Of a stretch of DNA of 64,000 nucleotides, positions 1-64,000 are shown piece after piece (within the stretch, counting starts at the first letter, position 1; every line of letters begins with the position of its first letter). The position numbers and the translations under genes are program-made. Where the stretch lies: the IMG/VR virus record IMGVR_UViG_3300042883_001293. One strand, written 5' to 3'. The notes under the pieces were generated by a model. The model saw only the letters and a program-made list of their open reading frames with translations, was not told where the DNA came from and did no database searches. Source of the stretch: a virus (Duplodnaviria > Caudoviricetes).

Positions 1-2
1 AA

Positions 3-3000
3 ATTCCTGCTGCTCAAAAATTCCCATTAGCACCACAAGCTTTCTCCAAAGAACGTCCAGAATGGGAAATTGTTGGTGCATTTGGATCAGATCCAATTAT
101 CATATCTAGTCTATTTTCTGGAGACTCTGCAACACCAAGTCCTATTGTAACAGTAAATACTCTTACTGATCACGAATTAACTGCAGGAACTCCTATTAAG
201 ATTAGAGGAGCAAATGTTAAGGATTATAATATAACAACGACTGTACAAACTGTTATTGGACCAAAGAGTTTTACTTATCTTTTACCATTTGTAAGAAGCG
301 ATCTTAATGCAAATCCAAGTGGATCTGCGTCAGTTACTATTGAAACTGATACCGTAAAAGGTTCTTCACCATATATCTTTAATATTTCTTTACGTTCTGT
401 TTATGGTATGAACGGAATGCACGCCGATGGAAGCAAGGCGTCTGGATTCCGTTCCATGGTTGTCGCACAATTCACCGCAGTTTCCCTTCAAAAAGATGAC
501 AGGGCTTTTGTAAAGTATAATCCAATTACGAGAACTTATTCGGGAATTCCGGTTACAAAAACTCTTGGGACACTTCTCTCATCTGGATCTTCGTCTACAG
601 ATAATGATACCATTTATCACTTGGATGCTGATGCAATTTATAGAACAGGATGGGAAACTTCACACATTAAATGTTCTAATGATTCTGTCATTCAGGTAGT
701 TTCTGTTTTTGCAATTGGATTTAATAGACATTTTGTTGCAGAATCTGGTGGTGACCAATCTATTACCAACTCTAACTCAAACTTTGGACAAATTTCTTTA
801 TCTGCAAGTGGATTTAAAAAAGAAGCATTTAGTAAAGATGATTATGGTTATATTACTTCTATTATTACTCCAAGATCAGTTATATCTCCAGAGTCAAAAA
901 TTGATTGGATTCCAATTGATGTTGGATTAACAACTTCAGTTGGAATTTCAAGTCATTTATATCTTTTTGGATTTAATTCTCAAGATAATGTTCCACCAAA
1001 TCTTATACAAGGATATCGAGTAGGTGCAAGAAAAGAAGATAAATTATATCTTGAACTTCCTAATAGAGATATAAAATCCGCTAAAATTTTAATGACAGAT
1101 ACTACACTTGTATCTGGTGGTTCATCTACTGTGAGTGGAACTAACTCTGCAGTAAAAGAATACGTAGTTGGAAGTTTAACCTCTGCACCTAATTACGATA
1201 CCATTCAATTTACCACAACACATAAATTACAAAATGGCGAAAAAATAATTATTATTAGTGATACTGGAGACCTTCCAGAAAACATAACAGAAAATAAAAC
1301 ATATTACACAATTGTAGTAGATAATACTAGAATTAAATTAGCATCTTCATTTACTAACGCACAAAATAATGTTTCATTAAAAATGTATGGTGGATCTCAA
1401 CTGAAAATTCAAAGTAGAGTTTCTGATAGAGATGCTGGACAATTAGGATCTCCAATTCAATTCGACCCAAATCATAATAATTGGTTTGTATATGTTGAAA
1501 GAGATAATGATATATACAGTTCTATTGCTTCTCTTGGTGTTGTAGGGTTTGAAGAACCCAGAACAGGCGTATCTTACTTCAGCAGAATTGCAGATTCTCG
1601 TAGTTTAGATGAAAAAATTTATAAGGTTAGAATTGTAATTCCAAAAGAAGCACCTAATGGTAAAGATCCACAAGACGGATTTGTAATTCAAGAATCAAGT
1701 ACTACTGGAGCTATTACTGATTCTGATTTTTCATTGAGTTCAATTGATACTAGTAATTACAATTTCCAGAGAAATTATAGATTTATTAGTACATGCACAG
1801 AATCAAGTGGAACAGTAACTGTCATTACTGAACTTCCACATAATTTAACTCAAGGCGATAGAGTATTAATTAAAAATGTCAAGTCTTCTACTAATTTATC
1901 TGGAGTTGGAGTAACTGGTTTTAACGGTGATTTTATTGTTTCTAGTGTCCCAGATGCAAATACTTTTAGTTATTCTACAACCGATTATAATTCAATAATA
2001 CATAATGTTGGTATTTTTTCTGGTCCAACATCTAGAAGCACTACGTTACCTAGATTTGAAAGAAATGACTTACAATCTAATTTCTTTATTTACAGATCGG
2101 AAACTATTTCCCCATATATTTTCAATGTTCAAGACGGTATTTATCATGCTTATGTTCTAAAATCTGATAATGCAGTACCAGATCATTTTACAGATTACAA
2201 ATATAATCAAAATATCGTAGATCTTTATCCACAGCAAGATAGAGATAATTATGATGATAATCCACCATCTGCCGTAACTTTTGCAAAAAGATCTCCAATT
2301 GGAGATGTGGTAACCAATGATCTTAAGAAAAGTATTACAAGAGAAACTGTAGATTCTCTTGTCAAAAAACTTGGGGTTACTCCAATAATTCAAAGTGTAT
2401 CTCCTCTAATTGCAGGTGTAACAACAGTTACAACTACTCGTGAACATGGATTTAATGGCGTAGTTGGATTTGCTACATTAACAAGTGGAACTGGATATAA
2501 TAGTGGAACATATTATAATGTTAAACTTTTAAATTCGGACGATAGTTGGAATGGTGCAAGAGCAACAGTTGTTATTTCTGGAGTTGCAAATTCAATTACT
2601 TCTCTCAATGTAACTTCACCTGGATCTGGATATAATGATGGTGTTTCTTTGAAAGTAGATGGATTCAGTGGATCTACAATTGGAATTACAACCACGACAA
2701 TTTCATATTTAAATGATAATTCTTTACAGATAACAGGACTTGGAACTGCAACTGACGGACTGTATAGAGTTATTAGAGTTCCTTCAAAGAATCAAATTGC
2801 AATTGCAAGAACAACTGGAGATCCAGCAATTAATCCAAATCAATATGTATTTAATGTTGCACCAAGCACTCAAATAACAAGTGTTGTTTATAATTCTACT
2901 GTTGGAATTTCCACTATTACGTGTTTCTCTGCTCATGGATTAGTTGCTGGCAATAGGTTTAGAGTTTTAGATACTAATAATAATAATCTAGGAGATCATA

Positions 3001-6000
3001 TTGTAAATGATACTGTAGGTGTAACTACCTTTACAGTTTCTGGAAGTGTTAACACAAATTCTACCAGAATTCTAAAGCATGGATTATCTTCAAATAATTT
3101 AATTTCTGATGCTGGAAGTGAAAACTTAGCAGCAAGAGGAATTTCCTTCTACGATAATGAGTCTGCTATTCTTATAACAGACATAGCAACAGATACTACA
3201 TCAGGAATTGCAACTTTCCCAATTAGATTAGTCAATTCTGGTATTTCAACTGTAACTAGATTCCCAATTGGTAGTTTCATTCAAGTTGACAATGAAATTA
3301 TGAGGGTTTCAAAAAGTACCCTGACTGGTTCTGGAAACAATGAAATTACAGTTCTTCGTGGTTATTTGGGAACTCAAAAAGAAACTCACTTAGCAAATTC
3401 TTTAATTAAAAAGATTAAACCACTTGCAATTGAGTTACGCAGACCTTCAATTTTAAGAGCATCTGGTCATACTTTTGAATATCTTGGTTATGGTCCTGGA
3501 AACTATTCAACTGGTTTACCACAAATTCAAGTTAAGACCCTGACAGAAAGAGAAGATTTCTTATCACAATCTCAGGAAAGATCTTGTGGAAGTGTTGTTT
3601 ATACTGGAATGAACAGTGATGGAGACTTCTTCATTGGAAATACCAAATACTCTTCAGCTTCTGGTCAACAAACAACTTTTGATATTCCAATTCCAACTGT
3701 CACTGGACAAGATCCTTCAAGACTTAGTGTTGTATTTGACGAAGTTATTGTTAAGGAAAGAATTCTTGTAGAAGGTGGCAAATCAAAACAAATTCTTTCA
3801 CAATTTGACGGACCAACTACATTCAACAACAATGCAATCTTGAATGGTGAAACTAAAATTAATGGTGAAGTTATTCTATCTAATATTTTAAGACAGAATA
3901 ATAATACAGATTCTACTGCTGTAAATAATGGTTCAATTGTCTCAAAAGGTGGAGTTGGAATTTTAAGAAACTTAAATGTTGGTGGTAATGTAAGTATTTC
4001 TGGAACAGCAACATTTAATGGTCAAGTTCAATTTAACACAGGTCTTGTTCCAGATTCTATAGAAGATGCTTATGTTGGTTCTTCTACTAAACCATGGGCT
4101 TCTGGTTGGTTTGGTGGAATTGGAATTTCAACAGAGGGAACTCCTGGTGGAACAGAAATTGAAGATAGGAGAATTACTGGTTGGACTGGTGATTTAGTAT
4201 TGAATAGTATAGGTGCTGGAACTTCTGTCAGAATAGAAAATACAAGTTTTTATGCAGAAAATAATGCAATTATTGCAGGTATTTTAACTGTAGGAAGAAC
4301 TTCAATTACTATTGATGGATCTTCAAACACTATTGCTGTTGGAAAAACTGCTTCTATAACTTTATCACCAGCAGGATCTCTTGTATTATCTTCAATTAAT
4401 GGTGCTCCTCATGAATTTGATAATGTTAAGATAACCAACACCCTTGAAACTGTAGGAATAGCAACATTCAGAAGTTCTGTTGTTGTTGATAGTCAATTAA
4501 CCGCAAAATCTAATTTAAATGTAACTGGTGTAACTACGTCTTCCACTGGATTCTTCCCATTAACAGATTCTGGTGCTCCTCTTGGATCATTACCACTATC
4601 ATTCTCAGAAGCATTTGTTGATAATCTAAAACTTGATGGAAATACATTAAGCTCTACAAACACAAATGGAAATATTACGTTCAGTGCAAATGGAACTGGT
4701 GTTGTAGAAACTGTTAATGACGTAAACTTTGGAACCTCAGGTGATAATTCAACTTTAACTGTTGTTGGACAACTAAATGCAGACAATTTAAGATTAGATA
4801 CAAATAGCATTACTTCAACAGATTCAAATGGAAATATTATTCTTGACGCAAATGGAACTGGTATTATTGATATTAATTCTCCAATTGACGTTGAAGGTCA
4901 TGCTAACTTCCAGAGTACTTCTAATTTTGTAGGTGAAGTTACAGTAGAAACTGGAATTATTCCAGATACTGCAGGAGACGCAGCTTATCTTGGATCAAAC
5001 GCACGACCATTCTCTTCTGCATTCATTGGAAACATTCGAATAGCAGAGGGAACAGCGGTTGGAGATGACAATACAATTACAACTTCCAGTGGTGATTTAA
5101 ACATTGATGCCTTTAGTAATAATATCAATATTAAAGGAAATCTAAATGTTGATAATGTTGCTACTTTTAATGATAATGTTATTATTCAAGGATCTGCTAA
5201 AACATTTAGTGTAAAAGATAGTTCATCATCTAGTAAATTTAGTATTGCTTCTGATACTGGAAATACAATAATTGAAGGAACTTTAACTCTTAATGGTGGT
5301 CTCACACTTAATGGAAAACTTGGTATAACAAATACTACAGATTCTAGTAGCTCTACAGATACTAACGCTTCATTCTATACTTCTGGTGGCGGTTCAATTG
5401 CTAAAAAACTTTTTGTCGGTGGAACTTTAGCAGCAGCAGATAGAATAACAGCAAGCAATGGTTTGACAGTAACTACTGGTGGTTTAACTGTATCTGCTGG
5501 TGGGATTGATGCCGCTGGTCAAACAGTTACGGCAACTACATTTACTGGCAATGCTGCGTCTGCCACTATAGCTACAAATGTTTCAGGCGGCAGTGGTAGA
5601 ATATTATATAATAGCGGAACTGACTCAACAACAACTTCTGGTAATTTAACTTTTGATGGAACAAACTTAACAGTTGGTGGAGAAATTAGATCAACAAGTG
5701 ATATTGTTGCATACTACAGCTCAGATGAAAGATTAAAAACAAATATTTCATTAATTGAAAATGCACTAACAAAAGTTTCTGAGATTTCTGGTGTAACTTA
5801 TAATTGGAATGATTTAGCAATAGGCAAAGATCAAAATATTCGTGAAGCAGGTGTTATTGCACAAGAAATTGAGAAAGTTTTACCAGAAGTTGTAACTGAA
5901 AGAGATAATGGTTTCCTTGCGGTTAAATATGAAAAACTTGTTCCCCTGTTAATTGAGGCAATCAAAGAACTGAACATTAAGGTTCAAGATATTGAACAAA

Positions 6001-6017
6001 AATTAACAGATAAATAA
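3..6017 (+). CDS. Large virion structural/tail-fibre protein with C-terminal intramolecular chaperone (peptidase S74-like) domain; 5' end outside window
   Basis: Frame of ORF 408..6017 is stop-free back to base 3; G/T/S-rich beta repeats; C-terminal SDERLKTNI...AGVIAQEIEKVLPEVV...VKYEKLVPLLIEAIKEL chaperone signature. Confidence 0.8.
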   Translation: MPAAQKFPLAPQAFSKERPEWEIVGAFGSDPIIISSLFSGDSATPSPIVTVNTLTDHELTAGTPIKIRGANVKDYNITTTVQTVIGPKSFTYLLPFVRSDLNANPSGSASVTIETDTVKGSSPYIFNISLRSVYGMNGMHADGSKASGFRSMVVAQFTAVSLQKDDRAFVKYNPITRTYSGIPVTKTLGTLLSSGSSSTDNDTIYHLDADAIYRTGWETSHIKCSNDSVIQVVSVFAIGFNRHFVAESGGDQSITNSNSNFGQISLSASGFKKEAFSKDDYGYITSIITPRSVISPESKIDWIPIDVGLTTSVGISSHLYLFGFNSQDNVPPNLIQGYRVGARKEDKLYLELPNRDIKSAKILMTDTTLVSGGSSTVSGTNSAVKEYVVGSLTSAPNYDTIQFTTTHKLQNGEKIIIISDTGDLPENITENKTYYTIVVDNTRIKLASSFTNAQNNVSLKMYGGSQLKIQSRVSDRDAGQLGSPIQFDPNHNNWFVYVERDNDIYSSIASLGVVGFEEPRTGVSYFSRIADSRSLDEKIYKVRIVIPKEAPNGKDPQDGFVIQESSTTGAITDSDFSLSSIDTSNYNFQRNYRFISTCTESSGTVTVITELPHNLTQGDRVLIKNVKSSTNLSGVGVTGFNGDFIVSSVPDANTFSYSTTDYNSIIHNVGIFSGPTSRSTTLPRFERNDLQSNFFIYRSETISPYIFNVQDGIYHAYVLKSDNAVPDHFTDYKYNQNIVDLYPQQDRDNYDDNPPSAVTFAKRSPIGDVVTNDLKKSITRETVDSLVKKLGVTPIIQSVSPLIAGVTTVTTTREHGFNGVVGFATLTSGTGYNSGTYYNVKLLNSDDSWNGARATVVISGVANSITSLNVTSPGSGYNDGVSLKVDGFSGSTIGITTTTISYLNDNSLQITGLGTATDGLYRVIRVPSKNQIAIARTTGDPAINPNQYVFNVAPSTQITSVVYNSTVGISTITCFSAHGLVAGNRFRVLDTNNNNLGDHIVNDTVGVTTFTVSGSVNTNSTRILKHGLSSNNLISDAGSENLAARGISFYDNESAILITDIATDTTSGIATFPIRLVNSGISTVTRFPIGSFIQVDNEIMRVSKSTLTGSGNNEITVLRGYLGTQKETHLANSLIKKIKPLAIELRRPSILRASGHTFEYLGYGPGNYSTGLPQIQVKTLTEREDFLSQSQERSCGSVVYTGMNSDGDFFIGNTKYSSASGQQTTFDIPIPTVTGQDPSRLSVVFDEVIVKERILVEGGKSKQILSQFDGPTTFNNNAILNGETKINGEVILSNILRQNNNTDSTAVNNGSIVSKGGVGILRNLNVGGNVSISGTATFNGQVQFNTGLVPDSIEDAYVGSSTKPWASGWFGGIGISTEGTPGGTEIEDRRITGWTGDLVLNSIGAGTSVRIENTSFYAENNAIIAGILTVGRTSITIDGSSNTIAVGKTASITLSPAGSLVLSSINGAPHEFDNVKITNTLETVGIATFRSSVVVDSQLTAKSNLNVTGVTTSSTGFFPLTDSGAPLGSLPLSFSEAFVDNLKLDGNTLSSTNTNGNITFSANGTGVVETVNDVNFGTSGDNSTLTVVGQLNADNLRLDTNSITSTDSNGNIILDANGTGIIDINSPIDVEGHANFQSTSNFVGEVTVETGIIPDTAGDAAYLGSNARPFSSAFIGNIRIAEGTAVGDDNTITTSSGDLNIDAFSNNINIKGNLNVDNVATFNDNVIIQGSAKTFSVKDSSSSSKFSIASDTGNTIIEGTLTLNGGLTLNGKLGITNTTDSSSSTDTNASFYTSGGGSIAKKLFVGGTLAAADRITASNGLTVTTGGLTVSAGGIDAAGQTVTATTFTGNAASATIATNVSGGSGRILYNSGTDSTTTSGNLTFDGTNLTVGGEIRSTSDIVAYYSSDERLKTNISLIENALTKVSEISGVTYNWNDLAIGKDQNIREAGVIAQEIEKVLPEVVTERDNGFLAVKYEKLVPLLIEAIKELNIKVQDIEQKLTDK
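6010..6016 (+). promoter_or_regulatory. T4-type late promoter (ATAAATA)
   Basis: ATAAATA 18 bp before a structural gene start. Confidence 0.6.
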
Positions 6018-6033
6018 TTAAAAACTATAGGAA

Positions 6034-9000
6034 ATGGCAAATTATAATAAGTCATTTAATTTTAGGAATGGTGTACAAGTTGATGAAGATAATTTTTTAG
6101 TTGCTTCCACTGGATTGGTTGGAATTGGAACAACAATTCCAAGATATGATTTAGATGTTTATGGAAATACAAATGTAGTAGGACTTATTACAAGTAAAAA
6201 TTTAGTTGTTTCTGGAATAGCATCATTCACAGAAGTAATCATTGGAACTGGTATCACTATTTACGGTAATACTGGTATTATTAGTGCCACTTTTTATGGC
6301 GATGGATCAAATTTATTTGGTGTCCCAACTTCACAATGGGTTGACGTTGACGTTGGACTTGGATTTACTAGCATATACGCTGCAGGAAATGTTGGTATTG
6401 CTACAACAAATCCTTCAAGGATTAATTCACTTCAAATTGGAGGGAGACCAGAATTAGGACAGTCTGGTGTTGGAATTAATTCAATTGGAAATATTAGAGC
6501 TTCTGGAATTATCACATCATCTTATTTTGATGGTGATGGATCTTCCTTAACAAACTTAAATGCAAGTAATATTTCTTCTGGAACCATAAGTAATTCTAGA
6601 TTACCATCTAATATATTAGTTGGATTTGTATCAGCGACTAACTTTTTAAGTGGTGTTTCAACAATTGGATTTTTAACAGCAACCAATGCTTATTTGGGAG
6701 TTGCAACTGTAGGATTTTCTACAATTTCAAATCTTTACTCCGGAATTGGCACAATAGTTAACTTTAGTTCTACTTTGGTTTCTATTGGTGAAACTATAAC
6801 TTCCAAAAAATCAGTAACCACTACTGGAATAGTAACAAATTTAACTGTAGTTTCTGGAATTGTTACCTCATTAACTTCCACATTTTCAAACAGTGGTGTT
6901 GGAACTGTTGGAATTTTTACAGCAACTCACGCAAACATAGGAGTTGCTACAATCAGTACTTTGTATATTCAGTCGGGAATTACAAGTTCTTTAACATCCG
7001 AGTATGCCAACATTGGAATTGCAACTGTAGGATTTTCAACGGCGACCTATTCAAATATTGGAATATCAACTGCTTCTAAAATCAATGTTAGTAATGTTCA
7101 AATCGCAGTTTCTGGGAATACGGAAATTGACACTGTAAGTGGAGAATTAGTTTTAGATTCAAATTCTGGAACAGTAAGAATTGATGATAGATTAATTGTC
7201 ACTGGCATAAGCACACTTCAAGGATCAGTAACTGTTGAAACTGGAATTGTTCCAGATGTTAAAAATGGTGCTTATCTTGGGTCTTCAGCACTACCATTTT
7301 CCGATGCTTATATTTCAAGTATTAGAATTGGATATGCTGGTGTTACTGAAATTGATACAACTAATGGTAATCTTATATTAAGTTCTCAAGAAGGATTTGT
7401 AAACGTAAGCGATAATTTTTATGTAAGTGGAATTTCTACATTAACTGGAGAGGTAACTTTAAATACTGGAATTGTTCCAGATGTAGATTTTGATTCTTAT
7501 ATTGGATCTAATACAAAGTCATTCACAAATGCATATATTGGTGATATAAGAATTGGAACAGCATCTAGTAATACAATTACAACTAGATCAAAAGAATTAA
7601 TTTTAGACTCTAATTCTGGAAATACTAAGGTTAATGATAATTTAACAGTAACTGGATTTACTTCTATAACAGGAGGTGCATTAAATGTTTCAAGTGGAAA
7701 CATTTATTCTAGTGGAATTATAAGTGCATTTAGTGGATTTTTACCATTTGATAATCAAACTTCTCCGCTTGGATCTTCTACTAAAAAGTTTAGTGAAGTT
7801 TATGTTGATAACATTAATATAGGAGTTGGATCTGATAACAAAATAGCATCAAGTAGTGGAGATATTCAATTATCACCTTCAAGTGGAGTTGTTGATCTTG
7901 TAGGACAACTAAAAGTTTCAAATGGAGCAATAATATCAGGAGTAACGACAGTTAATTCTTCATTAGTTCCAAATGTTGATATAACTTCTAACTTGGGGAG
8001 TTTAACAAAAGCATTCTCACAGTCATACTTAAATGGCATAACTGTTGGTGTTGCTGGAACGACTACAATTAGTACTCGTGGTGGTAATCTAGTATTAGAT
8101 TCTAACACAGATCAAGTTATTGTCAATAACAATTTACAAGTGATTGAAGAATTAACAGTAAATGGTTCATTTGTTGTTGAAACTCAAGGTGGATCAAACA
8201 TAATCAATATTAATGCAACAGATTCTGTAATTGGAATAGGAACAACAAATCCTTATGTTCTTTCACCAAATAGTAATTTATTAATTTATGATACTGTTAC
8301 ATCTCAACTTGATTTATATTCAACTTCAAGTACTGGAGAATCTGCCATACAATTTATTACTAATGGTGGAGTAGAAGGTAGATTAGGATTTAGTACTTCG
8401 GGTGATTTTACATTAAAAAGTAATGATCCTAGAGGAAATATTAGTTTTATATTAAATAATTCTGCTTTTTCCGGAATTAGTAGTGGCAATTTTTATTGGG
8501 AAAATGAGTATTATGGCAATAATTTAGCTACACTTACTTGGGATGGAAAATTTGGCGTTAATAATGATGAACCACAGTTTACATTAGACGTTGTTGGAAC
8601 TTCTTCAATTACTGACAATTCCTATTTTGGTAATAACGTTACAATATCTGGAAATCTTATTGTTAATGGAACGGCAACATTTTCTTCGGGAATTACTTTA
8701 ACAAATGATAGTTTACCAAATATAATTACTAAAAACATTAATGTAACAAGTGGTGTTTCTACTTTTAATACAATTCATTCAAATATCATTGGAATTGGAA
8801 CAACTACAACTGGATTATTATTAAATTTAATAGATATAGATGCTAAAAATTCAAAAGCTTTATTCCAATCAATTGGTATAGGAACAACAGGTATAACAGA
8901 AAATACTTACAGTGATGTTGGATTATTAATATCAGGTAAAATGATTGTTGATTCTAGTTCATATATTGGAATTGGAACAACCACAAAATTCTATCCTGGC

Positions 9001-9318
9001 GGAGATCCTGAATTTATTACTCCATCTGGATTAGAAGGTGATATTCAAATCTTTGATCATGGTGTAGATTTATATAATACTTATGTAAATATATACAAAC
9101 AATCTTCAGTAGGATTTAATACAGATCTTCCGAGAGGTGTATTAGATTTTGGATATGCCGATGATACTGCTAATTTTTATCCAGTTGTAATTCTACCAAA
9201 TATAAATGATACTGCAAGAAATGGTATTGGAGATACAGCAACTGGAGCAGTAATTTTTAACACTAGTTCAAATACATTCCAAGGATGGACTGGTAGTGCT
9301 TGGGTAAACTTTCACTAA
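6034..9318 (+). CDS. Tail fibre / virion structural protein
   Basis: 1094 aa, GIGT/GIATV repeats, N-terminus MANYNKSFNFRNGVQVD typical of cyanomyophage fibre proteins; lies between structural genes. Confidence 0.7.
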   Translation: MANYNKSFNFRNGVQVDEDNFLVASTGLVGIGTTIPRYDLDVYGNTNVVGLITSKNLVVSGIASFTEVIIGTGITIYGNTGIISATFYGDGSNLFGVPTSQWVDVDVGLGFTSIYAAGNVGIATTNPSRINSLQIGGRPELGQSGVGINSIGNIRASGIITSSYFDGDGSSLTNLNASNISSGTISNSRLPSNILVGFVSATNFLSGVSTIGFLTATNAYLGVATVGFSTISNLYSGIGTIVNFSSTLVSIGETITSKKSVTTTGIVTNLTVVSGIVTSLTSTFSNSGVGTVGIFTATHANIGVATISTLYIQSGITSSLTSEYANIGIATVGFSTATYSNIGISTASKINVSNVQIAVSGNTEIDTVSGELVLDSNSGTVRIDDRLIVTGISTLQGSVTVETGIVPDVKNGAYLGSSALPFSDAYISSIRIGYAGVTEIDTTNGNLILSSQEGFVNVSDNFYVSGISTLTGEVTLNTGIVPDVDFDSYIGSNTKSFTNAYIGDIRIGTASSNTITTRSKELILDSNSGNTKVNDNLTVTGFTSITGGALNVSSGNIYSSGIISAFSGFLPFDNQTSPLGSSTKKFSEVYVDNINIGVGSDNKIASSSGDIQLSPSSGVVDLVGQLKVSNGAIISGVTTVNSSLVPNVDITSNLGSLTKAFSQSYLNGITVGVAGTTTISTRGGNLVLDSNTDQVIVNNNLQVIEELTVNGSFVVETQGGSNIININATDSVIGIGTTNPYVLSPNSNLLIYDTVTSQLDLYSTSSTGESAIQFITNGGVEGRLGFSTSGDFTLKSNDPRGNISFILNNSAFSGISSGNFYWENEYYGNNLATLTWDGKFGVNNDEPQFTLDVVGTSSITDNSYFGNNVTISGNLIVNGTATFSSGITLTNDSLPNIITKNINVTSGVSTFNTIHSNIIGIGTTTTGLLLNLIDIDAKNSKALFQSIGIGTTGITENTYSDVGLLISGKMIVDSSSYIGIGTTTKFYPGGDPEFITPSGLEGDIQIFDHGVDLYNTYVNIYKQSSVGFNTDLPRGVLDFGYADDTANFYPVVILPNINDTARNGIGDTATGAVIFNTSSNTFQGWTGSAWVNFH

Positions 9319-9328
9319 TTAATCCATT

Positions 9329-10990
9329 ATGGCACATCAAACTGCTCTAGCACCTCTCTTCACGTCTGGTGAAATTAAATTTAGTAAAATTAGAGATAGT
9401 TTTGGATTTTCAAGTGGAGAATTAAGAGCTTCTAATTTTATTAGAGATACTGACGTTAATAATACAAATCCAAAAATACCAGATGCTACTGAAAATTCAA
9501 ATATTCCAACTAGTTCTACATCTCAATGGAAAGCATCCTATTTTAGGAATACTCTTAAAAATTATGAAGTTATTCAATATGACACTGATACAAATCTTTC
9601 ACTTTCTAGCGTTGGTTCTTGGAATTCAAATCTAGGTAAAAATATTCAAAAAATTTATAATATAGGTGGAAGAATTAATGGAACAACTTCTAATGGATAT
9701 GCATTAACTCTAGATGGAACTACTTATAATCTAACAGTTGAAGTCAGGGGTTATGTTCTTGGATATGGTGGTGCTGGAGGTGTTAGAGGAGCTTCTGGAG
9801 TCACAGAAACTGTTAGTTCTAATGTAAGTGCTAATATTAACATATTTGATAATGACAGAGACAATGAAATTGTAAATTTACAGACAAGTGGAACTGGTAC
9901 TGCAACAGTGCAGATGTATGCAGGAATGAGAGATTATAGCAACGGTGATAAAAGACCATGGAGATATATTTATTTTGGAGATGATAATGGTGTTCAATCA
10001 GTTTATGTAGATCCTGGACCATCAGGTTCATCTTCAAATAGAGAACAAGATTTTTATATTAATCTTGCAGTGACGGCAAACCGATCATATAGTATTAATG
10101 TTACAAATTTACAAAAAGCACTTTCTTGGTTTACAGACTATGGAAAAAGTAGTACTGCTATTCCAGATGGAACAGTTGTTAGTGGATTTTCTATGAGAGA
10201 TGCTGATAATAATATTTGTAGAGGTCAGGTTAAAATAAATGGTATAACTCAAGGGTCCTATTCAAGAGAACGCCTAGGAACAAATGGTGAAGATGGTGGT
10301 CATGCTATAAGTGTTCTTTCTTCTGGATCCAAAATTAAAATAGTTGAACTATCTGGAGGGAATAGAATTCGTGGTGGTGGAGGTGGTGGAGGTGCTGGAA
10401 AAGATGGAGTTGCTGGTACTGGTGGTCTCTGCGATACATATGATGAAGCTGTAAATAATAGAACTTCTACTACACGTTGTAGAGCAAGTAATATGGATTC
10501 TGCTAGAGCAAAAGAAATTTGTAGTGGATTAGGATATTCGTCATCTAGTAGAGATAATAGTAGTAAATGTTGTGAAAGAGACCCAGAGTATATAACAGTT
10601 TGTCTTAGACGGAACGCAAAAGGAGTATGTAAACAACCAGAGATAAGACCAGGACCATGTATAAAATGGATTACATACGTATATTGTTGGAATAACTATA
10701 CAAGTAGTGGTGGTGCAGCAGGATTAGGTGGTAATGGTGGGCATGGCAGGGGATCCAATTGGAATCAACTTGATGGATCAACAGATAAACCTATTACAGC
10801 ACCAGATTATGGTGCTATGGCTGGACCAACAAGAGGTGGTGCTGGTGGTGGTTGCGGAGCAACAAGTGGAACTGATGGTGTTAAAGGTGGTGATGGTGGT
10901 CCTTGGAATACAGCAGGACAAAGTGTTTCAGGTGCAGGGTCAGGTGGTACAGCAGGAATCAAAATATCCGGAACCAACTGGACTTATTGA
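9329..10990 (+). CDS. Glycine-rich tail-tip adhesin-like protein (gp38-like motifs) with Cys-rich insert
   Basis: GYGGAGG, RIRGGGGGGGAG, GGNGGHG, GGDGG motifs; follows fibre genes. Confidence 0.55.
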   Translation: MAHQTALAPLFTSGEIKFSKIRDSFGFSSGELRASNFIRDTDVNNTNPKIPDATENSNIPTSSTSQWKASYFRNTLKNYEVIQYDTDTNLSLSSVGSWNSNLGKNIQKIYNIGGRINGTTSNGYALTLDGTTYNLTVEVRGYVLGYGGAGGVRGASGVTETVSSNVSANINIFDNDRDNEIVNLQTSGTGTATVQMYAGMRDYSNGDKRPWRYIYFGDDNGVQSVYVDPGPSGSSSNREQDFYINLAVTANRSYSINVTNLQKALSWFTDYGKSSTAIPDGTVVSGFSMRDADNNICRGQVKINGITQGSYSRERLGTNGEDGGHAISVLSSGSKIKIVELSGGNRIRGGGGGGGAGKDGVAGTGGLCDTYDEAVNNRTSTTRCRASNMDSARAKEICSGLGYSSSSRDNSSKCCERDPEYITVCLRRNAKGVCKQPEIRPGPCIKWITYVYCWNNYTSSGGAAGLGGNGGHGRGSNWNQLDGSTDKPITAPDYGAMAGPTRGGAGGGCGATSGTDGVKGGDGGPWNTAGQSVSGAGSGGTAGIKISGTNWTY

Positions 10991-10992
10991 AA

Positions 10993-10999
10993 ATAAATA
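10993..10999 (+). promoter_or_regulatory. Late promoter (ATAAATA)
   Basis: Immediately after stop of 9329..10990, upstream of 11022. Confidence 0.55.
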
Positions 11000-11021
11000 A
11001 ATTTGAATTATATTTAATAAT

Positions 11022-11339
11022 ATGAATGAAGAAAATTTTTCCAATTTAACCTGGGAATTGCTTAAATATTTTGCATTTAATTATGATGAAATGCTTGATT
11101 GCTCTCAAGAAGTTTATAAAAGTAGAATAAGTATTTGCAAATCTTGTGATCAATTTGATGACATTGAAAAAGTTTGTATGGCCTGTGGTTGTAAATTAGG
11201 ATCTAAAGCAAGAGCAATTATTGAGTCTTGCCCATTATCAAAATGGGATGTTGATAAATCTGATTGGTCAGAAAGAATGAAAAAAGTAGAAGAAATTAAT
11301 ATTCAACTAAGTCTTGACAATAATAAGGAATCTGAGTAG
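11022..11339 (+). CDS. Small Cys-rich protein (DUF6171-like)
   Basis: CxxC...CxxCGC...CPLSKW pattern; paralog at 46463. Confidence 0.6.
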   Translation: MNEENFSNLTWELLKYFAFNYDEMLDCSQEVYKSRISICKSCDQFDDIEKVCMACGCKLGSKARAIIESCPLSKWDVDKSDWSERMKKVEEINIQLSLDNNKESE

Positions 11340-11342
11340 ACT
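11314..11342 (+). promoter_or_regulatory. sigma70-type promoter
   Basis: TTGACA-17-TAGACT. Confidence 0.65.
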
Positions 11343-11379
11343 ACCTTTGTCCTGGTTGAAGATAAGGATCTAAGTTCTT

Positions 11380-11438
11380 TAAGACACTTGAGGAACTGGC
11401 ATAATGGACTTGATTTTTGATTGAGAGTGCCCTACAAT
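11380..11438 (+). promoter_or_regulatory. Early dyad element + -10
   Basis: taagacact-tgagga-actggcata, TACAAT 29 bp downstream; TTGATT-17-TACAAT. Confidence 0.7.
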
Positions 11439-11460
11439 ATTTTTATTGAATTGATTGACA

Positions 11461-12687
11461 ATGTTTCAACTCCGCCCTCACCAGCAACATGCTTTGGATG
11501 CTCTTATTCAGCATCTTAAAGGTATTCTTGTGATGCCTACAGGTGCTGGAAAAACTAATGTAGGAATCTTTGATGCTATTCATCAATTTTCTAACTTTGA
11601 ATCACAGACTGTTATTGTAGTTAGTCCCCGCATCCTCTTGGCAGAGCAGTTGTCAAGTGAGTACCTTGAGTTTATCACAAATGCTCATGTGATGCACGTT
11701 CATACAGGTGAAACGCACCACTTCAGCAGCACTCGCCCTAACGTTATCCGTGCCTGGTGTGAGCAAGTGGAAGGTCACAAACTGATCTTCACCACTTACA
11801 ACTCTCTGCAGCAACTGCAACGTGCAGGCATTGCCGTAGATACTATCTACTTTGACGAAGCACACAATTCTGTTCGCCGTGACTTCTTTCCTGCTGTAGA
11901 GCATTTCTCTTCAGAAGCAAAGCGTTGCTACTTCTTTACTGCAACTCCCAAGTATTCTTCTGTGGTTGGCAAACCTGGTATGAATGACGTTGATGTTTAT
12001 GGTCAAATCATTGCTAAGGTTCCTGCTCCAGATCTTGTGCAGGGTGGTTACATCATTCCCCCCAAAGTTATGATGAAGGAGATGCGCCTCTCCATCAAGG
12101 GTGAGGACATTGCCCAGCGTGATTGTGAGTATCTTCTGCAAACGATTGCAGATCATCCTGTCAATAAGATTCTGATCTGTGCCAAGGCAACTAAACACAT
12201 TATTGGTTTGCTTTCTGAAACTGATTTTGCAAATCAACTTGCAGAACAGGGTTACTCTGTAATGCACATTACTTCTAAGCATGGTGCTTTTATTGACGGA
12301 CAGCATGTGAATCGTGAAGTATTCTTTGACACTATTAACAAGTGGGGCAAAGACTCTGACAAGAAGTTTGTGGTTCTGCACCACAGCATTCTGGCAGAAG
12401 GAATCAACATTTCTGCTCTGGAGGCAGTGGTATTCATGCGCTCTATGGACGTTGTGGGGATCGGGCAGACCGTTGGACGCACTCTGCGTCTTCACCCCCA
12501 GGACGCTGCTGGGATCCGCTCTGGTGCCCTTCAGGCGGGCAATCTGGAGGCATACACCAAATCCTATGGATTGGTGATCTGCCCCACCTTTGACAAGGCA
12601 TCTACTAGCACTGCAAAGGCAGTGCAAAACGTGGTAGACATTATCTTTAAACAAGGTGATGTCGCCATTAGCGTTATCCGACGCTGA
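11461..12687 (+). CDS. Superfamily 2 DEAH-box helicase
   Basis: PTGAGKT Walker A, DEAH, TAT motif III, QTVGRTLR motif VI. Confidence 0.88.
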   Translation: MFQLRPHQQHALDALIQHLKGILVMPTGAGKTNVGIFDAIHQFSNFESQTVIVVSPRILLAEQLSSEYLEFITNAHVMHVHTGETHHFSSTRPNVIRAWCEQVEGHKLIFTTYNSLQQLQRAGIAVDTIYFDEAHNSVRRDFFPAVEHFSSEAKRCYFFTATPKYSSVVGKPGMNDVDVYGQIIAKVPAPDLVQGGYIIPPKVMMKEMRLSIKGEDIAQRDCEYLLQTIADHPVNKILICAKATKHIIGLLSETDFANQLAEQGYSVMHITSKHGAFIDGQHVNREVFFDTINKWGKDSDKKFVVLHHSILAEGINISALEAVVFMRSMDVVGIGQTVGRTLRLHPQDAAGIRSGALQAGNLEAYTKSYGLVICPTFDKASTSTAKAVQNVVDIIFKQGDVAISVIRR

Positions 12688-12722
12688 TTTCTTTCCAATT
12701 AATTTACACAGGAGATTTTCAA

Positions 12723-12863
12723 ATGAAGTACGTTGTTCAACTCTACGTCGCTGGCAAAGTTTTTAACGAAGAGGTGCAAGCATCCAATCCACAAGACGCT
12801 CGTGCTACTGCAATTGCACGAAACCCTTCTGCTAAAGTAGTTGGTGTGAACGTTAAATTCTGA
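12723..12863 (+). CDS. Small conserved cyanophage protein (46 aa, MKYVVQLYVAGKVF...)
   Basis: Own translation; GGAG upstream; stop overlaps next ATG. Confidence 0.65.
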   Translation: MKYVVQLYVAGKVFNEEVQASNPQDARATAIARNPSAKVVGVNVKF

Positions 12864-13096
12864 TGACTAATGTTCAAAACGAAGGCATTCTAAATCCCAC
12901 TCCAGGGAGTCCAAACGGATATGTGACTAAAAACATGGAGTGGGCAGCAATTCCTTGGGGCAAGAAATTTATTATTGTTCATAAGGGACAGCAAGTGCAT
13001 ACTGCAAACAACTATAAGAGTGCCGTATCCTATATTGAAAAAGAAGTCAAAGCACTCAAAAGAAACACTAATGGACCTTTGGACAAATTCCTATGA
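12863..13096 (+). CDS. Hypothetical protein
   Basis: Co-oriented, coupled ORF. Confidence 0.7.
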   Translation: MTNVQNEGILNPTPGSPNGYVTKNMEWAAIPWGKKFIIVHKGQQVHTANNYKSAVSYIEKEVKALKRNTNGPLDKFL

Positions 13097-13311
13097 CTCA
13101 ATTATTTACTTGCACATCCGATTCTCCTTATGATAGGCACACCTATGAAGTTGTGCTTAAAAGTGGTAAAAACGTAATTTTTGAGAACTGGGAGGACACT
13201 CAGAGGTATTGGTTTGAGCACAGTCAGATTCCTGATTTTTTGGATCTTATAATCGTAAAGGACAAAAAGAAAAGTAAAGAAAAAGTAAAGAGTGGTGGAT
13301 TTGGTCAATAA
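13093..13311 (+). CDS. Hypothetical protein
   Basis: ATGA-coupled ORF. Confidence 0.7.
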   Translation: MTQLFTCTSDSPYDRHTYEVVLKSGKNVIFENWEDTQRYWFEHSQIPDFLDLIIVKDKKKSKEKVKSGGFGQ

Positions 13312-13335
13312 ATAATTTTAATCATAGAGAAACTT

Positions 13336-13509
13336 ATGACTCCTTTGTTTCTCGTAACAATTTTATCTTGTTCTGATATTGTGTTGATTGCGAATAGATT
13401 GGTAAATGTTAGACTATTGACACCAGAACAAAAAATAGAAATTCTTCGGGAACTTAAAAAAGTAGTTCCTTCCTGTCCTTTGATTATTAAACCAAATGGA
13501 ACAAAATGA
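13336..13509 (+). CDS. Hypothetical protein (57 aa)
   Basis: Own translation MTPLFLVTILSCSDIV...PSCP. Confidence 0.55.
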   Translation: MTPLFLVTILSCSDIVLIANRLVNVRLLTPEQKIEILRELKKVVPSCPLIIKPNGTK

Positions 13510-13672
13510 ATCACAAACTGATAAATGGGATCGAGGTCTAACTCTTTTTGAGGAGAGTGTATTAAAACCTGATCCAGAACTTCGTCAGTGTGCTCACAAT
13601 CAAAAGTGTTACAATGAACTCATGGCAGTGCGTGAGCATGTGTTAGAATACCTCAAAACTTTAAGACAATGA
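13496..13672 (+). CDS. Hypothetical protein (58 aa)
   Basis: Own translation MEQNESQTDKWDRGLTLFEESVLKPD; ATGA overlap with next gene. Confidence 0.6.
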   Translation: MEQNESQTDKWDRGLTLFEESVLKPDPELRQCAHNQKCYNELMAVREHVLEYLKTLRQ

Positions 13673-13908
13673 GTTCCACTTACATATACTTTGTTATCTT
13701 TTTTTGTATTGCTTACTTAATTGTTACCGATCAATCCATAGCGAGGGCATTTTATATGCTGACTCAACTTGCTCAAGTACAATATGAAAAAACAAAGTGG
13801 TGGATAATTCACTCACCAGATAATATCATAGTTAAATGGTTGATTTACAGAAAATCTATGAAGATGGCGAAAGAACTGATGGGAGAATTGGAAAAGAAGA
13901 ATAAATAA
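13669..13908 (+). CDS. Hypothetical protein, N-terminal hydrophobic helix
   Basis: ORF track; coupled. Confidence 0.65.
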   Translation: MSSTYIYFVIFFCIAYLIVTDQSIARAFYMLTQLAQVQYEKTKWWIIHSPDNIIVKWLIYRKSMKMAKELMGELEKKNK

Positions 13909-13963
13909 TAATGCTTTTATGTGTGGTAACTAAAAGCAAAAGGGGGGATCCCCCCCCTTTTTT
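13908..13963 (+). ncRNA. Candidate antisense sRNA A (cognate to GIY-YIG gene 14009)
   Basis: ATAAATA 13901-07; stem tgctttta/taaaagca with loop tgtgtggtaac; terminator G6/C6+T6; 13912-29 is the reverse complement of 13988-14006 with one bulge. Confidence 0.55.
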
Positions 13964-13976
13964 ACTGCGTAATTCG

Positions 13977-13984
13977 TATAAATA
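13977..13984 (+). promoter_or_regulatory. Late promoter TATAAATA for endonuclease
   Basis: Exact T4 late consensus. Confidence 0.7.
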
Positions 13985-14008
13985 GTATTACCACACATAA
14001 AAAGCAGT

Positions 14009-14623
14009 ATGAATACTCTACGCATATACACTTATCGTATATCCTTTGAGGAAGTGCCGTATTATTATTATGGGGTCCATAAAGAAAAAAATTTTAACGA
14101 AGAGTATTATGGGTCTCCTGTAACCAACAGATGGTGCTGGGAAACTTATACTCCAAAGAAACAGATATTAGAATATTTTGTTGATTGGGAAGAAGCGCAA
14201 AGAGTAGAAGCAAGAATAATAAAAGAGTTTTATAATAAAGATAAGTGGTGTCTAAATGAAAATTGTGCTGGGTATATATCCTTACAGAAAAGAAGTGAGG
14301 CAGGAAAAGTTGGAGGTAAAAGGGGGTCGGCAAAATGTAAAGAAATGGGAATCGGAATATTTGGGATGTCCTCAGAAAAAAGAACTGAAACTGCTAAAAA
14401 ATCTGTTAAACAGGCAAAGAAAAATAAAACTGGTATATTTGCTCTAACAAAAGAGCAATTAGTTGAGAATGGAAAAAAAGGTGGTATAATATCTTCTAAA
14501 AAGTTAAACTCTCAAAAGTGGATGTGTTTGGAAACTGGTATGGTATCTACCATAGGTCCTCTTACAAGGTATCAAAAAGTGAGGGGTATTGATACTTCTA
14601 AAAAAGTAAAAATAAATAACTAA
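14009..14623 (+). CDS. Seg-like GIY-YIG homing endonuclease
   Basis: IYTY...YYYYG...YYGS...E...N catalytic pattern; GKxGG repeats; paralog of 20341 and 26683. Confidence 0.75.
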   Translation: MNTLRIYTYRISFEEVPYYYYGVHKEKNFNEEYYGSPVTNRWCWETYTPKKQILEYFVDWEEAQRVEARIIKEFYNKDKWCLNENCAGYISLQKRSEAGKVGGKRGSAKCKEMGIGIFGMSSEKRTETAKKSVKQAKKNKTGIFALTKEQLVENGKKGGIISSKKLNSQKWMCLETGMVSTIGPLTRYQKVRGIDTSKKVKINN

Positions 14624-14642
14624 AACGGGGGTAAAACAAAAA

Positions 14643-14963
14643 ATGTTAAGCACTGCTTATAGGTTGAGATTGGAAGAAATCTGTGAAAAAATTGTAAAAG
14701 GAGAAACTGTAGAATTAAACGAAATCATCTGGGCAGAGAAACTTGCAAAAGCAAATCGTAGTGCTGGTACAATGCTCCGTCAGGCAAGAAGAAAAGCAGA
14801 AAATCCTGACATGGTTGAAGGAGACTTAGATGATTTCATGAATCAGTTGGACTTGGGTGGTTTGGGGCATGAAGGCAAGGGAATTTCTAGATTTAATAGT
14901 ATTGATGAAATTATAGATTTCTTTACAGAGGAAAAACCAGAAGATTGGAGACAGCGTGACTGA
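14643..14963 (+). CDS. Conserved cyanophage hypothetical protein
   Basis: ORF track, MLSTAYRLRLEEIC. Confidence 0.75.
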   Translation: MLSTAYRLRLEEICEKIVKGETVELNEIIWAEKLAKANRSAGTMLRQARRKAENPDMVEGDLDDFMNQLDLGGLGHEGKGISRFNSIDEIIDFFTEEKPEDWRQRD

Positions 14964-15063
14964 TCTCATACAATTTGCCTCTCATGAACTTTACTTATTT
15001 GTTGCGTTTATGTGTGGTCTTGTGCTAGGATACGTCGTAGGTAAACGTGAGGGTAATGACTGA
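14956..15063 (+). CDS. Small membrane protein (35 aa)
   Basis: GTG start, single hydrophobic helix, fills the gap between genes. Confidence 0.4.
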   Translation: MTDLIQFASHELYLFVAFMCGLVLGYVVGKREGND

Positions 15064-15436
15064 ACAACAACCCAATGAATTTGGTAAAGCACTTCAAGAG
15101 TGGTGGGATTCTGATTCATTCAAAGAAATGGAAAAGAAAAATCAAGAAGATCTAGAACGTGCAGTAGGAAAGTATTTTATGCTTTCTGAATCAGACAAAC
15201 TTGATATGCTTCAGGCAATCTGCCACATTATGTGCAAGGCAGAACAGGAAGGAACTAGTCATCGTGGTCTTCAAGATGCTCTTGGAGTTTATCCTGTTGG
15301 TTTCTGGGTGACAGAACTTATGGATGTTCATAATGCTCTCTGGTCTTATTATCATGATCAGAAGCAAGAGCAAGAACTTAAAGACGATTTAGAATCTCTT
15401 GAAAAATTTATAGATAAGAATGTAGAGTCTAACTAA
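15056..15436 (+). CDS. Hypothetical protein
   Basis: ORF track, ATG at 15056. Confidence 0.7.
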   Translation: MTEQQPNEFGKALQEWWDSDSFKEMEKKNQEDLERAVGKYFMLSESDKLDMLQAICHIMCKAEQEGTSHRGLQDALGVYPVGFWVTELMDVHNALWSYYHDQKQEQELKDDLESLEKFIDKNVESN

Positions 15437-15440
15437 CTCC

Positions 15441-15917
15441 ATGGATTACTTAAGAATTGAACCTGGAAAATCTGTTTTAGTTTTAAATTCCAGTTATGAA
15501 CCACTTAACATTACAAGTTGGAAGAGAGCAATAGTTTTACTTCTCAAAGAAAAAGCACAAATTCTTTCAACTCAAGTAATCAGATTATTAGATTATGTGA
15601 AAGTTCCACTTTCAAAAATTATGTCACATAGACCATCAAAAACGATGATCTATAAGCGTGATAGTAATTCTTGTCAGTATTGTGGATCTACCAGAAATCT
15701 AACCATAGATCATATCATTCCAAAATGTCGAGGTGGTGAAGATACTTGGGAAAATCTTGTAGTTGCATGTAGTTCATGTAATACAAAAAAAGGTAATACA
15801 TTATTGGAGCAAACTGGAATGAAATTGAGAAAAAAACCCAGACCTCCATTAAACAAAATGCAGTTTACTCTGCACAGTTCAAATATCCAAGAATGGAAAT
15901 TATACACTTATTCGTAA
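15441..15917 (+). CDS. HNH endonuclease (McrA-like)
   Basis: CQYCG...LTIDHIIPKCRGG.DTWENLVVACSSCNTKKG. Confidence 0.9.
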   Translation: MDYLRIEPGKSVLVLNSSYEPLNITSWKRAIVLLLKEKAQILSTQVIRLLDYVKVPLSKIMSHRPSKTMIYKRDSNSCQYCGSTRNLTIDHIIPKCRGGEDTWENLVVACSSCNTKKGNTLLEQTGMKLRKKPRPPLNKMQFTLHSSNIQEWKLYTYS

Positions 15918-15923
15918 TTAATC

Positions 15924-16109
15924 ATGAAACCCAACTTTCGTAAAGTATTAGAAATGGCACTTGAAGAAGGTGTTCGTTTCGGTTATAATAGAGCACATAA
16001 ACATGTAGAGAACCCACACGAAGATGCTGTGGTTGATCTTGTAGTAGAGGGTGCCATGAACTCTCTATACGAATGGTTTGATTTTCCAGAGGAGAAAACA
16101 ATTGACTGA
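15924..16109 (+). CDS. Hypothetical protein
   Basis: ORF track. Confidence 0.7.
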   Translation: MKPNFRKVLEMALEEGVRFGYNRAHKHVENPHEDAVVDLVVEGAMNSLYEWFDFPEEKTID

Positions 16110-16296
16110 AAGATCGCAAGCATTTATGAATGCTATATGGGAAGCACGGAACGCTGGTGCTGATACTGAAGAGAAACTAGTTGCAGCAATTCTTAAAGTT
16201 GCTGCAGAGAATATTCAGTTTTATAATGCTCAAAATAACTTGATTGTTTTGGACAAAAATGATATGCTACAACTAGCACAGGAATTAGAGGAATGA
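16102..16296 (+). CDS. Hypothetical protein
   Basis: TTG start with GAGGAG RBS. Confidence 0.6.
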   Translation: MTERSQAFMNAIWEARNAGADTEEKLVAAILKVAAENIQFYNAQNNLIVLDKNDMLQLAQELEE

Positions 16297-16571
16297 AAAT
16301 CTTTCAAGTTGCAAAATGGTATGTGAGAGAAGATTATGGCAAAGAATATTGCCTGACGCTTTTCTTTAACGAAAGGCAAGCACTTCTTCAAGTTGCAGTT
16401 GATATTGGGGATTATGGTTCTTGGTTTGACTGGCCCTATCTGCAAATTTCTATGGGATATGGAAGGTTATTTTCTTTCCTATTTTCTCTTGGTAAGATAG
16501 GATTTACTTTTGATATTGCTGGTCGTAACTGGCGTGATGAATTATTTTATGTAAAAGAGGTGAAGGAATGA
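16293..16571 (+). CDS. Hypothetical protein (W/F-rich beta family; compare 21085)
   Basis: ATGA-coupled. Confidence 0.65.
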   Translation: MKIFQVAKWYVREDYGKEYCLTLFFNERQALLQVAVDIGDYGSWFDWPYLQISMGYGRLFSFLFSLGKIGFTFDIAGRNWRDELFYVKEVKE

Positions 16572-17149
16572 CTATTTCACAAGGATTAGTATCAGAAGAA
16601 AACGAAGATCCTGGATTTGAAATAATTCATCTATCCTTTCGTAAGAGAGAGTCCACCCATCTTTATGGTGGTCCAGTAGATTATTATATTGGTAACATCG
16701 TATTTCGTCTGACGGACCCAGATGCAAGGGGTCGAATGGAATATTACATGAGAGAGAATGAAGAGATTCGTGTAGCACCAGACCTTGAGTTGATGGAAAA
16801 GTATTACGAAGACCTTCACTTTGTATTTGATGATCCAGAAGAACTTGATGAAGAACATGATGGAGAAAAATATACTCCACTTCAAATTCTAAACAAAAAT
16901 GGTATCAAGGATGAAGATGTATTCATTCGTGCTCATCGTCGCAATACTGCACCACTCCATGACTTTATTCAATATAATGAAAAGTTTGATTGTTACCGAA
17001 TGCACGAATACTTCCAAGACACTCCCGTGGTTCGTGGTATAATGCAGTATCTACAAGACATGAAGGATGGAAAACCAAATCCTAGTAGAACTGTTTATCA
17101 TGAACAGTTCATTAATACACTTGAAAACCTTTGCTGGTGGTGGGACTGA
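16568..17149 (+). CDS. Hypothetical protein
   Basis: ATGA-coupled, 193 aa. Confidence 0.75.
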   Translation: MTISQGLVSEENEDPGFEIIHLSFRKRESTHLYGGPVDYYIGNIVFRLTDPDARGRMEYYMRENEEIRVAPDLELMEKYYEDLHFVFDDPEELDEEHDGEKYTPLQILNKNGIKDEDVFIRAHRRNTAPLHDFIQYNEKFDCYRMHEYFQDTPVVRGIMQYLQDMKDGKPNPSRTVYHEQFINTLENLCWWWD

Positions 17150-17334
17150 TGAAAGAATTTCCTGATAAACTACAACTTGATATAATGTGGACTGTTGCCA
17201 CCTCATCCAGTATTGAAACTGGCACAAGACCCCAGTACGGGTTCGCCCAGATGCTGTATGATTACATCACAGACAAAAAACCTCTTGTTGAACTCGATTA
17301 TGACTTACAAAGCAACCCTGAAAGTTCAGTTTGA
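17149..17334 (+). CDS. Small protein overprinted on an early promoter element
   Basis: Paralog fragment at 30085; contains dyad 17203-17226. Confidence 0.55.
   Translation: MKEFPDKLQLDIMWTVATSSSIETGTRPQYGFAQMLYDYITDKKPLVELDYDLQSNPESSV
17203..17262 (+). promoter_or_regulatory. Early dyad element + -10 (inside CDS)
   Basis: tcatccagt-attgaa-actggcaca; TATGAT 30 bp downstream. Confidence 0.6.
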
Positions 17335-17704
17335 TAGTGAATGGACTTCCACTAGTTACAGTAGTGGTTTTGATGATACAGTGCTCCCCGAAGAGCATTA
17401 CACTTTTCAGGTTCCTGCCGAAGACCTTAATGTTCATCAACTGTTTCGCTTCTTTGCAACTGTTGCTCGCGCAATGGGACACGATGAGGTCAACATTATG
17501 AAAGGTGCTTGTGGTGTTGCATTTGCTGAGGATAAAAGTGTAGTGAATATGCGTAAGGTTGCTGATGAGTTTGAACTGACTTTGGGTGAGGACTTGAAGA
17601 AGAAGTTTGATGATATGCGAGAAGCAGAAGCAGAGTGGGCACGACTGAAGAAAGGTCCGATGGGAACTGTTCTCTCTGATGAGAAAGACCAATGCGACGA
17701 GTAA
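17300..17704 (+). CDS. Hypothetical protein
   Basis: ATG after promoter element. Confidence 0.7.
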   Translation: MTYKATLKVQFDSEWTSTSYSSGFDDTVLPEEHYTFQVPAEDLNVHQLFRFFATVARAMGHDEVNIMKGACGVAFAEDKSVVNMRKVADEFELTLGEDLKKKFDDMREAEAEWARLKKGPMGTVLSDEKDQCDE

Positions 17705-17904
17705 TCGTAAAACCTAAATCTAGCAAGGCAAAGAATCGTCTTGCTAACATTATGGAAAACAATCCTGTCTGTATTGTAGAACAGGATACTGGTGGTGAGT
17801 TATTCTTAGCATCAGAAAATCGCAAATACTTTATGTGGGTTAGTACTCGTACTGGTACTAACCGTTTTGGTGACAAATCTGACGCACATTGGGAGGTTAT
17901 TTAA
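17692..17904 (+). CDS. Conserved cyanophage protein (KAKNRLAN family), paralog of 54937
   Basis: Shared KAKNRLAN...VEQ...LF...W motifs. Confidence 0.75.
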   Translation: MRRVIVKPKSSKAKNRLANIMENNPVCIVEQDTGGELFLASENRKYFMWVSTRTGTNRFGDKSDAHWEVI

Positions 17905-18185
17905 TGAGTTTTTCTAAGACTGTTTCTGTTTTTGCTGCTCTCGCAAGTATCTTTGCTGCTGGTGCTACTGGTTGGAAACTTGCAGATTCTCAAAAAGAAG
18001 TTCCTCTGAGTCCATTAGACCAAAAGGTTATGGAGTTGGAGAAGAAACTGGATCAAGCACAACAACCTCAAGTTGCTCCAGAACCTGTAAATCTCCCACA
18101 ACCTACAGTTCAAACAGCACCACAACTTAACGTACTTCCTGCTCCAACACCACCTCCTCCTGTTCCCGAAAATGCCACTCCTTGA
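17904..18185 (+). CDS. Secreted/membrane-anchored Pro-rich protein
   Basis: Signal-like N-terminus, PTPPPP tail. Confidence 0.65.
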   Translation: MSFSKTVSVFAALASIFAAGATGWKLADSQKEVPLSPLDQKVMELEKKLDQAQQPQVAPEPVNLPQPTVQTAPQLNVLPAPTPPPPVPENATP

Positions 18186-18363
18186 TACTCTCAACTACTT
18201 CATACAAGACCAAGAAGGGCACCTACAATGTCTTGAATGGGACATTAGGGAAGAAACCAATTATGAGAACAATGACATTGATTGGTATTGTGAACAGTAT
18301 GATGAAGCAAAACAACGAATAGAAGACCTCAAACAAATCAAAACCATTATTGAAAATCAATGA
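18172..18363 (+). CDS. Hypothetical protein
   Basis: Coupled ORF. Confidence 0.65.
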   Translation: MPLLDTLNYFIQDQEGHLQCLEWDIREETNYENNDIDWYCEQYDEAKQRIEDLKQIKTIIENQ

Positions 18364-18800
18364 AAACCTACAATCTCACTATCACTGAAAAGCAGGCACG
18401 AGCACTTGTAGATGCTACTGATTTGCTTCAACGAGTTCAACTTGGTCAGTGGAGAGAAATTCAAGATAATCTACCTCTTCAAAAACCAATTGACTATGAG
18501 GAATTTCATCAGGATATGAGAATTATTGGAGCAATTCTATCCAAACATATGATTGATGGTATTGATGGTGGTGCTTCCTCACTTGGAGTAGGACATCCAG
18601 ACCTTCCAGAAAGCAATGGTATTCTTTATGACCTTCATCGGGTAATTCGTAGGAAACTTTCTGTGGAACGAGCAGTAGAACAGGGCATTATTGAGAATGA
18701 AAATGTTTCCAGAAATGAAATGCCTATCACAGTAGATTTTGATTTACCTATGAAATGGGGAACCGAACCACTTGCTCAAATGGAGAGAGTAAATGAATAA
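18360..18800 (+). CDS. Hypothetical protein
   Basis: Coupled ORF. Confidence 0.7.
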   Translation: MKTYNLTITEKQARALVDATDLLQRVQLGQWREIQDNLPLQKPIDYEEFHQDMRIIGAILSKHMIDGIDGGASSLGVGHPDLPESNGILYDLHRVIRRKLSVERAVEQGIIENENVSRNEMPITVDFDLPMKWGTEPLAQMERVNE

Positions 18801-19044
18801 GGACGCATACTACGACTGGATTGCTGAAAACGATACTTATCCAGAACATTCTCATAAGTGGATAGTGGGACTTTATACTCCTGATGGTGGTAGATTTGAT
18901 ATGCTACACCGATACTTTGGAACATTTGATACAAGAGAAGACGCAAAGGTATTCGCAGCAGATTATAAGGACAAATATACAAAACCAGGATTTATTTCCA
19001 GAACCAAAATCTTTCCATTATGTGAGGTATTAAAGGACACTTGA
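18793..19044 (+). CDS. Hypothetical protein
   Basis: Coupled ORF; C-terminus encoded by dyad. Confidence 0.65.
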   Translation: MNKDAYYDWIAENDTYPEHSHKWIVGLYTPDGGRFDMLHRYFGTFDTREDAKVFAADYKDKYTKPGFISRTKIFPLCEVLKDT

Positions 19045-19091
19045 AGAACTGGCACAGGGTATCTCCACAGGTGCCCTTTTTGCCATATAAT
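19033..19091 (+). promoter_or_regulatory. Early dyad element + hairpin + -10
   Basis: aaggacact-tgaaga-actggcaca; TATAAT 29 bp downstream. Confidence 0.75.
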
Positions 19092-19112
19092 AACTTCAGT
19101 TCAAACAAAGCG

Positions 19113-19271
19113 ATGACCACCATCACTCAAGAGCACTGGGACACACTCTACACCAAACTCTATGAGGCGTATGAAGAGTGCAGCAAAAACTATGATGAGA
19201 CTTACCGACAAATGATCGGTCAAGTTCTGGATCACATGATCTACAACAAACCTTATCTGAACATCAAATGA
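19113..19271 (+). CDS. Hypothetical protein
   Basis: ATG after promoter leader. Confidence 0.6.
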   Translation: MTTITQEHWDTLYTKLYEAYEECSKNYDETYRQMIGQVLDHMIYNKPYLNIK

Positions 19272-19441
19272 TCAGAGCAATCCTCAATCAGTTTCCAGTT
19301 AAGTATGGAACTTACACTGCTGAAAACAACAAGATCCGCCGAACATTTTCCAACGGTTTCAGTTACATCGTAGAAGAATTTAACTCACCAGAAGAAGCAC
19401 AACGTATCGTCAGTGACCTCAACTATCTTACAGGCAAATGA
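19268..19441 (+). CDS. Hypothetical protein (57 aa)
   Basis: Own translation; ATGA overlaps at both ends. Confidence 0.6.
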   Translation: MIRAILNQFPVKYGTYTAENNKIRRTFSNGFSYIVEEFNSPEEAQRIVSDLNYLTGK

Positions 19442-19725
19442 CTGAAACCAAAACCTATCCCTACCTCAAATACATTCCACATTGGTTTGCTCTTCGTTTT
19501 ATTACATTTGCTCCACTTGCGGTCGTCCAATCAACAGTAGATTTTATTTCTATTTCTTTGGATAAACTTTATGATAAAATGGATAAAGTTCTTCCGCAAG
19601 CATATGTTGAAAAGCAAGTAGAATGGGATCAGTTGCCCAAACGAAATCAAGAGGCGATTGAGTATCTTGCAAAAAAGCGTGATACTACCAAAGAACGAAT
19701 TCTCATTCAAACTGTGAAACCATGA
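19438..19725 (+). CDS. Hypothetical protein
   Basis: Coupled ORF. Confidence 0.65.
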   Translation: MTETKTYPYLKYIPHWFALRFITFAPLAVVQSTVDFISISLDKLYDKMDKVLPQAYVEKQVEWDQLPKRNQEAIEYLAKKRDTTKERILIQTVKP

Positions 19726-20006
19726 CTGACCACGAAGAACTCCCAGTATCAAACGAATTCGTCACATTTGTAAGAATTCAACTTGACCACGAACAAAGAC
19801 AACAACTCCGTCGTTATCTAAATCTTCATTATCTTGGTGATGTGAATTGTAATGAGTATGATGAGAACTTCAAACTTGTTCCCAAATACCCAGAGAAAGA
19901 AACACAAGAGTTCAAAGATGCTATGTGGAGAGCAGATATGTCAGTAGATTATCAAGTCAAAGTGGTTTATGATGTGAATGGTAAATGTAAAATGGAGTTG
20001 CTATGA
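19722..20006 (+). CDS. Hypothetical protein
   Basis: Coupled ORF. Confidence 0.65.
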   Translation: MTDHEELPVSNEFVTFVRIQLDHEQRQQLRRYLNLHYLGDVNCNEYDENFKLVPKYPEKETQEFKDAMWRADMSVDYQVKVVYDVNGKCKMELL

Positions 20007-20230
20007 AACCTTATCTTTTGATTGTTGGGGACAACTACTACCCTTCTGCTTATACTGGTGATTGGGTTGCTTGTTATTCTACCGAAGAAGAAGCAAAAGA
20101 AAAATGGGAAGAACTATCTAAAGATAAGTATAGTAATGATTGGTATGAAATCGTTGATTTGAGGGAATGGATGGAAGATACTACATTTGATACTTTTGGA
20201 CCTACTGGACTTATTGGAGACCCACAATAG
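20003..20230 (+). CDS. Hypothetical protein
   Basis: Coupled ORF. Confidence 0.65.
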   Translation: MKPYLLIVGDNYYPSAYTGDWVACYSTEEEAKEKWEELSKDKYSNDWYEIVDLREWMEDTTFDTFGPTGLIGDPQ

Positions 20231-20243
20231 TAGAATAAATAGA

Positions 20244-20305
20244 AGTGTCTGTTTGGACGGCAATCTCTACAGACAAAAGATTAGGTGCTTTCGGGCACCT
20301 TTTCT
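20244..20305 (+). ncRNA. Candidate antisense sRNA B (cognate to 20341)
   Basis: ATAAATA 20235-41; stem tgtctgt/acagaca; terminator aggtgc-tttcgg-gcacct-tttct; 20248-62 complementary to 20320-34. Confidence 0.6.
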
Positions 20306-20307
20306 AT

Positions 20308-20315
20308 TATAAATA
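20308..20315 (+). promoter_or_regulatory. Late promoter TATAAATA
   Basis: Exact consensus. Confidence 0.7.
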
Positions 20316-20340
20316 ATAATGCCGTCCAAATAGAATAGAA

Positions 20341-21006
20341 ATGACTAAAAATAGTCCTAGAATTTACACATATAAGGTTACCTTTGAAGAAGTTCCTTAT
20401 TACTATTATGGTAGTAAAAAAGAAAGGTATTTTGATGAAGAGTATTGGGGTTCTCCCGTAGCAAACAAATGGTGTTGGGGACTTTATACTCCAAAGAAAC
20501 AGATATTGGAATATTTTGAGTTTAGTGATGAAGGATATATCAAAGCACAAGAAGTTGAAGGGAGATTAATTAACCCAGTATATAATACCGATAAATGGTG
20601 CTTAAATGAAAGTTGCTTGGGAGTTTTTTCTTTAGAGCAAAAAAGTAAAGCAGGAAAAAAAGCATATGAACTTAAATTAGGGGTTCATTCAAGAAGTAAA
20701 GACCAAATGAGTAAAGATGGTAAAAAAGGTGGAAACAGCAATAGAGAAAATAAAACTGGAATTTGTGGAAGAAGTTTGGAAGAAATGATTGAACACGGCA
20801 GAATAACTGGTTATAAAAAGAAAGAATTAAATATCGGTGTTTGTGGTTTATCAAAAGAACAGAGAATTGAAAATTCTAAAATAACTAATTCTCAAAGATG
20901 GAAATGTTGTATAAGTGGTTATGTATCTACTGCTTCTGGTGTAGTTCAGCATCAAAAAGGAAAAGGAATAGATACATCAAAAAGTAATAGACGCAGAATA
21001 GCATAG
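20341..21006 (+). CDS. Seg-like GIY-YIG homing endonuclease
   Basis: IYTY...YYYYG...YWGS...E...N; paralog of 14009 and 26683. Confidence 0.75.
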   Translation: MTKNSPRIYTYKVTFEEVPYYYYGSKKERYFDEEYWGSPVANKWCWGLYTPKKQILEYFEFSDEGYIKAQEVEGRLINPVYNTDKWCLNESCLGVFSLEQKSKAGKKAYELKLGVHSRSKDQMSKDGKKGGNSNRENKTGICGRSLEEMIEHGRITGYKKKELNIGVCGLSKEQRIENSKITNSQRWKCCISGYVSTASGVVQHQKGKGIDTSKSNRRRIA

Positions 21007-21063
21007 GACACTTCTCAAACTGGAACAAGGGCACTTGAAAACGGGTGCCCTTTGTCGTATAAT
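21004..21063 (+). promoter_or_regulatory. Early dyad element (ACTGGAACA subtype) + stem-loop promoter
   Basis: taggacact-tctcaa-actggaaca; stem aagggcac/gtgccctt; TTGAAA-17-TATAAT. Confidence 0.75.
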
Positions 21064-21084
21064 GACTTCATAAGAAACAAACCG

Positions 21085-21351
21085 ATGAAACCACTTAAAC
21101 TCTTTCAATACGATAAAAAAGTTTGGGATGATGGTGATGCCGACTACACTTGGCAGTTCGGTATCATCAACAACAAAACATTATTCTGGGTTCATTATGA
21201 AAATCCCAGTCGTTTAGTTTTTAGTGATGGTGGATTACACATCCTATTCTCATTCTTTACTAATTCTTTATTTGGAGTAGATTTTCAACTTGGTAAGGTT
21301 GGTTTGAGTTTCAATTTTTTCACAGAATACTTTGATGGGTGGGAAGAATGA
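21085..21351 (+). CDS. Hypothetical protein
   Basis: ATG after promoter leader. Confidence 0.65.
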   Translation: MKPLKLFQYDKKVWDDGDADYTWQFGIINNKTLFWVHYENPSRLVFSDGGLHILFSFFTNSLFGVDFQLGKVGLSFNFFTEYFDGWEE

Positions 21352-21572
21352 CTAACCAACAACGAGCAGAAGAACTCCTAAAAGTTATTTGTAAAAGTGA
21401 AGCACACAATACTGCTTGGATGCTTCAAGAGGTTCTTCAACAACTTCGTAAGCAACTATCAGGAACTAATAAGATTGATTTTACTGATGAACTGGATGTG
21501 ATGTTTAATGCTGGATGGGATGAATGTCTCAAAGAGATTGATGCTATTTGTGATGAACTTTTAGAACTATGA
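21348..21572 (+). CDS. Hypothetical protein
   Basis: Coupled ORF. Confidence 0.65.
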   Translation: MTNQQRAEELLKVICKSEAHNTAWMLQEVLQQLRKQLSGTNKIDFTDELDVMFNAGWDECLKEIDAICDELLEL

Positions 21573-21778
21573 TGACTAACACAGCACACCAAATCTGGGA
21601 AGCATTCAAAGCAGAACTTACACAACCAGCAACAGATGATATGAAGGAAGCACTTGCTACTGCTATTCGTGTGATTTCTTCTCTAATTTATAGAGATGGA
21701 GTGCTTGCAAATGAACCTTGGCTTACTCATACTGCTCAAGAACTAAATGAAATTGCTGGTGATGTGGAGGCACTCTAA
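21569..21778 (+). CDS. Hypothetical protein
   Basis: Coupled ORF, ends EAL. Confidence 0.65.
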   Translation: MMTNTAHQIWEAFKAELTQPATDDMKEALATAIRVISSLIYRDGVLANEPWLTHTAQELNEIAGDVEAL

Positions 21779-21975
21779 TGTCTATTGAAGATGGATTGAC
21801 TTATCGGCACAAAGCATATGCTAATTCTATGAAAGCATATCGTCAGGCAAATCCCGATTGGAAAGAACAACAACTCGCAAGTGAAGAGTATGCTAAAAAA
21901 TGGATGGAAACATCTGCTCGTGCTTATCAAATAGCACAAGAAAAACTTGCTGAATTGAATTTGGAGGCATTATGA
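21778..21975 (+). CDS. Hypothetical protein
   Basis: Coupled ORF, ends EAL. Confidence 0.65.
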   Translation: MSIEDGLTYRHKAYANSMKAYRQANPDWKEQQLASEEYAKKWMETSARAYQIAQEKLAELNLEAL

Positions 21976-22163
21976 AAGAACAAGCAAAGAAAATAGATGA
22001 TGCCTACTGGAGAGCAATAACTAATGTTCCCGATATTTACACAAAGGGTCGGGTGCGTTTTGCTGCTGGTCTCCGTGAAACTATCAACCAACTCCAACAA
22101 AGCCCTGGTGTGATTATGTGTGCTGATGTGTTAGAATTGTGTGATGAATTGGAGGCACTATGA
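21972..22163 (+). CDS. Hypothetical protein
   Basis: Coupled ORF, ends EAL. Confidence 0.65.
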   Translation: MKEQAKKIDDAYWRAITNVPDIYTKGRVRFAAGLRETINQLQQSPGVIMCADVLELCDELEAL

Positions 22164-22387
22164 AACTTGATGGATTTGATTGGTTTATTATTTTGATTAT
22201 CCCTATTATTGTAATCATTATTGGTGGTATTACCACTTATGGTGAGCAACAACAACGACTAATATTCCAACAAACATATAATAAGAACTTGGAGTGTCGT
22301 CAAGCACTCAAAGACCAAACAGTAGTAAGAGTGAATGAGATTTGTGGAACAGTTCCACAAATCAAAGATTTTGTTGGGAGAAACTGA
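22160..22387 (+). CDS. Membrane-anchored hypothetical protein
   Basis: N-terminal TM helix. Confidence 0.65.
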   Translation: MKLDGFDWFIILIIPIIVIIIGGITTYGEQQQRLIFQQTYNKNLECRQALKDQTVVRVNEICGTVPQIKDFVGRN

Positions 22388-22388
22388 A

Positions 22389-22583
22389 ATGTATAGTAAT
22401 GATGATAATTTGTGGGGACTTATTCTTTTATTCGTTTTTTGTTCTTCTCTTGTGGGTATGTTGTTATATGTTGATGGACAAGGATACAAAAAGGGAGTGA
22501 ATGAAACTCTTGTTTTGTGTATTGAGAACGCAAAGGATTGTAAAATCAAGTATGATTACTTGAAGTTGGAAGAGCAGAAATGA
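22389..22583 (+). CDS. Membrane-anchored hypothetical protein
   Basis: TM helix. Confidence 0.6.
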   Translation: MYSNDDNLWGLILLFVFCSSLVGMLLYVDGQGYKKGVNETLVLCIENAKDCKIKYDYLKLEEQK

Positions 22584-22753
22584 TTGAACTTGATAGTTGG
22601 TGTGATAATTGGACACCCACATCTTATAATGACCCCCGCATTAGTTTGAGACAGATTGCTGACCGTGCTCGTAATGTTTTAGAGGAAGAGAAAAAATCAG
22701 AAGAAGAATATGAATACTTCCACATTTCTTATCGTAAAGACGCACCTTTTTGA
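22580..22753 (+). CDS. Hypothetical protein (57 aa)
   Basis: Own translation; overlaps both neighbours by 4 bp. Confidence 0.55.
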   Translation: MIELDSWCDNWTPTSYNDPRISLRQIADRARNVLEEEKKSEEEYEYFHISYRKDAPF

Positions 22754-23187
22754 TTATGACTGACTTTCAACCAAAACCCCAGACACACGAAGAAGTTGCC
22801 GATGGTCTTCGTGAGGCTTTTAGACAAGCAATCAAAGATGGTGTGATGGATGCTACTCCTTATTTTAAACAAATGACTTTCAAATCTGATATTGAAAAGA
22901 CCGAAGCAGAAATTAAAGTGCTTCAAAAGAAACTTGACCTTCTTAAAGAGATTGAGACACATAAATCTCAACCCAGAATGGAGTTTGATTTTGGTGGGAA
23001 GTTTGAGATTGTCTCTTATAATGATGAAGAATATCTTCGTCTTCAATTTAATGATGAAAGTCATAATTGGTTTAAGAGAAAGCATACTGTTGATGGTGTG
23101 GTAATGGCTGCTATTACTGATGGTGAAACTCATCGTCTGCTTGAGGGTGTGTGGTTCAACGATGTAAAGAAGGGGAAGTATGACTAA
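22750..23187 (+). CDS. Hypothetical protein with coiled coil
   Basis: ORF track. Confidence 0.7.
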   Translation: MIMTDFQPKPQTHEEVADGLREAFRQAIKDGVMDATPYFKQMTFKSDIEKTEAEIKVLQKKLDLLKEIETHKSQPRMEFDFGGKFEIVSYNDEEYLRLQFNDESHNWFKRKHTVDGVVMAAITDGETHRLLEGVWFNDVKKGKYD

Positions 23188-23326
23188 AACTCAAAAAATT
23201 CAATCTGAAATTGATGAATTACATAAAAAGTTTGATGTTCTTCAATCACAATCTGCGACTTTAAGTGAATTGAATAGTGTGCGAAGACAGTTAAATATTG
23301 CTTATGAAAAGTTGAGGAAGAACTGA
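23180..23326 (+). CDS. Small coiled-coil protein (48 aa)
   Basis: Own translation. Confidence 0.5.
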   Translation: MTKTQKIQSEIDELHKKFDVLQSQSATLSELNSVRRQLNIAYEKLRKN

Positions 23327-23327
23327 A

Positions 23328-23633
23328 ATGACTAACCCAGAAATCATCGTAGAACGAAAAAAATATGGAAGTTCTGCTATGGATTATACTATGAGAGTTT
23401 ATCAAAAACTTGATGAAGAAACCATAATGATTGATGGTGTGAAGTATCAAAAAGTAGAAGAACCAAAACCAAAGATACTTTATGAGATGTTTTACAATAA
23501 AGGTTTAGTATCAATTTGTGATACTGTTTGTGATATTGTTGCCGATTGGTTGCCTGATGAAGATGATGGTGATGATAGATATGCTTGTGGTTGGAATGAT
23601 TGTGTTGAAAAGTTGAAGTTGAGGTTAAAATGA
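23328..23633 (+). CDS. Hypothetical protein (WLP...GWNDC family)
   Basis: Shares modules with 28049 and 28843. Confidence 0.7.
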   Translation: MTNPEIIVERKKYGSSAMDYTMRVYQKLDEETIMIDGVKYQKVEEPKPKILYEMFYNKGLVSICDTVCDIVADWLPDEDDGDDRYACGWNDCVEKLKLRLK

Positions 23634-24187
23634 CTGAACGACTAAATCATAAACTTGATGTAAGCAAAATCAAAACACTCAAAGATGTAAAGAATGTCTT
23701 TGAGTGTATGAATTTGTATTCTTATGCTGAAGAAGACCACGAAAAGTATGAACTCCTCAAAGAGTATTTTACTATTCCAAATGAACCACAAGAACTTGTC
23801 GGATTCAAACTACCACGCAAGTCATTAGAAGAAATCTCACGGGAATTTGATGCGAAGATTGATAAACAGATTGAAGATGTAGAGTATAAGTTCGCACAAC
23901 TCAAATATTACCAAGAGTATCAGTTTAGTAAAAAGATTACCAGGATTATTGAGGATATTGAGTATGCTCGCAAGAATGGAAGTTTTCCAGCAAAATTAGA
24001 TTACTCTAAACTTACTGCGACTGGTAGTAATTTTACTTCCAGTTTGATAATCAAATCAGGTGGTAAAGAAGTTGGATATTATACATTCGGTAATGGATAT
24101 TTGAAGTATTATATGAATAAGAAACCGACTGCGATTGTTAGGTTCTTTATGAATAAACTTTTGGGTTTCCGTTGGGTAGACACTTGA
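23630..24187 (+). CDS. Hypothetical protein
   Basis: Coupled ORF. Confidence 0.7.
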   Translation: MTERLNHKLDVSKIKTLKDVKNVFECMNLYSYAEEDHEKYELLKEYFTIPNEPQELVGFKLPRKSLEEISREFDAKIDKQIEDVEYKFAQLKYYQEYQFSKKITRIIEDIEYARKNGSFPAKLDYSKLTATGSNFTSSLIIKSGGKEVGYYTFGNGYLKYYMNKKPTAIVRFFMNKLLGFRWVDT

Positions 24188-24243
24188 AGAACTGGCCCAG
24201 GAGCATCCCACAGGTGCTCCTTTTGGTCTATAATGACTTCATA
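24176..24243 (+). repeat. Early dyad/stem-loop promoter, direct-repeat copy 1
   Basis: Nearly identical to 24644-24712; TATAAT 29 bp after dyad. Confidence 0.8.
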
Positions 24244-24256
24244 CATCCAAATCTTT

Positions 24257-24646
24257 ATGATTTACTTCATCAGTGGGCATTTATCACTCACACAAGATGA
24301 GTTTGATATTCATTACAAACCTCTAATTGATGAGGCACTTTCTCACAATCACTCTTTTGTTGTTGGTGATGCGAAAGGTGCTGATACATTAGCACAGAAT
24401 TATTTGTTTGGTAAAACTGATAGAGTAGTTGTCTATCATATGTTTGAAACTCCAAGATATAATTCTGGGTTTCCTACCGAAGGTGGATTTCAAAGTGATG
24501 AGGAAAGAGATATTGCTATGACTGATAATAGTGATAGGGATATTGCTTGGGTAAGAAAAGGTAGGGAAAAATCTGGAACTCAAAAAAACCTTGATAGAAG
24601 AAGTGATTTGAAATATCGTCTTCTTTATTTGGGTGGAGATAGGTAG
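24257..24646 (+). CDS. SLOG/YspA-like nucleotide-binding protein
   Basis: FISGH...VVGDAKGADTLAQ...RDIAM...W...KSGT..N. Confidence 0.6.
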   Translation: MIYFISGHLSLTQDEFDIHYKPLIDEALSHNHSFVVGDAKGADTLAQNYLFGKTDRVVVYHMFETPRYNSGFPTEGGFQSDEERDIAMTDNSDRDIAWVRKGREKSGTQKNLDRRSDLKYRLLYLGGDR

Positions 24647-24712
24647 GACACTTGAAGAACTGGCACAGGAGCATCCCACAGGTGCTCCTTTTGGTTGTAT
24701 AATGACTTCATA
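24644..24712 (+). repeat. Early dyad/stem-loop promoter, direct-repeat copy 2
   Basis: taggacact-tgaaga-actggcaca; stem ggagca/tgctcc; TATAAT 30 bp downstream. Confidence 0.8.
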
Positions 24713-24724
24713 AGAAACAAACCG

Positions 24725-24898
24725 ATGCACTACGAAACTGACATCATCATTCATCAGTATTCATCTGATGGAGATTTTTATTACAAACTCAAAGTCACAG
24801 ATGTAATGAATATGGATTACTACTATGATGGTAGTGCTTCTACACTTGATGATGTTATGGAATGTATTCAACTTCACCTCAAACAACACCAGAACTGA
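24725..24898 (+). CDS. Hypothetical protein
   Basis: ATG after promoter leader. Confidence 0.6.
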   Translation: MHYETDIIIHQYSSDGDFYYKLKVTDVMNMDYYYDGSASTLDDVMECIQLHLKQHQN

Positions 24899-24899
24899 A

Positions 24900-25121
24900 A
24901 TGACCGACACACAAAAACTCCAATTCCTTCTCACCAAACTTCAAGAAACTGCAGACAATAAGCATTGTTATGATGAATGTGGTGATGATTATTCTCCTTC
25001 AGACGCTGGAAATTATGATGATGCTTTTGATGTGGGATTTGAGTATGGTGAAATCACATTTGCTCGTGATTTGCTCCAACAACTTAAACTTCAAACACAA
25101 ATTGAACCTCATTTGAAATGA
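24900..25121 (+). CDS. Hypothetical acidic protein
   Basis: ORF. Confidence 0.65.
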   Translation: MTDTQKLQFLLTKLQETADNKHCYDECGDDYSPSDAGNYDDAFDVGFEYGEITFARDLLQQLKLQTQIEPHLK

Positions 25122-25303
25122 CTGACCAAGAAAAACTTTACAAACTCTGTATTCTTGAGTTGCTGATTGCGATTGATGAGGATGTAGTGGATTGGAGGAA
25201 CTATCCTAAACTCTGGGAAGCAGTTAAACTTGCCGACAGAACTCTTGACATTTGGGCAGGAGACAATCTCAAACAAATGAAAGCAGAACTTGAAGAGGTG
25301 TAA
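25118..25303 (+). CDS. Hypothetical protein
   Basis: Coupled ORF. Confidence 0.65.
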   Translation: MTDQEKLYKLCILELLIAIDEDVVDWRNYPKLWEAVKLADRTLDIWAGDNLKQMKAELEEV

Positions 25304-25310
25304 AAACTAA

Positions 25311-25499
25311 ATGAAATACAACATCAAAAAACAACAAATCATTCAAAATGAAGAAGATGGTTGGAGTTTTCAATTTTGGGAAGAAGTAGATTTTGTAAAA
25401 ATTGTTTATTTTGAAGAACCACTTTCAAAAACAACAGAATTTCGTATTCCTAAAGATTGTGTAGAATATTTTATTGATGCTTTGGAGAACCTGAAATGA
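25311..25499 (+). CDS. Hypothetical protein
   Basis: ORF. Confidence 0.6.
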   Translation: MKYNIKKQQIIQNEEDGWSFQFWEEVDFVKIVYFEEPLSKTTEFRIPKDCVEYFIDALENLK

Positions 25500-25687
25500 C
25501 TGACTTCTCTCAAGAACGATTTGTTGATTTAGGACAAACACTCTATGTTGAGTGGTTGAAAACTTGTTCTAATATGCAAAGTGCTACGGAACAAGAACGA
25601 AGGGAAATCTTTAAGTTCGGTGCTGAACTTGCATTTGAGGCAGCAGAAGAGTTTGCTAAAGTATTCCATCATCAAGAGGAGAACTGA
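25496..25687 (+). CDS. Hypothetical protein
   Basis: Coupled ORF. Confidence 0.65.
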   Translation: MTDFSQERFVDLGQTLYVEWLKTCSNMQSATEQERREIFKFGAELAFEAAEEFAKVFHHQEEN

Positions 25688-25688
25688 A

Positions 25689-26015
25689 ATGACTATCAAA
25701 GCAACTGAACTTCTCAAACTCTTTGCCAAAGCAAAACAACTTGATTTAAGTGTTGAGGTTCGTGAGGACAAAGATGGTGATTATGTAATTCGTATCTATG
25801 AAATGTTCCGTCCAGAAAACTTTGATGAAAAGGTAGTCATCACTCAAAAAGGTGATAGTGATTGGGATAAGGGTGATTATAGTTTTGATTATATGATGGA
25901 TGTTCTTGATCGAATGTTGGAAGAAAAACGACAAGAGAAAATCAAAGAACAAAAACGACAAGAACTTCTTGCTCGTTTGACTGATTTTGAAAAGGACTTG
26001 CTTGGAGTAAAATGA
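25689..26015 (+). CDS. Hypothetical protein
   Basis: GAGGAG RBS, ATG 25689. Confidence 0.7.
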   Translation: MTIKATELLKLFAKAKQLDLSVEVREDKDGDYVIRIYEMFRPENFDEKVVITQKGDSDWDKGDYSFDYMMDVLDRMLEEKRQEKIKEQKRQELLARLTDFEKDLLGVK

Positions 26016-26350
26016 CTATCAAAAAAATCAAAGTCAAAGAAATTCAAAAGTATTATGGGGACTTTGACGGAACTCTTGAAAGTATTATTATCGCACTTCA
26101 AGCAGAATTAGATGCTGGTTGGGAGGGAATTGAGAGTGATTGGGAATGGGATTATGGTGGTGAAAAATACATCGAATATTATCTCTACAAACATCGTGAA
26201 GAAACCGATAAAGAGTATGAGAAACGAATGAAACAACTGGAGAAAGAAAAGGCAGACAAGACAAAAGCAAAAGAACGAAAACTTCAACAACTCAAGAAAG
26301 ACCTTGCTTCCTTGACTGATGATGAACTCAAACAACTTGGGGTAAGATGA
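26012..26350 (+). CDS. Hypothetical protein, C-terminal coiled coil
   Basis: Coupled ORF. Confidence 0.7.
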   Translation: MTIKKIKVKEIQKYYGDFDGTLESIIIALQAELDAGWEGIESDWEWDYGGEKYIEYYLYKHREETDKEYEKRMKQLEKEKADKTKAKERKLQQLKKDLASLTDDELKQLGVR

Positions 26351-26571
26351 CCAAATACCGAATCGTAAAAAGAAACAACTATCAAACCTATTGCTACTTC
26401 GCACAGAAGAAAGTGCTGTGGTGGTGGGTTGATTTGCCTACACATTCTTGTAGTTCTTACGGAGACTTTGAGTGCTGTGAAACACCATCTCATAATTTGA
26501 ATTTAGTTGAGAAGTATATTGAGCAGGTGATGTTCAAAAACCAAGATACTGTGGTGAAAGTTTATGGGTAA
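26347..26571 (+). CDS. Hypothetical protein
   Basis: Coupled ORF. Confidence 0.65.
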   Translation: MTKYRIVKRNNYQTYCYFAQKKVLWWWVDLPTHSCSSYGDFECCETPSHNLNLVEKYIEQVMFKNQDTVVKVYG

Positions 26572-26586
26572 ATAACTTATAAATAA

Positions 26587-26646
26587 TATGTCTGTTGAAA
26601 CCGCAATCTCTACGGACAGATTAGGTGCTCTTATGAGCACCTTTTC
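26587..26646 (+). ncRNA. Candidate antisense sRNA C (cognate to 26683)
   Basis: TATAAATA 26578-85; stem tgtctgt/acggaca; terminator aggtgctc-ttat-gagcacct-tttct; 26591-605 complementary to 26662-76. Confidence 0.6.
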
Positions 26647-26649
26647 TAT

Positions 26650-26657
26650 TATAAATA
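26650..26657 (+). promoter_or_regulatory. Late promoter TATAAATA
   Basis: Exact consensus. Confidence 0.7.
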
Positions 26658-26682
26658 ATAATGCGGTTTCAATAGAATAGAA

Positions 26683-27366
26683 ATGACTTCACAAAGTCCA
26701 AAAATATACTTGTATAAAATTACCTTTGAAGAAGTTCCATATTACTATTATGGAGTTCATAAGGAAAAATATTTTAATGATGATTATTGGGGTTCTCCAA
26801 AAACAAATAAATGGTGTTGGGAACTTTATACACCAAAGAAACAAATACTCCAATACTTTGATTTCAACGATAATGGTTGGATAGAGGCACAAGAAGTTGA
26901 AAAAAGAATAATCAAACCAGTTTATAATCAAGATAAATGGTGTTTGAATGAGAGTTGTGGTGGATATTTCTCTCTCAATACTTTAAGTATTGGTGGACAA
27001 AAAGGAGGAGAAAGAGCAAAAGAACTTGGTGTTGGATTTTTTGCTATGAGTGAAGAAGAAAAATTCCAAGCAAGAAGTAAAGTAGGTAAAAGTGGAGCAG
27101 GTGGTAGAAAAATAAAAGAACTTGGGATTGGTGTTTGTGGATTAACATTAGAGCAAAGAAGAAATCTTGGATTAAAAACCAAAGAACTTGGTGTGGGTAT
27201 ATGTGGATTGACCATAGAAGAACGAAGAGAAATTTCAAAAATTGCAAATTCTCAAAGATGGGAATGTTATGAAACTGGTTATGTATCCACTGCTGCTGGT
27301 GTTGTTGCGTATCAAAAAGCAAGAGGGATAAACACATCAAAAAACAATAGACGCAGAATATCATAA
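26683..27366 (+). CDS. Seg-like GIY-YIG homing endonuclease
   Basis: IYLY...YYYYG...YWGS; KELGxGIxGLT repeats; paralog of 20341. Confidence 0.75.
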   Translation: MTSQSPKIYLYKITFEEVPYYYYGVHKEKYFNDDYWGSPKTNKWCWELYTPKKQILQYFDFNDNGWIEAQEVEKRIIKPVYNQDKWCLNESCGGYFSLNTLSIGGQKGGERAKELGVGFFAMSEEEKFQARSKVGKSGAGGRKIKELGIGVCGLTLEQRRNLGLKTKELGVGICGLTIEERREISKIANSQRWECYETGYVSTAAGVVAYQKARGINTSKNNRRRIS

Positions 27367-27424
27367 AGACACTTTCCAAACTGGAACACGGGCACTTGAA
27401 AACGAGTGCCCTTTGTCGTATAAT
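27365..27424 (+). promoter_or_regulatory. Early dyad element (ACTGGAACA subtype)
   Basis: aaagacact-ttccaa-actggaaca; TTGAAA-17-TATAAT. Confidence 0.75.
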
Positions 27425-27448
27425 GACTTTATGAAACAACCAACTCAA

Positions 27449-27808
27449 ATGAAAGACCTTGAACTCGGACAAATGATTTTCGGTAATCCCACAGAGGAAT
27501 ATAGTGTTCCTCGTGAGAAATGGATGGGTGGTCCATTCCAAATCCTAATTGATGCGATCACAGAAAAGACAGGAGAAAAGGATTATGGATACACTCCACA
27601 TTTCTCCAACGACTTTTTTACTATGCGTCCTTATTATTGGGGTGATGAAGAAGATGAAATGGATAAACCTAACTTTGAAATCCCAAGTGAAAACTTCCGT
27701 TTGACTTGGTATAAGTATCCTTTTAGGAGTTCTTATGCGAGTGAGAAACTTACTCCAAAGAGATGGAATGATTTGGTTCAAAAATGTATTAAGAGTTTGG
27801 AAGAATGA
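27449..27808 (+). CDS. Hypothetical protein
   Basis: ATG after promoter leader. Confidence 0.7.
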   Translation: MKDLELGQMIFGNPTEEYSVPREKWMGGPFQILIDAITEKTGEKDYGYTPHFSNDFFTMRPYYWGDEEDEMDKPNFEIPSENFRLTWYKYPFRSSYASEKLTPKRWNDLVQKCIKSLEE

Positions 27809-28056
27809 CTAAACATCCAACCAACAACTGGAACTTTCACGATGACGCAGAGGATGCCTTTGTAAAGTGGTTTAATGACTTTTATAGTCCTTATACCTTT
27901 CGTTCTGAATGGTTTTACGGGGACTGTAAAGTAGAAGACGAAAAGACCCGTGAGGACATTATGTATGGTTGGATACACACATCTTTTGTTGCTGGTTGGG
28001 AAGCAGCAAACTATGCTAAACTGGAGGAGGAAGTAGGACTTACTGATAATGAGTGA
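27805..28056 (+). CDS. Hypothetical protein
   Basis: Coupled ORF. Confidence 0.7.
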   Translation: MTKHPTNNWNFHDDAEDAFVKWFNDFYSPYTFRSEWFYGDCKVEDEKTREDIMYGWIHTSFVAGWEAANYAKLEEEVGLTDNE

Positions 28057-28846
28057 TATAATTTACTACAAAAATGGTGAGGAAACATACCGTATTTCTC
28101 CTCCAACTCCTGGAACCAAATGTCCTGAAACCAAACTTGAAATCAAAATGACTGAAACCGACATCTCAAAAGTTCTCATAGAGGGAGACTACGCAACCAT
28201 TATGGGTGTGAAGTATAAGAGAGTAGAAGAACAAGAATTCACACTTGAACTCACACTTGACGAACTTCACATGCTTGATAAGTATGTTGAATATTGTGAA
28301 GAAACAAAAGAGTTTTTTGATAAACTCAAGAATGCTTATCCTAAACAAAAATCACCAGTAGAAGAAGCATATAAGAATACCTTTGGAGATTATCCTGATA
28401 TGGTACATAATCTCAATTCATTCTCAATATTCCAGAAGGGTTATGAGGCAGCACAATCAAAGAATGTTGAACCTTATTGTCCAGATGAACCTGATTGGTA
28501 TGATGAAGTAGAACATGATGAGAAGGACAATCCTCCTTATCGTATCACTGATGAAGTTGTGAATAAAATGCTGAAGGAATGGGAAGAAAATCCCCCAGAC
28601 TTTTTGAAGTTTGAAATGGGCAAAACTCTGGAAGATTTGATTACTCGGTGGTGGTTGGATATTCATACAGTCCATAAAGATTGGGATGTTCCAACTTATG
28701 TTGATGATTTGATTGACCAAATTCAGTTGTGGTTGCCGAAAGAACAATCGCACGAAGGAACACAAGATGCTTCTGTAATTGACTTGGTAGACGGATATAA
28801 TGACTGCCTCACCAAAATCAAATCAAAATTGAGGAATAAAAAATGA
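28049..28846 (+). CDS. Modular hypothetical protein (GVKY and WLP...GYNDC modules)
   Basis: ORF track. Confidence 0.75.
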   Translation: MSDIIYYKNGEETYRISPPTPGTKCPETKLEIKMTETDISKVLIEGDYATIMGVKYKRVEEQEFTLELTLDELHMLDKYVEYCEETKEFFDKLKNAYPKQKSPVEEAYKNTFGDYPDMVHNLNSFSIFQKGYEAAQSKNVEPYCPDEPDWYDEVEHDEKDNPPYRITDEVVNKMLKEWEENPPDFLKFEMGKTLEDLITRWWLDIHTVHKDWDVPTYVDDLIDQIQLWLPKEQSHEGTQDASVIDLVDGYNDCLTKIKSKLRNKK

Positions 28847-29043
28847 AACTTCACGAACGACTTACGGAATGGTATTATACTCACGATGCCGTTCAATCTG
28901 GTGATGTAATCGCAAATGAGATTGTGAATGTCGTGAAGGAATGGTTGAAAAACTATCATAAAGAAGACACCAACAAATACGATTTTGACTATTTCAGTGG
29001 ATGGGCAGATTGTATTGATATTTTAGAGAGGGATTTACGATGA
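28843..29043 (+). CDS. Hypothetical protein (GWxDC family)
   Basis: Coupled ORF. Confidence 0.65.
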   Translation: MKLHERLTEWYYTHDAVQSGDVIANEIVNVVKEWLKNYHKEDTNKYDFDYFSGWADCIDILERDLR

Positions 29044-29231
29044 CTGAACGAAACTTTACAAAAGAACTCCTATACTCATATTATGCTGATATGGAAGGTG
29101 GAGATGATGTTGAGAGCATTGATTATCGTTCTTTGATACATATCATCACCGAACTTCATAGGAGGATTGAGAAACTTGAAAGGAAGTTAGAAAAGCAGGA
29201 AGAGTATGCTATGGAGCAAAATGAACAATGA
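29040..29231 (+). CDS. Hypothetical protein
   Basis: Coupled ORF. Confidence 0.65.
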   Translation: MTERNFTKELLYSYYADMEGGDDVESIDYRSLIHIITELHRRIEKLERKLEKQEEYAMEQNEQ

Positions 29232-29799
29232 TATGCCGTGGGTCAATCTCACACAAGAAGAAGTAGAAGAACTCCGCAACAAAAAACACGAACTCACTGA
29301 ATACGGCAAACAGAGGTTGAAAGAACTTATCTACAAACAGGATATGAAAAAAATGGAAGATGCTGCAAAAAATCTTGTTCTTGAAAATCTCACGCATGAA
29401 GAAATGTTGGAAATTGCTGAAAAAAGAGAGGCAGAAAACAAAGCACTTGCTACTCTTGATGAACTTTATGAGAAGCACGGTGATGCCATGTTGAAACTTG
29501 CAGAGATTGAAAAGGATGAATGGGAACGTAGAGAACGTGCTGATACTGTCCTGCGACGATATAATCACTTTTATAATGAAGAATGTTCTGGTCTTCCTCA
29601 CGGGACACCAATCACACCAGAACATATGCAGGCACTTACTCTTGAATGTATGATTGATGCTCTCATGTGCGAAAATCTAAATGTAGAGTATAATGTGATT
29701 GCGATTGATGACATCAAGGATTTGATTGAAGGATTGTATCGGCAGAGTGATGAGTTTTTGGAACGAGTGAGGAAACTGAAAGAGCAGAATAATGGATGA
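29221..29799 (+). CDS. Hypothetical coiled-coil protein
   Basis: ORF track. Confidence 0.7.
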   Translation: MNNDMPWVNLTQEEVEELRNKKHELTEYGKQRLKELIYKQDMKKMEDAAKNLVLENLTHEEMLEIAEKREAENKALATLDELYEKHGDAMLKLAEIEKDEWERRERADTVLRRYNHFYNEECSGLPHGTPITPEHMQALTLECMIDALMCENLNVEYNVIAIDDIKDLIEGLYRQSDEFLERVRKLKEQNNG

Positions 29800-30085
29800 A
29801 TCATACTATCAGTATTATGTGATTGATTATTATGCGACTGGAGAAGGTCGTTCCATTTGGTTGATGATTTGTCCGAATAACTCTCCATCATATCCACAGG
29901 ATTATCTACAAAACCGATGGGAGAAGTTTGTAAATGTAGAGTACTATTTGTACGGGACAGAAAAACTCACAGAAGAAGAGTTTATGAAGAAGTATCGTGT
30001 GTTTATGCCAGGACACATTAAGAATACTATTGAAGAGAAAAGTATGAGTATCTGGCAATCACATTATCATTTTAATCGTTCATAA
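29792..30085 (+). CDS. Hypothetical protein
   Basis: ORF track. Confidence 0.7.
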   Translation: MDESYYQYYVIDYYATGEGRSIWLMICPNNSPSYPQDYLQNRWEKFVNVEYYLYGTEKLTEEEFMKKYRVFMPGHIKNTIEEKSMSIWQSHYHFNRS

Positions 30086-30289
30086 TGAAACCACTACCAG
30101 ATAAAAGAGAATTGGATATTATGTGGACTGTTGCCACCTCAACCAGTATTGAAACTGGCACAAGACCCCACCACGGTTTCGCAAAAATGGAAATGTCTTG
30201 AAACTGGTTATGTTAGTAATGCTGGTGGACTTTCTCAATATCAAAAGGCACGAGCAATAGATACTTCCAAAAGAGTTAGAATATCATAA
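30085..30289 (+). pseudogene. Deletion chimera: 5' half of a 17149-paralog fused to the last ~35 codons of a Seg-like endonuclease
   Basis: MKPLPDKRELDIMWTVATSTSIETGTRPHHGFA, then in another frame (30182-30289) QKWKCLETGYVSNAGGLSQYQKARAIDTSKRVRIS*. Confidence 0.75.
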
Positions 30290-30347
30290 GGACACTTCCC
30301 AAACTGGAACAAGGGCACTTGAAACCTAGTGCTTTTTGTTGTATAAT
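30288..30347 (+). promoter_or_regulatory. Early dyad element (ACTGGAACA subtype)
   Basis: aaggacact-tcccaa-actggaaca; TTGAAA-17-TATAAT. Confidence 0.7.
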
Positions 30348-30371
30348 GATTTTATGAAAGATAAACCACCT

Positions 30372-30593
30372 ATGGAAAAAAAGTTATGTGTTAGTTGCAA
30401 GTATTATCGTAAGGATTGGTTGGGTCATCTATTTGGATTTGGACACCGACACGATACTTGCACTTCTCCAAATACTTCCACAAATCTTGTAACTGGCAAC
30501 GAAAGTAGGTTTTGTGATATGCTCCGTGCTAAATGCTGGGAATCACTTGATTATTCTTGTGGTTCTGATGGTAAGTTCTGGGAGGCAAAATGA
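30372..30593 (+). CDS. Small Cys-containing hypothetical protein
   Basis: CxxCKYY...C...C...C. Confidence 0.6.
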   Translation: MEKKLCVSCKYYRKDWLGHLFGFGHRHDTCTSPNTSTNLVTGNESRFCDMLRAKCWESLDYSCGSDGKFWEAK

Positions 30594-30760
30594 AAGCATT
30601 TAAGATATGTTTTGAGTTGTGGAAACAACTGATGACTTATGATGGTCGTGACCCTGAATGGGACTTTGAAGATTATCAAGGTATTTTTTGGGATTATCTA
30701 AACTACTCTTACATTAGAACAGAGTGGAGTATCAAGAGTGAATGGAAGTGGAAGAAATGA
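30590..30760 (+). CDS. Trp-rich hypothetical protein (56 aa)
   Basis: Own translation; ATGA overlaps. Confidence 0.55.
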   Translation: MKAFKICFELWKQLMTYDGRDPEWDFEDYQGIFWDYLNYSYIRTEWSIKSEWKWKK

Positions 30761-30939
30761 ACGACGAAAAGAACCCTGATGAGATTGTCGTCAAGGACAT
30801 AGATATGATACACTTTGAGATGATGGATGATGGGTTCTTATGGTGTGGAATCTATCATAAGAATGGTCAGGTTGATCATTTCAACATCACTGCAAAGAAA
30901 AACAAACTCTCTACTATCTGGATGCCTAATTGTGGATAA
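30757..30939 (+). CDS. Hypothetical protein
   Basis: Coupled ORF. Confidence 0.65.
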   Translation: MNDEKNPDEIVVKDIDMIHFEMMDDGFLWCGIYHKNGQVDHFNITAKKNKLSTIWMPNCG

Positions 30940-31234
30940 TCTCCTACAACGATATAAAAACTACACCCGCAAGCAGTATAATCGTTACTGCTATGATGGT
31001 GATTTTGAACCTCACTTCAGGTGGAACCCATTTGATACAAATAACGATTGGGTGTATGATAATGAGAAGTGGAGACACTTTATCTGGGGATTTCAAAATA
31101 TAGCAAATGCTTGGGAGGCGTGGTCTTATTGGATGAGAGATAAGAAGTATTCTTATAAACTTCCTTATGCGATGTGGTCAGAACTAAATGATGGTTGGAT
31201 GTATATGTATGAATATTCTTGGACAAAAAAATGA
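30932..31234 (+). CDS. Trp-rich hypothetical protein
   Basis: GTG start; shares W.xLNxGW motif with 31231. Confidence 0.6.
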   Translation: MDNLLQRYKNYTRKQYNRYCYDGDFEPHFRWNPFDTNNDWVYDNEKWRHFIWGFQNIANAWEAWSYWMRDKKYSYKLPYAMWSELNDGWMYMYEYSWTKK

Positions 31235-31554
31235 ACTTCCATAAACTAATCATATCAAATAGATTTCTACGTTACACACCATTTTGGTGGTGGTATAGGT
31301 TGATGTCGCATGAAGGATTTCGCTTTGATGATTATCACATTTGGGGAGAATTTTGGCACTCTCTGAATGGTGGATGGTTGGATATGAACTACAAATATGA
31401 GTTTGAGAAGTTTTGGGGTAAAGGATCTTATCCACCAGAAAAGATTATTCTATCAAAAGAAAACTTTGATGCTCTTGTAGAAAAACTCAACGAACCACCA
31501 CAATACAACGAAAAGATCGCTAGAGTATTACAACGGAAAGCACCATGGGATTGA
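31231..31554 (+). CDS. Trp-rich hypothetical protein
   Basis: Coupled ORF. Confidence 0.65.
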   Translation: MNFHKLIISNRFLRYTPFWWWYRLMSHEGFRFDDYHIWGEFWHSLNGGWLDMNYKYEFEKFWGKGSYPPEKIILSKENFDALVEKLNEPPQYNEKIARVLQRKAPWD

Positions 31555-31574
31555 ATAAATACTTCCAAAAAGTC

Positions 31575-31778
31575 ATGATTACTTTCAAACAGTTTTTAGA
31601 AGAAGCAAAGAAAAAAGAAGTAGAAAAAATTCAGTCTAAAACTGGTAAACTGTCGAAAAAACAAATCATGAAAGTATTAAATTCTCAAGGTGGAATTGGT
31701 GGTGGATCGGTGAAGAAGTATGTTGATAAAAATCCAGATCGTGGTCCTCAACATTATAATTTAAGAGATAAAATGTGA
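31575..31778 (+). CDS. Small late protein (TFKQFLEEA N-terminus)
   Basis: ATAAATA at 31555-61; N-terminus typical of cyanomyophage late/virion proteins. Confidence 0.6.
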   Translation: MITFKQFLEEAKKKEVEKIQSKTGKLSKKQIMKVLNSQGGIGGGSVKKYVDKNPDRGPQHYNLRDKM

Positions 31779-31951
31779 ACGAAAAGGCAAAAATTTATTA
31801 TAATGTCTGGTGTTGTGCATATCAACGCAGACATTTGTATCGTGACACACCCAGAGAACAGAGAGAACATGCTACAATACTCATGTGCCTCCAAATGAAA
31901 GACGCCAAATGGTATCAATTTGACACTGAAAAACCAAAACATTTAAAATGA
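31775..31951 (+). CDS. Hypothetical protein (58 aa)
   Basis: Own translation; GTGA/ATGA overlaps. Confidence 0.5.
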   Translation: MNEKAKIYYNVWCCAYQRRHLYRDTPREQREHATILMCLQMKDAKWYQFDTEKPKHLK

Positions 31952-32142
31952 TCTCAATTTATGATATAATGTATGATGAACGTAAATATGGTTGGGTTGT
32001 AGATAAACGCTATGACTGGATCAATATGCTTAATAAAATGCAAAAGAGTAATCCGCAAAGATTTGTGGAGTTCAAATACTCGCAGGAAACAATTTATCAT
32101 CACATAGATAGGTTGCAACAAGAACAAAACCTTTATGATTAA
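31948..32142 (+). CDS. Hypothetical protein
   Basis: ORF track. Confidence 0.65.
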   Translation: MISIYDIMYDERKYGWVVDKRYDWINMLNKMQKSNPQRFVEFKYSQETIYHHIDRLQQEQNLYD

Positions 32143-32146
32143 TTAA

Positions 32147-32338
32147 ATGCCTAAACCAATTAAAGAAGAGTTTCCACATCCTGGATTCCCAATTAAAATT
32201 GTCCATAAAGATGGAAAGGACCTAAAGGATAAAAAAACTTGTTATTTTCAGTGTGATGCACATGCCAAAAAATACATAGAGAAATCTAAATTCAAGAAAA
32301 AAGACTACATTATTACTTACCAAGAGGATACCAAATGA
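32147..32338 (+). CDS. Hypothetical protein
   Basis: ORF track. Confidence 0.65.
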   Translation: MPKPIKEEFPHPGFPIKIVHKDGKDLKDKKTCYFQCDAHAKKYIEKSKFKKKDYIITYQEDTK

Positions 32339-32499
32339 CAACACGAACTTTTGTTGATAAGAATGGAAATTCCTGGGAGTGGGAAGAAACTCCAGAAACT
32401 GCTAGGGCAGTAGAAGAACTTTCAAAATTTGCAGGTAATTATCAGGGACCTCTGTATGCACCTCATCCTGACATAAAAAATGGAAAAAAAACTAATTGA
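32335..32499 (+). CDS. Hypothetical protein (54 aa)
   Basis: Own translation. Confidence 0.55.
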   Translation: MTTRTFVDKNGNSWEWEETPETARAVEELSKFAGNYQGPLYAPHPDIKNGKKTN

Positions 32500-32689
32500 C
32501 GACTGCTTTTACATTCAACAGAAAAAGTATGGACTCTGGTATTCAACCGATCTTGAAGAAACCGAATTGGTTACATCTCTCACTGAAGAGCAATGTGTAT
32601 CAGCGACCCGTTATGTACTTAAAGGACGGCAGGAAGGTTTCCCTGAACCCCAAAAAGTTCACGAAGGAATAGTAGGTGGAAAACTCTGA
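32480..32689 (+). CDS. Conserved cyanophage hypothetical protein
   Basis: ORF track. Confidence 0.7.
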   Translation: MEKKLIDDCFYIQQKKYGLWYSTDLEETELVTSLTEEQCVSATRYVLKGRQEGFPEPQKVHEGIVGGKL

Positions 32690-32840
32690 TTATTCATATC
32701 ATGTGCTAGACCCCACTATACCCTGGTATGAGTGGTTGTGCTACTGTGAAATCTACTGCTAATTAAATGTTGAGGGGCAATTAAATTGGAACAGATTTAT
32801 GAGGTATAGAAATTACTTGAAAGAAGTTGGTGTATCATGA
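32676..32840 (+). pseudogene. Small ORF interrupted by in-frame TAA at 32760
   Basis: Frame continues after TAA to a TGA that overlaps the next ATG (ATGA). Confidence 0.45.
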
Positions 32841-33040
32841 ATTGGTTTAAAAAATGGGGTTTTGACGAAGAAGTTCCAATGGATAATATCTATGAGAAAC
32901 TTTATGAGATGGAAGACCGAATTATTAAGTTAGAAGAAGAAAATATAGAACTTACAAATGAATTGTATCGTATGGAAAACTCTCTTGATTCCCGTATAGA
33001 TATTCTTGCTGAACGTTGTAGGATTAATTACGATGTATGA
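32837..33040 (+). CDS. Coiled-coil hypothetical protein
   Basis: ORF track. Confidence 0.7.
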   Translation: MNWFKKWGFDEEVPMDNIYEKLYEMEDRIIKLEEENIELTNELYRMENSLDSRIDILAERCRINYDV

Positions 33041-33233
33041 AACTTTAACTGAATTTGAAAGAGCACTTGCTCGTTTTGGGGATAAAGTAGGACTGATTGC
33101 TGGAATGGAAGTATCTGATAAGATTTCTCCAGAAGAAGCATATCAGATGATTAAAGAAGAATATAAAGAACTCAAATCTCTTCGCAAAATTGAAAAGAAA
33201 ACTTGGGTAAACGACACAGAAGTTGACATGTGA
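33006..33233 (+). CDS. Conserved cyanophage hypothetical protein
   Basis: ORF track; true start may be ATG 33033. Confidence 0.65.
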   Translation: MLNVVGLITMYETLTEFERALARFGDKVGLIAGMEVSDKISPEEAYQMIKEEYKELKSLRKIEKKTWVNDTEVDM

Positions 33234-33391
33234 TGGAAGATACTCTTAAAATAACAGAGAACGAGGACGGATCGTTCACCATGGACTGGGACCCAAAAGA
33301 CCCAAAATGGAAGTTTCTTAATGGGTTGACAAACAAAGAGATCCAGGTTATAGTGGAGCAAGCAATCAAGGACTACATCAATGACCTTTGA
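33233..33391 (+). CDS. Hypothetical protein (52 aa)
   Basis: Own translation MEDTLKITENEDGSFTMDWD. Confidence 0.6.
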   Translation: MEDTLKITENEDGSFTMDWDPKDPKWKFLNGLTNKEIQVIVEQAIKDYINDL

Positions 33392-34010
33392 CTACAAGAA
33401 GTATTCTCTTGAAAATCTTGAAAACTGGATGCACGATGCAATGTCTTGTGCGGAAGCAACACCTCAAGAAATCTATGATGTGATTAAAGGTGTTGTTGAG
33501 GACAACTACTATACGTACAAGCATCAAGCATCTCAAGCATATGAACTTCTTGCTCTTCTGAATGGTAATGGTAAGGGTCATATTGAAGCATATGACGCTG
33601 TAATGCGTGAGAAAGAGTATTATGAACCTTCTATGCCTCCTTGGGGACATAGTGACATGGAAGCACTTCAATACACAGAAGAAGAAATGGATGCTATGTG
33701 TGATGCTGCTAAAAAACAGGAAGATCAACGTCAAATGACATATGATGAAGCAATTGCTGCTGGTTGGACTATGACTGCTGATGGTTTCTGGATCAAAGAA
33801 TCTCCCAAACTTAAAAAAGATAAAGTTGTAAAGTGGCAACTTCCTGTTGAAATTGATGGTCCAAGTGGAGAATACTTTATTTGCTTCCCTGATGACCTGC
33901 TAGAAGCAGCAAATCTGAAAGAAGGTGATCAGGTAAATTGGGTTGACAATGGTGATGGATCTTACATCTTGACTAAAGTAACTGAACCACTTGGTATGGA
34001 TGAGTGTTGA
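33381..34010 (+). CDS. Protein with C-terminal AbrB/MazE-like domain
   Basis: GEYFICFPDDLLEAANLKEGDQVNWVDNGDGSYILTKV. Confidence 0.6.
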   Translation: MTFDYKKYSLENLENWMHDAMSCAEATPQEIYDVIKGVVEDNYYTYKHQASQAYELLALLNGNGKGHIEAYDAVMREKEYYEPSMPPWGHSDMEALQYTEEEMDAMCDAAKKQEDQRQMTYDEAIAAGWTMTADGFWIKESPKLKKDKVVKWQLPVEIDGPSGEYFICFPDDLLEAANLKEGDQVNWVDNGDGSYILTKVTEPLGMDEC

Positions 34011-34180
34011 TGATTGAAACTCTTCTTTGTGGTTACAATTTACTCTGCCATGTAAGAAACGTGGTAGAATATCCAAAAATACAAACGCCTGTGATAAAGT
34101 ATTACGAACCAGGCAAATCCTGTTATGTAAACGGAACCTTTTATACTAAATGTGAGGACAGATTAAATGGCATTAAGTGA
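34010..34180 (+). CDS. Hypothetical protein (56 aa)
   Basis: Own translation. Confidence 0.5.
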   Translation: MIETLLCGYNLLCHVRNVVEYPKIQTPVIKYYEPGKSCYVNGTFYTKCEDRLNGIK

Positions 34181-34397
34181 ATCGGTGGAGCAAAGTTTAA
34201 AAGAAGCTGAAGCAAATCTTCGTAATGCACTTGCATATGCTGCTCGTCAAGAACGACCAATGGTTTGTAGTGTAATTGCAGATATTATCAGTCGTATTGA
34301 ATCTCTACAGGCAACTGATTCTATTCTTGATAAACTTGAAAATCGCAAGTCTGGTGACAGTGGGTTTTTTGGATCTTTCTTTGATGGTAAAGATTAA
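34167..34397 (+). CDS. Conserved cyanophage hypothetical protein
   Basis: MALSESVEQSLKEAEANLRNALAYAARQERP. Confidence 0.75.
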   Translation: MALSESVEQSLKEAEANLRNALAYAARQERPMVCSVIADIISRIESLQATDSILDKLENRKSGDSGFFGSFFDGKD

Positions 34398-34492
34398 TCA
34401 TTAAGTGTTGTAACGCGATCCCAAAGAAAACATTAAGTTTCTAGATATTAATGTATTGGAATGCTAATATTGGGACACATCGCAAAAACACT

Positions 34493-34669
34493 ATGACCCT
34501 TGCAAAAACTGGAACTGCAAACCTCACTACCGAAGAATGGAATGAACTAATTGCACTAAAAGAGGCAATTAGTTATGCTCCTCAAACAGTTTCTGCAGAG
34601 AAAATGGAAAAATTCGTAGAACTTATGGTCCGCTCTCTTGAAGGAAAAGGCGATTGCACACCACGATAA
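34493..34669 (+). CDS. Hypothetical protein
   Basis: ORF. Confidence 0.6.
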   Translation: MTLAKTGTANLTTEEWNELIALKEAISYAPQTVSAEKMEKFVELMVRSLEGKGDCTPR

Positions 34670-34699
34670 AAAATAAATAAGTATTATCAAAATACAAAA

Positions 34700-34912
34700 A
34701 TGGAAAACATCGACCAACATATTCAAAAAGATAAAGAACTTCTGGAAGATCCTATGATTTCTCCACAAGCAAGAAGGCATACTGAGGAAGAACTTGAAGC
34801 ACTGAGATCCTATAAAGAGCATCACCCTAATGATAATCATGATCCAACTGCATTAGAATTGTACTGCGATGCTAATCCTAATGCCCTTGAATGCAGAGTT
34901 TATGAAGACTGA
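34700..34912 (+). CDS. Conserved cyanophage protein with CP12-like C-terminus
   Basis: DPTALELYCDANPNALECRVYED is the CP12 C-terminal signature; late promoter ATAAATA 34673-79. Confidence 0.75.
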   Translation: MENIDQHIQKDKELLEDPMISPQARRHTEEELEALRSYKEHHPNDNHDPTALELYCDANPNALECRVYED

Positions 34913-34937
34913 GACCTAAATTAAATCCTTAAAAAAG

Positions 34938-34978
34938 ACCCTCCTACACGACCATGCAGGAGGGTTTCATGCTATAAT
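34938..34978 (+). promoter_or_regulatory. Stem-loop promoter upstream of the R-M-like operon
   Basis: accctcct/aggagggt stem; extended -10 TGCTATAAT; two CATG sites. Confidence 0.55.
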
Positions 34979-34998
34979 ACCTGAAACAAACAAACATT

Positions 34999-36330
34999 AT
35001 GAAATTAAACCTTTTCATTTTAGGAGAAGAACAAGCGTCTCTTGAAATTATGACGGTTATATCTTGGTGGATTAAATCTCCTTTGAGTGTAGATGTTAAT
35101 AAAGTAAGGTTTATTCCTGTTCCGATTTATGGCAACCTTTTCTTCAAAATTGAGGGAGTTGCTCTTGAACAATATCATTCTGTTTATTATGGAATTATAT
35201 CAAAAACTGGTAATAGTTTTGTAGATTATCTCATATACGAAGGTAATACTATTCCTGAAGAGGATTCTCTTCCTGTTGCTGCACTAGAAGCAACTAAGAA
35301 TGACGGAAAAGAATCTGGAAATATGTCAGATCAACGTGCTGGTAAAAGTATTGCTCTTCGTTCTAAGTGGGAAAATATTCCATTTGGTTACTTGATCAAT
35401 CACCCAAACCCAATTAGCAAAACTGTTAAAACTTTTGGTTTGGGTCATAACTGTGCATTTGCTACTATGAAAGCACTTAGAACTGATGTTATTATTGCAC
35501 AAACAGACAAAGTAGAATTCAAGAAATATGACAATCCTATCACTTATGATTCCATTGAGAGTGTCATTGTAGCAGAAAATTCCAAACAGAAAAGGGCAGG
35601 AACTCCTTGTAGGGTGAATCGTGTTGGAAATAAGATTCAAATTCAGGCAAAATTGATTAAAAATGGTGGTAAACATGATCCTAGTGAAGGATATGTTGCT
35701 AGTCGTGCATGTTTAATTCGACATCTTGATTCAAATATTACGATTGAAATTGTCAATCACCAGCAGGACCTTCGTTACTTTCAGAGAAAGAACAATAAAT
35801 TTATCAATTGCTTAAAGAAAGTTGGTGTTACTGTCATATTTGACGATTCTTCTTATGTAATTGAGCGTGAAGATAATGTGTATGAGAAATCTTATTGGAG
35901 ATACTCAAAAACTGGTGAGAAAATGTGCAGCATTGTGTTAGAGCACATTTTGATTAGTAAAGGGCACCAAATTATTTTTACGAATCATGCTGGTTGTGGT
36001 AAATCGTGGAAAAAAATCAATGGAGAATACTTCCCGACCAAGAAATCGAAAGGTATTCCCGACCTCGTATCTTACAATCCCACAAATGCAACTCTGTATG
36101 TAATTGAGGCAGAAACCACTAAAAACTATAAAAAAGGATTGGCACAGGTGCGTGATCAAAACTTTGATACTTTTATTGAAAGGGAATTTCTTCCACACTT
36201 CCCAAAAGATACTAAAGTTTTGAAGTATCTCTGCACTTATGGACAATATAATCAAGAACCAGAGGTTCTGTTCAACTTGACAGGGGACTTTCAAATGAAT
36301 TATAATGAGAATGCTGAGGTGATTCAATGA
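34999..36330 (+). CDS. Putative Type IIS-like restriction endonuclease (two candidate catalytic centres)
   Basis: N-terminal D...EATKND..ES.N and C-terminal PD-X14-EAE motifs; translationally coupled to two MTases. Confidence 0.55.
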   Translation: MKLNLFILGEEQASLEIMTVISWWIKSPLSVDVNKVRFIPVPIYGNLFFKIEGVALEQYHSVYYGIISKTGNSFVDYLIYEGNTIPEEDSLPVAALEATKNDGKESGNMSDQRAGKSIALRSKWENIPFGYLINHPNPISKTVKTFGLGHNCAFATMKALRTDVIIAQTDKVEFKKYDNPITYDSIESVIVAENSKQKRAGTPCRVNRVGNKIQIQAKLIKNGGKHDPSEGYVASRACLIRHLDSNITIEIVNHQQDLRYFQRKNNKFINCLKKVGVTVIFDDSSYVIEREDNVYEKSYWRYSKTGEKMCSIVLEHILISKGHQIIFTNHAGCGKSWKKINGEYFPTKKSKGIPDLVSYNPTNATLYVIEAETTKNYKKGLAQVRDQNFDTFIEREFLPHFPKDTKVLKYLCTYGQYNQEPEVLFNLTGDFQMNYNENAEVIQ

Positions 36331-37295
36331 GATACATTGGTAACAAAACTAAATTACTTGATTTTATTCATGGAGAGATTCAGTCTGTCTGTGGAGATAT
36401 CTCTACGTCTAAATTTTGTGATTTGTTTTCTGGATCTGGTTCTGTAGCAAGATATTTTAAGCAGCATTGTGCCGAAGTTATTGCTAATGATCTTGAAGAT
36501 TATAGTTACGTTTTGTGTCAAAATTATATTGGTAATAATGAGGTGTTTGAATATCAAAAATTGATCGATTACCTTAATAGTCTTCCTGGAGTAAAAGGAA
36601 GGTTCTATGAAAACTTTTCTCCAGCAGCAGGACGCTCATTTTTCACAGAGCATAATGCACAAAAGATTGACGCAATCCGAATGGAGATTGAGAATCTTAA
36701 TTTACCCAAAAATCAATACTATTTTTCCCTTGCTTCATTGATAGAAACTGCAGATTCATATGCTAATACCACTGGTGTTTATGGAGCATACTTAAAGAGT
36801 TTTAACGCCAGATCTAGTAAAAATATGAGTTTAGTTGCTCACCCTCATGTTCCTGGCGGAATAGGTAAGGTCTATAAGAAAAACGCAAACGATCTTATTC
36901 ATGAGATTAATGGAGATATTCTTTATCTTGATCCTCCATATAACACTAGACAGTATGGTGCCAATTATCACATTCCAAATTACATTGTAAATTACTTTGA
37001 TTTTGATTACAATCAAGACTCAAAGACTGCTCTTGGAACTTACAATAAATCTGAGTTTTCGCAAAAGAAGTCCGTTAAGATTGCATTCGAAGATTTGATA
37101 TCTAATGCAAAATATAACTATATCTTTGTTTCGTACAATAATGAAGGTATTCTTTCCTTTGCTGATATTGAGAAGATCATGACGAAATATGGGAAATATG
37201 ATCTTAAAGAAAAGGAGCACAAAAGATACAAATCAAATACAAACAATTTGCAACAATCAAAAGTAGTTGAACACCTTCACGTATTGATAAAATGA
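36327..37295 (+). CDS. N6-adenine DNA methyltransferase (M.NlaIII / M.FokI-N-domain-like, D12 class)
   Basis: MRYIGNK, DLFSGSG, YGAYLK, LYLDPPYNTRQY..NYH, SYNNEG. Confidence 0.88.
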   Translation: MRYIGNKTKLLDFIHGEIQSVCGDISTSKFCDLFSGSGSVARYFKQHCAEVIANDLEDYSYVLCQNYIGNNEVFEYQKLIDYLNSLPGVKGRFYENFSPAAGRSFFTEHNAQKIDAIRMEIENLNLPKNQYYFSLASLIETADSYANTTGVYGAYLKSFNARSSKNMSLVAHPHVPGGIGKVYKKNANDLIHEINGDILYLDPPYNTRQYGANYHIPNYIVNYFDFDYNQDSKTALGTYNKSEFSQKKSVKIAFEDLISNAKYNYIFVSYNNEGILSFADIEKIMTKYGKYDLKEKEHKRYKSNTNNLQQSKVVEHLHVLIK

Positions 37296-38233
37296 CTTTT
37301 ACAGAATTTGTGCTATCTCATGAGATAGTTAAGAATCCCAAAGTTAAAACAAGAACAAATACTGCTTCTCCATTTATTCAGTGGGTTGGAGGAAAACGTT
37401 CTCTGATAGAGAAATATAATCCTTTTATACCAATAGAATTTAATCGTTATTTTGAACCATTTTTGGGTGGTGGTGCAATGTTTTATCATATGCACTCCAA
37501 ATATGGAAATACAAAAGAATACTTTCTTTCCGATTTAAACGAAGAACTTATTTTAGTTTATAATACTGTAGTTTCAAATCCAAATGAAATTGTACAATTA
37601 ATTAATTACATGAGCGTAAGACACTCTAAGGAGTTTTATTATTCTGTACGCAATTATGATAGGATTGAATTGGCACCTAAGAAATATCAAAAGAATTTTG
37701 ATATTATTCAAGTTCTGACTCCAATAGAAGTTGCTGCAAGATTTATCTATTTGAATCTAACATGCTTTAATGCATTGTATAGAGTCAACAAAGATAATTT
37801 GTTTAATGTGCCAATCGGAACTTCACTTAAAAAAGACATATCTGATAATGGATTATTAAAAGCATGTTCTGAAGTTTTATGTAATGCAACAATCAAATAT
37901 CAATCTTACCAATCTATGACACCAGAGAAAGGTGATTTTGTATTTCTTGATCCACCTTATGCACCAATTTCTGCAACTTCAGATTTTACTTCTTATACTA
38001 CAGAAGGTTTTGGGTTAGAGAATCAAAAGGAGTTGAAAGAGTATTGTGATAATTTAAATTCCAAAGGTGTAAAGTTTATTCTTGCAAATTCTAACTGCGA
38101 ATTTATCCGTGAATTATATAAAAATTATACACAACACACTTTTTCATTGAATAGAACACTGAATTCAAAAAAGGAATTGAGAAAGCAAACCACAGATAAT
38201 GAGATTATGGTGACTAATTGTGACACTATTTGA
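37292..38233 (+). CDS. dam: Dam-family N6-adenine DNA methyltransferase
   Basis: WVGGKRSL, YFEPFLGGGA, FNALYRVNK..FNVP.G, FLDPPY. Confidence 0.88.
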   Translation: MTFTEFVLSHEIVKNPKVKTRTNTASPFIQWVGGKRSLIEKYNPFIPIEFNRYFEPFLGGGAMFYHMHSKYGNTKEYFLSDLNEELILVYNTVVSNPNEIVQLINYMSVRHSKEFYYSVRNYDRIELAPKKYQKNFDIIQVLTPIEVAARFIYLNLTCFNALYRVNKDNLFNVPIGTSLKKDISDNGLLKACSEVLCNATIKYQSYQSMTPEKGDFVFLDPPYAPISATSDFTSYTTEGFGLENQKELKEYCDNLNSKGVKFILANSNCEFIRELYKNYTQHTFSLNRTLNSKKELRKQTTDNEIMVTNCDTI

Positions 38234-38277
38234 ACTGTCCACTCTGCCCTCGACTCTGCCCCACTCTGCCCTATACT
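38219..38277 (+). promoter_or_regulatory. Early dyad element + -10
   Basis: tgtgacact-atttga-actgtccac; actctgccc x3; TATACT 29 bp downstream. Confidence 0.7.
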
Positions 38278-38302
38278 AAAAAGGTAATCAACGAAACGCC
38301 TC

Positions 38303-38716
38303 ATGGCAACCCGCTCCCGCATTGGTATCGAACTCGCTGATGGTTCTATTCTTTCTGCGTATTCTCATTGGGATGGTTATCCTGAATGGATGGGACGCAT
38401 TCTTCGCACTCACTATAACACCAAAGAGAAAGTAGCAGAACTGATTGATGGTGGTGATATGAGTTCTCCTTGGACTACTTCCCGTTGGGATACTAAACTC
38501 AACGAAGAGTATGGTCCCGAATACTATTCTCAACGTGGTGAGAATTGCCCTCCTCGCCTTGATGCTGATCTGGGTGAGTATCTGCTCCCCGATAATAGTG
38601 AAGAGTATGCTTATGTCTTCCGTAATGGTGAATGGGTGTGCTACAATATGAATCAGTTTGACGATTCAAAACTCCCTGAAATCGTTGAAATCCCTTCTGC
38701 TGCTCTTGCTGTTTGA
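38303..38716 (+). CDS. Conserved phage early protein (YxHWDGYP family)
   Basis: MATRSRIGI...SHWDGYPEWMG. Confidence 0.8.
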   Translation: MATRSRIGIELADGSILSAYSHWDGYPEWMGRILRTHYNTKEKVAELIDGGDMSSPWTTSRWDTKLNEEYGPEYYSQRGENCPPRLDADLGEYLLPDNSEEYAYVFRNGEWVCYNMNQFDDSKLPEIVEIPSAALAV

Positions 38717-38718
38717 TA

Positions 38719-38931
38719 ATGATTGATCAAAAACCTGTCACGATGGAATTCACTTTTGAAGAGCATGATTTTCTGAATGACATCTTGTGCCATGCATCAG
38801 ACGGAATATATGTGGCATGTCCAAATCTTCATGAAATGCCAGAAGACTCTGAAATTCGCCAACGTTTTAGAATGCTTGAACAAATGAGGCATAAATCTAA
38901 TCAACTTTGGAAAAACCGTTTTGATAAATGA
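38719..38931 (+). CDS. Hypothetical protein
   Basis: ORF. Confidence 0.6.
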   Translation: MIDQKPVTMEFTFEEHDFLNDILCHASDGIYVACPNLHEMPEDSEIRQRFRMLEQMRHKSNQLWKNRFDK

Positions 38932-39203
38932 CTATGAAATTCACTGATCTTGATTTCCATTCACACAACATTATGCCAGATGGTATTGCTGCACGACACT
39001 TTTTTCAGAATGGATATGGTATGAGCGTGGTGAGTTTTCCTGGTTCATATGGTGCCGAAGAAGGACTGTATGAGGTGGCAATTCTCAAAGGACTTGAAGA
39101 GGACTGGGAAATCTGCTATGATACTCCCGTCACGGATGATGTAATTGGTTATCAATCCGTGGAGGATATTGATAATCTTCTTTCACAAGTTGAATCTCTT
39201 TAA
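38928..39203 (+). CDS. Conserved phage protein (F.NGYG.SV...GLYEVA family)
   Basis: Motif recognised. Confidence 0.75.
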   Translation: MTMKFTDLDFHSHNIMPDGIAARHFFQNGYGMSVVSFPGSYGAEEGLYEVAILKGLEEDWEICYDTPVTDDVIGYQSVEDIDNLLSQVESL

Positions 39204-39205
39204 TT

Positions 39206-39739
39206 ATGACACAACAATTTAATATTGGTGATATTGTCACCAAAAAACATGGTAAAAAACCTGCTGAAATTGTCAGTAAAGGTTGGTATACGTCAGATTC
39301 TTGGACTTGTCGGTATCTTCATTCCAAACAATCTTTTACTGAATATGCATCTGATCTAAAACTTTACGATGAGGAAACTGAAATGACTGCTGACACTAAA
39401 ACTCTCTATTCTTTCACTGTTGATGGTGCTGTTGCCTATGGCACTCACATCGGCACTAACAGTAGCAACCAATACCTGATTGAAGAAAAAGGTACTGGTA
39501 AGATTCACGTCTTTGATAAGAAAGACCTGGAAGAAGTTGTGCCTTATACTTTCAGTGCAACTATGGGTGGTAAAGAAACCCATTATGTTGGTACTCCTGG
39601 TGCTCTGAACAAAGGTGATGTGCTACTCTACACTGGTTCCAGCACTCCCCAGGTTGCCGTGGTAACTGGTGTGGATACCAAGAACAAAAGCGCCCGATCC
39701 AAGTTCAAGGGTGCTAAACTGGTGACTGAGGCAATCTGA
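39206..39739 (+). CDS. Hypothetical protein
   Basis: ORF track. Confidence 0.75.
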   Translation: MTQQFNIGDIVTKKHGKKPAEIVSKGWYTSDSWTCRYLHSKQSFTEYASDLKLYDEETEMTADTKTLYSFTVDGAVAYGTHIGTNSSNQYLIEEKGTGKIHVFDKKDLEEVVPYTFSATMGGKETHYVGTPGALNKGDVLLYTGSSTPQVAVVTGVDTKNKSARSKFKGAKLVTEAI

Positions 39740-39786
39740 AAACTGGCACAGGGGCACTTCACAGGTGCCCTTTGATGCCTTATAAT
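39727..39786 (+). promoter_or_regulatory. Early dyad element + stem-loop + -10
   Basis: actggcaca; gggcac/gtgccc; TATAAT 30 bp downstream. Confidence 0.7.
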
Positions 39787-39809
39787 ACACAGGTAATCAA
39801 CGAAATCCA

Positions 39810-39989
39810 ATGAAACTTGTCGGTCTTGCTTTTGGTGTAATTGTCCTTGCTGTTGCAGGACTATTCTTTGAAGCATGGTTGCTTGGAGTGATTCTGTCTT
39901 GGTTTGGTGTGACACTGACATTCTGGCAGAACTTTGCCATTATCTTCCTTGCTAATCTTATTTTCAAGTCTAACGTATCTTCTAAATGA
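39810..39989 (+). CDS. Small integral membrane protein (59 aa)
   Basis: Own translation; wholly hydrophobic. Confidence 0.6.
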   Translation: MKLVGLAFGVIVLAVAGLFFEAWLLGVILSWFGVTLTFWQNFAIIFLANLIFKSNVSSK

Positions 39990-40291
39990 AACCTCTTCTT
40001 GCTATTGTAGGTGGTGTTGCTCTTCTTTGGGGTATTGCCTACCACCAACTTATCTTCACTGCGTTCTTTGGACCTAAGTTTGAGAATGTTCGCAGGAATA
40101 CTTTTGAGCAATCAAAGTCTTTCCGAACTGGTGCTGTTCAAGAACTGCAAAATATGCAGTTTGAATACATCAAAGCATCACCTGAACATAAGAAAGCACT
40201 TGCTGATATTATTCGGCATCGTGCTACTGAAGTTCCTGCCGATGCTATGCCTTCTGACCTCCAATCTTTTATCTCTAATCTTCCTAACTGA
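39986..40291 (+). CDS. Membrane-anchored protein
   Basis: N-terminal TM. Confidence 0.7.
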   Translation: MKPLLAIVGGVALLWGIAYHQLIFTAFFGPKFENVRRNTFEQSKSFRTGAVQELQNMQFEYIKASPEHKKALADIIRHRATEVPADAMPSDLQSFISNLPN

Positions 40292-40293
40292 TT

Positions 40294-40779
40294 ATGAAAC
40301 CTTTTGTTGCTCTTGCTTCAATCGCACTTTTGAGTGTAACTCTTGTTGGTTGTGAAGAATATGGAGATTCTGATGATAAGCAACGTGCTCAACAAGAACG
40401 CATTCTACAAGAAGGCACATCACAAACTGGTATGCCTGCCATCAAGAACTTTCGTGAACGCAAACTCTTGAAGCAAATTATTGAGATGCGTGACCAGGAT
40501 GGTTTGGTGACTTATACTTATACTGTTCCTGAAACTACTGGTCGTCCAGTGTTCCTGTGCAACTCTATTGGTTATGGTCTGCCTGCTGCAACACAATATA
40601 CCAGCCCAGAAAAAGTAGAGTATCAGGGAACAACTCTTCCACAGGCAGATCCTAATGGTCTCTTCTCTCCTGATAGTGCTGAAGGAACTTGGGTGATGTG
40701 TTCTGATCCTAGTGGTAGTGGTAAGACCCGCCCTGTTTATGTTGAACCTCGTATTATTGTTTCTCCCTTTAAACTCTGA
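40294..40779 (+). CDS. Lipoprotein
   Basis: Lipobox LVGC at residues 17-20. Confidence 0.7.
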   Translation: MKPFVALASIALLSVTLVGCEEYGDSDDKQRAQQERILQEGTSQTGMPAIKNFRERKLLKQIIEMRDQDGLVTYTYTVPETTGRPVFLCNSIGYGLPAATQYTSPEKVEYQGTTLPQADPNGLFSPDSAEGTWVMCSDPSGSGKTRPVYVEPRIIVSPFKL

Positions 40780-40784
40780 CTATT

Positions 40785-41192
40785 ATGCAACAAGATAATA
40801 CTATGCGTAACGCCACAATTATTGGTGTTTCGTTCATTCTCTCTCTGTTTATTATCAACGCAGTGGTTGGTCCTCTCTATAATGTGTGGGCACAATCACT
40901 ACAAGGTAAGGCAGAACTGCAAAAGGCAGAATATACTCGCCAGGTTGCAGTTCTGGAAGCACAAGCAAAGAAAGATTCTGCACAACAACTTGCTGATGCT
41001 GAGGTGATTCGTGCCACTGGTGTTGCCAAAGCAAACCAAATCATTGGTAATTCGTTGAAAGACAACCGTGAGTATCTGCAATACCTGTATATCACTGGTC
41101 TGGAAGAAGGATCCAACAAAGGTAATGTGACGATCTATGTTCCTACGGAGAATGGTCTTCCTGTGCCAACTCTCTCCTACGATAGGAAATAA
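40785..41192 (+). CDS. Membrane protein with SPFH/prohibitin-like coiled-coil tail
   Basis: TM, then AEQ/AE-rich coil, YLQYLYI...TIYVPTE. Confidence 0.6.
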   Translation: MQQDNTMRNATIIGVSFILSLFIINAVVGPLYNVWAQSLQGKAELQKAEYTRQVAVLEAQAKKDSAQQLADAEVIRATGVAKANQIIGNSLKDNREYLQYLYITGLEEGSNKGNVTIYVPTENGLPVPTLSYDRK

Positions 41193-41197
41193 ATAAT

Positions 41198-41253
41198 AAT
41201 ACCTGATTTGACCGCAATCTATCAGGATGGAGGAGAGAAATCTCCTCCTTTTT
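41198..41253 (+). ncRNA. Candidate antisense sRNA D (cognate to 41288)
   Basis: ATAAATA 41189-95; stem cctgat/atcagg; terminator ggaggaga-gaaa-tctcctcc-T5; 41203-16 complementary to 41268-81. Confidence 0.6.
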
Positions 41254-41255
41254 AA

Positions 41256-41263
41256 TATAAATA
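41256..41263 (+). promoter_or_regulatory. Late promoter TATAAATA
   Basis: Exact consensus. Confidence 0.7.
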
Positions 41264-41287
41264 TATGTGCGGTCAAATTAGAGTAGA

Positions 41288-41863
41288 ATGAAAGGCACTA
41301 TCTATTGTGTCCATTGTATTTCAACAGGAAAGAAATACATAGGACAAACAATACAAAAATTACAATACAGAATAAATGACCACTTTTGTAGGTCTTCTAA
41401 CTCACAATATAAATTCCATCGTGCTATAAAAAAGTATGGTAAAAATAACTTCATTTATGGTGTGATTGAAGAATGTGATTTTGAATTGATAAACGAAAAA
41501 GAAATGTATTGGATAAGAATTTATGATACATTTAAGAATGGATATAATAGTGATACTGGTGGAATGAATGGTAGGTTGCTTTCAGAAGAAACTAAAAGTA
41601 AAATACAAAAGAAAGCACATAAACAAAACAACCCAAGATATGGAGTAAAACTTGATAATGATTTGAAGGAAAAAATAAGAGAATCAAATGCAGATTATGA
41701 ATATTGTATAGTGGAACTTGAAAACAACATCACACATAAAACAAACAGTTTAAGAGATTTTTGTAAAAGATATGATTTAAAAAGAGCAAATCTAACAAGA
41801 ACTTTTACTGGAAAATATAAACAGCATAAAGGTTTTAGAATGGTAAGTAAGGTGCCACTTTAA
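41288..41863 (+). CDS. GIY-YIG homing endonuclease with NUMOD/HTH-like C-terminus
   Basis: GTIY...KYIGQT...R...H...E...GYN. Confidence 0.85.
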   Translation: MKGTIYCVHCISTGKKYIGQTIQKLQYRINDHFCRSSNSQYKFHRAIKKYGKNNFIYGVIEECDFELINEKEMYWIRIYDTFKNGYNSDTGGMNGRLLSEETKSKIQKKAHKQNNPRYGVKLDNDLKEKIRESNADYEYCIVELENNITHKTNSLRDFCKRYDLKRANLTRTFTGKYKQHKGFRMVSKVPL

Positions 41864-41910
41864 GAACTGGCACACTACACTCCCACAAGACCCTCCTAAT
41901 GCACTATAAT
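41851..41910 (+). promoter_or_regulatory. Early dyad element + -10
   Basis: ggtgccact-ttaaga-actggcaca; TATAAT 30 bp downstream. Confidence 0.75.
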
Positions 41911-41932
41911 ACATTCATACAAAACAAACCCA

Positions 41933-42076
41933 ATGACTGACCCACAAATCACTGACGAACAAATCAAAAAGATTTTTGAAGACTTTTGTGAGGAAGATGG
42001 TACTATGGACTTTGGAAACTTTCGTATGGCAGTAAGAAAAGTACAACATACAATCGGACAAAATGCACTCAAATGA
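41933..42076 (+). CDS. Hypothetical protein (47 aa)
   Basis: Own translation after promoter leader. Confidence 0.5.
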   Translation: MTDPQITDEQIKKIFEDFCEEDGTMDFGNFRMAVRKVQHTIGQNALK

Positions 42077-42115
42077 CCGAAGGTGGGATGCCTGTTCCCA
42101 CTTTGCAAATGAACA

Positions 42116-42174
42116 AGTGACACTTTGATTAGTGGCACACTAGGGCATCTGGAGCGATCTGAATGCCCTATAAT
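42116..42174 (+). promoter_or_regulatory. Early dyad element + stem-loop + -10
   Basis: agtgacact-ttgatt-agtggcaca; agggcat/atgccct; TATAAT 29 bp downstream. Confidence 0.75.
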
Positions 42175-42199
42175 ACTTTCATACACAAGGGAACACCCC

Positions 42200-42649
42200 A
42201 TGAGCACCACGACCTTCGCTGATTACGCTGCTGCTTCTGAGGCACGTAAGGACATTGCTGCTGCTGTTCTGTCGCATACCTATGCTCTCTGTGAGGCATT
42301 GCGCCAGAACTTCATTGATTATTCTATTCGTAGTCATCAGAAGTTTGTTGATGATGCCGATACTCATGAGTATCATCAGAAACAAATTGATAAACTGAAG
42401 CAAGGCACTTGTGATTATGATTATGATTTCTACCCTGAAACGGGTCGCAAGTATCATAAGATCATTATGAATGCGAATGGTAGCAGAAGCGTTCATTGCT
42501 TTATCGACAAGAAAACAGGACAAATTTACAAAAGCGCCAGTTGGAAAGCACCTGCCAAAGGTGTTCGGTATGATCTTCGCATTATTGAGCAACGTGAATG
42601 GTTGTTTGAGAATGCCGATTGGTCTGGTGGATACTTGTACGCAAAATGA
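42200..42649 (+). CDS. Conserved phage early protein (GRKY.KI...HCFID..TG.I.K.ASWKAPAK family)
   Basis: Motif recognised. Confidence 0.8.
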   Translation: MSTTTFADYAAASEARKDIAAAVLSHTYALCEALRQNFIDYSIRSHQKFVDDADTHEYHQKQIDKLKQGTCDYDYDFYPETGRKYHKIIMNANGSRSVHCFIDKKTGQIYKSASWKAPAKGVRYDLRIIEQREWLFENADWSGGYLYAK

Positions 42650-42713
42650 ATATGACATCAACTGATAAACTTATCTTTGTTTCTTCGTTCATTTGGTTTT
42701 TGCACTGGGGTCA

Positions 42714-43190
42714 ATGTCTGTTCTTAAAATTAGCGGATACGGTTATCACAAGCGCACCTGTGAGGATGTTGCCTCTTGGTTTCTGAATAAGTTCTTTCCA
42801 CGACATAAAATCTATGTGGAGATTGTACATCGTGGATTGAGGCGTGAGGGTGTTCATGGATGGTGCGATGTACTGGAAGGAACCTATCGCCCCAGAGAGT
42901 TCATTATTGAACTGAATACCCATATGCATGAAGAGTTGTATATAAAAACTCTTTTGCACGAACTGACGCACTTGCGGCAGTGGGTGGTGGGTTCTCTCCG
43001 CCAGAAACGTGGAAAAATGTATTATGGTAAAGAATGCGTTGAAGATATTGAGTATTGGTTTCAACCACATGAAATAGAGGCACGGGAGCAAGAAGAAACA
43101 CTATATCTGGAGTACCTGCTGGAAACACGGGGTGTGCCAGTCCCACAAGTGGTACATTTCTTTCCCAACCGCCTGCTGCAGGCAGTATAA
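42714..43190 (+). CDS. Putative zinc metallopeptidase (HEXXH)
   Basis: TLLHELTHLRQW...PHEIEA. Confidence 0.7.
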   Translation: MSVLKISGYGYHKRTCEDVASWFLNKFFPRHKIYVEIVHRGLRREGVHGWCDVLEGTYRPREFIIELNTHMHEELYIKTLLHELTHLRQWVVGSLRQKRGKMYYGKECVEDIEYWFQPHEIEAREQEETLYLEYLLETRGVPVPQVVHFFPNRLLQAV

Positions 43191-43191
43191 T
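43133..43191 (+). promoter_or_regulatory. Early dyad element + -10, wholly inside the 3' end of a CDS
   Basis: tgtgccagt-cccaca-agtggtaca; TATAAT 29 bp downstream. Confidence 0.7.
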
Positions 43192-43214
43192 TACAAGGTA
43201 ATCAACAAACGCTC

Positions 43215-43412
43215 ATGATCACACGCCAGTAAATGATTGCAAACATCGAAAAAATGGTTGAAGCAAACAAATTGTATCATTCCATGGATAATGAGGATCA
43301 ACAAGAACTTCTTGAAAATTTCTACTCTGAAGATTGTCACGGTAATATTTCTTGGGATGATTATGTGTTTTCAAATTGCTTTCTGAACGAACTCACCGAA
43401 GGTAACAACTGA
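43215..43412 (+). pseudogene. Small ORF with in-frame TAA at codon 6 (or restart at 43233)
   Basis: Leader ggtaatcaacaaacgctcATG matches other early leaders; MITRQ*MIANIEKMV... Confidence 0.45.
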
Positions 43413-43414
43413 TC

Positions 43415-43573
43415 ATGATTACCGACACCACTCAAGACAAGCAGATTCGCCGCTCTATTCTGAAAGCAGTTGAATCCATGGATCTGCGCCTGCTGCAACG
43501 TATTGCTTATGAGGTACGTTGCGAAGAAATGGGTATTTACCCTGATGGTTGGAAACTTTACCCCGAAAACTGA
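43415..43573 (+). CDS. Hypothetical protein (52 aa)
   Basis: Own translation. Confidence 0.55.
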   Translation: MITDTTQDKQIRRSILKAVESMDLRLLQRIAYEVRCEEMGIYPDGWKLYPEN

Positions 43574-43575
43574 TC

Positions 43576-43779
43576 ATGCAACTCTCTGCTCAATCTGTCT
43601 CCAAGATCGCTGATGCACTCAAACCAGCAGTGTTTGAGTACATCTATGCTGATGAAGGATTTGTTGAATATATGCAAACTGCTGTAGTTGATGCAATTCG
43701 AACCACAATGGGTGATATGGACGAAGATTTACTTTTTGAACTAGGTATGTTAATCTTTGATAGGATCGAACTGAAATAA
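43576..43779 (+). CDS. Conserved cyanophage hypothetical protein
   Basis: MQLSAQSVSKIADALKP. Confidence 0.7.
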   Translation: MQLSAQSVSKIADALKPAVFEYIYADEGFVEYMQTAVVDAIRTTMGDMDEDLLFELGMLIFDRIELK

Positions 43780-44093
43780 TGATTGAAGCACTGATTGCTG
43801 GACTTACCTGTGGTATTGCTACATACTACGGAGTAGGAGACGGATTTCATGGTCAAACAACTGCTAACGGTGAGCGGTTTGATGCTTATCATTGGACTGC
43901 AGCTCACCCTTATCTACCTATGGGCAGCAAAATTAGGGTAACGAACCAAAACAACGGAAAACAAGTAATTGTTCGTGTGAATGATCGTGGTCCATATTCT
44001 CATGCTGATTTGGATCTGTCTTATGCTGCCTTTGCTCATATTTCTTCTCCACGCAAGGGCAATGCTGTTGTTTGTTGGAGAGTCGTCGGGTGA
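43779..44093 (+). CDS. rlpA: RlpA-like double-psi beta-barrel lytic transglycosylase
   Basis: ATYYG...TTANGERFD...TAAHPYLPMGSKIRVTN...VRVNDRGPY...DLS. Confidence 0.85.
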   Translation: MIEALIAGLTCGIATYYGVGDGFHGQTTANGERFDAYHWTAAHPYLPMGSKIRVTNQNNGKQVIVRVNDRGPYSHADLDLSYAAFAHISSPRKGNAVVCWRVVG

Positions 44094-44221
44094 ACAAAGA
44101 TAAACTCTATCTTACACTCACTCTTGTTGTATTTTTTCTACTTGACATTGCAATCATAATTGGTATATTATTACACGGTAAAGCAAACTTCGCTGAACTC
44201 ATCAAACATTTGCACTCATGA
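44090..44221 (+). CDS. Small membrane protein (43 aa)
   Basis: Own translation, hydrophobic; overlaps both neighbours by 4 bp. Confidence 0.5.
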   Translation: MNKDKLYLTLTLVVFFLLDIAIIIGILLHGKANFAELIKHLHS

Positions 44222-44601
44222 AACAACTTTTCCTTGTTGCCGCAGTTCTTTTTGCAACTCCTACCGTTGCACAAACTGCACCACCAAAACCTAAAGTCTA
44301 TCGCTCCTTTGCATATGAAACTCCTTGTGTATTGGAGGCAGGACTTCAAACCTATCCTGACATTTGTAAAGTTGTCGAAACCCGTGAAACTGGCGGTGCT
44401 CTTCGCACTCGAAACATTTTCTCCAACAAACATGGTTTGACGATCAAGGGACGATTTGACAAAGAAAAAGGTTATATGACATGGGATAGTCATAACAAGT
44501 ATGAGTATAAGTGGGAGTATAAAGTCGGTGGTAATCAAGAATCTGGGGCATGGACTTATGTAATGCCTGGTTTTCTACTTCAAAACGTATCTTGGGATTA
44601 A
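44218..44601 (+). CDS. Secreted hypothetical protein
   Basis: Signal peptide-like N-terminus. Confidence 0.7.
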   Translation: MKQLFLVAAVLFATPTVAQTAPPKPKVYRSFAYETPCVLEAGLQTYPDICKVVETRETGGALRTRNIFSNKHGLTIKGRFDKEKGYMTWDSHNKYEYKWEYKVGGNQESGAWTYVMPGFLLQNVSWD

Positions 44602-44603
44602 AT

Positions 44604-44807
44604 ATGAAAGAAACCAATGTAAATCTAAATGTGCAGGAGATTGGTATTATTCTTTCTGCAATTCAAAATCTAGAAAATATAGACGAAATTCACATTGCCA
44701 GAGAATATGGAAGTGCATCGGCACTGTACAATAAACTTTACACAGTCTGGGAGCGAATGGACAGATCGGAAACTGGACTACGGTACGACGTGGTGCCCTC
44801 GTTTTGA
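44604..44807 (+). CDS. Hypothetical protein; C-terminus overprints a promoter element
   Basis: ORF. Confidence 0.65.
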   Translation: MKETNVNLNVQEIGIILSAIQNLENIDEIHIAREYGSASALYNKLYTVWERMDRSETGLRYDVVPSF

Positions 44808-44815
44808 CCTATAAT
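44757..44815 (+). promoter_or_regulatory. Degenerate early dyad + -10
   Basis: atggacaga-tcggaa-actggacta; TATAAT 29 bp downstream; leader ggtaatcaag shared with 38284, 39792 and 43197. Confidence 0.6.
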
Positions 44816-44840
44816 ACAAAGGTAATCAAGGGAACACCTC

Positions 44841-45101
44841 ATGCAAATGCCCCAACTGACCAGCAAGGACGGCAACATGATTGTTGACTTCTATCCCGTG
44901 AAGACTCCGTTTGGTGATATTTCCGAAACTTGGGTTCTTCGTTCCGTCACCTTTGCTCCGCACGGGCAAGTGTCTAAGAAGTTTCTAAACAAAGTGGAAA
45001 TGCTTCTTGATATTCGTGAGCGTATGGCATACGGTTATGCTCAAACTGGTGACAACTCAAATCTTCCCCAAATTGGAAATCCCATGGCAGGTGCTTGCTG
45101 A
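44841..45101 (+). CDS. Conserved cyanophage early protein
   Basis: MPQLTSKDGNMIVDFYPVK. Confidence 0.7.
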   Translation: MQMPQLTSKDGNMIVDFYPVKTPFGDISETWVLRSVTFAPHGQVSKKFLNKVEMLLDIRERMAYGYAQTGDNSNLPQIGNPMAGAC

Positions 45102-45250
45102 TGAAAACTTCCTACTGGTTTCTTGCGATCATAGGCATTCTGATGTGGAATGGAATGATGATCAAACGTGATCAAGAGTTATTCAAGGCATATGATAAAG
45201 TCTGTGCCGAACTGCCACAACCTCACCCCGATTGCCGTTACGCCAAATGA
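45101..45250 (+). CDS. Small membrane protein (49 aa)
   Basis: Own translation. Confidence 0.55.
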   Translation: MKTSYWFLAIIGILMWNGMMIKRDQELFKAYDKVCAELPQPHPDCRYAK

Positions 45251-45459
45251 ACAAAGACGACATTAAAGAATTCATCAGAGCATTTATGGATTTCAGTAAA
45301 CATGCCGAAGTTCAAGAAATGTATCATAATGCCAAGCAAGAATATCTGAGTTATGAACTGCGTAAGAAAGAGTCTAAAATGATCATTGAAAGTGAAATTG
45401 AACAAAAAGCAGCGGAGTTAGAGGTGACGGTTGATTATTATATGGAAGAGTTCATGTGA
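45247..45459 (+). CDS. Hypothetical protein
   Basis: Ends ELEVTVDYYMEEFM. Confidence 0.65.
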   Translation: MNKDDIKEFIRAFMDFSKHAEVQEMYHNAKQEYLSYELRKKESKMIIESEIEQKAAELEVTVDYYMEEFM

Positions 45460-45629
45460 TGAATGATCAGACCAAACTGATTTTTGCACTGATGCAGATT
45501 GATAATCTTACCTCTCTGATTGAGGGTAATGAATATCAATCTTTTCTGTATTCACACCTGATTTCAATGCAAGTTGAACTTCAACGTCAATTGACAAATC
45601 TTACACATTCGACTACAATTAAGAAGTAA
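45459..45629 (+). CDS. Hypothetical protein (56 aa)
   Basis: Own translation. Confidence 0.55.
   Translation: MNDQTKLIFALMQIDNLTSLIEGNEYQSFLYSHLISMQVELQRQLTNLTHSTTIKK
45591..45619 (+). promoter_or_regulatory. sigma70-type promoter
   Basis: TTGACA-17-TACAAT. Confidence 0.7.
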
Positions 45630-45642
45630 TTTAAAACAGAAA

Positions 45643-45873
45643 ATGAAGTATCTTTACATCGTTAACTACTGGGTTCCGTTTCCCTCTTCGGAATATGGTG
45701 GCACAATCAGTTTAATTGCAGAATCTGATATGGAAGCATTTGAGATTCTTTCCAAATCTGACGATTTTGACGATAGTTATACAGATCGCATCATGGAGCG
45801 TGTGGTGAATGCTTACAAGTTCGCTCTGGCAGATGAAGAGAAATCGCGTATTATTGATATCTTCATTACTTGA
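45643..45873 (+). CDS. Conserved cyanophage hypothetical protein
   Basis: YWVPFPSSEYGG. Confidence 0.75.
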   Translation: MKYLYIVNYWVPFPSSEYGGTISLIAESDMEAFEILSKSDDFDDSYTDRIMERVVNAYKFALADEEKSRIIDIFIT

Positions 45874-45876
45874 TAT

Positions 45877-46119
45877 ATGAAATACGAACCGCAAGTCAAC
45901 GATTATGTAAAATGGAACAACGGCAAAGGCGTTGAAGGGTGGGTCTATTTTAAGGATAAAGAATATATTACAATTGAAACTTCCGTATGGCAAAAGGACG
46001 ATGAGAACTATGCCTGCTGTTCACTTCATCGAAATGATCGTGTTCTAGTTTTGTGTTATAGAGATCAATGGAATGAACTTAAGTGTATAAAGACAAGGGA
46101 ATCCATTTATGAAACCTAA
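45877..46119 (+). CDS. Conserved cyanophage hypothetical protein
   Basis: ORF track. Confidence 0.7.
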   Translation: MKYEPQVNDYVKWNNGKGVEGWVYFKDKEYITIETSVWQKDDENYACCSLHRNDRVLVLCYRDQWNELKCIKTRESIYET

Positions 46120-46381
46120 AAATTCATGGCGGTGGTGGGCAAAGGCACTAGGTGAAAAAGCGTCTAAATGTGACAAAGAATCAGATAGAGTTGCAATCAT
46201 TCGCACTGTGATCTTCGCAACTTATCTGATTACAAACTGTTTCATTGTTGCTGGTGTCATACGGCATTGGAACAAACAAACTCAAATTGAAATTTTTATT
46301 GAATCACCTTATGAAGTACCAGGTCATCTACAACAAAAACAAGAAGAAATCCGTATCCAAACAAGTGGCAACGTTTTATAA
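46109..46381 (+). CDS. Conserved cyanophage membrane protein
   Basis: WRWWAKALGEKA...IVAGVIRHWN. Confidence 0.7.
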   Translation: MKPKNSWRWWAKALGEKASKCDKESDRVAIIRTVIFATYLITNCFIVAGVIRHWNKQTQIEIFIESPYEVPGHLQQKQEEIRIQTSGNVL

Positions 46382-46466
46382 TCTTGAAGACGCAATCTTT
46401 TGGGAGAGGCAAATGAAGGAAAGTGGTTGCCTAGATATTGAAGTTGTACCATTGTTCTCATCATGA
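46311..46466 (+). CDS. Hypothetical protein (51 aa)
   Basis: MKYQVIY...ATFYNLEDAIFWE. Confidence 0.55.
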   Translation: MKYQVIYNKNKKKSVSKQVATFYNLEDAIFWERQMKESGCLDIEVVPLFSS

Positions 46467-46723
46467 CTTCACAGAATTCAAATGAAATGCCCTCCTTGCC
46501 CGAACAAGGACTTAATCTTTCAAAGGCAGTTTTTGATATTATTCAAGAAACGATTAAGGGAAACGATCTACTAGTTGACGATTTTGAAAAGCAAAGACGT
46601 TATGATATTTGTCAGGTATGCGAATACTTCTTTGAACCACAGTCCAGGTGTAAGAAATGTGGTTGTTTTATGAAGAAGAAAGTTGAGTTCACCGCATCCA
46701 AATGCCCAGTTAATAAGTGGTGA
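46463..46723 (+). CDS. Small Cys-rich protein (DUF6171-like), paralog of 11022
   Basis: CQVC...CKKCGCF...CPVNKW. Confidence 0.65.
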   Translation: MTSQNSNEMPSLPEQGLNLSKAVFDIIQETIKGNDLLVDDFEKQRRYDICQVCEYFFEPQSRCKKCGCFMKKKVEFTASKCPVNKW

Positions 46724-46748
46724 AGAATAAATAAAAATAAAATTCAAA

Positions 46749-47180
46749 ATGAAAACGTTTCAAGAGTTTCAAGAGAGTTATCGTGATCCCTCTGCCAGAG
46801 GTGGATTCGATCCAAGATTCGATCGTAAAGGAAAACCAGACCTAGGACGCGGACCAAATCGATGGACAATTCCAGATCGCTCACCAACTCTTGGAATGGA
46901 CAAAATGGCAAGAACACAATATAATGCAAAAAAATCTAGCACACCAGCAGTAAATGTAGGAGAAGCAAAAGGTGACGGTGCATCGCCTTATGAAGTCTAC
47001 AAACCAAAACCAACACCAACCAATACTACACCACCACCTGCCGACTTCAGAGATAAGTATCTTCCAAAGCAAACCAAACAGGCACAGTTAGTTCCACCAA
47101 AAACAAATGCTCCCGTTGATCTCAGAGGTCCTGGTGAAAAGTTACGTGCTCTTCAAATCTTAAGAAAGCAACAAGGTTAG
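46749..47180 (+). CDS. Late protein (KTFQEF N-terminus), Pro-rich
   Basis: ATAAATA at 46727-33. Confidence 0.65.
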   Translation: MKTFQEFQESYRDPSARGGFDPRFDRKGKPDLGRGPNRWTIPDRSPTLGMDKMARTQYNAKKSSTPAVNVGEAKGDGASPYEVYKPKPTPTNTTPPPADFRDKYLPKQTKQAQLVPPKTNAPVDLRGPGEKLRALQILRKQQG

Positions 47181-47923
47181 TTGCGAACATAGAACCACCA
47201 ATATCCTTTCCAAGTATATTTTCCAGGATTCTTTAAACTTCTAAGAATTCCTTGCTTATCTGTTGCCTTATATTCTCTCAATGCGGCACTTATACTCTCA
47301 TACCGAACTTCAATCTGTTCGGTTTTTTTATTGACTCCAAATACTGCTCTTTTCTGATCTTTCTCTTCTATAATTTGCCACTTATGTCCATATGCAGTTC
47401 TACCTGTACGTGCGGCAAGTATAATGTTTGAATTGTTAATTGATTTACCAGTGACTTGTTCTGCTGCTACTCTTGCACTTTCATAGTCGGTACAGATTCC
47501 AGTCTTTAGATTCTTACCACGTATCTTAAATCCAAAGTGTTTACCATTCCCACGATTCTCTTCATTCCATTGAATTAGGTGTGGTGATGTTTTATATGAG
47601 CGTGGTTTCTTTTCCTCTTGTTTTATCTCTTTAACTTCAACTGGTTTTATTATTGTTTCAATTACATTGTATTCTGGTTGATACTTCTCTATCCAATAGT
47701 TTGTTTTATTATAGAATTCAGATTCATCACATTCATCTAGTTCTCTGATCATAAAGTTGTGTATACCATACTCTCTGAATGCTTTATGTAATGGTTCAGA
47801 GGACATTCTTTTAGATTTCTCTATGTGTTGTACCCATTCCTTGTTCATTGCAAGTGTGGTGTTTCCTATGTACTTGTGTTCATTCTGTTTGTTGAGAATA
47901 AGGTAGATAATTCCTCTTTTCAT
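47177..47923 (-). CDS. GIY-YIG endonuclease with tandem NUMOD1-like domains
   Basis: GIIY...KYIG.T...H...E...YN; two YES.. helix-turn-helix-like repeats; only well-supported minus-strand gene in the window. Confidence 0.8.
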   Translation of the reverse strand: MKRGIIYLILNKQNEHKYIGNTTLAMNKEWVQHIEKSKRMSSEPLHKAFREYGIHNFMIRELDECDESEFYNKTNYWIEKYQPEYNVIETIIKPVEVKEIKQEEKKPRSYKTSPHLIQWNEENRGNGKHFGFKIRGKNLKTGICTDYESARVAAEQVTGKSINNSNIILAARTGRTAYGHKWQIIEEKDQKRAVFGVNKKTEQIEVRYESISAALREYKATDKQGILRSLKNPGKYTWKGYWWFYVRN

Positions 47924-48135
47924 GGTGTATTGTATAGTGTTGTAATTATATGTATTGCATGGTATGGTGAATATATTTTATGGTATGAGATATTTGAAGG
48001 TTTATGTTACTGGCGATACTTTTAGGGTATTATTGGTAGAAATACTTAATTGTTTTGTATAATGGTAGTGTTATATAATTATAAATGTCTTTTAATATTC
48101 TTTAATACTTATAAATGCCTTCATGTCTTTATAAA

Positions 48136-48305
48136 TGCTCTTTAATACTCATAAATGCTCTTTAATACTCATAAATGCCTTCTAGTGCTCTTTAATACTC
48201 ATAAATGCCTTCTAGTGCTCTTTAATACTCATAAATGCCTTCTAGTGCTCTTTAATACTCATAAATGCCTTCTAGTGCTCTTTAATACTCATAAATGCCT
48301 TCTAG
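48136..48305. repeat. Tandem repeat: 5 perfect 30-bp units (48156-48305) plus 20-bp partial units
   Basis: Unit tgctctttaatactcataaatgccttctag. Confidence 0.95.
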
Positions 48306-48370
48306 TCTTGTGGACTTAGCTTGCGTACCATAAGACGCGCATTTTGTCAACCCCACGCCGCGAAATTGTC

Positions 48371-48720
48371 ACGAGATCCCCATGAGACCGCCACGAGATC
48401 TGCACGAGACTCATAAGATATTGTAATACTACGAGATCTGCACGAGATGTGTACGTATCGTAACATTTTAAGCATTATATGCATATATAACAGTATTATT
48501 ATCTTGTACGAGATCTGGGCGAGCATTATGGGCTTGCACTCTCTACGAGATCATGCTACAATAAACAAGCGTTCATCAAACTACTATGTACGACGATTAC
48601 GAGATCGATTTCCATAGCAACGATTACAGTCTCGATGAAGATACGTACTACGAGAATCATACGCGAGATCTGCAAGAAGACGACGATTATGCACGAGACG
48701 GGCAGGACTACGAGAGTCTT
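48371..48720. repeat. Cluster of ACGAGAT-like heptamers
   Basis: Over 10 copies, e.g. 48371, 48393, 48431, 48442, 48508, 48545, 48599. Confidence 0.7.
48534..48562 (+). promoter_or_regulatory. sigma70-type promoter with ACGAGAT in spacer
   Basis: TTGCAC-17-TACAAT. Confidence 0.6.
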
Positions 48721-48741
48721 GCATATCGCCACTATGCATGA
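48586..48741 (+). CDS. Small acidic D/Y-rich protein (51 aa)
   Basis: Own translation MYDDYEIDFHSNDYSLDED... Confidence 0.6.
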   Translation: MYDDYEIDFHSNDYSLDEDTYYENHTRDLQEDDDYARDGQDYESLAYRHYA

Positions 48742-48771
48742 TAGAATACTCACACAACGCACAGGATACTC

Positions 48772-48921
48772 ATGATCGCACAGAAACGCAGGGTTCAGGT
48801 CACGCTATACGTTGAGTGTTATGATGATCTAGATCTAGAAGATCTCAATTGGAGAGAGATTCTAGATCTACAGGGTGATGAAGAAGTCCATGCTAGCATT
48901 AAAGATCTAGATCCGTGGTGA
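48772..48921 (+). CDS. Small acidic protein (49 aa)
   Basis: Own translation; TTGCAT-17-TAGAAT at 48719-47. Confidence 0.6.
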   Translation: MIAQKRRVQVTLYVECYDDLDLEDLNWREILDLQGDEEVHASIKDLDPW

Positions 48922-48924
48922 GTC

Positions 48925-49015
48925 TTGTGCCAGTTCTCATAGTGTCACAATCATTATAGAATACTATAACGATATAACAGTAGCGTTATATGTGACACTA
49001 TGAGAACTGGCACAA
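48925..49015. repeat. Perfect 25-bp inverted repeat (two divergent early dyads), 41-bp spacer
   Basis: ttgtgccagttctcatagtgtcaca / tgtgacactatgagaactggcacaa. Confidence 0.95.
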
Positions 49016-49074
49016 TGTTGCCTTGAAGCACCCCGAATCGGGTTTATGTTGGATTCGTTCAACACCAAACCCCA

Positions 49075-49278
49075 ATGATTTTCCTCACTGTTGCTGATCA
49101 CGGTTGTGTGTATACTCTCTCCCAAGAAGACGGGAATGAGTTATATTATGCTCCCATTTATGCCAATGGGAATATTAATCTAGAAGAGTTTGCTCCTGTA
49201 GATCTTGCTGGTGTAGATATGGATCAAATGGAGTTGTTTGATATCCGCAATCGCCTTGTGCAAATGTGCCAGGTGTGA
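49075..49278 (+). CDS. Conserved cyanophage early protein
   Basis: ORF track after dyad 48991. Confidence 0.7.
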   Translation: MIFLTVADHGCVYTLSQEDGNELYYAPIYANGNINLEEFAPVDLAGVDMDQMELFDIRNRLVQMCQV

Positions 49279-49324
49279 AACTGGCACACACCCCCTTGCG
49301 CTTCTGGTGCTGGGGGGTTATATT
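49265..49324 (+). promoter_or_regulatory. Early dyad + -10
   Basis: tgtgccagg-tgtgaa-actggcaca; TATATT 30 bp downstream. Confidence 0.7.
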
Positions 49325-49350
49325 ACATTTGTTCCTGAAACACAAACCCC

Positions 49351-49548
49351 ATGGAAACTCTCAATCAAGAAATTCAGGAAACATTTGATCAGATTCTAAC
49401 ACAAATTGCCCAGAAAACTCTGAGCATTAATACACTTGAAACTCGAAACATGGACAACCTTGATTTTCATGAGGTTGCAGTGTGGCAAATTCAAGACGCT
49501 TTGCGGGCAGCATTCGTTGCTGGATTAGAAGTTGGAGTGACACTCTGA
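49351..49548 (+). CDS. DUF6900-like protein
   Basis: TLETRNMDNLDFHEVAVW.I.DALRAAF.AG. Confidence 0.7.
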   Translation: METLNQEIQETFDQILTQIAQKTLSINTLETRNMDNLDFHEVAVWQIQDALRAAFVAGLEVGVTL

Positions 49549-49595
49549 GAACTGGCACACACCCCCTAGACACCTGCCTCAAACCCTGCTACATT
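49536..49595 (+). promoter_or_regulatory. Early dyad + -10
   Basis: agtgacact-ctgaga-actggcaca; TACATT 30 bp downstream. Confidence 0.75.
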
Positions 49596-49617
49596 ACATT
49601 TGTTCCTGAAACACCCC

Positions 49618-49788
49618 ATGAACTACTACAACACTCGGATTGTTGAGCGCCATGAGCACCGCACGGAACTGATGAACTCTCAGGCAGAGTTTGCTGATTT
49701 CTGCATGTCCCTCACTTCTATTATGGATGAGACTGCCATGGCATGGTATGCGGATATGAAACGTGCCAACATCTGCTATGATGTGTGA
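49618..49788 (+). CDS. Hypothetical early protein
   Basis: ATG after repeated leader. Confidence 0.6.
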   Translation: MNYYNTRIVERHEHRTELMNSQAEFADFCMSLTSIMDETAMAWYADMKRANICYDV

Positions 49789-49842
49789 CACCTTCTGAAC
49801 TGGACCACGGGGGTTGACAAGGACCCCCAACCCTGCTACATT
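49784..49842 (+). promoter_or_regulatory. Early dyad + sigma70 promoter
   Basis: tgtgacacc-ttctga-actggacca; TTGACA-17-TACATT. Confidence 0.75.
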
Positions 49843-49867
49843 ACATTTGTTCTTGAGGGATCACCCC

Positions 49868-50338
49868 ATGCTCAAAGGCACCGAACTCGTTTCTAAAGTG
49901 ACCACCATGCAGGCACAAGAACCGCCCGCCAAGATGTCTGACATCGTTCGGGAATGTGGTTATGAGATTGACGGCAAACTCAAGTATACTCAGTTCTATA
50001 CTGAACTGCTGGATGCAAAGGGTCTGCTGAACAAACCAGAACCCACAGAGATCTCCGAGGAGTATCAGGAAACCTACGATCGCCTCTGTGGTGATTATGG
50101 ACAGGATGCTGTCAATGCTTTCCTGGACATCTGGGAAGAAAGCGATCTTCATGGGTTCGAAGATGCCTACCAAGGACGTTATGAGGATGGTGCAGACTTT
50201 GCAGAACAGTTTACAACTGACTGCTACGGTTTGAATGTTCCTTCGTTCGTGGTGATTGATTGGCAGGCAACATGGGATCAGGGACTGTGTTATGATTACG
50301 AGTTCGTGAATGGATTCGTATTCGTGAACGCCTGGTAA
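49868..50338 (+). CDS. Antirestriction ArdA-like protein with cyanobacterial AbrB-like N-terminus
   Basis: Acidic C-terminus DAYQGRYEDGADFAEQ...VIDWQATW...DYEF.NGFVF; N-terminus LKGTELVSKV...ECGY...FYTELLDAKG. Confidence 0.6.
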   Translation: MLKGTELVSKVTTMQAQEPPAKMSDIVRECGYEIDGKLKYTQFYTELLDAKGLLNKPEPTEISEEYQETYDRLCGDYGQDAVNAFLDIWEESDLHGFEDAYQGRYEDGADFAEQFTTDCYGLNVPSFVVIDWQATWDQGLCYDYEFVNGFVFVNAW

Positions 50339-50415
50339 GCACGAGATCGAGTGCGAGATGTGTACGAGATGCACACGTATCTTATACACATCTCTACGAG
50401 ATATGCATAACACAT

Positions 50416-50444
50416 AGTATATCATATCACAACGAGATTGTCAA
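50416..50444 (-). promoter_or_regulatory. Minus-strand sigma70 promoter, back-to-back with the tRNA promoter
   Basis: Reverse strand TTGACA(50444-39)-17-TATACT(50421-16). Confidence 0.6.
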
Positions 50445-50448
50445 TCAC

Positions 50449-50477
50449 TTGACATCATCTACGAGATATCATATACT
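50449..50477 (+). promoter_or_regulatory. sigma70 promoter of tRNA
   Basis: TTGACA-17-TATACT, ACGAGAT in spacer. Confidence 0.75.
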
Positions 50478-50485
50478 ATACACAT

Positions 50486-50569
50486 GGGAGTATGGTGGAA
50501 TCGGTAGACACACCAGACTTAAAATCTGTTGGGAGCAATCCCGTGGGAGTTCAAGTCTCCCTACTCCTA
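50486..50569 (+). tRNA. trnL: tRNA-Leu(UAA), CCA not encoded
   Basis: Acceptor GGGAGTA/TACTCCT, D-loop GGTAGAC, anticodon TAA 50520-22, long variable arm, TTCAAGT T-loop. Confidence 0.92.
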
Positions 50570-50648
50570 TTGGGTGATTTGAGATTATCATCACCCATAC
50601 ACGCGAGAGATAGTTTATATTTCATATCTTATAGGTGAGTGGGTTCTG

Positions 50649-50678
50649 AAGGCAGGGAGTGGTGTCCCTGCCTTTTTT
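50649..50678 (+). terminator. Rho-independent terminator
   Basis: aaggcaggga/tccctgcctt stem followed by a T-run. Confidence 0.75.
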
Positions 50679-50837
50679 CTTATGTGCAAGAATTGTGCTT
50701 CACCCCACTCACCCCTTCCCGCACCATATGATGTGCGTATATTATACCTCACACATACCCCTGCGGGGTATGCCTTCGGCATCTCTTTAAAGTATAATAT
50801 TAATCTTTATATTATTATCTTCAAACCTAACAAAGGT

Positions 50838-50866
50838 ATTCTAGCAAGAAATTAACAACATGTCAA
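50838..50866 (-). promoter_or_regulatory. Minus-strand sigma70 promoter
   Basis: Reverse strand TTGACA-17-TAGAAT. Confidence 0.65.
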
Positions 50867-51016
50867 GCCCCTAAAACATTAGAAGACTTTATGAGTCTGA
50901 TAAACACTCCTAATGTTACGGAATGTTGCAGGGGGTTGATCTGGGGTGCTGGGGGTGCTATGTTTGATTCGTGGTTGGGAACCGCTCTACATTCCCCCAA
51001 CTGCCCCATTCTTGAC

Positions 51017-51352
51017 ATGAACCTCACCAAATCCTTCCCCCCTGCTGATGATCTGCTCGTGCAATTTCAGCAGGTTGACTATCAGAAACTCTACGCCGAT
51101 GTGCGGAGTTTCGTTCTCACCGTGGCAGCATTTGTTGCTGTGGTTGCTACTATCCTCTGGAACAAGATTCAAACCATGCGATTCAAAACCCCCGAAATGA
51201 TCACCCAATTCTTCTACCTGGGTGTGAACATGATTGGTGAACCTGGCGATGAAATCGTTGGGTTGAGTGTAGGCAACCGCTACGTTGGTTTGTATAGCAA
51301 CGGCATCGCTTGGGGTGTGCTCAACGAGCAGGGTGCCCTGACCAATCAGTAA
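51017..51352 (+). CDS. Membrane-anchored hypothetical early protein
   Basis: Central TM helix. Confidence 0.65.
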   Translation: MNLTKSFPPADDLLVQFQQVDYQKLYADVRSFVLTVAAFVAVVATILWNKIQTMRFKTPEMITQFFYLGVNMIGEPGDEIVGLSVGNRYVGLYSNGIAWGVLNEQGALTNQ

Positions 51353-51420
51353 ACTGGCACACAGGGGGTTGCGTTGCTGCTGCCCCCATGCCAAACTACG
51401 TTTGTTCCTGAAACACACCC

Positions 51421-51549
51421 ATGGACACCTACTTCTTTGAGATCCAAGACGCCCCGGGTGAGATCTATGACATCGAGGATCTGCAGCAGGAGGATGACGA
51501 TGAGGATCAATCCTTCAACCAAATGCTCAACAGCAACTACACCCTGTGA
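51421..51549 (+). CDS. Small acidic protein (42 aa)
   Basis: Own translation after dyad 51338-61 and repeated leader. Confidence 0.55.
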   Translation: MDTYFFEIQDAPGEIYDIEDLQQEDDDEDQSFNQMLNSNYTL

Positions 51550-51695
51550 TGACACTCACGCACCTCAACTATCAGGAGATTGATACCCTCCTCGCTATTC
51601 TTGAGACTAGCGACTGGCACTACCTGACAGAACTTACAGAGGCGGACATTCCGCTTCTGTATGACAAACTCACTGAAATGAGGGATGAGATCTGA
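51549..51695 (+). CDS. Hypothetical protein (48 aa)
   Basis: Own translation; TGATG coupling. Confidence 0.55.
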   Translation: MTLTHLNYQEIDTLLAILETSDWHYLTELTEADIPLLYDKLTEMRDEI

Positions 51696-51868
51696 TGAAC
51701 CGTTCTGAACTGCAAGATGCTCTCATTCAGCAGATGCTGGATGACATGGACCTCAAGACAATGACCCAACTCTGTTATGACTACCTGGATGAGGGTTATG
51801 CAAAGTATTCTGATGAAGAATTGATCACCGAGTGTGAAGAATACTACCCCGAACTGCTAGAGGGGTGA
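51695..51868 (+). CDS. Conserved cyanophage early protein (57 aa)
   Basis: MNRSELQDALIQQMLDDMDLKT...YYPELLE. Confidence 0.65.
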   Translation: MNRSELQDALIQQMLDDMDLKTMTQLCYDYLDEGYAKYSDEELITECEEYYPELLEG

Positions 51869-51923
51869 CGATCTGACAACTGGCACACAGGGGGTTGACC
51901 CCACCCCCAACCCGTGCCATAAT
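51864..51923 (+). promoter_or_regulatory. Early dyad + sigma70 promoter
   Basis: ggtgacgat-ctgaca-actggcaca; TTGACC-17-CATAAT. Confidence 0.7.
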
Positions 51924-51993
51924 TGATTCAACAAGCGGGGGTGAAGCATCCCGCTCAAAACACTTCACTCAACCCTTTACTTTTTTTAACATC

Positions 51994-52212
51994 ATGTTCA
52001 AGTTCCAATCCAGCGCCATCGAAAACATCTCCGATGTGCAAAACGGTCAAGTGACTGTTACTTTCAACGGTGGTCGTGACTATACCTACGGTGTGCAAGA
52101 TGTGGAGCAATTCGTTGCTCAACTCTCCGAAGTGATCACTAAGAGCGAATCTGTGGGTCGCTTCATTAACACCGCAATCCGTAGCGAGCAACTGACTCAG
52201 GTTGCCGCCTGA
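51994..52212 (+). CDS. KTSC-domain-like protein
   Basis: SSAI...VTF.GG..YTY...SVGRFIN. Confidence 0.55.
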   Translation: MFKFQSSAIENISDVQNGQVTVTFNGGRDYTYGVQDVEQFVAQLSEVITKSESVGRFINTAIRSEQLTQVAA

Positions 52213-52219
52213 GGCACAC

Positions 52220-52241
52220 GGGGGGCATCCTGCCCCCCTTT
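52220..52241 (+). terminator. Rho-independent terminator
   Basis: G6-catcctg-C6-ttt. Confidence 0.6.
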
Positions 52242-52243
52242 CT

Positions 52244-52304
52244 TGTGCCACTTGATCAACCTGCACACACCCCCACCCTAAGGGGTCTGCTGCTGCTGTA
52301 TGAT
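52244..52304 (+). promoter_or_regulatory. Early dyad + -10
   Basis: tgtgccact-tgatca-acctgcaca; TATGAT 31 bp downstream. Confidence 0.65.
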
Positions 52305-52329
52305 TCGATCAACGCCAACCACCCCACCC

Positions 52330-52944
52330 ATGGCACACACCGATTCCATTCTCGCAACCTACTTCCAGAGCAGTGTTTATGATCGGCAAGTTGGGATGCA
52401 ATGGTACAACAACGCCTTTCAGGTTTGTGTTACTTTAGGCGAAAAGTACGGTGTCCATTCTGACATTGTGGCAGGCGTGATTGCTGCACTTTCTCCCAAC
52501 AATAAGTGGGAATCTAACATTATCGACGCTGAAATCATGCTGCGTGCATGGGCAGCAGAGATCGCATACAGCAGTGTTAAAGTTTCCACCTATTTCAACA
52601 ATAAGGATAAAGCAGCAACAATCCTTGATTGTCAACTAACCCGCGAACAGATTGTAACTGTTTTGCGTGGCAATAAGACGGTGGCGTTCTTCCTTTGCAT
52701 CGCGTCTAATGGTGACAGCGACACGCCCTGTATTGATGGTCATGCTTACAACGTGTGGAACGGAACTGTATCTACACTCAAGGAAGTTCCCTCTATGAGT
52801 GACAAAACCTACCGCCACATTCAAGACGCTTACCGTGACGCTGCTAAGATTATCTCAGGCGTGACGGGTTCCTATCATTCAGCGGCACAAGTTCAGGCGG
52901 TGACTTGGGTAGCGTACCGCAGGATGCACAAAGGTCTGCTGTGA
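52330..52944 (+). CDS. Conserved phage protein (DUF7178-like), possible HhH-glycosylase fold
   Basis: WY...AALSPNNKW..N...G.KT.AF...CIDGHAYN...QVQAVTW. Confidence 0.6.
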   Translation: MAHTDSILATYFQSSVYDRQVGMQWYNNAFQVCVTLGEKYGVHSDIVAGVIAALSPNNKWESNIIDAEIMLRAWAAEIAYSSVKVSTYFNNKDKAATILDCQLTREQIVTVLRGNKTVAFFLCIASNGDSDTPCIDGHAYNVWNGTVSTLKEVPSMSDKTYRHIQDAYRDAAKIISGVTGSYHSAAQVQAVTWVAYRRMHKGLL

Positions 52945-53022
52945 CGCTCTGAGAACCGCACACTGGGGGGCACCGTTGCCCCTCTCTGCCCTCTATACTG
53001 ATCTCAGTTCGCAAGCAACCCG

Positions 53023-53196
53023 ATGACCTTCATCTCCTGGAGCGCCGCCCCCAAGGGCACTGGCATGGACCACGCGGAGTTCTTCACCAGCGAAGCACAC
53101 GCCGTGGATGTTGCCTTTGACTGGAGCATCGAACTCGGTGGCGCTCCCGTGGTGATCTACTGCAACGAACAGGAATGGATGGAGATCACTGCCTGA
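53023..53196 (+). CDS. Conserved cyanophage early protein (57 aa)
   Basis: Own translation after dyad 52940 and TATACT 52994. Confidence 0.6.
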   Translation: MTFISWSAAPKGTGMDHAEFFTSEAHAVDVAFDWSIELGGAPVVIYCNEQEWMEITA

Positions 53197-53206
53197 AGTG
53201 GCACAC

Positions 53207-53230
53207 AGGGGGCAACCTGCCCCCTTTTTT
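53207..53230 (+). terminator. Rho-independent terminator
   Basis: gggggca-acc-tgccccc-T7. Confidence 0.7.
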
Positions 53231-53319
53231 ATGGTGCCCCTTTTTTTATTTCAAGGCTGCCCCCGTGACGACTGTTGACATCAACAGGGCTACCCCGCCC
53301 CTCCTTCGCTTGTGACCGT

Positions 53320-53379
53320 ATTATAGGCAATGGATGCCCCGCAAAACCCGCATCGTGTGCCACTTGCTGAACCGTCTAG
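53320..53379 (-). promoter_or_regulatory. Minus-oriented early dyad + TATAAT (possibly bidirectional)
   Basis: Reverse strand ...agtggcaca, then TATAAT 30 bp later (53325-20); TATGGT on + at 53409. Confidence 0.6.
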
Positions 53380-53436
53380 AACTGCTGCCACCGCCTCTCA
53401 GCACCCTGTATGGTGACAATACGCCGCAACCTCACC

Positions 53437-53550
53437 ATGCGCTACATGATCGCCGCCGTGCTGCTGTGCCTGCTATGGGAACCGATCCGCCCCGTCCGCA
53501 GTGTGACAGCTCAGGCACTGTACACTGCAGGCGACATGATCGCCCGCTGA
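53437..53550 (+). CDS. Small membrane protein (37 aa)
   Basis: Own translation MRYMIAAVLLCLLWEPIRP. Confidence 0.5.
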   Translation: MRYMIAAVLLCLLWEPIRPVRSVTAQALYTAGDMIAR

Positions 53551-53585
53551 CCCCCTATACTGATCTCAGTTCACCACCTGAACCC

Positions 53586-53852
53586 ATGGCAACCGCAACC
53601 CGCACCCACCAGACCAACCTGCTGGATGTCACCTACAACGGTTGGACTAATTACAAGACCTGGAATGTTGTTCTCTGGATTGAGAACGATGAGGGCATTC
53701 AAGACTACATTCAGGAGCATCACATCTGCTGCTATGAGGAGATGATCGAAGCACTCTATGAGTGTGGCAGCACTGAGACCCCCGATGGGGTGAAGTGGAA
53801 CGATCCTGAGATCAACCGTGCTGAGATCAACGGCGACGTGTTCGATTTCTAA
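53586..53852 (+). CDS. Conserved phage protein (YNGWTNY.TW.V.LWI.ND; DUF7249-like)
   Basis: Motif recognised; ATG after repeated leader. Confidence 0.75.
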   Translation: MATATRTHQTNLLDVTYNGWTNYKTWNVVLWIENDEGIQDYIQEHHICCYEEMIEALYECGSTETPDGVKWNDPEINRAEINGDVFDF

Positions 53853-53897
53853 ACTGGCACACGGGGCGCCCAGCGCCCCTCCCCGACCCCCTATACT
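53838..53897 (+). promoter_or_regulatory. Early dyad + -10
   Basis: actggcaca; TATACT 30 bp downstream; leader gatctcagttcaccacctgaacc shared with 53560 and 54612. Confidence 0.65.
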
Positions 53898-53924
53898 GAT
53901 CTCAGTTCACCACCTGAACCGACC

Positions 53925-54101
53925 ATGACCCAACAGCAACTGCTCCAGAACGCCCGCAACGTGATCATCGGCATGACCGATGCCCAGCGCACCTGCCTGA
54001 AGACCGCCGCCATCGCCAAGGGGCGCACCGCCCAGCAGGTGAGCAAGGCAGGCACCATGCGCCTGGCGCTCTGGGTGAGCAAGGGCACCAGCGCAATCTG
54101 A
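53925..54101 (+). CDS. Hypothetical early protein (58 aa)
   Basis: Own translation. Confidence 0.55.
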   Translation: MTQQQLLQNARNVIIGMTDAQRTCLKTAAIAKGRTAQQVSKAGTMRLALWVSKGTSAI

Positions 54102-54167
54102 CCCCTACGGGGGGCGCTCCTGCCCCCCCTTCCATGCTACAATTCTCTCAGTTCAAACGACCCCACC

Positions 54168-54329
54168 ATGCGCTTCGAAGTCCGCTACCAGACCCCCTAC
54201 GGTGAGCAGCAGTGGCGCTCCCAGTGGTTCAAAGACCTGGAGGAGGCAGAGCGTATGGTAGACTTCTACCGCTCCTGCGGATCGCCCTCCCACATCGCTC
54301 CCTCCTCCCTGGCACAACTGGAACGCTGA
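54168..54329 (+). CDS. Conserved cyanophage early protein (53 aa)
   Basis: MRFEVRYQTPY..QWRSQWF...RMVDFYRSCGSP. Confidence 0.65.
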   Translation: MRFEVRYQTPYGEQQWRSQWFKDLEEAERMVDFYRSCGSPSHIAPSSLAQLER

Positions 54330-54386
54330 TCAACGGGAATGGGTGCGCCCTTAAAGACGCCCAGCAACTCTAATCCTGAAACCACG

Positions 54387-54536
54387 ATGACACGCGACCT
54401 TGCGCTTTCTCTCCTCCGCTCTGGCAACAACGGCGCACAAATCCTCCAAATTCTTGACTCTATTGTTCTGGGGGATAGTGTTGACGAATGTGATGAGTAT
54501 GGTGCAGACCCTACACTTGATGCCATCGACTTCTGA
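54387..54536 (+). CDS. Conserved cyanophage early protein (49 aa)
   Basis: MTRDLALSLLRSGNNG. Confidence 0.6.
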   Translation: MTRDLALSLLRSGNNGAQILQILDSIVLGDSVDECDEYGADPTLDAIDF

Positions 54537-54635
54537 TCAGACTGTGCCAACCCGCTAGGCGGCACAGCGGAGGGCACCGCCCCTCCCCTTTGCCCCCTGA
54601 TCTGCTACAATTCTCTCAGTTCACCACCTGAACCG

Positions 54636-54878
54636 ATGACCGACCCCACCCCCCTGAAGACCATCCTCTGCCCCACCCGCTACCCGTTCGCTGTTGCCTA
54701 CGTGAAGGACGGTAAGATCGCCAGCACCATCGCCTACGCTACCACCCTGGAGGACTGCTACTTCCAGGTGCAGGGATGGCGCAGCAGCATGGGCAGCGCC
54801 GACTACATCATGGCAGAGCAGAAGGAGATCGGTGAGGAGACCCCCGATCGGGTGAACACGTACTGGGTGGCGGTCTGA
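54636..54878 (+). CDS. Hypothetical early protein
   Basis: ATG after TACAAT leader. Confidence 0.65.
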   Translation: MTDPTPLKTILCPTRYPFAVAYVKDGKIASTIAYATTLEDCYFQVQGWRSSMGSADYIMAEQKEIGEETPDRVNTYWVAV

Positions 54879-54936
54879 TCCGCCAGGGGGGCACACCCGC
54901 CCCCCATGCTACAATTCTCTCAACCGCAACCGACCG

Positions 54937-55122
54937 ATGACCGTGACCCTGACCCCCATCTCCACCAAGGCGAAGAACCGCCTGGCAAACCAGATGGCAG
55001 GCGACCCCGTGGTTGTGGTTGAGCAGCGCGACGGCAACGACCTGTTCTGCGTGAGCAGCAACGGCACCTGGTGCGCCTGGGTGAACTGCCTCACCGATCC
55101 GAACTGGGCAGTTCGCTTCTGA
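54937..55122 (+). CDS. KAKNRLAN-family protein, GC-rich paralog of 17692
   Basis: Protein similarity visible by eye. Confidence 0.75.
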   Translation: MTVTLTPISTKAKNRLANQMAGDPVVVVEQRDGNDLFCVSSNGTWCAWVNCLTDPNWAVRF

Positions 55123-55161
55123 CCTGCTACAGTACCCAAGCAACCGACACCCCCCCCCCCC

Positions 55162-55341
55162 ATGGCGATCTTCTCCCAGTGCTCCGACCTGCAGACCCGC
55201 GAAACCATGTGGGTTGCCCGTAAGACTGACGATGCCCCTCAGGATCGCTTCGCTGGGCAGATCAACCCTGCCGAAGGGTACTGGTGGGCAGCACGTTACG
55301 CCGAACGCTACGCCGACAACGTGGTGCCCCTGGAGGGTTGA
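55162..55341 (+). CDS. Hypothetical early protein (59 aa)
   Basis: Own translation; preceded by C12. Confidence 0.55.
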   Translation: MAIFSQCSDLQTRETMWVARKTDDAPQDRFAGQINPAEGYWWAARYAERYADNVVPLEG

Positions 55342-55366
55342 CCTCCTGCCCCCGACCCTGTAGAAT
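55338..55366 (+). promoter_or_regulatory. sigma70 promoter
   Basis: TTGACC-17-TAGAAT. Confidence 0.7.
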
Positions 55367-55391
55367 TCCAGAGCAAACCGCACCGCACCCG

Positions 55392-55616
55392 ATGACCACC
55401 GCCCTCCGCGACTGCCTCAACGTGTACGCCCCTGGCACCACCTTCTCTGACATCCTGTGGGATTGCTCCCACCCCGCCAACGACACCATCGCTTGGCACA
55501 TTGCCCTGGAGTCTGCAGAGATGCACTCCTGCCTCTACGACTTCCGCAAAGACTACGGGCACCTGCAGGGTGAGCGCATCGACTGCGGTGAGTTCCTCTC
55601 CTGGTTGGGGTACTGA
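55392..55616 (+). CDS. Hypothetical early protein
   Basis: ATG after repeated leader. Confidence 0.6.
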   Translation: MTTALRDCLNVYAPGTTFSDILWDCSHPANDTIAWHIALESAEMHSCLYDFRKDYGHLQGERIDCGEFLSWLGY

Positions 55617-55622
55617 TCCCTA

Positions 55623-55690
55623 CGGGGCACCTTGACGGGTGCCCCACCCACCCTGTAGAATTCCAGAGCAAACCGCAACGCACCCGATGC
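55623..55690 (+). repeat. Stem-loop sigma70 promoter + leader, direct-repeat copy 1
   Basis: ggggcacc-ttgac-gggtgcccc, TTGACG-18-TAGAAT; nearly identical to 55996-56063. Confidence 0.8.
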
Positions 55691-55989
55691 CTGCCACCAT
55701 CGCCACCGCCTTCACCCCCGACCAGATGCTCTACCTGGGGCACTCCGTGTTCAGCAGCGCCATGCGCTCCTGGGCACTGGTGATGAACAACGACAACGAT
55801 GCCGAACTGCTGGTCCTGTTCAACAGCAGCGACACCGTGTACCGCTACGCCTTCCGCGCCTGGGAGGATGCCCGCAACTGGGATGAGATACGCAAGCAGG
55901 GTGAGGAGGAGGATGCCGACCGCATCTCCTGGGGGCGCTGCTTCCACCGCTTCCTGAGCGAAGGGGCGATCCTGCCCATCGCCGCCTGA
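55687..55989 (+). CDS. KTSC-like early protein
   Basis: SSAM...LLVLFN...VYRY...SWGRCFH. Confidence 0.5.
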   Translation: MPATIATAFTPDQMLYLGHSVFSSAMRSWALVMNNDNDAELLVLFNSSDTVYRYAFRAWEDARNWDEIRKQGEEEDADRISWGRCFHRFLSEGAILPIAA

Positions 55990-55995
55990 ACCCTG

Positions 55996-56063
55996 CGGGG
56001 CACCTTGACGGGTGCCCCATCCACCCTGTAGAATTCCAGAGCACACCGCACCGCACCCGATGC
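55996..56063 (+). repeat. Stem-loop sigma70 promoter + leader, direct-repeat copy 2
   Basis: Only a few substitutions versus 55623-55690. Confidence 0.8.
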
Positions 56064-56320
56064 TCACCTCCATCATCCGCACCGCGATCCGCACCCGCCT
56101 GATCAACGACGGCCCGATGACCTGCAGCGACCTGGTTCGCGCCATGGGCATGGACCCCCGCCGCCATAAGGGCACCATTCACGCCCTCATGGTTGACATG
56201 GAGAAGGCAGGCACCCTGGATGCCACCCGCAGCGACAGCGGCAAGCGCGACCTCTGGTTCATCGTGCCCACCGCGATCCGCAAGCGTGATCGCCTTGCCG
56301 CCGCCATGGCAGGAGTCTGA
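56060..56320 (+). CDS. Winged helix-turn-helix DNA-binding protein
   Basis: L.NDGPMTCSDLVRAMG...TIH.LM.DMEKAG.L...KRDLWF. Confidence 0.6.
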   Translation: MLTSIIRTAIRTRLINDGPMTCSDLVRAMGMDPRRHKGTIHALMVDMEKAGTLDATRSDSGKRDLWFIVPTAIRKRDRLAAAMAGV

Positions 56321-56392
56321 TTCGTTCGTGGGGGTGGGTTGACTCCTGTCCCCCTACCGTCTACAATACGAGAGCACACCGCAACCGACCTG

Positions 56393-56689
56393 ATGGATTT
56401 CACCGTTACCCGCCTCCGTCGCCGTGGTCCCCGCAAGGGCGAGACTCTGACCCGCAACGCCCAGCACGGTGCTGGCGCCGCCGTGGGTTCTGTTCGTGAT
56501 TCTGACCTGCCCGCTGGTGGCGCCTCTCATGCCGTTGGCGCTGGCAAGGGCGTGACCATCACCCGCGTCGTGGGACTGGGCAGGCAGTGGGTTGGCGATA
56601 AAGACGCCAACGCCTCCCGCTTCGCCGCCCAGGCGAAGGCAGACCGAATCGCTGCTGCCCGTGACCGCCTGGCAGAGCGGCAGGGGTGA
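56393..56689 (+). CDS. Basic Gly/Ala-rich early protein
   Basis: TTGACT-17-TACAAT at 56339-67; ATG after leader. Confidence 0.6.
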   Translation: MDFTVTRLRRRGPRKGETLTRNAQHGAGAAVGSVRDSDLPAGGASHAVGAGKGVTITRVVGLGRQWVGDKDANASRFAAQAKADRIAAARDRLAERQG

Positions 56690-56934
56690 CAGTTCGTGGG
56701 GCGGCACACCCGCCCCTCATTCGTTCGTGACAGGGGCAGTTGTCGTTATAACGTTATCGTTATGGCGGCGGGCCGTGTTTTAAAAATCGATGGGTCCCAC
56801 CAGTCTACAAAGTGTTACGAAAGGCATCGATATAATAGACGAAAACAAAAAAAATTCCCAGGTAAAAAAATTGCAGAAAACCTTTAATAAAAAATTATAA
56901 ATCATATATAATTTCAAAAGAAATATCTATAAGA

Positions 56935-57111
56935 ATGAAAAAAAATTTCGGAGAGGAAAAACGCCCCATACAGATTGATCCAATTAGTGGTGAGTATTAC
57001 ATTACTATTCCAGAATGGATTATGAATGACTTGTCTTGGTACGAAGATACAGAGATTAATTTTTTAGTAGAAAACAAAGACATTATTCTTTCAGAGTCCA
57101 CAGGTCTTTGA
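56935..57111 (+). CDS. AbrB/MazE-like small regulator (58 aa)
   Basis: Own translation GEYYITIPEWIMNDLSWYEDTEINF. Confidence 0.6.
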   Translation: MKKNFGEEKRPIQIDPISGEYYITIPEWIMNDLSWYEDTEINFLVENKDIILSESTGL

Positions 57112-57115
57112 CATT

Positions 57116-57283
57116 ATGAAAGTTTATAGCATATACGCCAAAGAGAAATGCTTATATCATCTTATAAGTGAACAAGAGTTTGAAATTACATGGAAAACAC
57201 TCAAAAATATGGTCGGTTTAATGAAGACCGACTACAGTGTTGAGGACCTTTCATATGAAGAGGCGTTCATTGACATTGTATAG
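57116..57283 (+). CDS. Conserved cyanophage protein (55 aa)
   Basis: Own translation ...TWKTLKNMVGLMKTDY. Confidence 0.6.
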   Translation: MKVYSIYAKEKCLYHLISEQEFEITWKTLKNMVGLMKTDYSVEDLSYEEAFIDIV

Positions 57284-57298
57284 ATAATATTGTATGAT
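57270..57298 (+). promoter_or_regulatory. sigma70 promoter
   Basis: TTGACA-17-TATGAT. Confidence 0.65.
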
Positions 57299-57320
57299 AT
57301 GATTGTAACTACTTTCAATT

Positions 57321-58076
57321 ATGGCAAAAGGATTTACTGTTAAGGCAAAGGCACCACTTACAAGCCAAGAACCTGAATGGGATTACGACAAAGCAAGAGA
57401 AATGATCAGAGGCAAAAGCATTGTATTTTGCCTTCCTGGAAGAGGAGTTTCATATACTTATCTGAAAAATTTTGTACAACTTTGTTTTGATCTTGTTCAG
57501 TCTGGTGCAAGCATTCAAATTTCTCAAGATTATTCTTCCATGGTGAATTTTGCTCGTTGCAAATGCCTTGGAGCAAATGTACTTAGAGGTCCTGATCAAC
57601 TCCCCTGGGATGGAAAATTACAATATGACTATCAATTATGGATTGATAGTGACATTGTATTCAACACTCAGAACTTCTTACAATTGGTTCTGATGGAAAA
57701 AGACATCGCAGCTGGTTGGTACTGTACAGAAGACGGTATGACGACTTCTGTTGCACACTGGTTAGAAGAAGATGATTTCAGAACAAATGGTGGTGTGATG
57801 AATCACGAAACCATTGAAACCATGAGAAATCGTAAAAAACCATTTACAGTTGACTATACTGGATTTGGTTGGCTTTTAATCAAGCACGGAGTCTTTGAGA
57901 ACTCCGAAATGAAGTATCCATGGTTTGCACCAAAAATGCAAGTCTTTGAATCTGGTGAGGTTCAGGATATGTGTGGAGAAGATGTAAGTTTCTGTCTGGA
58001 TGCAAAGGAAGCAGGATTTGAAATTTGGTGCGACCCACGGGTACGAGTCGGTCACGAAAAAACAAGAATTATTTGA
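57321..58076 (+). CDS. Conserved cyanomyophage glycosyltransferase-like (GT-A) protein
   Basis: LWIDSD DxD motif, TGFGW.LIK..VFE, GEDVSFC, VGH. Confidence 0.7.
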   Translation: MAKGFTVKAKAPLTSQEPEWDYDKAREMIRGKSIVFCLPGRGVSYTYLKNFVQLCFDLVQSGASIQISQDYSSMVNFARCKCLGANVLRGPDQLPWDGKLQYDYQLWIDSDIVFNTQNFLQLVLMEKDIAAGWYCTEDGMTTSVAHWLEEDDFRTNGGVMNHETIETMRNRKKPFTVDYTGFGWLLIKHGVFENSEMKYPWFAPKMQVFESGEVQDMCGEDVSFCLDAKEAGFEIWCDPRVRVGHEKTRII

Positions 58077-58244
58077 ATGTCTGACAATACACGCTATAAT
58101 GTTTTTTGTAAGGGTCGGAAGATTTATTCCGACTTAGATCAAGAGTCATTCTTTGACGTGATGGAGGATCTGGCACAATCATTTTATGAGAGTGGCACAC
58201 CAGAACCTTCTGATATTACTACAGAACTTATTGGAGAAAATTAA
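58077..58244 (+). CDS. Conserved cyanophage protein (55 aa)
   Basis: Own translation. Confidence 0.6.
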   Translation: MSDNTRYNVFCKGRKIYSDLDQESFFDVMEDLAQSFYESGTPEPSDITTELIGEN

Positions 58245-58400
58245 ATGGCAGTGAAAGCAAAAGGTGGTTTGAATAAGAACTCTTCTTATATTCCCGGACC
58301 ACCGAAGAAATCTCGTCAAGGAGATGGTGCAGGTACTAAATACGCAGCGACTTCTCGTAATGGAGCACGTAAAAAGTATAGGGGACAAGGTAAAGGATGA
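58245..58400 (+). CDS. Small basic conserved cyanophage protein (51 aa)
   Basis: PKKSRQGDG..TKYAATSRNGARKKYRGQGK. Confidence 0.65.
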   Translation: MAVKAKGGLNKNSSYIPGPPKKSRQGDGAGTKYAATSRNGARKKYRGQGKG

Positions 58401-59008
58401 GTTACTTCCTGGATGTCAACGAAGAATGGAATCAAATAAACCCTAAAGACATCTGGGCATACAATAAATTATCATTGAGTCGGATTTTGGAGTATCAATG
58501 TGGTCCTACAGGCACCACAGTTCCAAAGTCCGACTTTTATATTGTCCGTCCATGCATTAATTTGCTTGGTATGGGTCGTTTGTCTCGTAAAGAATGGATA
58601 GAAGATAAGACTAATCACTTTCACCCTTCGGAATTTTGGTGTGAAATCTTTCAAGGACCACATTTAAGCGTTGATTTTTATGAAAAAAAGTCAAAATTGG
58701 TGGTTTTAGGTGAAAAAAATGCTGATGATCCATTATACAAGTGGCGTAAATGGACTAGAATAGATGTAGAAGTAGATTTTCCTTCAATTTTATGCGATTT
58801 GGTTGGTAATTATGAATGGATTAATTGTGAATTTATTGGAAATCACTTAATTGAAGTGCAATTTCGCCAAAATCCCGACTTTCGTTATGGAAATTCAGTC
58901 GCAATTCCTATTTGGGAGAAAAAACACATTAAAAATATTCAAAATTATAAATTTATAAATGATAATGAGTACGATGCTTATTTAAGAAAAGGATTTTATG
59001 TCGATTAA
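58397..59008 (+). CDS. Hypothetical protein (possible ATP-grasp-like)
   Basis: ORF track; ...EFIGNHLIEVQFR.NPDF. Confidence 0.65.
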   Translation: MSYFLDVNEEWNQINPKDIWAYNKLSLSRILEYQCGPTGTTVPKSDFYIVRPCINLLGMGRLSRKEWIEDKTNHFHPSEFWCEIFQGPHLSVDFYEKKSKLVVLGEKNADDPLYKWRKWTRIDVEVDFPSILCDLVGNYEWINCEFIGNHLIEVQFRQNPDFRYGNSVAIPIWEKKHIKNIQNYKFINDNEYDAYLRKGFYVD

Positions 59009-59060
59009 GGGATAGAAACCCCTTAAAAAGTTCTGATATTAACCTTTTAGAACAAAAACA

Positions 59061-59312
59061 ATGGCAATCAATCCAAATCCAGACAGAAATTCTGATTATA
59101 TGTACAAAATGTGGGGAACAACGAAATTAGTAACAGATTATGATATGCTTGATGGTAAAAAAGTCATTCAAGAAATTATGCATGACGAAATTCCGACAAA
59201 AAAACACCATTTGAAAGAGCAATCTCAACTTCATAAAACAATTCGTAATGATGAAAACTATGACGATTGGGAGTACGGAACGGAACCAAATTATGGAGAA
59301 ACTTGGGCATAA
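59061..59312 (+). CDS. Conserved cyanophage hypothetical protein
   Basis: ORF track. Confidence 0.7.
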   Translation: MAINPNPDRNSDYMYKMWGTTKLVTDYDMLDGKKVIQEIMHDEIPTKKHHLKEQSQLHKTIRNDENYDDWEYGTEPNYGETWA

Positions 59313-59315
59313 ATA
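59309..59315 (+). promoter_or_regulatory. Late promoter ATAAATA for baseplate operon
   Basis: Upstream of gp25. Confidence 0.6.
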
Positions 59316-59342
59316 AAATTAATGTAAAGTCTTGTTTGATAA

Positions 59343-59747
59343 GTGGCACAGGTACAGAGAATATCTCAATCATTTAAAGACATTAGTTTATCTCTTGATG
59401 TGCATCCAATTACAAAGGATCTTTTAATATTAAAGGATTCCGATGCAATTAAAAGATCAATACGAAATTTAATACAGACAATTCCAGGAGAAAGATTTTT
59501 TAATTCTTCTTTTGGATCTCAACTTAGGACAAGTTTATTTGATTTCGTAGATTTTGGTACTGCATCTGTGCTACAACAACAAATTGAAATTGCAATTTCA
59601 AATTATGAACCAAGAGTTGAAAATGTAGAGGTTGAAGTTATTCCAAGACCTAATGACAATAACTTTGAAATTACAGTCTACTTTGATATTATCGGACAAG
59701 ACTTTCCAGCTCAAGAATTCAATTACATTTTAGAGGCAACAAGATAA
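59343..59747 (+). CDS. gp25: Baseplate wedge subunit gp25
   Basis: AIKRSIRNLI.T..GER.F...FGS...YEPRV. Confidence 0.9.
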   Translation: MAQVQRISQSFKDISLSLDVHPITKDLLILKDSDAIKRSIRNLIQTIPGERFFNSSFGSQLRTSLFDFVDFGTASVLQQQIEIAISNYEPRVENVEVEVIPRPNDNNFEITVYFDIIGQDFPAQEFNYILEATR

Positions 59748-59748
59748 A

Positions 59749-61611
59749 ATGCCTTTTACCAAATTCACAAACCTAGATTTTGACCAAATAAAGACATCCA
59801 TTAAGGATTATCTCCGTGCTAACTCCAATTTCACGGATTATGACTTTGAGGGATCAAATTTTTCTGTTCTTATTGATACTCTTGCATATAATACTTACAT
59901 AACGGCATTTAACTCAAACATGGCGGTAAATGAATCCTTTTTGGATTCTGCCACAGTAAGAGAAAATGTGGTTTCTCTCGCAAGAAACGTTGGTTATGTT
60001 CCAAGATCAAGAACCACGGCAAAAGCAACAATATCATTTTCAATAGAAACTTCAAGTACAGAAGCTCAACTTATTTTAAAAGCAGGTTTAGTTTGTGTAG
60101 GTAACGTAGATAATAGTTCTTATGTTTTTTCTGTTCCAGAAGACATTACTGCACCCATTATCAATGGAATTGCAACTTTCAGCAACATTGAAGTTCATCA
60201 AGGAGTATATTTAACAAAACAGTTTACTATTGATAATTCAATCAATCAAAGATTTGTTTTAGATAATTCTAATATTGATACTAATACATTAGTTGTAAAA
60301 GTTGGAACAAGAGAATATAGAAAAATAGATAATATTTTAAACTTAGACGGAGATTCTGAAATATATTTAATTCAAGAAATTACTGATGAAAAATATGAAC
60401 TTTTATTTGGCGATGGTATATTAGGAAAAAAACTTACAAGTGGAGAAACAATAAGAGTAAGTTATATCACCACAGATGGAAGAGAAGGTAATGGACCTTC
60501 CTTATTTTCTTACTCGGGGACAACTGTAGATTCTCTTGATAGAGTTGTATATCCAACAAATACTGTTTCTATAACAACTAATATAAGAGCAAATGGCGGT
60601 GGTGATATAGAACCAATTGAATCAATAAAGTATTTTGCACCGAGAGTCTATTCTTCACAATATCGAGCGGTAACTTCAATCGATTATGAAGCAATTATTC
60701 AAAAAATTTATCCAGATACAGAATCAGTTTCTGTAGTTGGTGGTGAAGAATTAGATCCTCCACAATATGGAAATGTATTGATTAGTATCAAACCTAAAAA
60801 TGGAACGACTCTTTCAGATTTTACCAAAACTAGAATTTTAACAGACTTAAAAAAATATTCTGTATCTGGAATTAATCAACAACTTATAGATCTTAAATTA
60901 CTTTATGTTGAAATTGAAAGTTATGTTTATTACAATTCTTCTTTGGCATCGAATGCTAACGATGTGAAAACTAAAATATTATCTACTTTAAGTAAATATG
61001 CAAAATCTATAGATTTAAATAAATTTGGTGGAAGATTTAAATATAGTAAAACACTACAAATAATTGATAATGTAGATTCTTCAATAACGTCGAATATTAC
61101 TCGCGTTAAAATGAGAAGAAATATGAATTGTGTTTTAAATACTTTTGCACAGTACGAAATATGCTTTGGGAACAAGTTTCATAAAAATATAGGTGGTTAT
61201 ACGATAAAAAGCACAGGATTTAAAATATTAGGAGATCAAGACACTGTTTATTTTGTTGACGTGCCAATTGAAAATAGTAATGTAGGAACACTTTCAATTG
61301 TAAAACCTAATGAAGATTTTACAAATTATCAAATTGTTAAAAAATCAATAGGAACCGTAGATTATGTTAAAGGAGAAATCATAGTAAATACGATAAATGT
61401 TGTATCTACAGAGTTAGATAATGGTGTTATAGAGATTCAAGCATATCCCGAATCTAACGATATTGTTGGATTAAAAGATCTTTATTTAATTTTTGATATT
61501 TCAAAAAGCACCATAAATATGGTAAAAGATACTATTGCGTCTGGTGATAAAATATCTGGTGTAGACTTCTTAGTAACTTCAAGCTATTCAAACGGAAAAA
61601 TAACGAGGTAA
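59749..61611 (+). CDS. gp6: Baseplate wedge subunit gp6
   Basis: LDFDQIK..IKDYL...FTDYDFEGSN...LAYNTY...Q.RAVT..DYE. Confidence 0.9.
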   Translation: MPFTKFTNLDFDQIKTSIKDYLRANSNFTDYDFEGSNFSVLIDTLAYNTYITAFNSNMAVNESFLDSATVRENVVSLARNVGYVPRSRTTAKATISFSIETSSTEAQLILKAGLVCVGNVDNSSYVFSVPEDITAPIINGIATFSNIEVHQGVYLTKQFTIDNSINQRFVLDNSNIDTNTLVVKVGTREYRKIDNILNLDGDSEIYLIQEITDEKYELLFGDGILGKKLTSGETIRVSYITTDGREGNGPSLFSYSGTTVDSLDRVVYPTNTVSITTNIRANGGGDIEPIESIKYFAPRVYSSQYRAVTSIDYEAIIQKIYPDTESVSVVGGEELDPPQYGNVLISIKPKNGTTLSDFTKTRILTDLKKYSVSGINQQLIDLKLLYVEIESYVYYNSSLASNANDVKTKILSTLSKYAKSIDLNKFGGRFKYSKTLQIIDNVDSSITSNITRVKMRRNMNCVLNTFAQYEICFGNKFHKNIGGYTIKSTGFKILGDQDTVYFVDVPIENSNVGTLSIVKPNEDFTNYQIVKKSIGTVDYVKGEIIVNTINVVSTELDNGVIEIQAYPESNDIVGLKDLYLIFDISKSTINMVKDTIASGDKISGVDFLVTSSYSNGKITR

Positions 61612-61612
61612 T

Positions 61613-64000
61613 ATGATTACAACTGGTTTTGATACTAGAGTAAAAATACAACAAATTGTTGAAAATCAGTTACCTGAATTTGCCTTAACGGAAAGTCCAA
61701 AACTTTCTGAATTTTTGAAGCAGTATTATGTGTCACAGGAATACCAAGGTGGTCCAGTAGACATTATAGAAAATTTAGATCAATATATTAATTTAAATAA
61801 TTTAACACCAGATGTTCTTTCTGGTATAACGAGTGTAAGAACGAATATTTCTTCAACAGATAAAACAATATTTGTAAACACCACAAAAGGGTTTCCTAAA
61901 GAGTATGGATTATTAAAAATTGATGATGAAATCATTACCTATACGGGAATAACCACAAACTCTTTCACTGGTTGTGTGAGGGGATTTAGTGCTATTTCTT
62001 CTTATAAGGATTCTTTAAATCCGAATGAGTTAGTATTTTCTTCCACAAATTCCGAATCCCATAAAGTTAATACTAAAATTGAAAATTTAAGTGCTTTATT
62101 TTTAAAAGAATTTTACAAAAAAATAAAAACTTTATTAGCACCGGGGTTTGAAAATTTAGATTTTGTTCCAGATCTAAATGTTAATAATTTTATTAAACAA
62201 ATAAAAACATTTTATCAATCAAAAGGAACTGATGAATCTTTTAGAATACTTTTTAATGTCTTATATGGCGTAAATCCAAAAGTTATTAATCTGGAAGATT
62301 TTCTAATAAAACCTTCTTCTAGTGAGTTTATAAGAAGAGAAATTCTAGTAACTGAAAGAATTTCCGGAGATCCAAATAAACTGGTAGGTCAAACAATTAA
62401 TAGATATGATGATTCTGCTTCTGGACCTGTTTCCGAAGTTGAACTAATAACTAGAAATAATAAAGTTTATTATAAAATTCAACTATTTGCAGGTTACAAT
62501 GATAAGACTGCAATAGAAGGTCAATTCAATATAACAGGAAAAACAAAAGTAATTGATTCAGTTTCAATTGGTTCTTCTAGTATTACAGTTGATTCAACAA
62601 TTGGATTCCCAGAATCTGGAGTTTTATATTGTGGTGACAATGTAATTACATATTCAGATAAATCTATTAATCAATTTTTTGGTTGCTCCGGAATTACAGA
62701 AACAATAGGTTCAGCAGATGAAATTAGGTCTAATGATACAATATACGGTTATGAAAATGGAGATTTAAATAAAAAAGTAGAATTAAGAGTGACAGGTGTA
62801 CTTTCTGATCTAGAAGGTAAAGAAGACGCATTTCTTTTTTCTAAAGGAGATACTATTCAAATAAAAAGTATTGGTGAAAAAATAAAAAATCCAACTGGAT
62901 CAAAAACTTATAAAGAAGAAGTATTTAATTCTTGGATTTATAATACTTCTTCTAGATATGAAATTGAGTCTTTTTCTAATAATACGATAGATTTATTTGA
63001 AATTCCAGATAAGTCAAGTTTAAAGATTGGAGATATAGTAGATATTTTAGATAGAAATTCTGAGGGCATAATTTTAAGTAGTGCTACAGTTTTGAGTATT
63101 AATTTGAAAAGAGTAATATTAAACTTAAGTATTACTGGTATCAATTTAACCAGGGAATTAAGTCTTAGAAGAAAATTAAGATATGCTTTTAGTTCTGGTG
63201 TACCGTTAAAGTATTCTAACATAACTTCTAATATACAAAATACTTACATTGAAGAAAATAATTATATTGGTGTTGCCGCAAATTCTCTACCAGATTATTC
63301 GATAGGAATTAATTATTTACGTTCTTCTATAAACATAACTCCCTCTTCAAATTTAACTAATATATTCCAAGGATATGATGAGGGAGATTTAACATACTCA
63401 ATTATATCTTTTTCTGAAAATGTTTCATTTATTGATGGTGATGCTGTTGTTTATTCTGGATCTAAAAATCCATTAAACAATTTAACATTCGGTAGAACTT
63501 ACTATGTTCAAGTTTTAGTTGATGGAACCTCAAAAAATAAAATACGTCTTTACAATTCAAGATCTTTTATAGGAACTAATAATTATATTAAATTTGAACT
63601 AATTGAAGATTACAGTGGAACACACACATTTACATTAGAATATCAATATGGAAAAGTTATTGAACCTAAAAAACATTTTATAAAACTACCATTACAACAA
63701 AACATAGAATCCGGAACTAATATTTCTACACCAGTTGGATCTACTGGTATTTTAATAAATGGCGTGGACATTGTAAATTATAAATCAAACGACAAAATTT
63801 ATTTTGGTCCATTACAAGAATTAAAAATTTATAATTCTGGAACAGACTATGATGTAATAAATCCACCAAAAATTAGCATTTCTTCTCCGGGAGTTGGGAT
63901 AGGATCTACTGCATATGCAGATGCTGTTATCAGTGGATCTATAAAGGAAGTGATAGTAGATCCTAATGAAGTGGATTTGGTAAGAGTTGTCTCTATAAAT
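61613..64000 (+). CDS. gp7: Baseplate wedge initiator gp7-like protein (3' end outside window)
   Basis: MITTGFDTRVKIQQIVENQLPEF...EFLKQYY.SQEYQGGPVD...FYQSKGT; follows gp6; frame checked only in part. Confidence 0.7.
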   Translation, partial: MITTGFDTRVKIQQIVENQLPEFALTESPKLSEFLKQYYVSQEYQGGPVDIIENLDQYINLNNLTPDVLSGITSVRTNISSTDKTIFVNTTKGFPKEYGLLKIDDEIITYTGITTNSFTGCVRGFSAISSYKDSLNPNELVFSSTNSESHKVNTKIENLSALFLKEFYKKIKTLLAPGFENLDFVPDLNVNNFIKQIKTFYQSKGTDESFRILFNVLYGVNPKVINLEDFLIKPSSSEFIRREILVTERISGDPNKLVGQTINRYDDSASGPVSEVELITRNNKVYYKIQLFAGYNDKTAIEGQFNITGKTKVIDSVSIGSSSITVDSTIGFPESGVLYCGDNVITYSDKSINQFFGCSGITETIGSADEIRSNDTIYGYENGDLNKKVELRVTGVLSDLEGKEDAFLFSKGDTIQIKSIGEKIKNPTGSKTYKEEVFNSWIYNTSSRYEIESFSNNTIDLFEIPDKSSLKIGDIVDILDRNSEGIILSSATVLSINLKRVILNLSITGINLTRELSLRRKLRYAFSSGVPLKYSNITSNIQNTYIEENNYIGVAANSLPDYSIGINYLRSSINITPSSNLTNIFQGYDEGDLTYSIISFSENVSFIDGDAVVYSGSKNPLNNLTFGRTYYVQVLVDGTSKNKIRLYNSRSFIGTNNYIKFELIEDYSGTHTFTLEYQYGKVIEPKKHFIKLPLQQNIESGTNISTPVGSTGILINGVDIVNYKSNDKIYFGPLQELKIYNSGTDYDVINPPKISISSPGVGIGSTAYADAVISGSIKEVIVDPNEVDLVRVVSIN

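Follow-up and report, generated by a model that had tools for sequence, protein, structure and literature searches.

Masking of the ribosome-binding region by RNA structure is established for the T4 genes I-TevI, I-TevII, I-TevIII and segB and for mobE of phage Aeh1, and the same family includes T4 e and soc (PMC2988022). When RNA arrives from upstream in these systems, its ribosome-binding region is paired with an arm that precedes it, while a late promoter of sequence TATAAATA lies between the arms and yields a late RNA without the 5' arm; nearby terminators are part of a control in several layers. T4-type late transcription starts from a box at -13 to -6, and A at position -13 and the (a/g)C variants are known forms of the late promoter in T4 and Aeh1 (PMC2988020). 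Antisense control provides a second point of comparison. The c4 antisense RNA of phages P1 and P7 was reportedly described by Citron and Schuster in 1990.

We describe here a portable RNA control module of about 100 nt that precedes each of four nuclease genes of a freshwater T4-like cyanophage, within a stretch of 64,000 nucleotides (64 kb) that we call the window. It is likely that this cassette insulates mobile nuclease genes by the principle known from I-TevI, segB and mobE, in a longer-range form that contains a terminator. By sequence, the locus combines a T4-like phage and a mobile nuclease, a helix covering the ribosome-binding site, and a late box between the arms. An earlier note on this DNA had set the arrangement against the logic of I-TevI, segB and mobE; on the contrary, the cassette fits that logic (PMC2988022), and simpler cis-only versions occur in the same phages.

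Anatomy of the cassette

The four copies are designated A to D. At all four sites the elements occur in the same order: an outer NATAAATA box, a local hairpin that begins 4-6 nt past it, an intrinsic terminator, an inner TATAAATA, a leader segment of 15-20 nt complementary to the left stem and loop of the hairpin, and the nuclease ATG 3-6 nt further on. This is the layout that the earlier note had proposed for these genes, and each of its elements was found where it had been placed. The features are as follows.

20234..20241, + strand: copy B outer box (box1), AATAAATA, a late-promoter-like element by sequence
20246..20275, + strand: copy B local hairpin with stem TGTCTGT/ACAGACA, from folding
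20278..20306, + strand: copy B intrinsic terminator, core stem 20283-20300 and then TTTTCT, from folding
20308..20315, + strand: copy B inner candidate late promoter (box2), TATAAATA, from sequence
20320..20334, + strand: copy B 3' arm in the leader, complementary to 20248-20262
20341..21006, + strand: copy B nuclease gene, 221 aa, Seg-like, a paralogue of A and C
21029..21063, + strand: stem-loop overlapping TTGAAA-17-TATAAT, 3' of gene B; by sequence a PeSL-like terminator and early promoter
13900..14011, + strand: copy A cassette (covariance model (CM) score 73.8 bits; folding), with box1 13900-07, hairpin 13912-38, terminator 13939-60 and T run, box2 13977-84, 3' arm 13988-14006, ATG 14009 and gene 14009-14623
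26578..26685, + strand: copy C cassette (CM 102.5 bits; folding), with box1 TATAAATA 26578-85, hairpin 26590-617, terminator 26618-47, box2 26650-57, 5' arm 26591-605 pairing with 3' arm 26662-76, ATG 26683 and gene 26683-27366
41188..41290, + strand: copy D cassette (CM 93.4 bits; folding), with box1 41188-95, hairpin 41202-26 (5' arm 41202-16), terminator 41229-48 and T run, box2 41256-63, 3' arm 41268-83, ATG 41288 and GIY-YIG/NUMOD3 gene 41288-41863

In copy B the 5' arm (20248-20262) lies inside the left stem and loop of the local hairpin, and its proposed pairing with 20320-20334 is borne out, with 14 Watson-Crick pairs and one G:U. The 3' arm spans a purine-rich, Shine-Dalgarno (SD)-like AGA motif, and its last base is 6 nt before the ATG. 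The stem-loop with overlapping TTGAAA-17-TATAAT that follows gene B is also present 3' of gene C, at 27390-27424.

The box sequences are strongly associated with the cassettes: all five occurrences of TATAAATA in the window, and 8 of the 17 plus-strand occurrences of ATAAATA, lie inside the four copies. Folding of the read-through RNAs of A-D gives the long-range helix, at -39 to -43 kcal/mol (z -6.3 to -7.7 against shuffled sequences), and folding of the short RNAs gives the hairpin plus terminator (z -4.2 to -5.8). A search of the window against Rfam at gathering thresholds placed no family over the cassettes, the sole match being a tRNA at 50486-50569.

The description of all four nucleases as GIY-YIG proteins needs a correction. 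That description is sound for D, the sole protein of the four to match Pfam GIY-YIG; for A-C, it relies on a motif and on PHROG 314, because the Pfam family is matched by D only. PHROG 314 'homing endonuclease' is matched by proteins A and C in the part of the profile that D also matches, and protein B is a paralogue of C (58% identical). A profile of the A, B and C proteins found no match among PDB sequences, so that their fold assignment is based on the PHROG match and the motif. A truncated nuclease is also present at 30095-30289, and has lost its 5' part together with the cassette.

Pairing of the upstream arm with the leader

Each upstream arm does pair with the leader of its own nuclease gene, and this copy-specific pairing is maintained by selection. 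RNAalifold recovers the long-range helix from a plain MAFFT alignment, with compensatory changes at 10 of the 12 pairs. The covariance-model check across cyanophages that the earlier note had suggested gave strong covariation: in the CM-based alignment, which is biased towards the modelled structure, 97.4% of cells pair, compared to 63% in shuffles and 28-43% in slid controls, and double changes occur at 11 of the 12 pairs, in 173 cells. The local hairpin was present in all 40 copies examined, and its stem also covaries. Both the long-range helix and the local hairpin are thus conserved and covarying parts of the anatomy.

The long-range helix is 12-17 bp long (up to 20 bp in the copy A read-through fold), with energies of -19 to -29 kcal/mol. 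In the leader it begins at the predicted first nucleotide, stops 1-6 nt short of the AUG and includes a conserved A(-9)G(-8) purine motif. The suggestion that the pairing is cognate-specific agrees well with the duplex energies, for which the family mean is -24.2 kcal/mol for cognate and -11.2 ± 4.3 for non-cognate pairs; within the window, cognate duplexes have -24 to -26 kcal/mol, and non-cognate ones are no stronger than -14.7.

Copies B and C are particularly informative. Their backbones are nearly identical, and the arm core differs at 5 of 7 positions, each change being compensated in the leader, as expected from the earlier observation of identical flanks and co-varying cores. A G:U pair at a shared position and the loop motif GCAATCT, both previously remarked on, are directly visible in B, C and D; GCAAT[CT] occurs in 51 of the 98 family members described below. 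Over the whole arm, 5 of the 15 positions differ between B and C, and fourfold-degenerate sites differ at 36%. We considered diversifying selection on the arms and rejected it, the divergence between B and C being not clearly unlike neutral divergence with compensation. Arm divergence therefore does not decide between action in cis and in trans.

Occurrence of the cassette in phages

IMG/VR contigs contain 98 unique cassettes with 79 distinct 5' arms, and the carriers are freshwater and estuarine T4-like cyanophages. Two cultured carriers, S-SRM01 with six copies and B23 with three, are the Kyanoviridae relatives of the window phage; a nucleotide search of cultured phages matched S-SRM01 only. 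The genes behind the cassettes are always mobile nucleases of 178-399 aa: GIY-YIG/NUMOD3 proteins, PHROG 314 members, HNH proteins and TnpB, the last with OrfB_IS605 and a Cas12f-like TNB domain. The earlier claim that different nuclease subfamilies have a common layout therefore extends to unrelated nuclease families. Box2 is the consensus TATAAATA in 89 of the 98 copies and a one-base variant in the others, and is placed 2-5 nt ahead of the 3' arm.

A CM search of the marine phages Syn9, S-PM2, P-HM2, P-SSM2 and S-B05 found no cassette above threshold, and its two sub-threshold matches were both a plain terminator and late box without arms. With no cassette found in these model marine cyanophages, their published transcriptomes or start-site maps are not usable here. 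Distant GIY-YIG homologues from other phage groups (L036-L094) did not carry the cassette in any case. Among public RNA runs, the matches were all metatranscriptomes, with 4-9% of the sampled words present; four of these yielded short contigs from relatives, none of them over a cassette. Metatranscriptome contigs of relatives that have no nuclease diverge at 20226/7, just before the copy B TAGTAGAATAAATAG, which indicates that the inserted element is the whole unit, outer box included.

S-SRM01 also contains simpler architectures. Upstream of its HNH gene is a plain 17-bp hairpin of the T4 type with a late promoter in the loop, and a second cassette type, found also in L149 and L235, places the arm in the loop of the terminator and lacks a good outer box. 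What all architectures have in common is therefore the cis mask. One cassette, L215, combines a 5' half of one type with a 3' half identical to copy C, such that its arms are mismatched; as a single metagenomic case and a possible assembly chimera, it was set aside.

A proposed cis-acting mask with a nested late promoter

The best explanation of these observations is a mask acting in cis, with a late promoter nested inside it. Incoming transcription from the upstream early gene would be stopped at the intrinsic terminator. In any RNA that reads through, the upstream arm of 15-20 nt is predicted to pair with the leader and its purine-rich ribosome-binding motif, which would sequester the ribosome-binding site and leave the nuclease untranslated. 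The inner TATAAATA would direct a late RNA beginning at the first base of the 3' arm; because this putative promoter lies between the arms, late transcripts would lack the 5' arm and could be translated. Beyond the nuclease gene, the stem-loop and early promoter may restart transcription of the downstream genes of the phage. We infer the timing, the effect on translation and the promoter and terminator activities from the anatomy. The assignment of the inner box as a late promoter draws on likeness to T4 and on the positions of the motifs, and is consistent with the finding that NATAAATA lies no more than 60 nt upstream of an ORF start in 65 of its 96 occurrences in S-SRM01. The annotation of B23 includes a T4 gp33-like late transcription factor.

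Some features fit a mask acting purely in cis less comfortably. A good terminator between the arms would make masked read-through RNA rare, and it is then not obvious why such a mask should be under strong selection. The local hairpin, at about -6 kcal/mol, is in competition with the mask, and a model in cis alone gives it no evident role. The AUG lies outside the helix, and the SD-like motif is weak.

The outer box and a candidate small RNA

The extra upstream box, to which the earlier note had drawn attention, is a constant feature of the family. Box1 reads N[A/C]TAAATA in 98 of 98 copies (82 NATAAATA and 16 NCTAAATA), with G or T never found at position 2, and is separated from the hairpin base by a spacer of 3-6 nt in 94 of the 98. 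At this distance, a late start of the T4 type would fall at the hairpin base. Box and hairpin either occur together (98 copies) or are both missing (three type-2 copies). The invariance of the box, its restriction to known late-promoter variants and the predicted start at the hairpin base together make a terminated antisense RNA of about 55 nt plausible. On this sequence evidence the outer box is probably a late promoter too, the second of the cassette, and the chances are slightly in favour of a two-hairpin RNA of 51-67 nt being made from the outer box to the terminator. That such an RNA acts in trans, by the same pairing, is possible, with the balance tilting against it.

The earlier note proposed just such action: an RNA of about 55 nt, running from an outer late promoter to the terminator, would pair in trans with the 5' end of its cognate late mRNA, block ribosome binding and perhaps lead to cleavage of the duplex, and a private antisense RNA of this kind would damp or time late expression. 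We regard this proposal as tentative; it may coexist with the cis mask. In its favour, box1 is invariant while the neighbouring spacer bases vary, and its variants (A at -13, C at -12) are functional in late promoters (PMC2988020). Near ORF starts in S-SRM01 are found 68% of NATAAATA and 32% of NCTAAATA occurrences, as against 8% for N[G/T]TAAATA. A start at the hairpin base would give a compact RNA consisting of a 5' hairpin and a terminator, in which the loop of the hairpin, itself kept by covariation, exposes the core of the arm; in the late leader, which is unstructured, complementarity begins at nucleotide 1, and the predicted net gain from binding in trans has a mean of -15.4 kcal/mol. 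Arms differ among copies within one genome, and units of late box, hairpin and terminator are confined to cassettes in S-SRM01 and the window, where no orphan units without a nuclease were found. The P1/P7 c4 RNA provides a precedent (PMC12197685). Against this, pairing in cis predicts all of the covariation equally well, and cassette types that have no outer box exist and are presumably functional. A small RNA and a target transcribed from the same class of promoter would be made in a fixed ratio, with no clear regulatory gain; some copies in the same genome cross-pair at -16 to -17 kcal/mol; and the first base of box1 is unconstrained, whereas box2 has a strong preference for T. In its widest form, the proposal would give each mobile nuclease (GIY-YIG, HNH or TnpB) a private trans-acting antisense RNA of about 55 nt with its own late promoter and terminator, whose hypervariable loop core provides gene-by-gene specificity and sets a threshold or pulse on late translation; we consider this doubtful.

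In 44 of the 80 copies that could be evaluated, the TAA of box1 or the spacer is where the preceding ORF stops, which suggests another possible use for the box. Accordingly, the outer box could be no promoter at all but the AT-rich 5' end of the mobile element, supplying stop codons in two frames (TAAATAA); the hairpin and terminator would then close and stabilise the upstream mRNA, and only the masking of read-through RNA and the inner late promoter would matter. These stops occur in both frames (offsets 2 and 6) and in 12 of 14 NCTAAATA copies, the insertion boundary of copy B lies directly before TAGTAGAATAAATAG, and an outer promoter is neither needed in the T4 precedents nor present in type-2 and type-0 cassettes. 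We nevertheless find this reading unlikely. Stop codons do not account for the invariant A or C before TAAATA, where T or G is found in none of the 98 copies, although genome-wide the never-used form N[G/T]TAAATA is the commoner word (146 occurrences compared to 28 for NCTAAATA). Nor do they account for the ATA that invariably follows the TAA, the fixed distance to the hairpin base or the co-occurrence of box and local hairpin, and in 36 of the 80 copies the upstream stop precedes the box. Moreover, T4-type late promoters need this box alone (PMC2988020), so a conserved perfect box would be hard to keep silent. An addiction pair, with the nuclease as a toxin encoded by a stable mRNA and an unstable antisense RNA, such that loss of the cassette kills the carrier, is very improbable. 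Its one point of support is the broad resemblance to a small RNA that can pair where ribosomes bind on the message for a potentially harmful protein. The targets are DNA nucleases of the homing or transposon type and not small membrane toxins, post-segregational killing has no obvious meaning for a lytic phage, and the regulation of T4 homing nucleases accounts for the layout. The cis mask with its nested late promoter remains our preferred explanation.

Implications

A cis mask of this kind suggests how selfish nuclease genes may become harmless passengers: one module would stop incoming transcription, mask leaky RNA and confine expression to the late phase, and a promoter-restoring element behind the gene would restart transcription of the host phage. 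Exchange of the module among unrelated nuclease families, including TnpB, links homing endonucleases by their regulation to IS200/605-type elements. The 79 natural co-varying arm/leader pairs in a nearly fixed backbone also constitute a ready set of orthogonal RNA-RNA pairs. If the outer promoter is active, the cassettes would provide the first cognate trans-acting sRNAs for the control of homing endonucleases and for T4-like late transcription; if the private antisense RNAs are real, natural evolution would have produced, on the selfish elements of a lytic phage, a whole family of sRNAs and leaders that pair orthogonally. The question of the outer promoter is directly testable, as S-SRM01, with its six copies and two simpler types, and B23 are in culture.

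Comparison with known systems

The cassette shares with the T4-family masks the T4-like phage, the selfish nuclease gene, the pairing of an upstream arm with the ribosome-binding region, the putative late promoter between the arms and the layered control. It differs from them in that its arms are 55-75 nt apart with a complete intrinsic terminator between them, that the 5' arm is first folded into a conserved hairpin of its own, that a second late-promoter-like box is present at the 5' edge, and that the module is portable, being found on GIY-YIG, HNH and TnpB genes, with arm cores that are hypervariable and co-vary.

The PeSL cassettes of T4-type phages (PMC2839356, PMC4122927) are likewise short terminator/promoter modules that flank small mobile genes in hyperplastic regions and are common to several loci. 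Genes B and C are followed by an element of this kind, in which a stem-loop overlaps the -35 box and TATAAT comes next. PeSLs have early, sigma-70-type promoters and no co-varying arm directed against the leader, whereas the upstream cassette combines putative late promoters with an RNA mask.

The earlier note knew of no description of the arrangement, and in this it overlooked the c4 RNA of P1 and P7 (immI: c4-icd-ant; PMC12197685), an antisense RNA with co-varying specificity that is also encoded upstream of its target on the same strand. Its loop sequences can pair with the ribosome-binding region of the gene that lies behind it, and its specificity has shifted between relatives by matched changes on both sides (P1/P7 heteroimmunity). 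The cassette similarly presents in a loop a sequence that is complementary to the ribosome-binding region and co-varies with it. However, c4 is cut from the transcript of its own target, whereas the candidate cyanophage RNA would have its own promoter and terminator. Because the RNA is separated from its target by a terminator and another promoter, the cassette could be at most c4-like in action and not a member of that class. The c4 target is an antirepressor in a temperate phage, and here it is a nuclease in a lytic one; the two have no sequence or structural homology, and the cyanophage RNA is a prediction.

The analogy to type I toxin-antitoxin pairs made in the earlier note fails on defining features. 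Pairs such as hok/sok, tisB/istR-1 and fst RNAI/RNAII do likewise direct a small structured RNA with a terminator against the initiation region of an adjacent harmful gene. Their targets are small hydrophobic toxic peptides and their antitoxins are antisense or divergent; the cyanophage targets are large nucleases, their carrier is lytic, the candidate RNA gene would precede its target in tandem and in the same orientation, and there is no addiction logic. By this comparison, the P1/P7 c4 RNA is the nearer analogue.

Anatomy of the cassette in the window

Direct reading of the regions upstream of four nuclease genes, A, B, C and D (ATGs at 14009, 20341, 26683 and 41288), showed the element order described in the earlier note to be present at all four sites:

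Outer box: AATAAATA in A, B and D; TATAAATA in C
Local hairpin, 4-6 nt past the outer box: closing stem of 6-8 bp, loop of 11-16 nt
GC-rich stem-loop followed by a T run: immediately 3' of the local hairpin
Inner box: TATAAATA
Segment of 15-20 nt, 2-4 nt past the inner box: complement of the local hairpin's left stem plus loop
Nuclease ATG: 3-6 nt beyond the complementary segment

In copy B, 20248-62 does pair with 20320-34 as had been proposed, through 14 Watson-Crick pairs and one G:U, and a terminator scan recovers the stems of A, B and C. All five occurrences of TATAAATA in the 64-kb window lie inside the four cassettes, as do eight of the 17 plus-strand occurrences of ATAAATA. Outside the cassettes the window is an early-gene region with small plus-strand ORFs. 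A block of about 5.6 kb (51000-56600) has a GC content of 48-66%, compared with about 35% for the rest of the phage, and codes for DUF7178 and DUF7249 proteins as well as unassigned minus-strand ORFs. The explanation is either foreign DNA or a join made during assembly.

Nuclease genes and distribution of the cassette

The earlier note took all four genes to be GIY-YIG nucleases. Of these, only D matches Pfam GIY-YIG and NUMOD3. A and C share with D a match to one region of the PHROG 314 profile, and the three genes A, B and C are paralogues with 46-58% identity. A further GIY-YIG match, D-like but weak (32% over 79 aa), lies on the minus strand at 47681-47917.

The same cassette was found at nuclease homologues fetched from IMG/VR. 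A covariance model trained on 31 cassette copies matched six copies in the cultured freshwater cyanophage S-SRM01, three in the cultured cyanophage B23, and one or two in partial contigs; two more protein-anchored scans added 59 unique copies. This brings the total to 98 unique cassettes, among which 79 different 5' arms (left stem plus loop) occur. Among the homologues examined, the cassette is absent from the distant GIY-YIG genes of other phage groups, and it was not found in Syn9, S-PM2, P-HM2, P-SSM2 or S-B05. No Rfam family matches it; the sole Rfam match in the window is a tRNA gene (50486-50569).

Family-wide, the cassette-borne genes comprise at least three GIY-YIG/NUMOD3 lineages, HNH nucleases and one TnpB, which bears out the earlier observation that different GIY-YIG subfamilies have the layout in common. 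The TnpB (399 aa, with OrfB_IS605, Cas12f-like TNB and HTH_OrfB_IS605 domains) is encoded on the minus strand at L112:309-1505, from a cyanophage contig of about 34.4 kb (IMGVR_UViG_3300035126_001036), and has the same late-promoter/mask cassette upstream as the homing endonucleases. One relative (L215, IMGVR_UViG_3300046804_001454, upstream of position 401) has a 5' arm mismatched to its own leader and a leader half identical to window copy C, explained either by recombination at the conserved backbone or by a chimeric assembly.

Selection on the helix, hairpin and boxes

RNAalifold recovered the long-range helix between 5' arm and leader from a plain MAFFT alignment, with compensatory changes in 10 of 12 pairs. 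In a model-fitted alignment, which is biased towards the modelled structure, 97.4% of helix cells pair (63% in shuffles and 28-43% in slid controls), and double changes occur in 11 of the 12 pairs (173 cells). The alignment-free mean duplex energy is -24.2 kcal/mol for cognate arms and -11.2 ± 4.3 kcal/mol for non-cognate arms; in S-SRM01, the cassettes lie at -22 to -28 kcal/mol and the median of 102 late-box leaders at -9.2 kcal/mol. The regulatory regions of B and C are near-identical apart from a 7-nt arm core, in which five positions differ and every change is compensated in the leader, in line with the co-variation reported earlier for this pair.

The local hairpin was found in all 40 copies inspected. 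Its stem classes, among them CCTGA/TCAGG, CTCTAA/TAAGAG, CTTTTA/TAAAAG and TCTGT/ACAGA, covary, with a mean stem energy of -6.1 kcal/mol for cognate and -2.8 kcal/mol for non-cognate halves. Since hairpin stem and long-range helix both covary, the left stem covaries with two partners, the right stem and the leader, and its pairings with them are mutually exclusive. The predicted short RNA consists of hairpin and terminator (z -4.2 to -5.8); in the predicted read-through RNA the long-range helix encloses the terminator (-39 to -43 kcal/mol, z -6.3 to -7.7).

Of the 98 copies, 89 have TATAAATA as the inner box. At the outer box, 82 copies read NATAAATA and the other 16 read NCTAAATA; the first base of this box is near random, G or T never occurs at position 2 (0/98), and 3-6 nt separate the box from the base of the hairpin in 94/98. 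The bases directly 3' of the outer box vary, so conservation of the box exceeds the background. At the end of the leader is a purine motif, A(-9) in 84/98 and G(-8) in 80/98, which falls within the long-range helix.

Probable cis masking and the inserted unit

In the T4-type cases I-TevI, I-TevII, I-TevIII, segB and Aeh1 mobE, RNA that starts at upstream promoters has its ribosome site concealed by a hairpin, within which lies a late promoter that yields a translatable late RNA (PMC2988022). The conservative reading, made by analogy, is that the cassette would follow this T4 principle, the arm pairing in cis with the nuclease leader; the mask logic would then be stretched across 55-75 nt and joined to a terminator. 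Simpler relatives of the design occur in the IMG/VR sequences L149 and L235 and in S-SRM01 (MW015081):

126060-126172: simple mask before an HNH gene, a T4-type hairpin of 17 bp whose loop contains CATAAATA/TATAAATA
77550-77663: type-2 cassette before a GIY-YIG gene, in which the terminator loop contains the anti-leader arm

The outer box of the type-2 cassette is degenerate or absent. Since the cis mask is common to all three architectures, we take it to be probably the core function of the cassette.

The downstream ends in the window carry the following modules:

21029-21063: PeSL-like stem-loop overlapping a TTGAAA-17-TATAAT promoter, directly after gene B
27390-27424: PeSL-like stem-loop overlapping a TTGAAA-17-TATAAT promoter, directly after gene C
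About 30290-30350: third PeSL-like terminator/early-promoter module, after a nuclease remnant

The first two are nearly identical and, like PeSL elements (PMC2839356, PMC4122927), combine a stem-loop with an early promoter, so that the inserted unit would be transcriptionally neutral for the host phage. The remnant (30095-30289) encodes the C-terminal part (about 60 aa) of a nuclease of the A/B/C type, with the 5' part of the gene and control cassette deleted and the downstream promoter module retained. Freshwater and estuary metatranscriptome contigs from relatives without nuclease B track the upstream ORF to 20226 and then diverge, similarity resuming near 21097. These boundaries (20226/20227 and about 21097) delimit an 870-bp unit, and the inserted element is therefore the whole unit, from outer box through early promoter.

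A possible small RNA from the outer box

T4 late promoters consist of an 8-bp box alone, at -13 to -6; their commonest variant is A(-13), and the Aeh1 consensus has (a/g)C at -13/-12 (PMC2988020). The outer box carries exactly these two kinds of variant. Its words are enriched just upstream of ORF starts in S-SRM01 (NATAAATA 65/96, NCTAAATA 9/28) relative to N[G/T]TAAATA (12/146). Transcription is predicted to start at base 1 or 2 of the hairpin, and the candidate RNA is compact, with two hairpins in 51-67 nt. However, the stop codon of the upstream ORF is the TAA of the outer box or its spacer in 44/80 copies, which gives the box a second possible use, although this accounts neither for the A or C found at position 2, nor for the ATA that ends the box, nor for the fixed spacing. 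On these sequence features, the chance that a small RNA is made from the outer box appears slightly better than even.

That such an RNA would repress in trans, by pairing with the late nuclease leader, is possible but somewhat doubtful. The late leader has no structure of its own and its complementarity begins at base 1, with a predicted mean net binding gain of -15.4 kcal/mol. Outer box and local hairpin are both present or both absent, and the hairpin, which weakens a cis mask, serves no evident purpose in cis; with a strong terminator between the arms, tight conservation is odd for a purely cis mask. However, covariation does not discriminate cis from trans, some copies within the same genome show cross-pairing energies of -16 to -17 kcal/mol, and the arms of B and C have not diverged clearly faster than synonymous sites.

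Comparison with known systems

Literature searches returned no description of this cassette. The likeness to type I toxin-antitoxin pairs suggested in the earlier note does not hold up for the kind of target, the arrangement of the genes or the biological setting. P1/P7 c4 RNA is closer: it is encoded upstream of its target on the target's own strand, its loops display antisense sequence directed at the RBS, and its specificity co-varies (PMC12197685), and the cassette RNA, if it exists, would act likewise. Unlike c4, the cassette has a terminator and its own promoter between RNA and target, and we therefore do not place it in the c4 family. By its sequence features it belongs with the T4 masks that contain a nested late promoter. 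The cassette is a real, widespread and well-supported RNA control module, to which a small-RNA layer would be a plausible addition, and it extends this known kind as a new variant with a terminator.

Follow-up and report, generated by a model that had tools for sequence, protein, structure and literature searches.

Why should two short segments of a control region be rewritten in step with one another when the sequence around them is kept? The question is raised by positions 26578-26685 (plus strand) of a viral DNA, which form the control region 5' of a predicted homing endonuclease gene. The window, by which we mean the whole stretch of 64,000 nucleotides that was analysed, is part of the genome of a freshwater T4-like cyanomyovirus, whose nearest isolates are the Synechococcus phages S-SRM01, B3 and B23 (Kyanoviridae). 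A first-pass annotation had recognized the region as one copy (copy C) of a repeated element, and had described in it a small RNA (sRNA) and the untranslated region (UTR) with which this RNA pairs, the pairing being re-coded relative to that of another copy, copy B.

Homing endonucleases call for expression that is sufficient for them to spread, but not so high as to harm the phage, and their control, where they are free-standing and outside T4, has been little studied. The sequences examined here point to a portable control cassette of about 105 nt, lying 5' of free-standing homing endonuclease genes in T4-like cyanophages of the Kyanoviridae, of which copy C would be one allele. The order of its parts is a late-promoter-like motif, a 5' hairpin, an intrinsic terminator, the sequence TATAAATA, a leader that is complementary to the loop and the 5' half of the hairpin, and the ATG of the nuclease gene.

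Organization of the copy C control region

The region opens with an upstream late-promoter-like motif, TATAAATA, at 26578-26585 (PL1), which is assigned by its sequence at the level of the motif. Transcription from it is predicted to start 6 nt downstream, at 26591, where the 5' arm of a long-range helix begins. This arm occupies 26591-26605 and carries the re-coded core, ttgaaaccgca, at 26595-26605. Hairpin 1 (26590-26617) folds over the same segment, with a stem in which 26590-26595 pairs with 26612-26617 and a loop that holds the variable core. An intrinsic terminator follows at 26623-26647; it has an 8-bp stem closed by a 4-nt loop (aggtgctc/gagcacct, 26623-26642) and then TTTTCT, and was also picked up by an independent terminator scan.

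Between the two arms lies a second, nested late promoter, PL2, again a motif-level assignment, with the sequence TATAAATA at 26650-26657. The T4 rule for late starts, with the motif at -13 to -6 (PMC1524935), predicts that transcription from PL2 begins at the sixth base past the motif, 26663, which is the second base of the 3' arm. The 3' arm (26662-26676), the leader of the predicted late mRNA, carries the re-coded partner, tgcggtttcaa, at 26662-26672, and ends 6 nt before the ATG at 26683 that opens the 227-aa nuclease gene (26683-27366). All of these features are on the plus strand.

The 11-nt core at 26595-26605 is perfectly complementary to 26662-26672, and with the flanking pairs, one G·U included, 26591-26605 and 26662-26676 form a helix of 15 bp that spans -21 to -7 relative to the ATG. 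The arms are on one strand and about 55 nt apart. In an RNA that reads through the region, the long-range helix is the minimum-energy fold, at -42.9 kcal/mol and z = -8.5 against shuffles; the read-through RNA of copy B also has the long-range helix (z = -6.2 against shuffles).

Two smaller features were seen at the edges of the region. An extra TAAATA at 26569-26574, 11 nt before PL1, overlaps the stop codon of the upstream ORF, and the copy C region thus has two tandem late-promoter-like cores. At the other end, a 5-bp hairpin begins at the second codon of the nuclease gene, GACUU/AAGUC in copy C (26686-26699) and GACUA/UAGUC in copy B (20344-20357). In the fifth pair of this hairpin both bases differ between the two copies, a difference that is confounded by coding constraint on the conserved N-terminus.

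Compensatory changes between copies B and C

Copy B lies at 20234-20343, on the plus strand, and has the same scaffold as copy C, with its arms at 20248-20262 and 20320-20334. Its core is tttggacggca and the partner tgccgtccaaa. The core had earlier been given as ttggacggca, a 10-base form from which one t was dropped; it is 11 bases long. The remaining description of the two copies proved accurate: the elements lie where they had been placed, ttgaaaccgca and tgcggtttcaa of copy C have changed in step relative to copy B, and the surrounding stem, the terminator arms aggtgc/gcacct and the linker tttctattataaataataat are kept.

The two copies were compared within an alignment of 32 sequences that share the B/C scaffold, the subfamily that was used for the analysis of covariation (alignment A1). 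In the 7-pair core, 8 of 14 positions differ between B and C, corresponding to four pairs, all of which are changed on both sides. None of the 16 positions in the rest of the arms differs. Over the remainder of the region, from PL1 to the ATG, there are differences at 8 of 76 positions, four of them in the 5-nt spacer between promoter and start and three in the terminator apex. The encoded nucleases are only 58% identical. Outside the pairing core, conservation of the control region thus far exceeds that of the downstream genes. Within the window, the linker tttctattataaataataat combined with aggtgc...gcacct arms occurs only at B and C, a result that none of 100 shuffles reached.

The predicted duplex between the arms is -26.4 kcal/mol for B with B and -24.0 kcal/mol for C with C, compared with -13.3 and -9.3 kcal/mol for the swapped pairs. 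The re-coding between B and C most likely represents compensatory evolution of the long helix, whilst the other parts of the scaffold (the promoters, the terminator and the start region) are constrained in their sequence.

The cassette in the window and in other viral contigs

Two further cassettes, copy A (13901-14011) and copy D (41189-41290), have the same order of parts as B and C. A detector that requires two TAAATA motifs and a strong duplex between arm and leader, and nothing else, found exactly these four in the 64 kb, all on one strand. The arm sequences of copies A to D are unrelated. Their cognate duplexes range from -24.0 to -26.4 kcal/mol, and the twelve cross-pairs all fall between -4.3 and -14.7 kcal/mol.

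A larger sample was assembled from viral contigs with a pattern made up of the terminator tail, PL2 and the first three bases of the leader, which yielded 100 distinct cassettes. A cognate duplex of 14-22 bp was present in every one of them. The mean duplex energy is -23.6 kcal/mol for cognate and -12.0 kcal/mol for non-cognate combinations, with 6.4% of the latter reaching -19 kcal/mol, and grouping by cross-reactivity resolves the 100 cassettes into 32 pairing codes. Among isolate phages, BLAST found the cassette only in S-SRM01, B3 and B23.

In alignment A1 the long helix is 98.1% paired, with changes on both sides at 8 of its 15 pairs, and the terminator stem is 100% paired. Helix and terminator together contain 71 cells with changes on both sides; shuffles have 22 ± 4.5, and none of 500 reached the observed number. 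When the partner was moved by 1-3 columns as a control, pairing fell from 98.7% to 33-54%. The first-pass annotation had concluded from B and C that selection acts on base pairing and not on primary sequence; this is strongly supported, and it extends to 100 cassettes in which the duplex is kept and the arms differ. These hundred or so natural variants, which have kept their pairing while their sequence was rewritten, constitute a ready-made compensatory-mutation experiment.

The two arms are also an inverted repeat in DNA, and the cassettes have clearly been shuffled between genes. Both observations would fit an element that works as DNA and has no function in RNA, such as a cruciform, a site of recombination or a quasi-palindrome whose complementarity is maintained by template-switch repair. 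We regard an explanation of this kind as very improbable. The cassettes taken together have 87 G·U pairs and not a single equivalent A·C mismatch, an asymmetry that has meaning only in the plus-strand RNA, and the predicted transcript starts of both promoters coincide exactly with the arms. The excess of G·U over A·C thus indicates that selection acts on the plus-strand RNA, and the conclusion that it acts on RNA pairing is firmly supported.

Rfam returned two sub-threshold matches within 13000-31000 (E = 0.31 and 0.81) and none at copy C, and no transcriptomes were found for S-SRM01, B3 or B23. In 24 metatranscriptome runs, 6-9% of the words of 19900-27500 were recovered, a sample that is uninformative on expression. 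Contigs from four of these runs left 26504-27500 uncovered, with only a trace of cover close to copy B, which likewise has no bearing on expression.

A cis-acting mask over the translation start

The most likely function of the pairing, and one that we favour with modest confidence, is that of a translational mask acting in cis, with the terminator as a first barrier. According to this proposal, the terminator would stop most of the transcription that arrives from the upstream early genes. In the RNAs that read through it, the 15-bp helix, with an energy of about -24 kcal/mol, would bury the translation start region from -21 to -7 and so keep the nuclease from being made. Late in infection, the nested TATAAATA would instead direct transcription from a start one base into the 3' arm. 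The resulting mRNA, having no 5' arm, would possess an unstructured leader and would be translated. The unit of hairpin 1 and terminator, transcribed from the upstream motif, may in addition be released as an sRNA that pairs with the same leader in trans. Three of these steps are inferred: activity of PL2, leakage through the terminator, and a block to initiation by a helix whose end lies 6 nt short of the AUG.

Several features of the cassettes are consistent with masking. At the level of motifs, a late promoter is found between the arms with its predicted start inside the 3' arm, and PL2 is TATAAATA in 133 of 137 cassettes that were collected with the detector requiring TAAATA only. Leaders beginning at the PL2 start are no more structured than shuffles in copies A to C (z = -0.1 to -0.3). 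In one subfamily of cassettes the helix has a 4-bp extension, AUAG with CUAU, which reaches upstream of the predicted PL1 start on one side and into the AUG on the other; the two halves are associated with a Fisher p of 8e-4, calculated without phylogenetic correction. As it extends beyond the predicted PL1 start, this pairing fits only a read-through RNA.

Other features sit less comfortably with the mask. The terminator enclosed in the loop looks strong, having G+C-rich stems of 8-12 bp and often UUCG or GAAA loops, so that transcripts with both arms may be rare. In most cases the helix ends 2-6 nt short of the AUG, which is rarely inside it, and no clear Shine-Dalgarno sequence is visible at the start region of the cassette; thus it is only the position of the helix that suggests sequestration of the ribosome binding site. 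Moreover, a mask acting purely in cis leaves unexplained the invariance of the upstream motif (100 of 100 cassettes), the spacing by which its predicted start falls at the first base of hairpin 1, and the covariation that hairpin 1, a competitor of the mask, shows on its own account.

A transcriptional attenuator was considered and rejected, as the 3' arm lies downstream of the terminator and cannot control termination.

The helix could also be read as an element of RNA processing or stability. The long helix, or hairpin 1, would then be the target of a double-strand-specific or 5'-end-dependent RNase, and the nuclease transcripts would be matured or destroyed with no block to ribosomes. In favour of this are the helix length of 15-22 bp and the reported processing by RNase E of transcripts of T4 segB and segG and of Aeh1 mobE (PMC2988022). 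However, the cassettes have no conserved internal-loop or cleavage motif, and masking is the simpler explanation of a helix placed over the start region and of a nested promoter. We therefore judge an RNase target to be an improbable explanation.

A possible antisense RNA

A different account of the pairing is that the cassette encodes an antisense sRNA acting in trans, either as the main selected function or as a layer added to another. We consider this possible, but less probable than the cis mask. PL1 would drive the synthesis of an RNA of 48-61 nt comprising hairpin 1 and the terminator hairpin. The loop and the 5' half of the stem of hairpin 1 would pair with the first ~15 nt of the late nuclease mRNA, damping its translation, and the re-coded core would be the seed of a cognate pair of sRNA and leader.

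The conservation of PL1 fits this account. N[A/C]TAAATA lies 63-76 nt (86 nt in one case) before PL2 in all of the 100 cassettes, whose retrieval had not depended on this motif. The background frequency of TAAATA is 0.0006 per nt. It is often the very first conserved element past unrelated upstream genes. PL1 is the full TATAAATA in only 23 of 137 cassettes; it fits the late-promoter consensus published for S-PM2, NATAAATA (PMC2984593), and for Aeh1, CTAAATA (PMC1524935). Its predicted start coincides with the base of hairpin 1, and a transcript that begins at the first base of this hairpin could, in our reading, never express the nuclease. In addition, every one of the 100 units from PL1 to the terminator folds as two hairpins followed by a U tail, within the size range given above.

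Hairpin 1 has compensatory changes of its own, which do not depend on the long helix. Pairing within it is 95.3% in A1, and three of its six pairs change on both sides. The exchanges include G-C to A-U, in 10 sequences, at a pair that lies outside the long helix, and U-A to C-G where the long-range pair is lost. On sequence grounds, the conserved upstream motif and the independently covarying 5' hairpin make a separate sRNA plausible.

An sRNA should be complementary to an accessible site in its target, and such a site is predicted. The mRNA from PL2 retains 14 of the 15 target bases, in a 5' end that is unstructured in copies A to C, and once the cost of opening hairpin 1 is included, the predicted net binding averages -13.3 kcal/mol for cognate against -3.1 kcal/mol for non-cognate combinations. 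Within the window, the corresponding values are -19.0 kcal/mol for C with C and -15.2 kcal/mol for B with B, compared with -1.6 kcal/mol for the B sRNA on the C leader and -6.5 kcal/mol for the C sRNA on the B leader.

There is, however, evidence that points the other way. PL1 is identified as a motif only, and the stop codon of the upstream gene is part of it in 40 of 80 cases. The AUAG/CUAU pairing of the subfamily extends upstream of the start predicted for PL1. A single code may precede up to four nuclease families, so that the code is not tied to the gene that it controls. Finally, cassettes in the same contig are no more orthogonal than random pairs: with one twice-detected cassette removed, the 108 ordered pairs include 4 at -19 kcal/mol or stronger, where about 6.4 would be expected. 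The re-coding thus has the appearance of compensatory drift and shuffling on a constrained scaffold, and not of selection for distinct addresses. That the re-coding guards against cross-talk, as the first-pass annotation implied, is accordingly without support, since same-contig cassettes cross-react as often as random pairs. Of the 'sRNA-UTR pairing' that it had proposed, the pairing stands; the label of a separate sRNA is not established, with both arms in one strand and the read-through RNA folding in cis.

In its fullest form, the antisense reading would have each cassette encode a late sRNA of ~55 nt, whose loop could be re-coded freely and would act as the seed in pairing with the leader of the neighbouring nuclease mRNA. 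Populations of cyanophages would in that case harbour a natural library of at least 32 largely orthogonal pairs of sRNA and leader on one scaffold, by means of which selfish nucleases throttle their own late expression. We put this forward tentatively. If true, it would represent a new class of phage regulatory RNA, a tandem analogue of antitoxin RNAs under phage late promoters, and could provide orthogonal riboregulator pairs. Otherwise, the cassette would be a well-documented but incremental extension of the I-TevI paradigm.

Relation to known systems

The cis mask that we favour has close precedents. In the case of I-TevI, I-TevII, I-TevIII, segB and Aeh1 mobE, the ribosome binding site of early and middle transcripts is concealed in a stable RNA structure, and a late promoter within the structure gives rise to a late mRNA that is unable to form it (PMC2988022). 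This control has been shown experimentally for I-TevI and described for the others (PMC2988022). Like these T4-family masks, the cassette has a predicted helix over the translation start region in upstream-derived transcripts and an TATAAATA late-promoter motif inside the structure, from which the predicted late mRNA would lack the 5' arm, and the regulated gene is a homing endonuclease. Unlike them, its loop encloses a complete intrinsic terminator, and a second late-promoter-like motif and a separately conserved 5' hairpin stand in front. Its helix rarely includes the AUG, it has no clear Shine-Dalgarno sequence, and it is a common, shuffled module that serves at least eight N-terminal nuclease families.

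Hairpins of a related kind were described by Dassa et al. (2009) at 'fractured gene' loci in ocean metagenomes. A hairpin is found 5' of the start codon in 15 of 16 loci, 10 with TATAAATA; the hairpins lie upstream of free-standing endonuclease genes and contain two conserved, mutually complementary motifs (PMC2677866). The cassette resembles them in belonging to environmental phage-like loci, a likeness by description and not by sequence, and the text on their nucleotide features makes no mention of a terminator, a second upstream promoter motif, an alternative 5' hairpin or a set of codes (PMC2677866).

A search of the literature for the exact cassette, or for a cyanophage late-promoter transcriptome, produced only general precedents, and no paper was found that describes the terminator-containing form with two promoters. 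The best reading is that the cassette is an elaborated form of the T4 I-TevI/segB/mobE control, with the second late-promoter-like motif and the separately covarying 5' hairpin going beyond that scheme.

For the putative sRNA the comparison is with type I toxin-antitoxin systems that have trans-encoded antisense RNAs, such as IstR-1/tisB and Orz/zor. Like these antitoxins, it would be a short, terminator-ended RNA encoded beside a potentially harmful gene, with ~15-20 nt complementary to the 5' leader of that gene. Unlike the toxins, the target is a predicted 227-aa nuclease of the GIY-YIG type and not a small hydrophobic membrane peptide, and the putative RNA and its target lie in tandem on one strand, both behind predicted phage late promoters.

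A further cyanophage non-coding RNA linked to a homing endonuclease gene, as that of the cassette would be, is CfrI of S-PM2, a true antisense transcript of ~225 nt that comes from the opposite strand (PMC2984593). Upstream of the S-PM2 gene for F-CphI (L135, 580-650) there is a terminator followed by TATAAATA and a short leader, without a complementary 5' arm or an upstream motif; the arrangement looks like a simpler form of the module.

The nuclease genes and shuffling of the cassette

The gene downstream of copy C is predicted to encode a free-standing homing endonuclease of the GIY-YIG type. Its ORF matches phrog_314, annotated 'homing endonuclease', with E = 4e-8, and has NUMOD3-like repeats at the C-terminus. 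A structural model was predicted from 21 relatives (mean pLDDT 65), and in an exhaustive structural search the best match of its N-terminal domain was the catalytic domain of I-TevI (1ln0_A; Z 6.1, rmsd 2.8 Å, 76 residues aligned). The GIY-YIG domains of T4 EndoII, UvrC and Slx1 were also within the top 10 matches. GIY-YIG domains have an alpha/beta catalytic fold in which Tyr, Tyr-Gly, Glu and Asn are conserved; residues Y9, Y11, Y20-23, G24, E73 and N89 are invariant in the 21 relatives, as is residue 27, which is a Lys and not an Arg. Foldseek against the PDB and a PDB sequence search gave nothing significant for the copy C nuclease, and a Pfam scan of three paralogues gave nothing significant either.

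Downstream of the 100 cassettes at least eight N-terminal nuclease families are found, GIY-YIG, HNH and NUMOD3-bearing proteins among them. Twelve of 61 arm codes occur with more than one nuclease family, which argues that the cassette is a shuffled regulatory module and not a feature of one gene lineage. The copy B code, tttggacggca, together with its scaffold, precedes four N-terminal families in different contigs (L107, L115, L091, L103 and copy B). An identical code in front of four families suggests that the cassette and the nuclease ORF recombine independently. The picture that emerges is of a modular, transferable form of control that is used by several unrelated nuclease families (GIY-YIG, HNH) in lake and estuarine cyanophages.

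Small duplications in tandem are seen in some cassettes: L129 and L011 have one of the PL2 region, and L084 has one of the leader unit atagaa. They point to an AT-rich linker that is prone to slippage as it evolves.

Directly past the stop codon of the copy C nuclease, at 27385-27430, there is a G+C-rich hairpin with TTGAAA in its loop and TATAAT 17 nt later, a pair that matches the sigma-70 consensus at 11 of 12 positions. Judged from its sequence, this is a putative early promoter in a terminator-like stem, which would restart early transcription past the inserted cassette. It resembles the promoter-early stem-loops (PeSLs) of T4-type phages. Similar stem-loops are found at 21010-21070, 24160-24243, 24628-24712 and 30290-30356. 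A fourth nuclease paralogue is represented at 30131-30289 by a remnant of its C-terminal part, with ~73% DNA identity to the end of the copy C gene; it has kept the downstream promoter stem-loop and has no control cassette upstream.

Follow-up and report, generated by a model that had tools for sequence, protein, structure and literature searches.

A portable leader module ahead of an I-TevI-like homing endonuclease gene in a freshwater T4-like cyanophage, exchanged between nuclease families and probably acting as a translational mask

Why does the same short RNA architecture precede nuclease genes that are not close relatives, and what might it do there? The question is raised by positions 41189-41290 of a 64,000-nt stretch of viral DNA (Caudoviricetes; IMG/VR record IMGVR_UViG_3300042883_001293), the whole of which is referred to here as the window. 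Its source is a freshwater (lake) T4-like cyanophage, with Synechococcus phage S-SRM01 (Kyanoviridae) as the nearest isolate, at ~82% DNA identity across part of the query. The module in question, copy D, lies between the stop of a protease-subunit-like gene and a 191-aa ORF. The stem, loop, terminator, TATAAATA, and complementary leader that a first-pass annotation had described for it are each present, and the locus as a whole is laid out as follows.

40785-41192, + strand: protease-subunit-like gene (phrog_11227); its stop TAA, 41190-41192, lies inside box 1
41189-41195, + strand: box 1, ATAAATA (AATAAATA with the preceding base), a predicted promoter that fits the cyanomyovirus late-promoter motif NATAAATA
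41200-41216, + strand: 5' arm of the long-range helix (RNAduplex, RNAfold, covariation)
41202-41226, + strand: hairpin 1, stem cctgat (41202-41207) / atcagg (41221-41226), local fold -7.0 kcal/mol
41208-41220, + strand: hairpin-1 loop ttgaccgcaatct, 13 nt, its 5' part being the seed
41229-41253, + strand: intrinsic terminator predicted by terminator scan, an 8-bp stem (5 G-C) with a 4-nt GAAA loop (41229-41248), then TTTTT
41256-41263, + strand: box 2, TATAAATA, a predicted T4-type late promoter (motif match)
41268-41285, + strand: 3' arm in the nuclease leader, tgcggtcaaattag, a bulged a, and gta (RNAduplex, covariation)
41288-41863, + strand: GIY-YIG homing endonuclease, 191 aa (Pfam, PHROGs, PDB 1LN0)
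42079-42120, + strand: remnant of the original 3' end of the protease-subunit-like gene (..GGMPVPTLQMNK, then stop; empty-site comparison)

The protein encoded at 41288 has a catalytic domain like that of I-TevI, together with a NUMOD3 motif and, at its C-terminus, a helix-turn-helix-like DNA-binding motif that HNH nucleases have too. It matched Pfam GIY-YIG (PF01541, 4.4e-7, above the curated cut-off), NUMOD3 (PF07460, 1.4e-4, 22.2 bits with a cut-off of 20.4), and the I-TevI catalytic domain (PDB 1LN0, 3.5e-4). The alignment to 1LN0 contained the catalytic motifs TIY, KYIGQT, NEKEMYWI, and NGYN, as well as an Arg 9 residues past the Gly that was assigned by eye. PHROG matches were to phrog_314, phrog_7168, and phrog_5123. 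On these similarities, the predicted product is an I-TevI-like GIY-YIG homing endonuclease.

The other three nucleases of the window (14009, 20341, and 26683) share 49-55% identity with each other and 15% with the copy D nuclease. A Pfam search of these three returned zero matches, and BLASTP of the 41288 protein against the nucleases of copies A and C found nothing (E > 1). The first-pass annotation had held that the 41288 protein is no close paralogue of this trio, which the 15% identity and the lack of a BLASTP match to A and C bear out. It had also called the subfamily unrelated, and here the wording is slightly too strong: the subfamily is a different one, but the nucleases of copies D, A, and C all match phrog_314 (2.6e-27 for the 41288 protein, 6.6e-10 and 4.3e-8 for those of copies A and C) and therefore fall within one superfamily. 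Because the copy D nuclease lacks pairwise similarity to the other three, the module is common to several nuclease subfamilies.

Within the module, the 5' arm starts in the final bases of the box-1 spacer, continues through the 5' half of the hairpin-1 stem, and takes in 9 bases from the 5' end of the loop, which form the seed (ttgaccgca). The 3' part of the loop, aatct, is conserved in many modules and remains unpaired in the long-range helix. The terminator stem has compensatory differences relative to the terminators of loci L091 and L096. TATAAATA occurs five times in the window, each time on the + strand, and four of the five are box 2 of a module; in copy D, it sits between the two arms, directly 5' of the nuclease gene. 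By analogy to T4 late-promoter geometry, a late transcript would start near 41269 and have a leader of ~18 nt. The 3' arm spans the purine-rich AGAG stretch and stops 2 nt short of the ATG (41288). No sigma-70-like sites were found on the + strand within 41189-41290 by consensus scan.

Absent from the first-pass annotation was the conserved ATAAATA of box 1, located ~6 nt 5' of hairpin 1, a spacing like that from box 2 to the 3' arm (also ~6 nt). Box 1 is present in all four window copies, and the coding strand has 17 of the window's 19 ATAAATA motifs.

The two arms are complementary over 14 pairs, in which tgcggtcaaattag (41268-41281) faces ctgatttgaccgca (41203-41216) with 13 Watson-Crick pairs and one G:U; a one-base bulge and 3 further pairs extend this core to a helix of 17 bp. 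Comparison to shuffled controls, which had been proposed with the first-pass annotation, favored the observed match. The copy D duplex reached -24.7 kcal/mol (RNAduplex), versus -9.2 ± 2.5 in 2,000 dinucleotide-preserving shuffles (z = -6.1), and 0 of the 2,000 were as low. The long-range helix around the terminator is also the minimum-energy structure of the read-through RNA in all four copies (RNAfold), and all 24 modules folded (23 distinct) form a helix, 14-21 bp long with energies of -20.7 to -29.2 kcal/mol, although their arm sequences differ.

To examine covariation, 21 distinct modules were aligned with MAFFT without fitting to the structure. Pairing cells amounted to 92%, versus 26-44% with the partner column slid, and double-sided changes were found in 12 of 17 pairs. 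The covariation score was 0.609, versus 0.236 for shuffles, with 0 of 500 shuffles reaching the observed value. Chance complementarity is ruled out by the 2,000 energy shuffles together with this covariation. The arms change yet still pair, and pairing is under selection at the RNA level. The local stem of hairpin 1 covaries between modules as well (gctttta/taaaagc, gtctgt/acagac, and ccttaa/ttaagg), indicating that the local and the long-range folds have both been kept. A covariance model built from the 21 modules recovered four copies in the window and no more, each on the + strand, with copy D scoring 93.4 bits (E 6.5e-14).

The occupied copy D site was compared with five empty sites (L100, L104, L130, L150, and L160). 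This comparison identified the remnant of the protease-subunit-like gene end at 42079-42120, 3' of the nuclease and of a 47-aa ORF, and the survival of this remnant indicates that ~900 bp were inserted into the last codons of that gene. The remnant marks the far edge of the inserted block, which spans roughly 41176-42078, and the stop codon of the interrupted gene is now provided by box 1. Among 80 loci with the upstream gene, 78 lack the nuclease and every part of the module; at these loci, the stop codon leads directly into a GTGACA-N10-TGGCAC dyad or another gene. The remaining two are contigs already known as nuclease carriers, and both have the module. The fixed site is therefore polymorphic for presence and absence, being occupied in L001-L017 and empty in the 78 loci above. 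The module is part of a mobile cassette and is present in occupied sites only. That it might belong to the upstream host gene is ruled out by the empty sites, which contain none of it.

The first-pass annotation had further suggested looking for the module in homologs of this nuclease subfamily, where its absence would count against the idea. It was found in all 20 loci with close homologs in IMG/VR (72-99% aa identity), with compensatory changes in the arms, and in 0 of 58 distant homologs examined (<=47% identity, other contigs). Duplex energies of the 58 were mostly -4 to -11 kcal/mol; L030, L035, and L065 had stronger duplexes, but their architecture differs. L001-L017 occupy the same genomic site as copy D and have unchanged arms. 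L018/L019 and L020 are at other sites, with arms that have been re-coded but still pair (tagacggca/tgccgtcta and gttgacggca/tgccgtcaac, respectively). The split between 20 of 20 close and 0 of 58 distant homologs indicates that the module tracks phage lineage, not protein family, and the result for the distant set rules out a general trait of the GIY-YIG subfamily. Nearly all of the 17 trio-family loci have the module, with different arms.

IMG/VR was scanned for the pattern of box 1 plus spacer, 45-75 nt, and TATAAATA; of the 121 matches, 20 were true modules (<= -19 kcal/mol), and the rest had a median of -6.4. The ORFs behind modules belonged to the D family, the trio's family, a third GIY-YIG group (phrog_15526, phrog_314), and an HNH-type group (phrog_655). 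Modules of L014 (GIY-YIG, D family) and L195 (HNH) are alike at 95 of 100 nt and have identical arms, with both flanks different. The C-terminal 32 aa of the 41288 protein resemble the HNH protein of L195 (E 9e-5), the two having nothing else in common. L195, in turn, has its upstream gene end and HNH ORF (73% aa) in common with L245, yet the modules of these two differ, and that of L245 is ~96% identical, by eye, to the module of L084, from the trio's family. In the four-way alignment, module similarity starts at box 1 and stops at the ATG, and these breakpoints indicate that the module is exchanged whole.

A tree of 35 modules contained 12 changes of nuclease-family label, where the minimum is 3, and the D family formed a single clade in 0 of 200 bootstrap trees. 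Vertical inheritance with the nuclease family is not favored, as D modules nest among trio-family and HNH-linked ones and recombinants exist; the AU test was borderline (p = 0.072 for the 35 modules and 0.075 for a smaller set). The first-pass annotation had allowed that the module either moves between nuclease genes or is ancestral to them. The four-way alignment and the 12 label changes speak for movement, and the ancestral option is not favored. Sequence comparison supports exchange of the module as a unit between unrelated nuclease genes, and not inheritance along with the nuclease.

As to function, copy D is one of a set of portable ~100-nt cassettes and probably acts as a T4-style translational mask on read-through RNA, with late relief and an insulating terminator. 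A T4-type cis mask is favored because of the pairing, the covariation, the late-promoter motifs, and the T4 precedent. In this lineage of freshwater T4-like cyanophages, the cassette stands before free-standing homing-endonuclease genes of several unrelated families. Under the mask model, the intrinsic terminator would halt most transcription arriving from the upstream (early) gene. RNA that reads through would have both arms, and the seed, presented by the hairpin-1 loop, would meet the leader; the helix would then grow by displacing the local stem, until 14-17 bp mask the leader to 2 nt from the AUG. Ribosome loading on the read-through RNA would be blocked, and no early nuclease would result. 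Late, a gp55-type RNA polymerase would initiate at TATAAATA, ~6 nt 5' of the 3' arm, and the late mRNA, without the 5' arm, would have an open leader from which the nuclease could be translated. What we infer in this scheme is the use of the promoters, where transcripts end, and how translation is affected. For leader positions -14..+3 of copy D, the predicted unpaired probability is 0.55 in the late transcript versus 0.26 in the read-through transcript.

Such masks have been described for I-TevI, I-TevII, I-TevIII, segB, and Aeh1 mobE, in which a helix sequesters the ribosome-binding site and late transcripts lack its 5' strand, and T-even masks are also found at genes e, soc, and 49 (PMC2988022, PMC3014915). 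In the T-even masks, a helix conceals the ribosome-binding region while the transcript is a long early or middle one, and the position of a TATAAATA late promoter leaves late transcripts without the 5' strand; the module is predicted to work likewise. Both are found with endonucleases of different families, GIY-YIG and HNH. The module differs in the ~50 nt between its strands, which hold an entire intrinsic terminator in addition to the promoter, in a 5' strand that is already folded into the arm and loop of a conserved local hairpin, and in having a second late-promoter-like box ahead of the whole element. Beyond the shared logic, it constitutes a discrete homologous sequence family that is exchanged between genes.

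Several features do not fit the mask easily. The AUG lies outside the helix, the Shine-Dalgarno-like AGAG is weak, and by prediction accessibility falls no more than about twofold. A mask of this simple kind could work without box 1, whose conservation roughly equals that of box 2, and without the conserved local 3' arm of hairpin 1. On its own, the cis model leaves the conservation of box 1, the hairpin-1 local stem, and the unpaired loop aatct(ct) unexplained. One lake metatranscriptome run (X1, a small share of words, contigs only) was compared with 26000-45900 of the window. One low-depth contig (2.6x, ~94% identical) covers 41244-41534, and hairpin 1 is not bridged by any. Because contigs do not reveal where transcripts end and DNA may have carried over, the run carries no weight for or against.

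The conserved box 1, the local stem of hairpin 1, and the unpaired aatct would all fit a cognate antisense small RNA, a reading to which we give some credence while considering it unlikely overall. Box 1 would then be a second late promoter, and a ~53-nt RNA consisting of hairpin 1 and the terminator, starting near 41201 and ending at the terminator (41253), would limit nuclease translation, its loop seed pairing in trans with the 5' end of the box-2 mRNA. Such an RNA would resemble type I toxin-antitoxin systems in its action and could coexist with the cis mask. In the type I pairs tisB/istR-1 and zorO/orzO, an adjacent small RNA is complementary over ~18-20 nt to the 5' UTR of a harmful mRNA and blocks ribosomes. 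The small RNAs of these pairs are divergently transcribed and experimentally shown, and the target is a membrane peptide; in the module, by contrast, the small RNA is hypothetical and in tandem, and the target is a nuclease.

The match of box 1 to NATAAATA, a reported cyanomyovirus late promoter (PMC2984593), and its placement ahead of the hairpin, which mirrors that of box 2, are what a small-RNA promoter would predict. Box 1 reads ATAAATA in 18 of the 21 modules found via protein homology and CTAAATA in the other 3; yet L020, L089, and L096, with the CTAAATA form, have intact arms, and conservation of box 1 is explicable by the stop codon that it contributes to the upstream ORF in 18 of 33 modules. 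The predicted shape is classic, a 5' hairpin with a loop seed followed by a terminator, and covariation of the local stem suggests that hairpin 1 itself is under selection. Co-folding with the late mRNA gives -48.1 kcal/mol, versus -33.1 for the RNAs folded alone (a gain of ~15), and the four window copies are mutually specific, with cognate pairings at -24 to -26.4 kcal/mol and non-cognate ones at -4 to -15. Hairpin 1 and the arm specificity, however, fit the cis mask equally well, the small RNA is a prediction from sequence, and T4 itself had no functionally characterized trans-acting small RNA as of a 2010 review (PMC3014915). A little more doubtful again is the wider proposal that every cassette encodes its own cognate small RNA, in which case the window would hold four mutually specific, type I antitoxin-like locks that are swapped as units.

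An RNA element tied to a homing-endonuclease gene is already known from a T4-like cyanophage: CfrI of cyanophage S-PM2 is a ~225-nt opposite-strand antisense RNA over the endonuclease gene and psbA (PMC2984593). The module shares this association but differs in its candidate small RNA, which would be ~53 nt long, be transcribed from a neighboring promoter with the same orientation, and pair over 14-17 nt.

It is very improbable that the module is a DNA-level element, whose inverted repeat and two direct repeats (box plus spacer) would be recombination or homing signals with RNA pairing as a by-product. Coincidence of the module breakpoints with box 1 and the ATG would suit such a signal, and PeSLs have been proposed to drive modular shuffling in T4-like phages (PMC4122927). 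The arms, however, vary freely while pairing, where a protein or recombination site would conserve sequence, and the sole minus-strand match of the covariance model scored a poor 23 bits, versus 69-107 bits on the + strand. Among the folded modules, G:U pairs are tolerated one way only, with 15 having the G in the 5' arm and 2 the opposite orientation; since each would become a C.A mismatch in a DNA cruciform or on the opposite strand, the bias argues for + strand RNA rather than DNA. Just as hard to credit is a processing site, at which the long-range helix on read-through RNA would be the target of a double-strand-specific RNase that splits the upstream RNA from the nuclease mRNA: a helix of 14-21 bp enclosing the terminator might serve, but it is bulged and short for RNase III, and cleavage leaves unexplained why it always extends to the ribosome-binding region.

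The occurrence of leader hairpins across endonuclease families has already been published in outline by Dassa et al. 2009, for fractured-gene loci of cyanophage-like metagenome DNA (PMC2677866). There, 15 of 16 endonuclease 5' UTRs had hairpins, 10 of them containing TATAAATA, two conserved motifs paired on the stem, and hairpins stood before both GIY-YIG and Vsr-like endonucleases (PMC2677866). Compared by description, these hairpins may well belong to the same element family as the module; an enclosed terminator, an upstream box, covariation analysis, and module exchange are not mentioned in the text of that paper (PMC2677866). A second relative in organization is the PeSL of T4-like phages, a terminator or stem-loop combined with an early (sigma-70-type) promoter (PMC2839356, PMC4122927). 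PeSLs and the module are both short composite cassettes at gene borders, in plastic regions, and serve as exchange points for shuffling (PMC4122927), but the module combines a late promoter, TATAAATA, with an RNA lock, whereas the PeSL has an early promoter and no described leader pairing.

The logic of the RNA mask is known from T-even phages, and for regulatory motifs as shuffling points the PeSL is a precedent (PMC4122927). What is new is a terminator within the helix, a seed hairpin folded in advance, a second box, covariation of this depth, and direct evidence that the module is exchanged whole between GIY-YIG and HNH nucleases. Homing endonucleases need to be restrained from harming their own phage and from disturbing neighboring genes, and the module would be a compact, self-contained answer: it would stop incoming transcription, silence leakage, and permit expression late only. 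It moves as one piece and serves GIY-YIG as well as HNH nucleases, and its clean breakpoints, at the box and the ATG, offer a concrete case of regulatory-cassette shuffling in phage genomes. The natural arm variants are ready compensatory mutants for tests of RNA-RNA recognition. If the small-RNA reading were true, these phages would carry a family of mutually specific regulator/target pairs; for T4-like phages, this would be the first family of trans-acting small RNAs with a link to homing endonucleases.

The nuclease cassette that includes copy D, the control module at 41189-41290, is inserted at the last codons of a protease-subunit-like gene (window 41176-42120). The present tail of this gene, ..LSYDRK, is new, with its stop codon lying within box 1 of the module (ATAAATA), and the former end (..GGMPVPTLQMNK plus stop) is retained approximately 900 bp downstream, where it overlaps a dyad, GTGACA-N10-TGGCAC. 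The features of the inserted block and its downstream junction are:

41852-41873, second dyad, GTGCCA-N10-TGGCAC, its left arm lying within the nuclease ORF, at the 3' end
41905-41910, TATAAT, downstream of the second dyad
41933-42076, 47-aa ORF, part of the inserted block
42079-42138, former end of the protease-subunit-like gene

Together, the second dyad and the TATAAT suggest that the cassette brings its own restart signal for the genes downstream; a consensus promoter scan listed no sigma-70-like site at 41852-41910.

In three IMG/VR contigs, the end of an hsp20-like gene (..HHKRKDYL) is followed by an HNH homing endonuclease (phrog_655) whose C-terminus is I-HmuI NUMOD-like, at these positions:

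L195, 1145-1853
L245, 4366-5071, minus strand
L288, 12131-12813

The module at this locus is either D-type or of the type found at L084, which resembles copy B, and the presence of two types at the same position indicates that module replacement has occurred there. Within the D family of nucleases, the protein at L018 (1501-2085) shares 75% identity with the copy D nuclease of the window over residues 1-107 but has an unrelated, basic C-terminal half, suggesting that the DNA-binding domain was swapped. The loop of hairpin 1 has a 3' portion, aatct(ct), that is conserved across many modules: besides copy D (window 41217-41220), copies B and C and many loci have it at the equivalent loop position. 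These bases stay outside the long-range helix formed with the nuclease leader, and could be a protein-binding site or matter for loop geometry.

The whole window contains 19 ATAAATA motifs, 17 of them on the plus strand, and eight of these 17 are the paired boxes of its four nuclease modules. Two further contigs, L201 and L231, each carry two modules with differing arms, preceding nucleases of different families, so that several orthogonal module copies per genome seem to be the rule.
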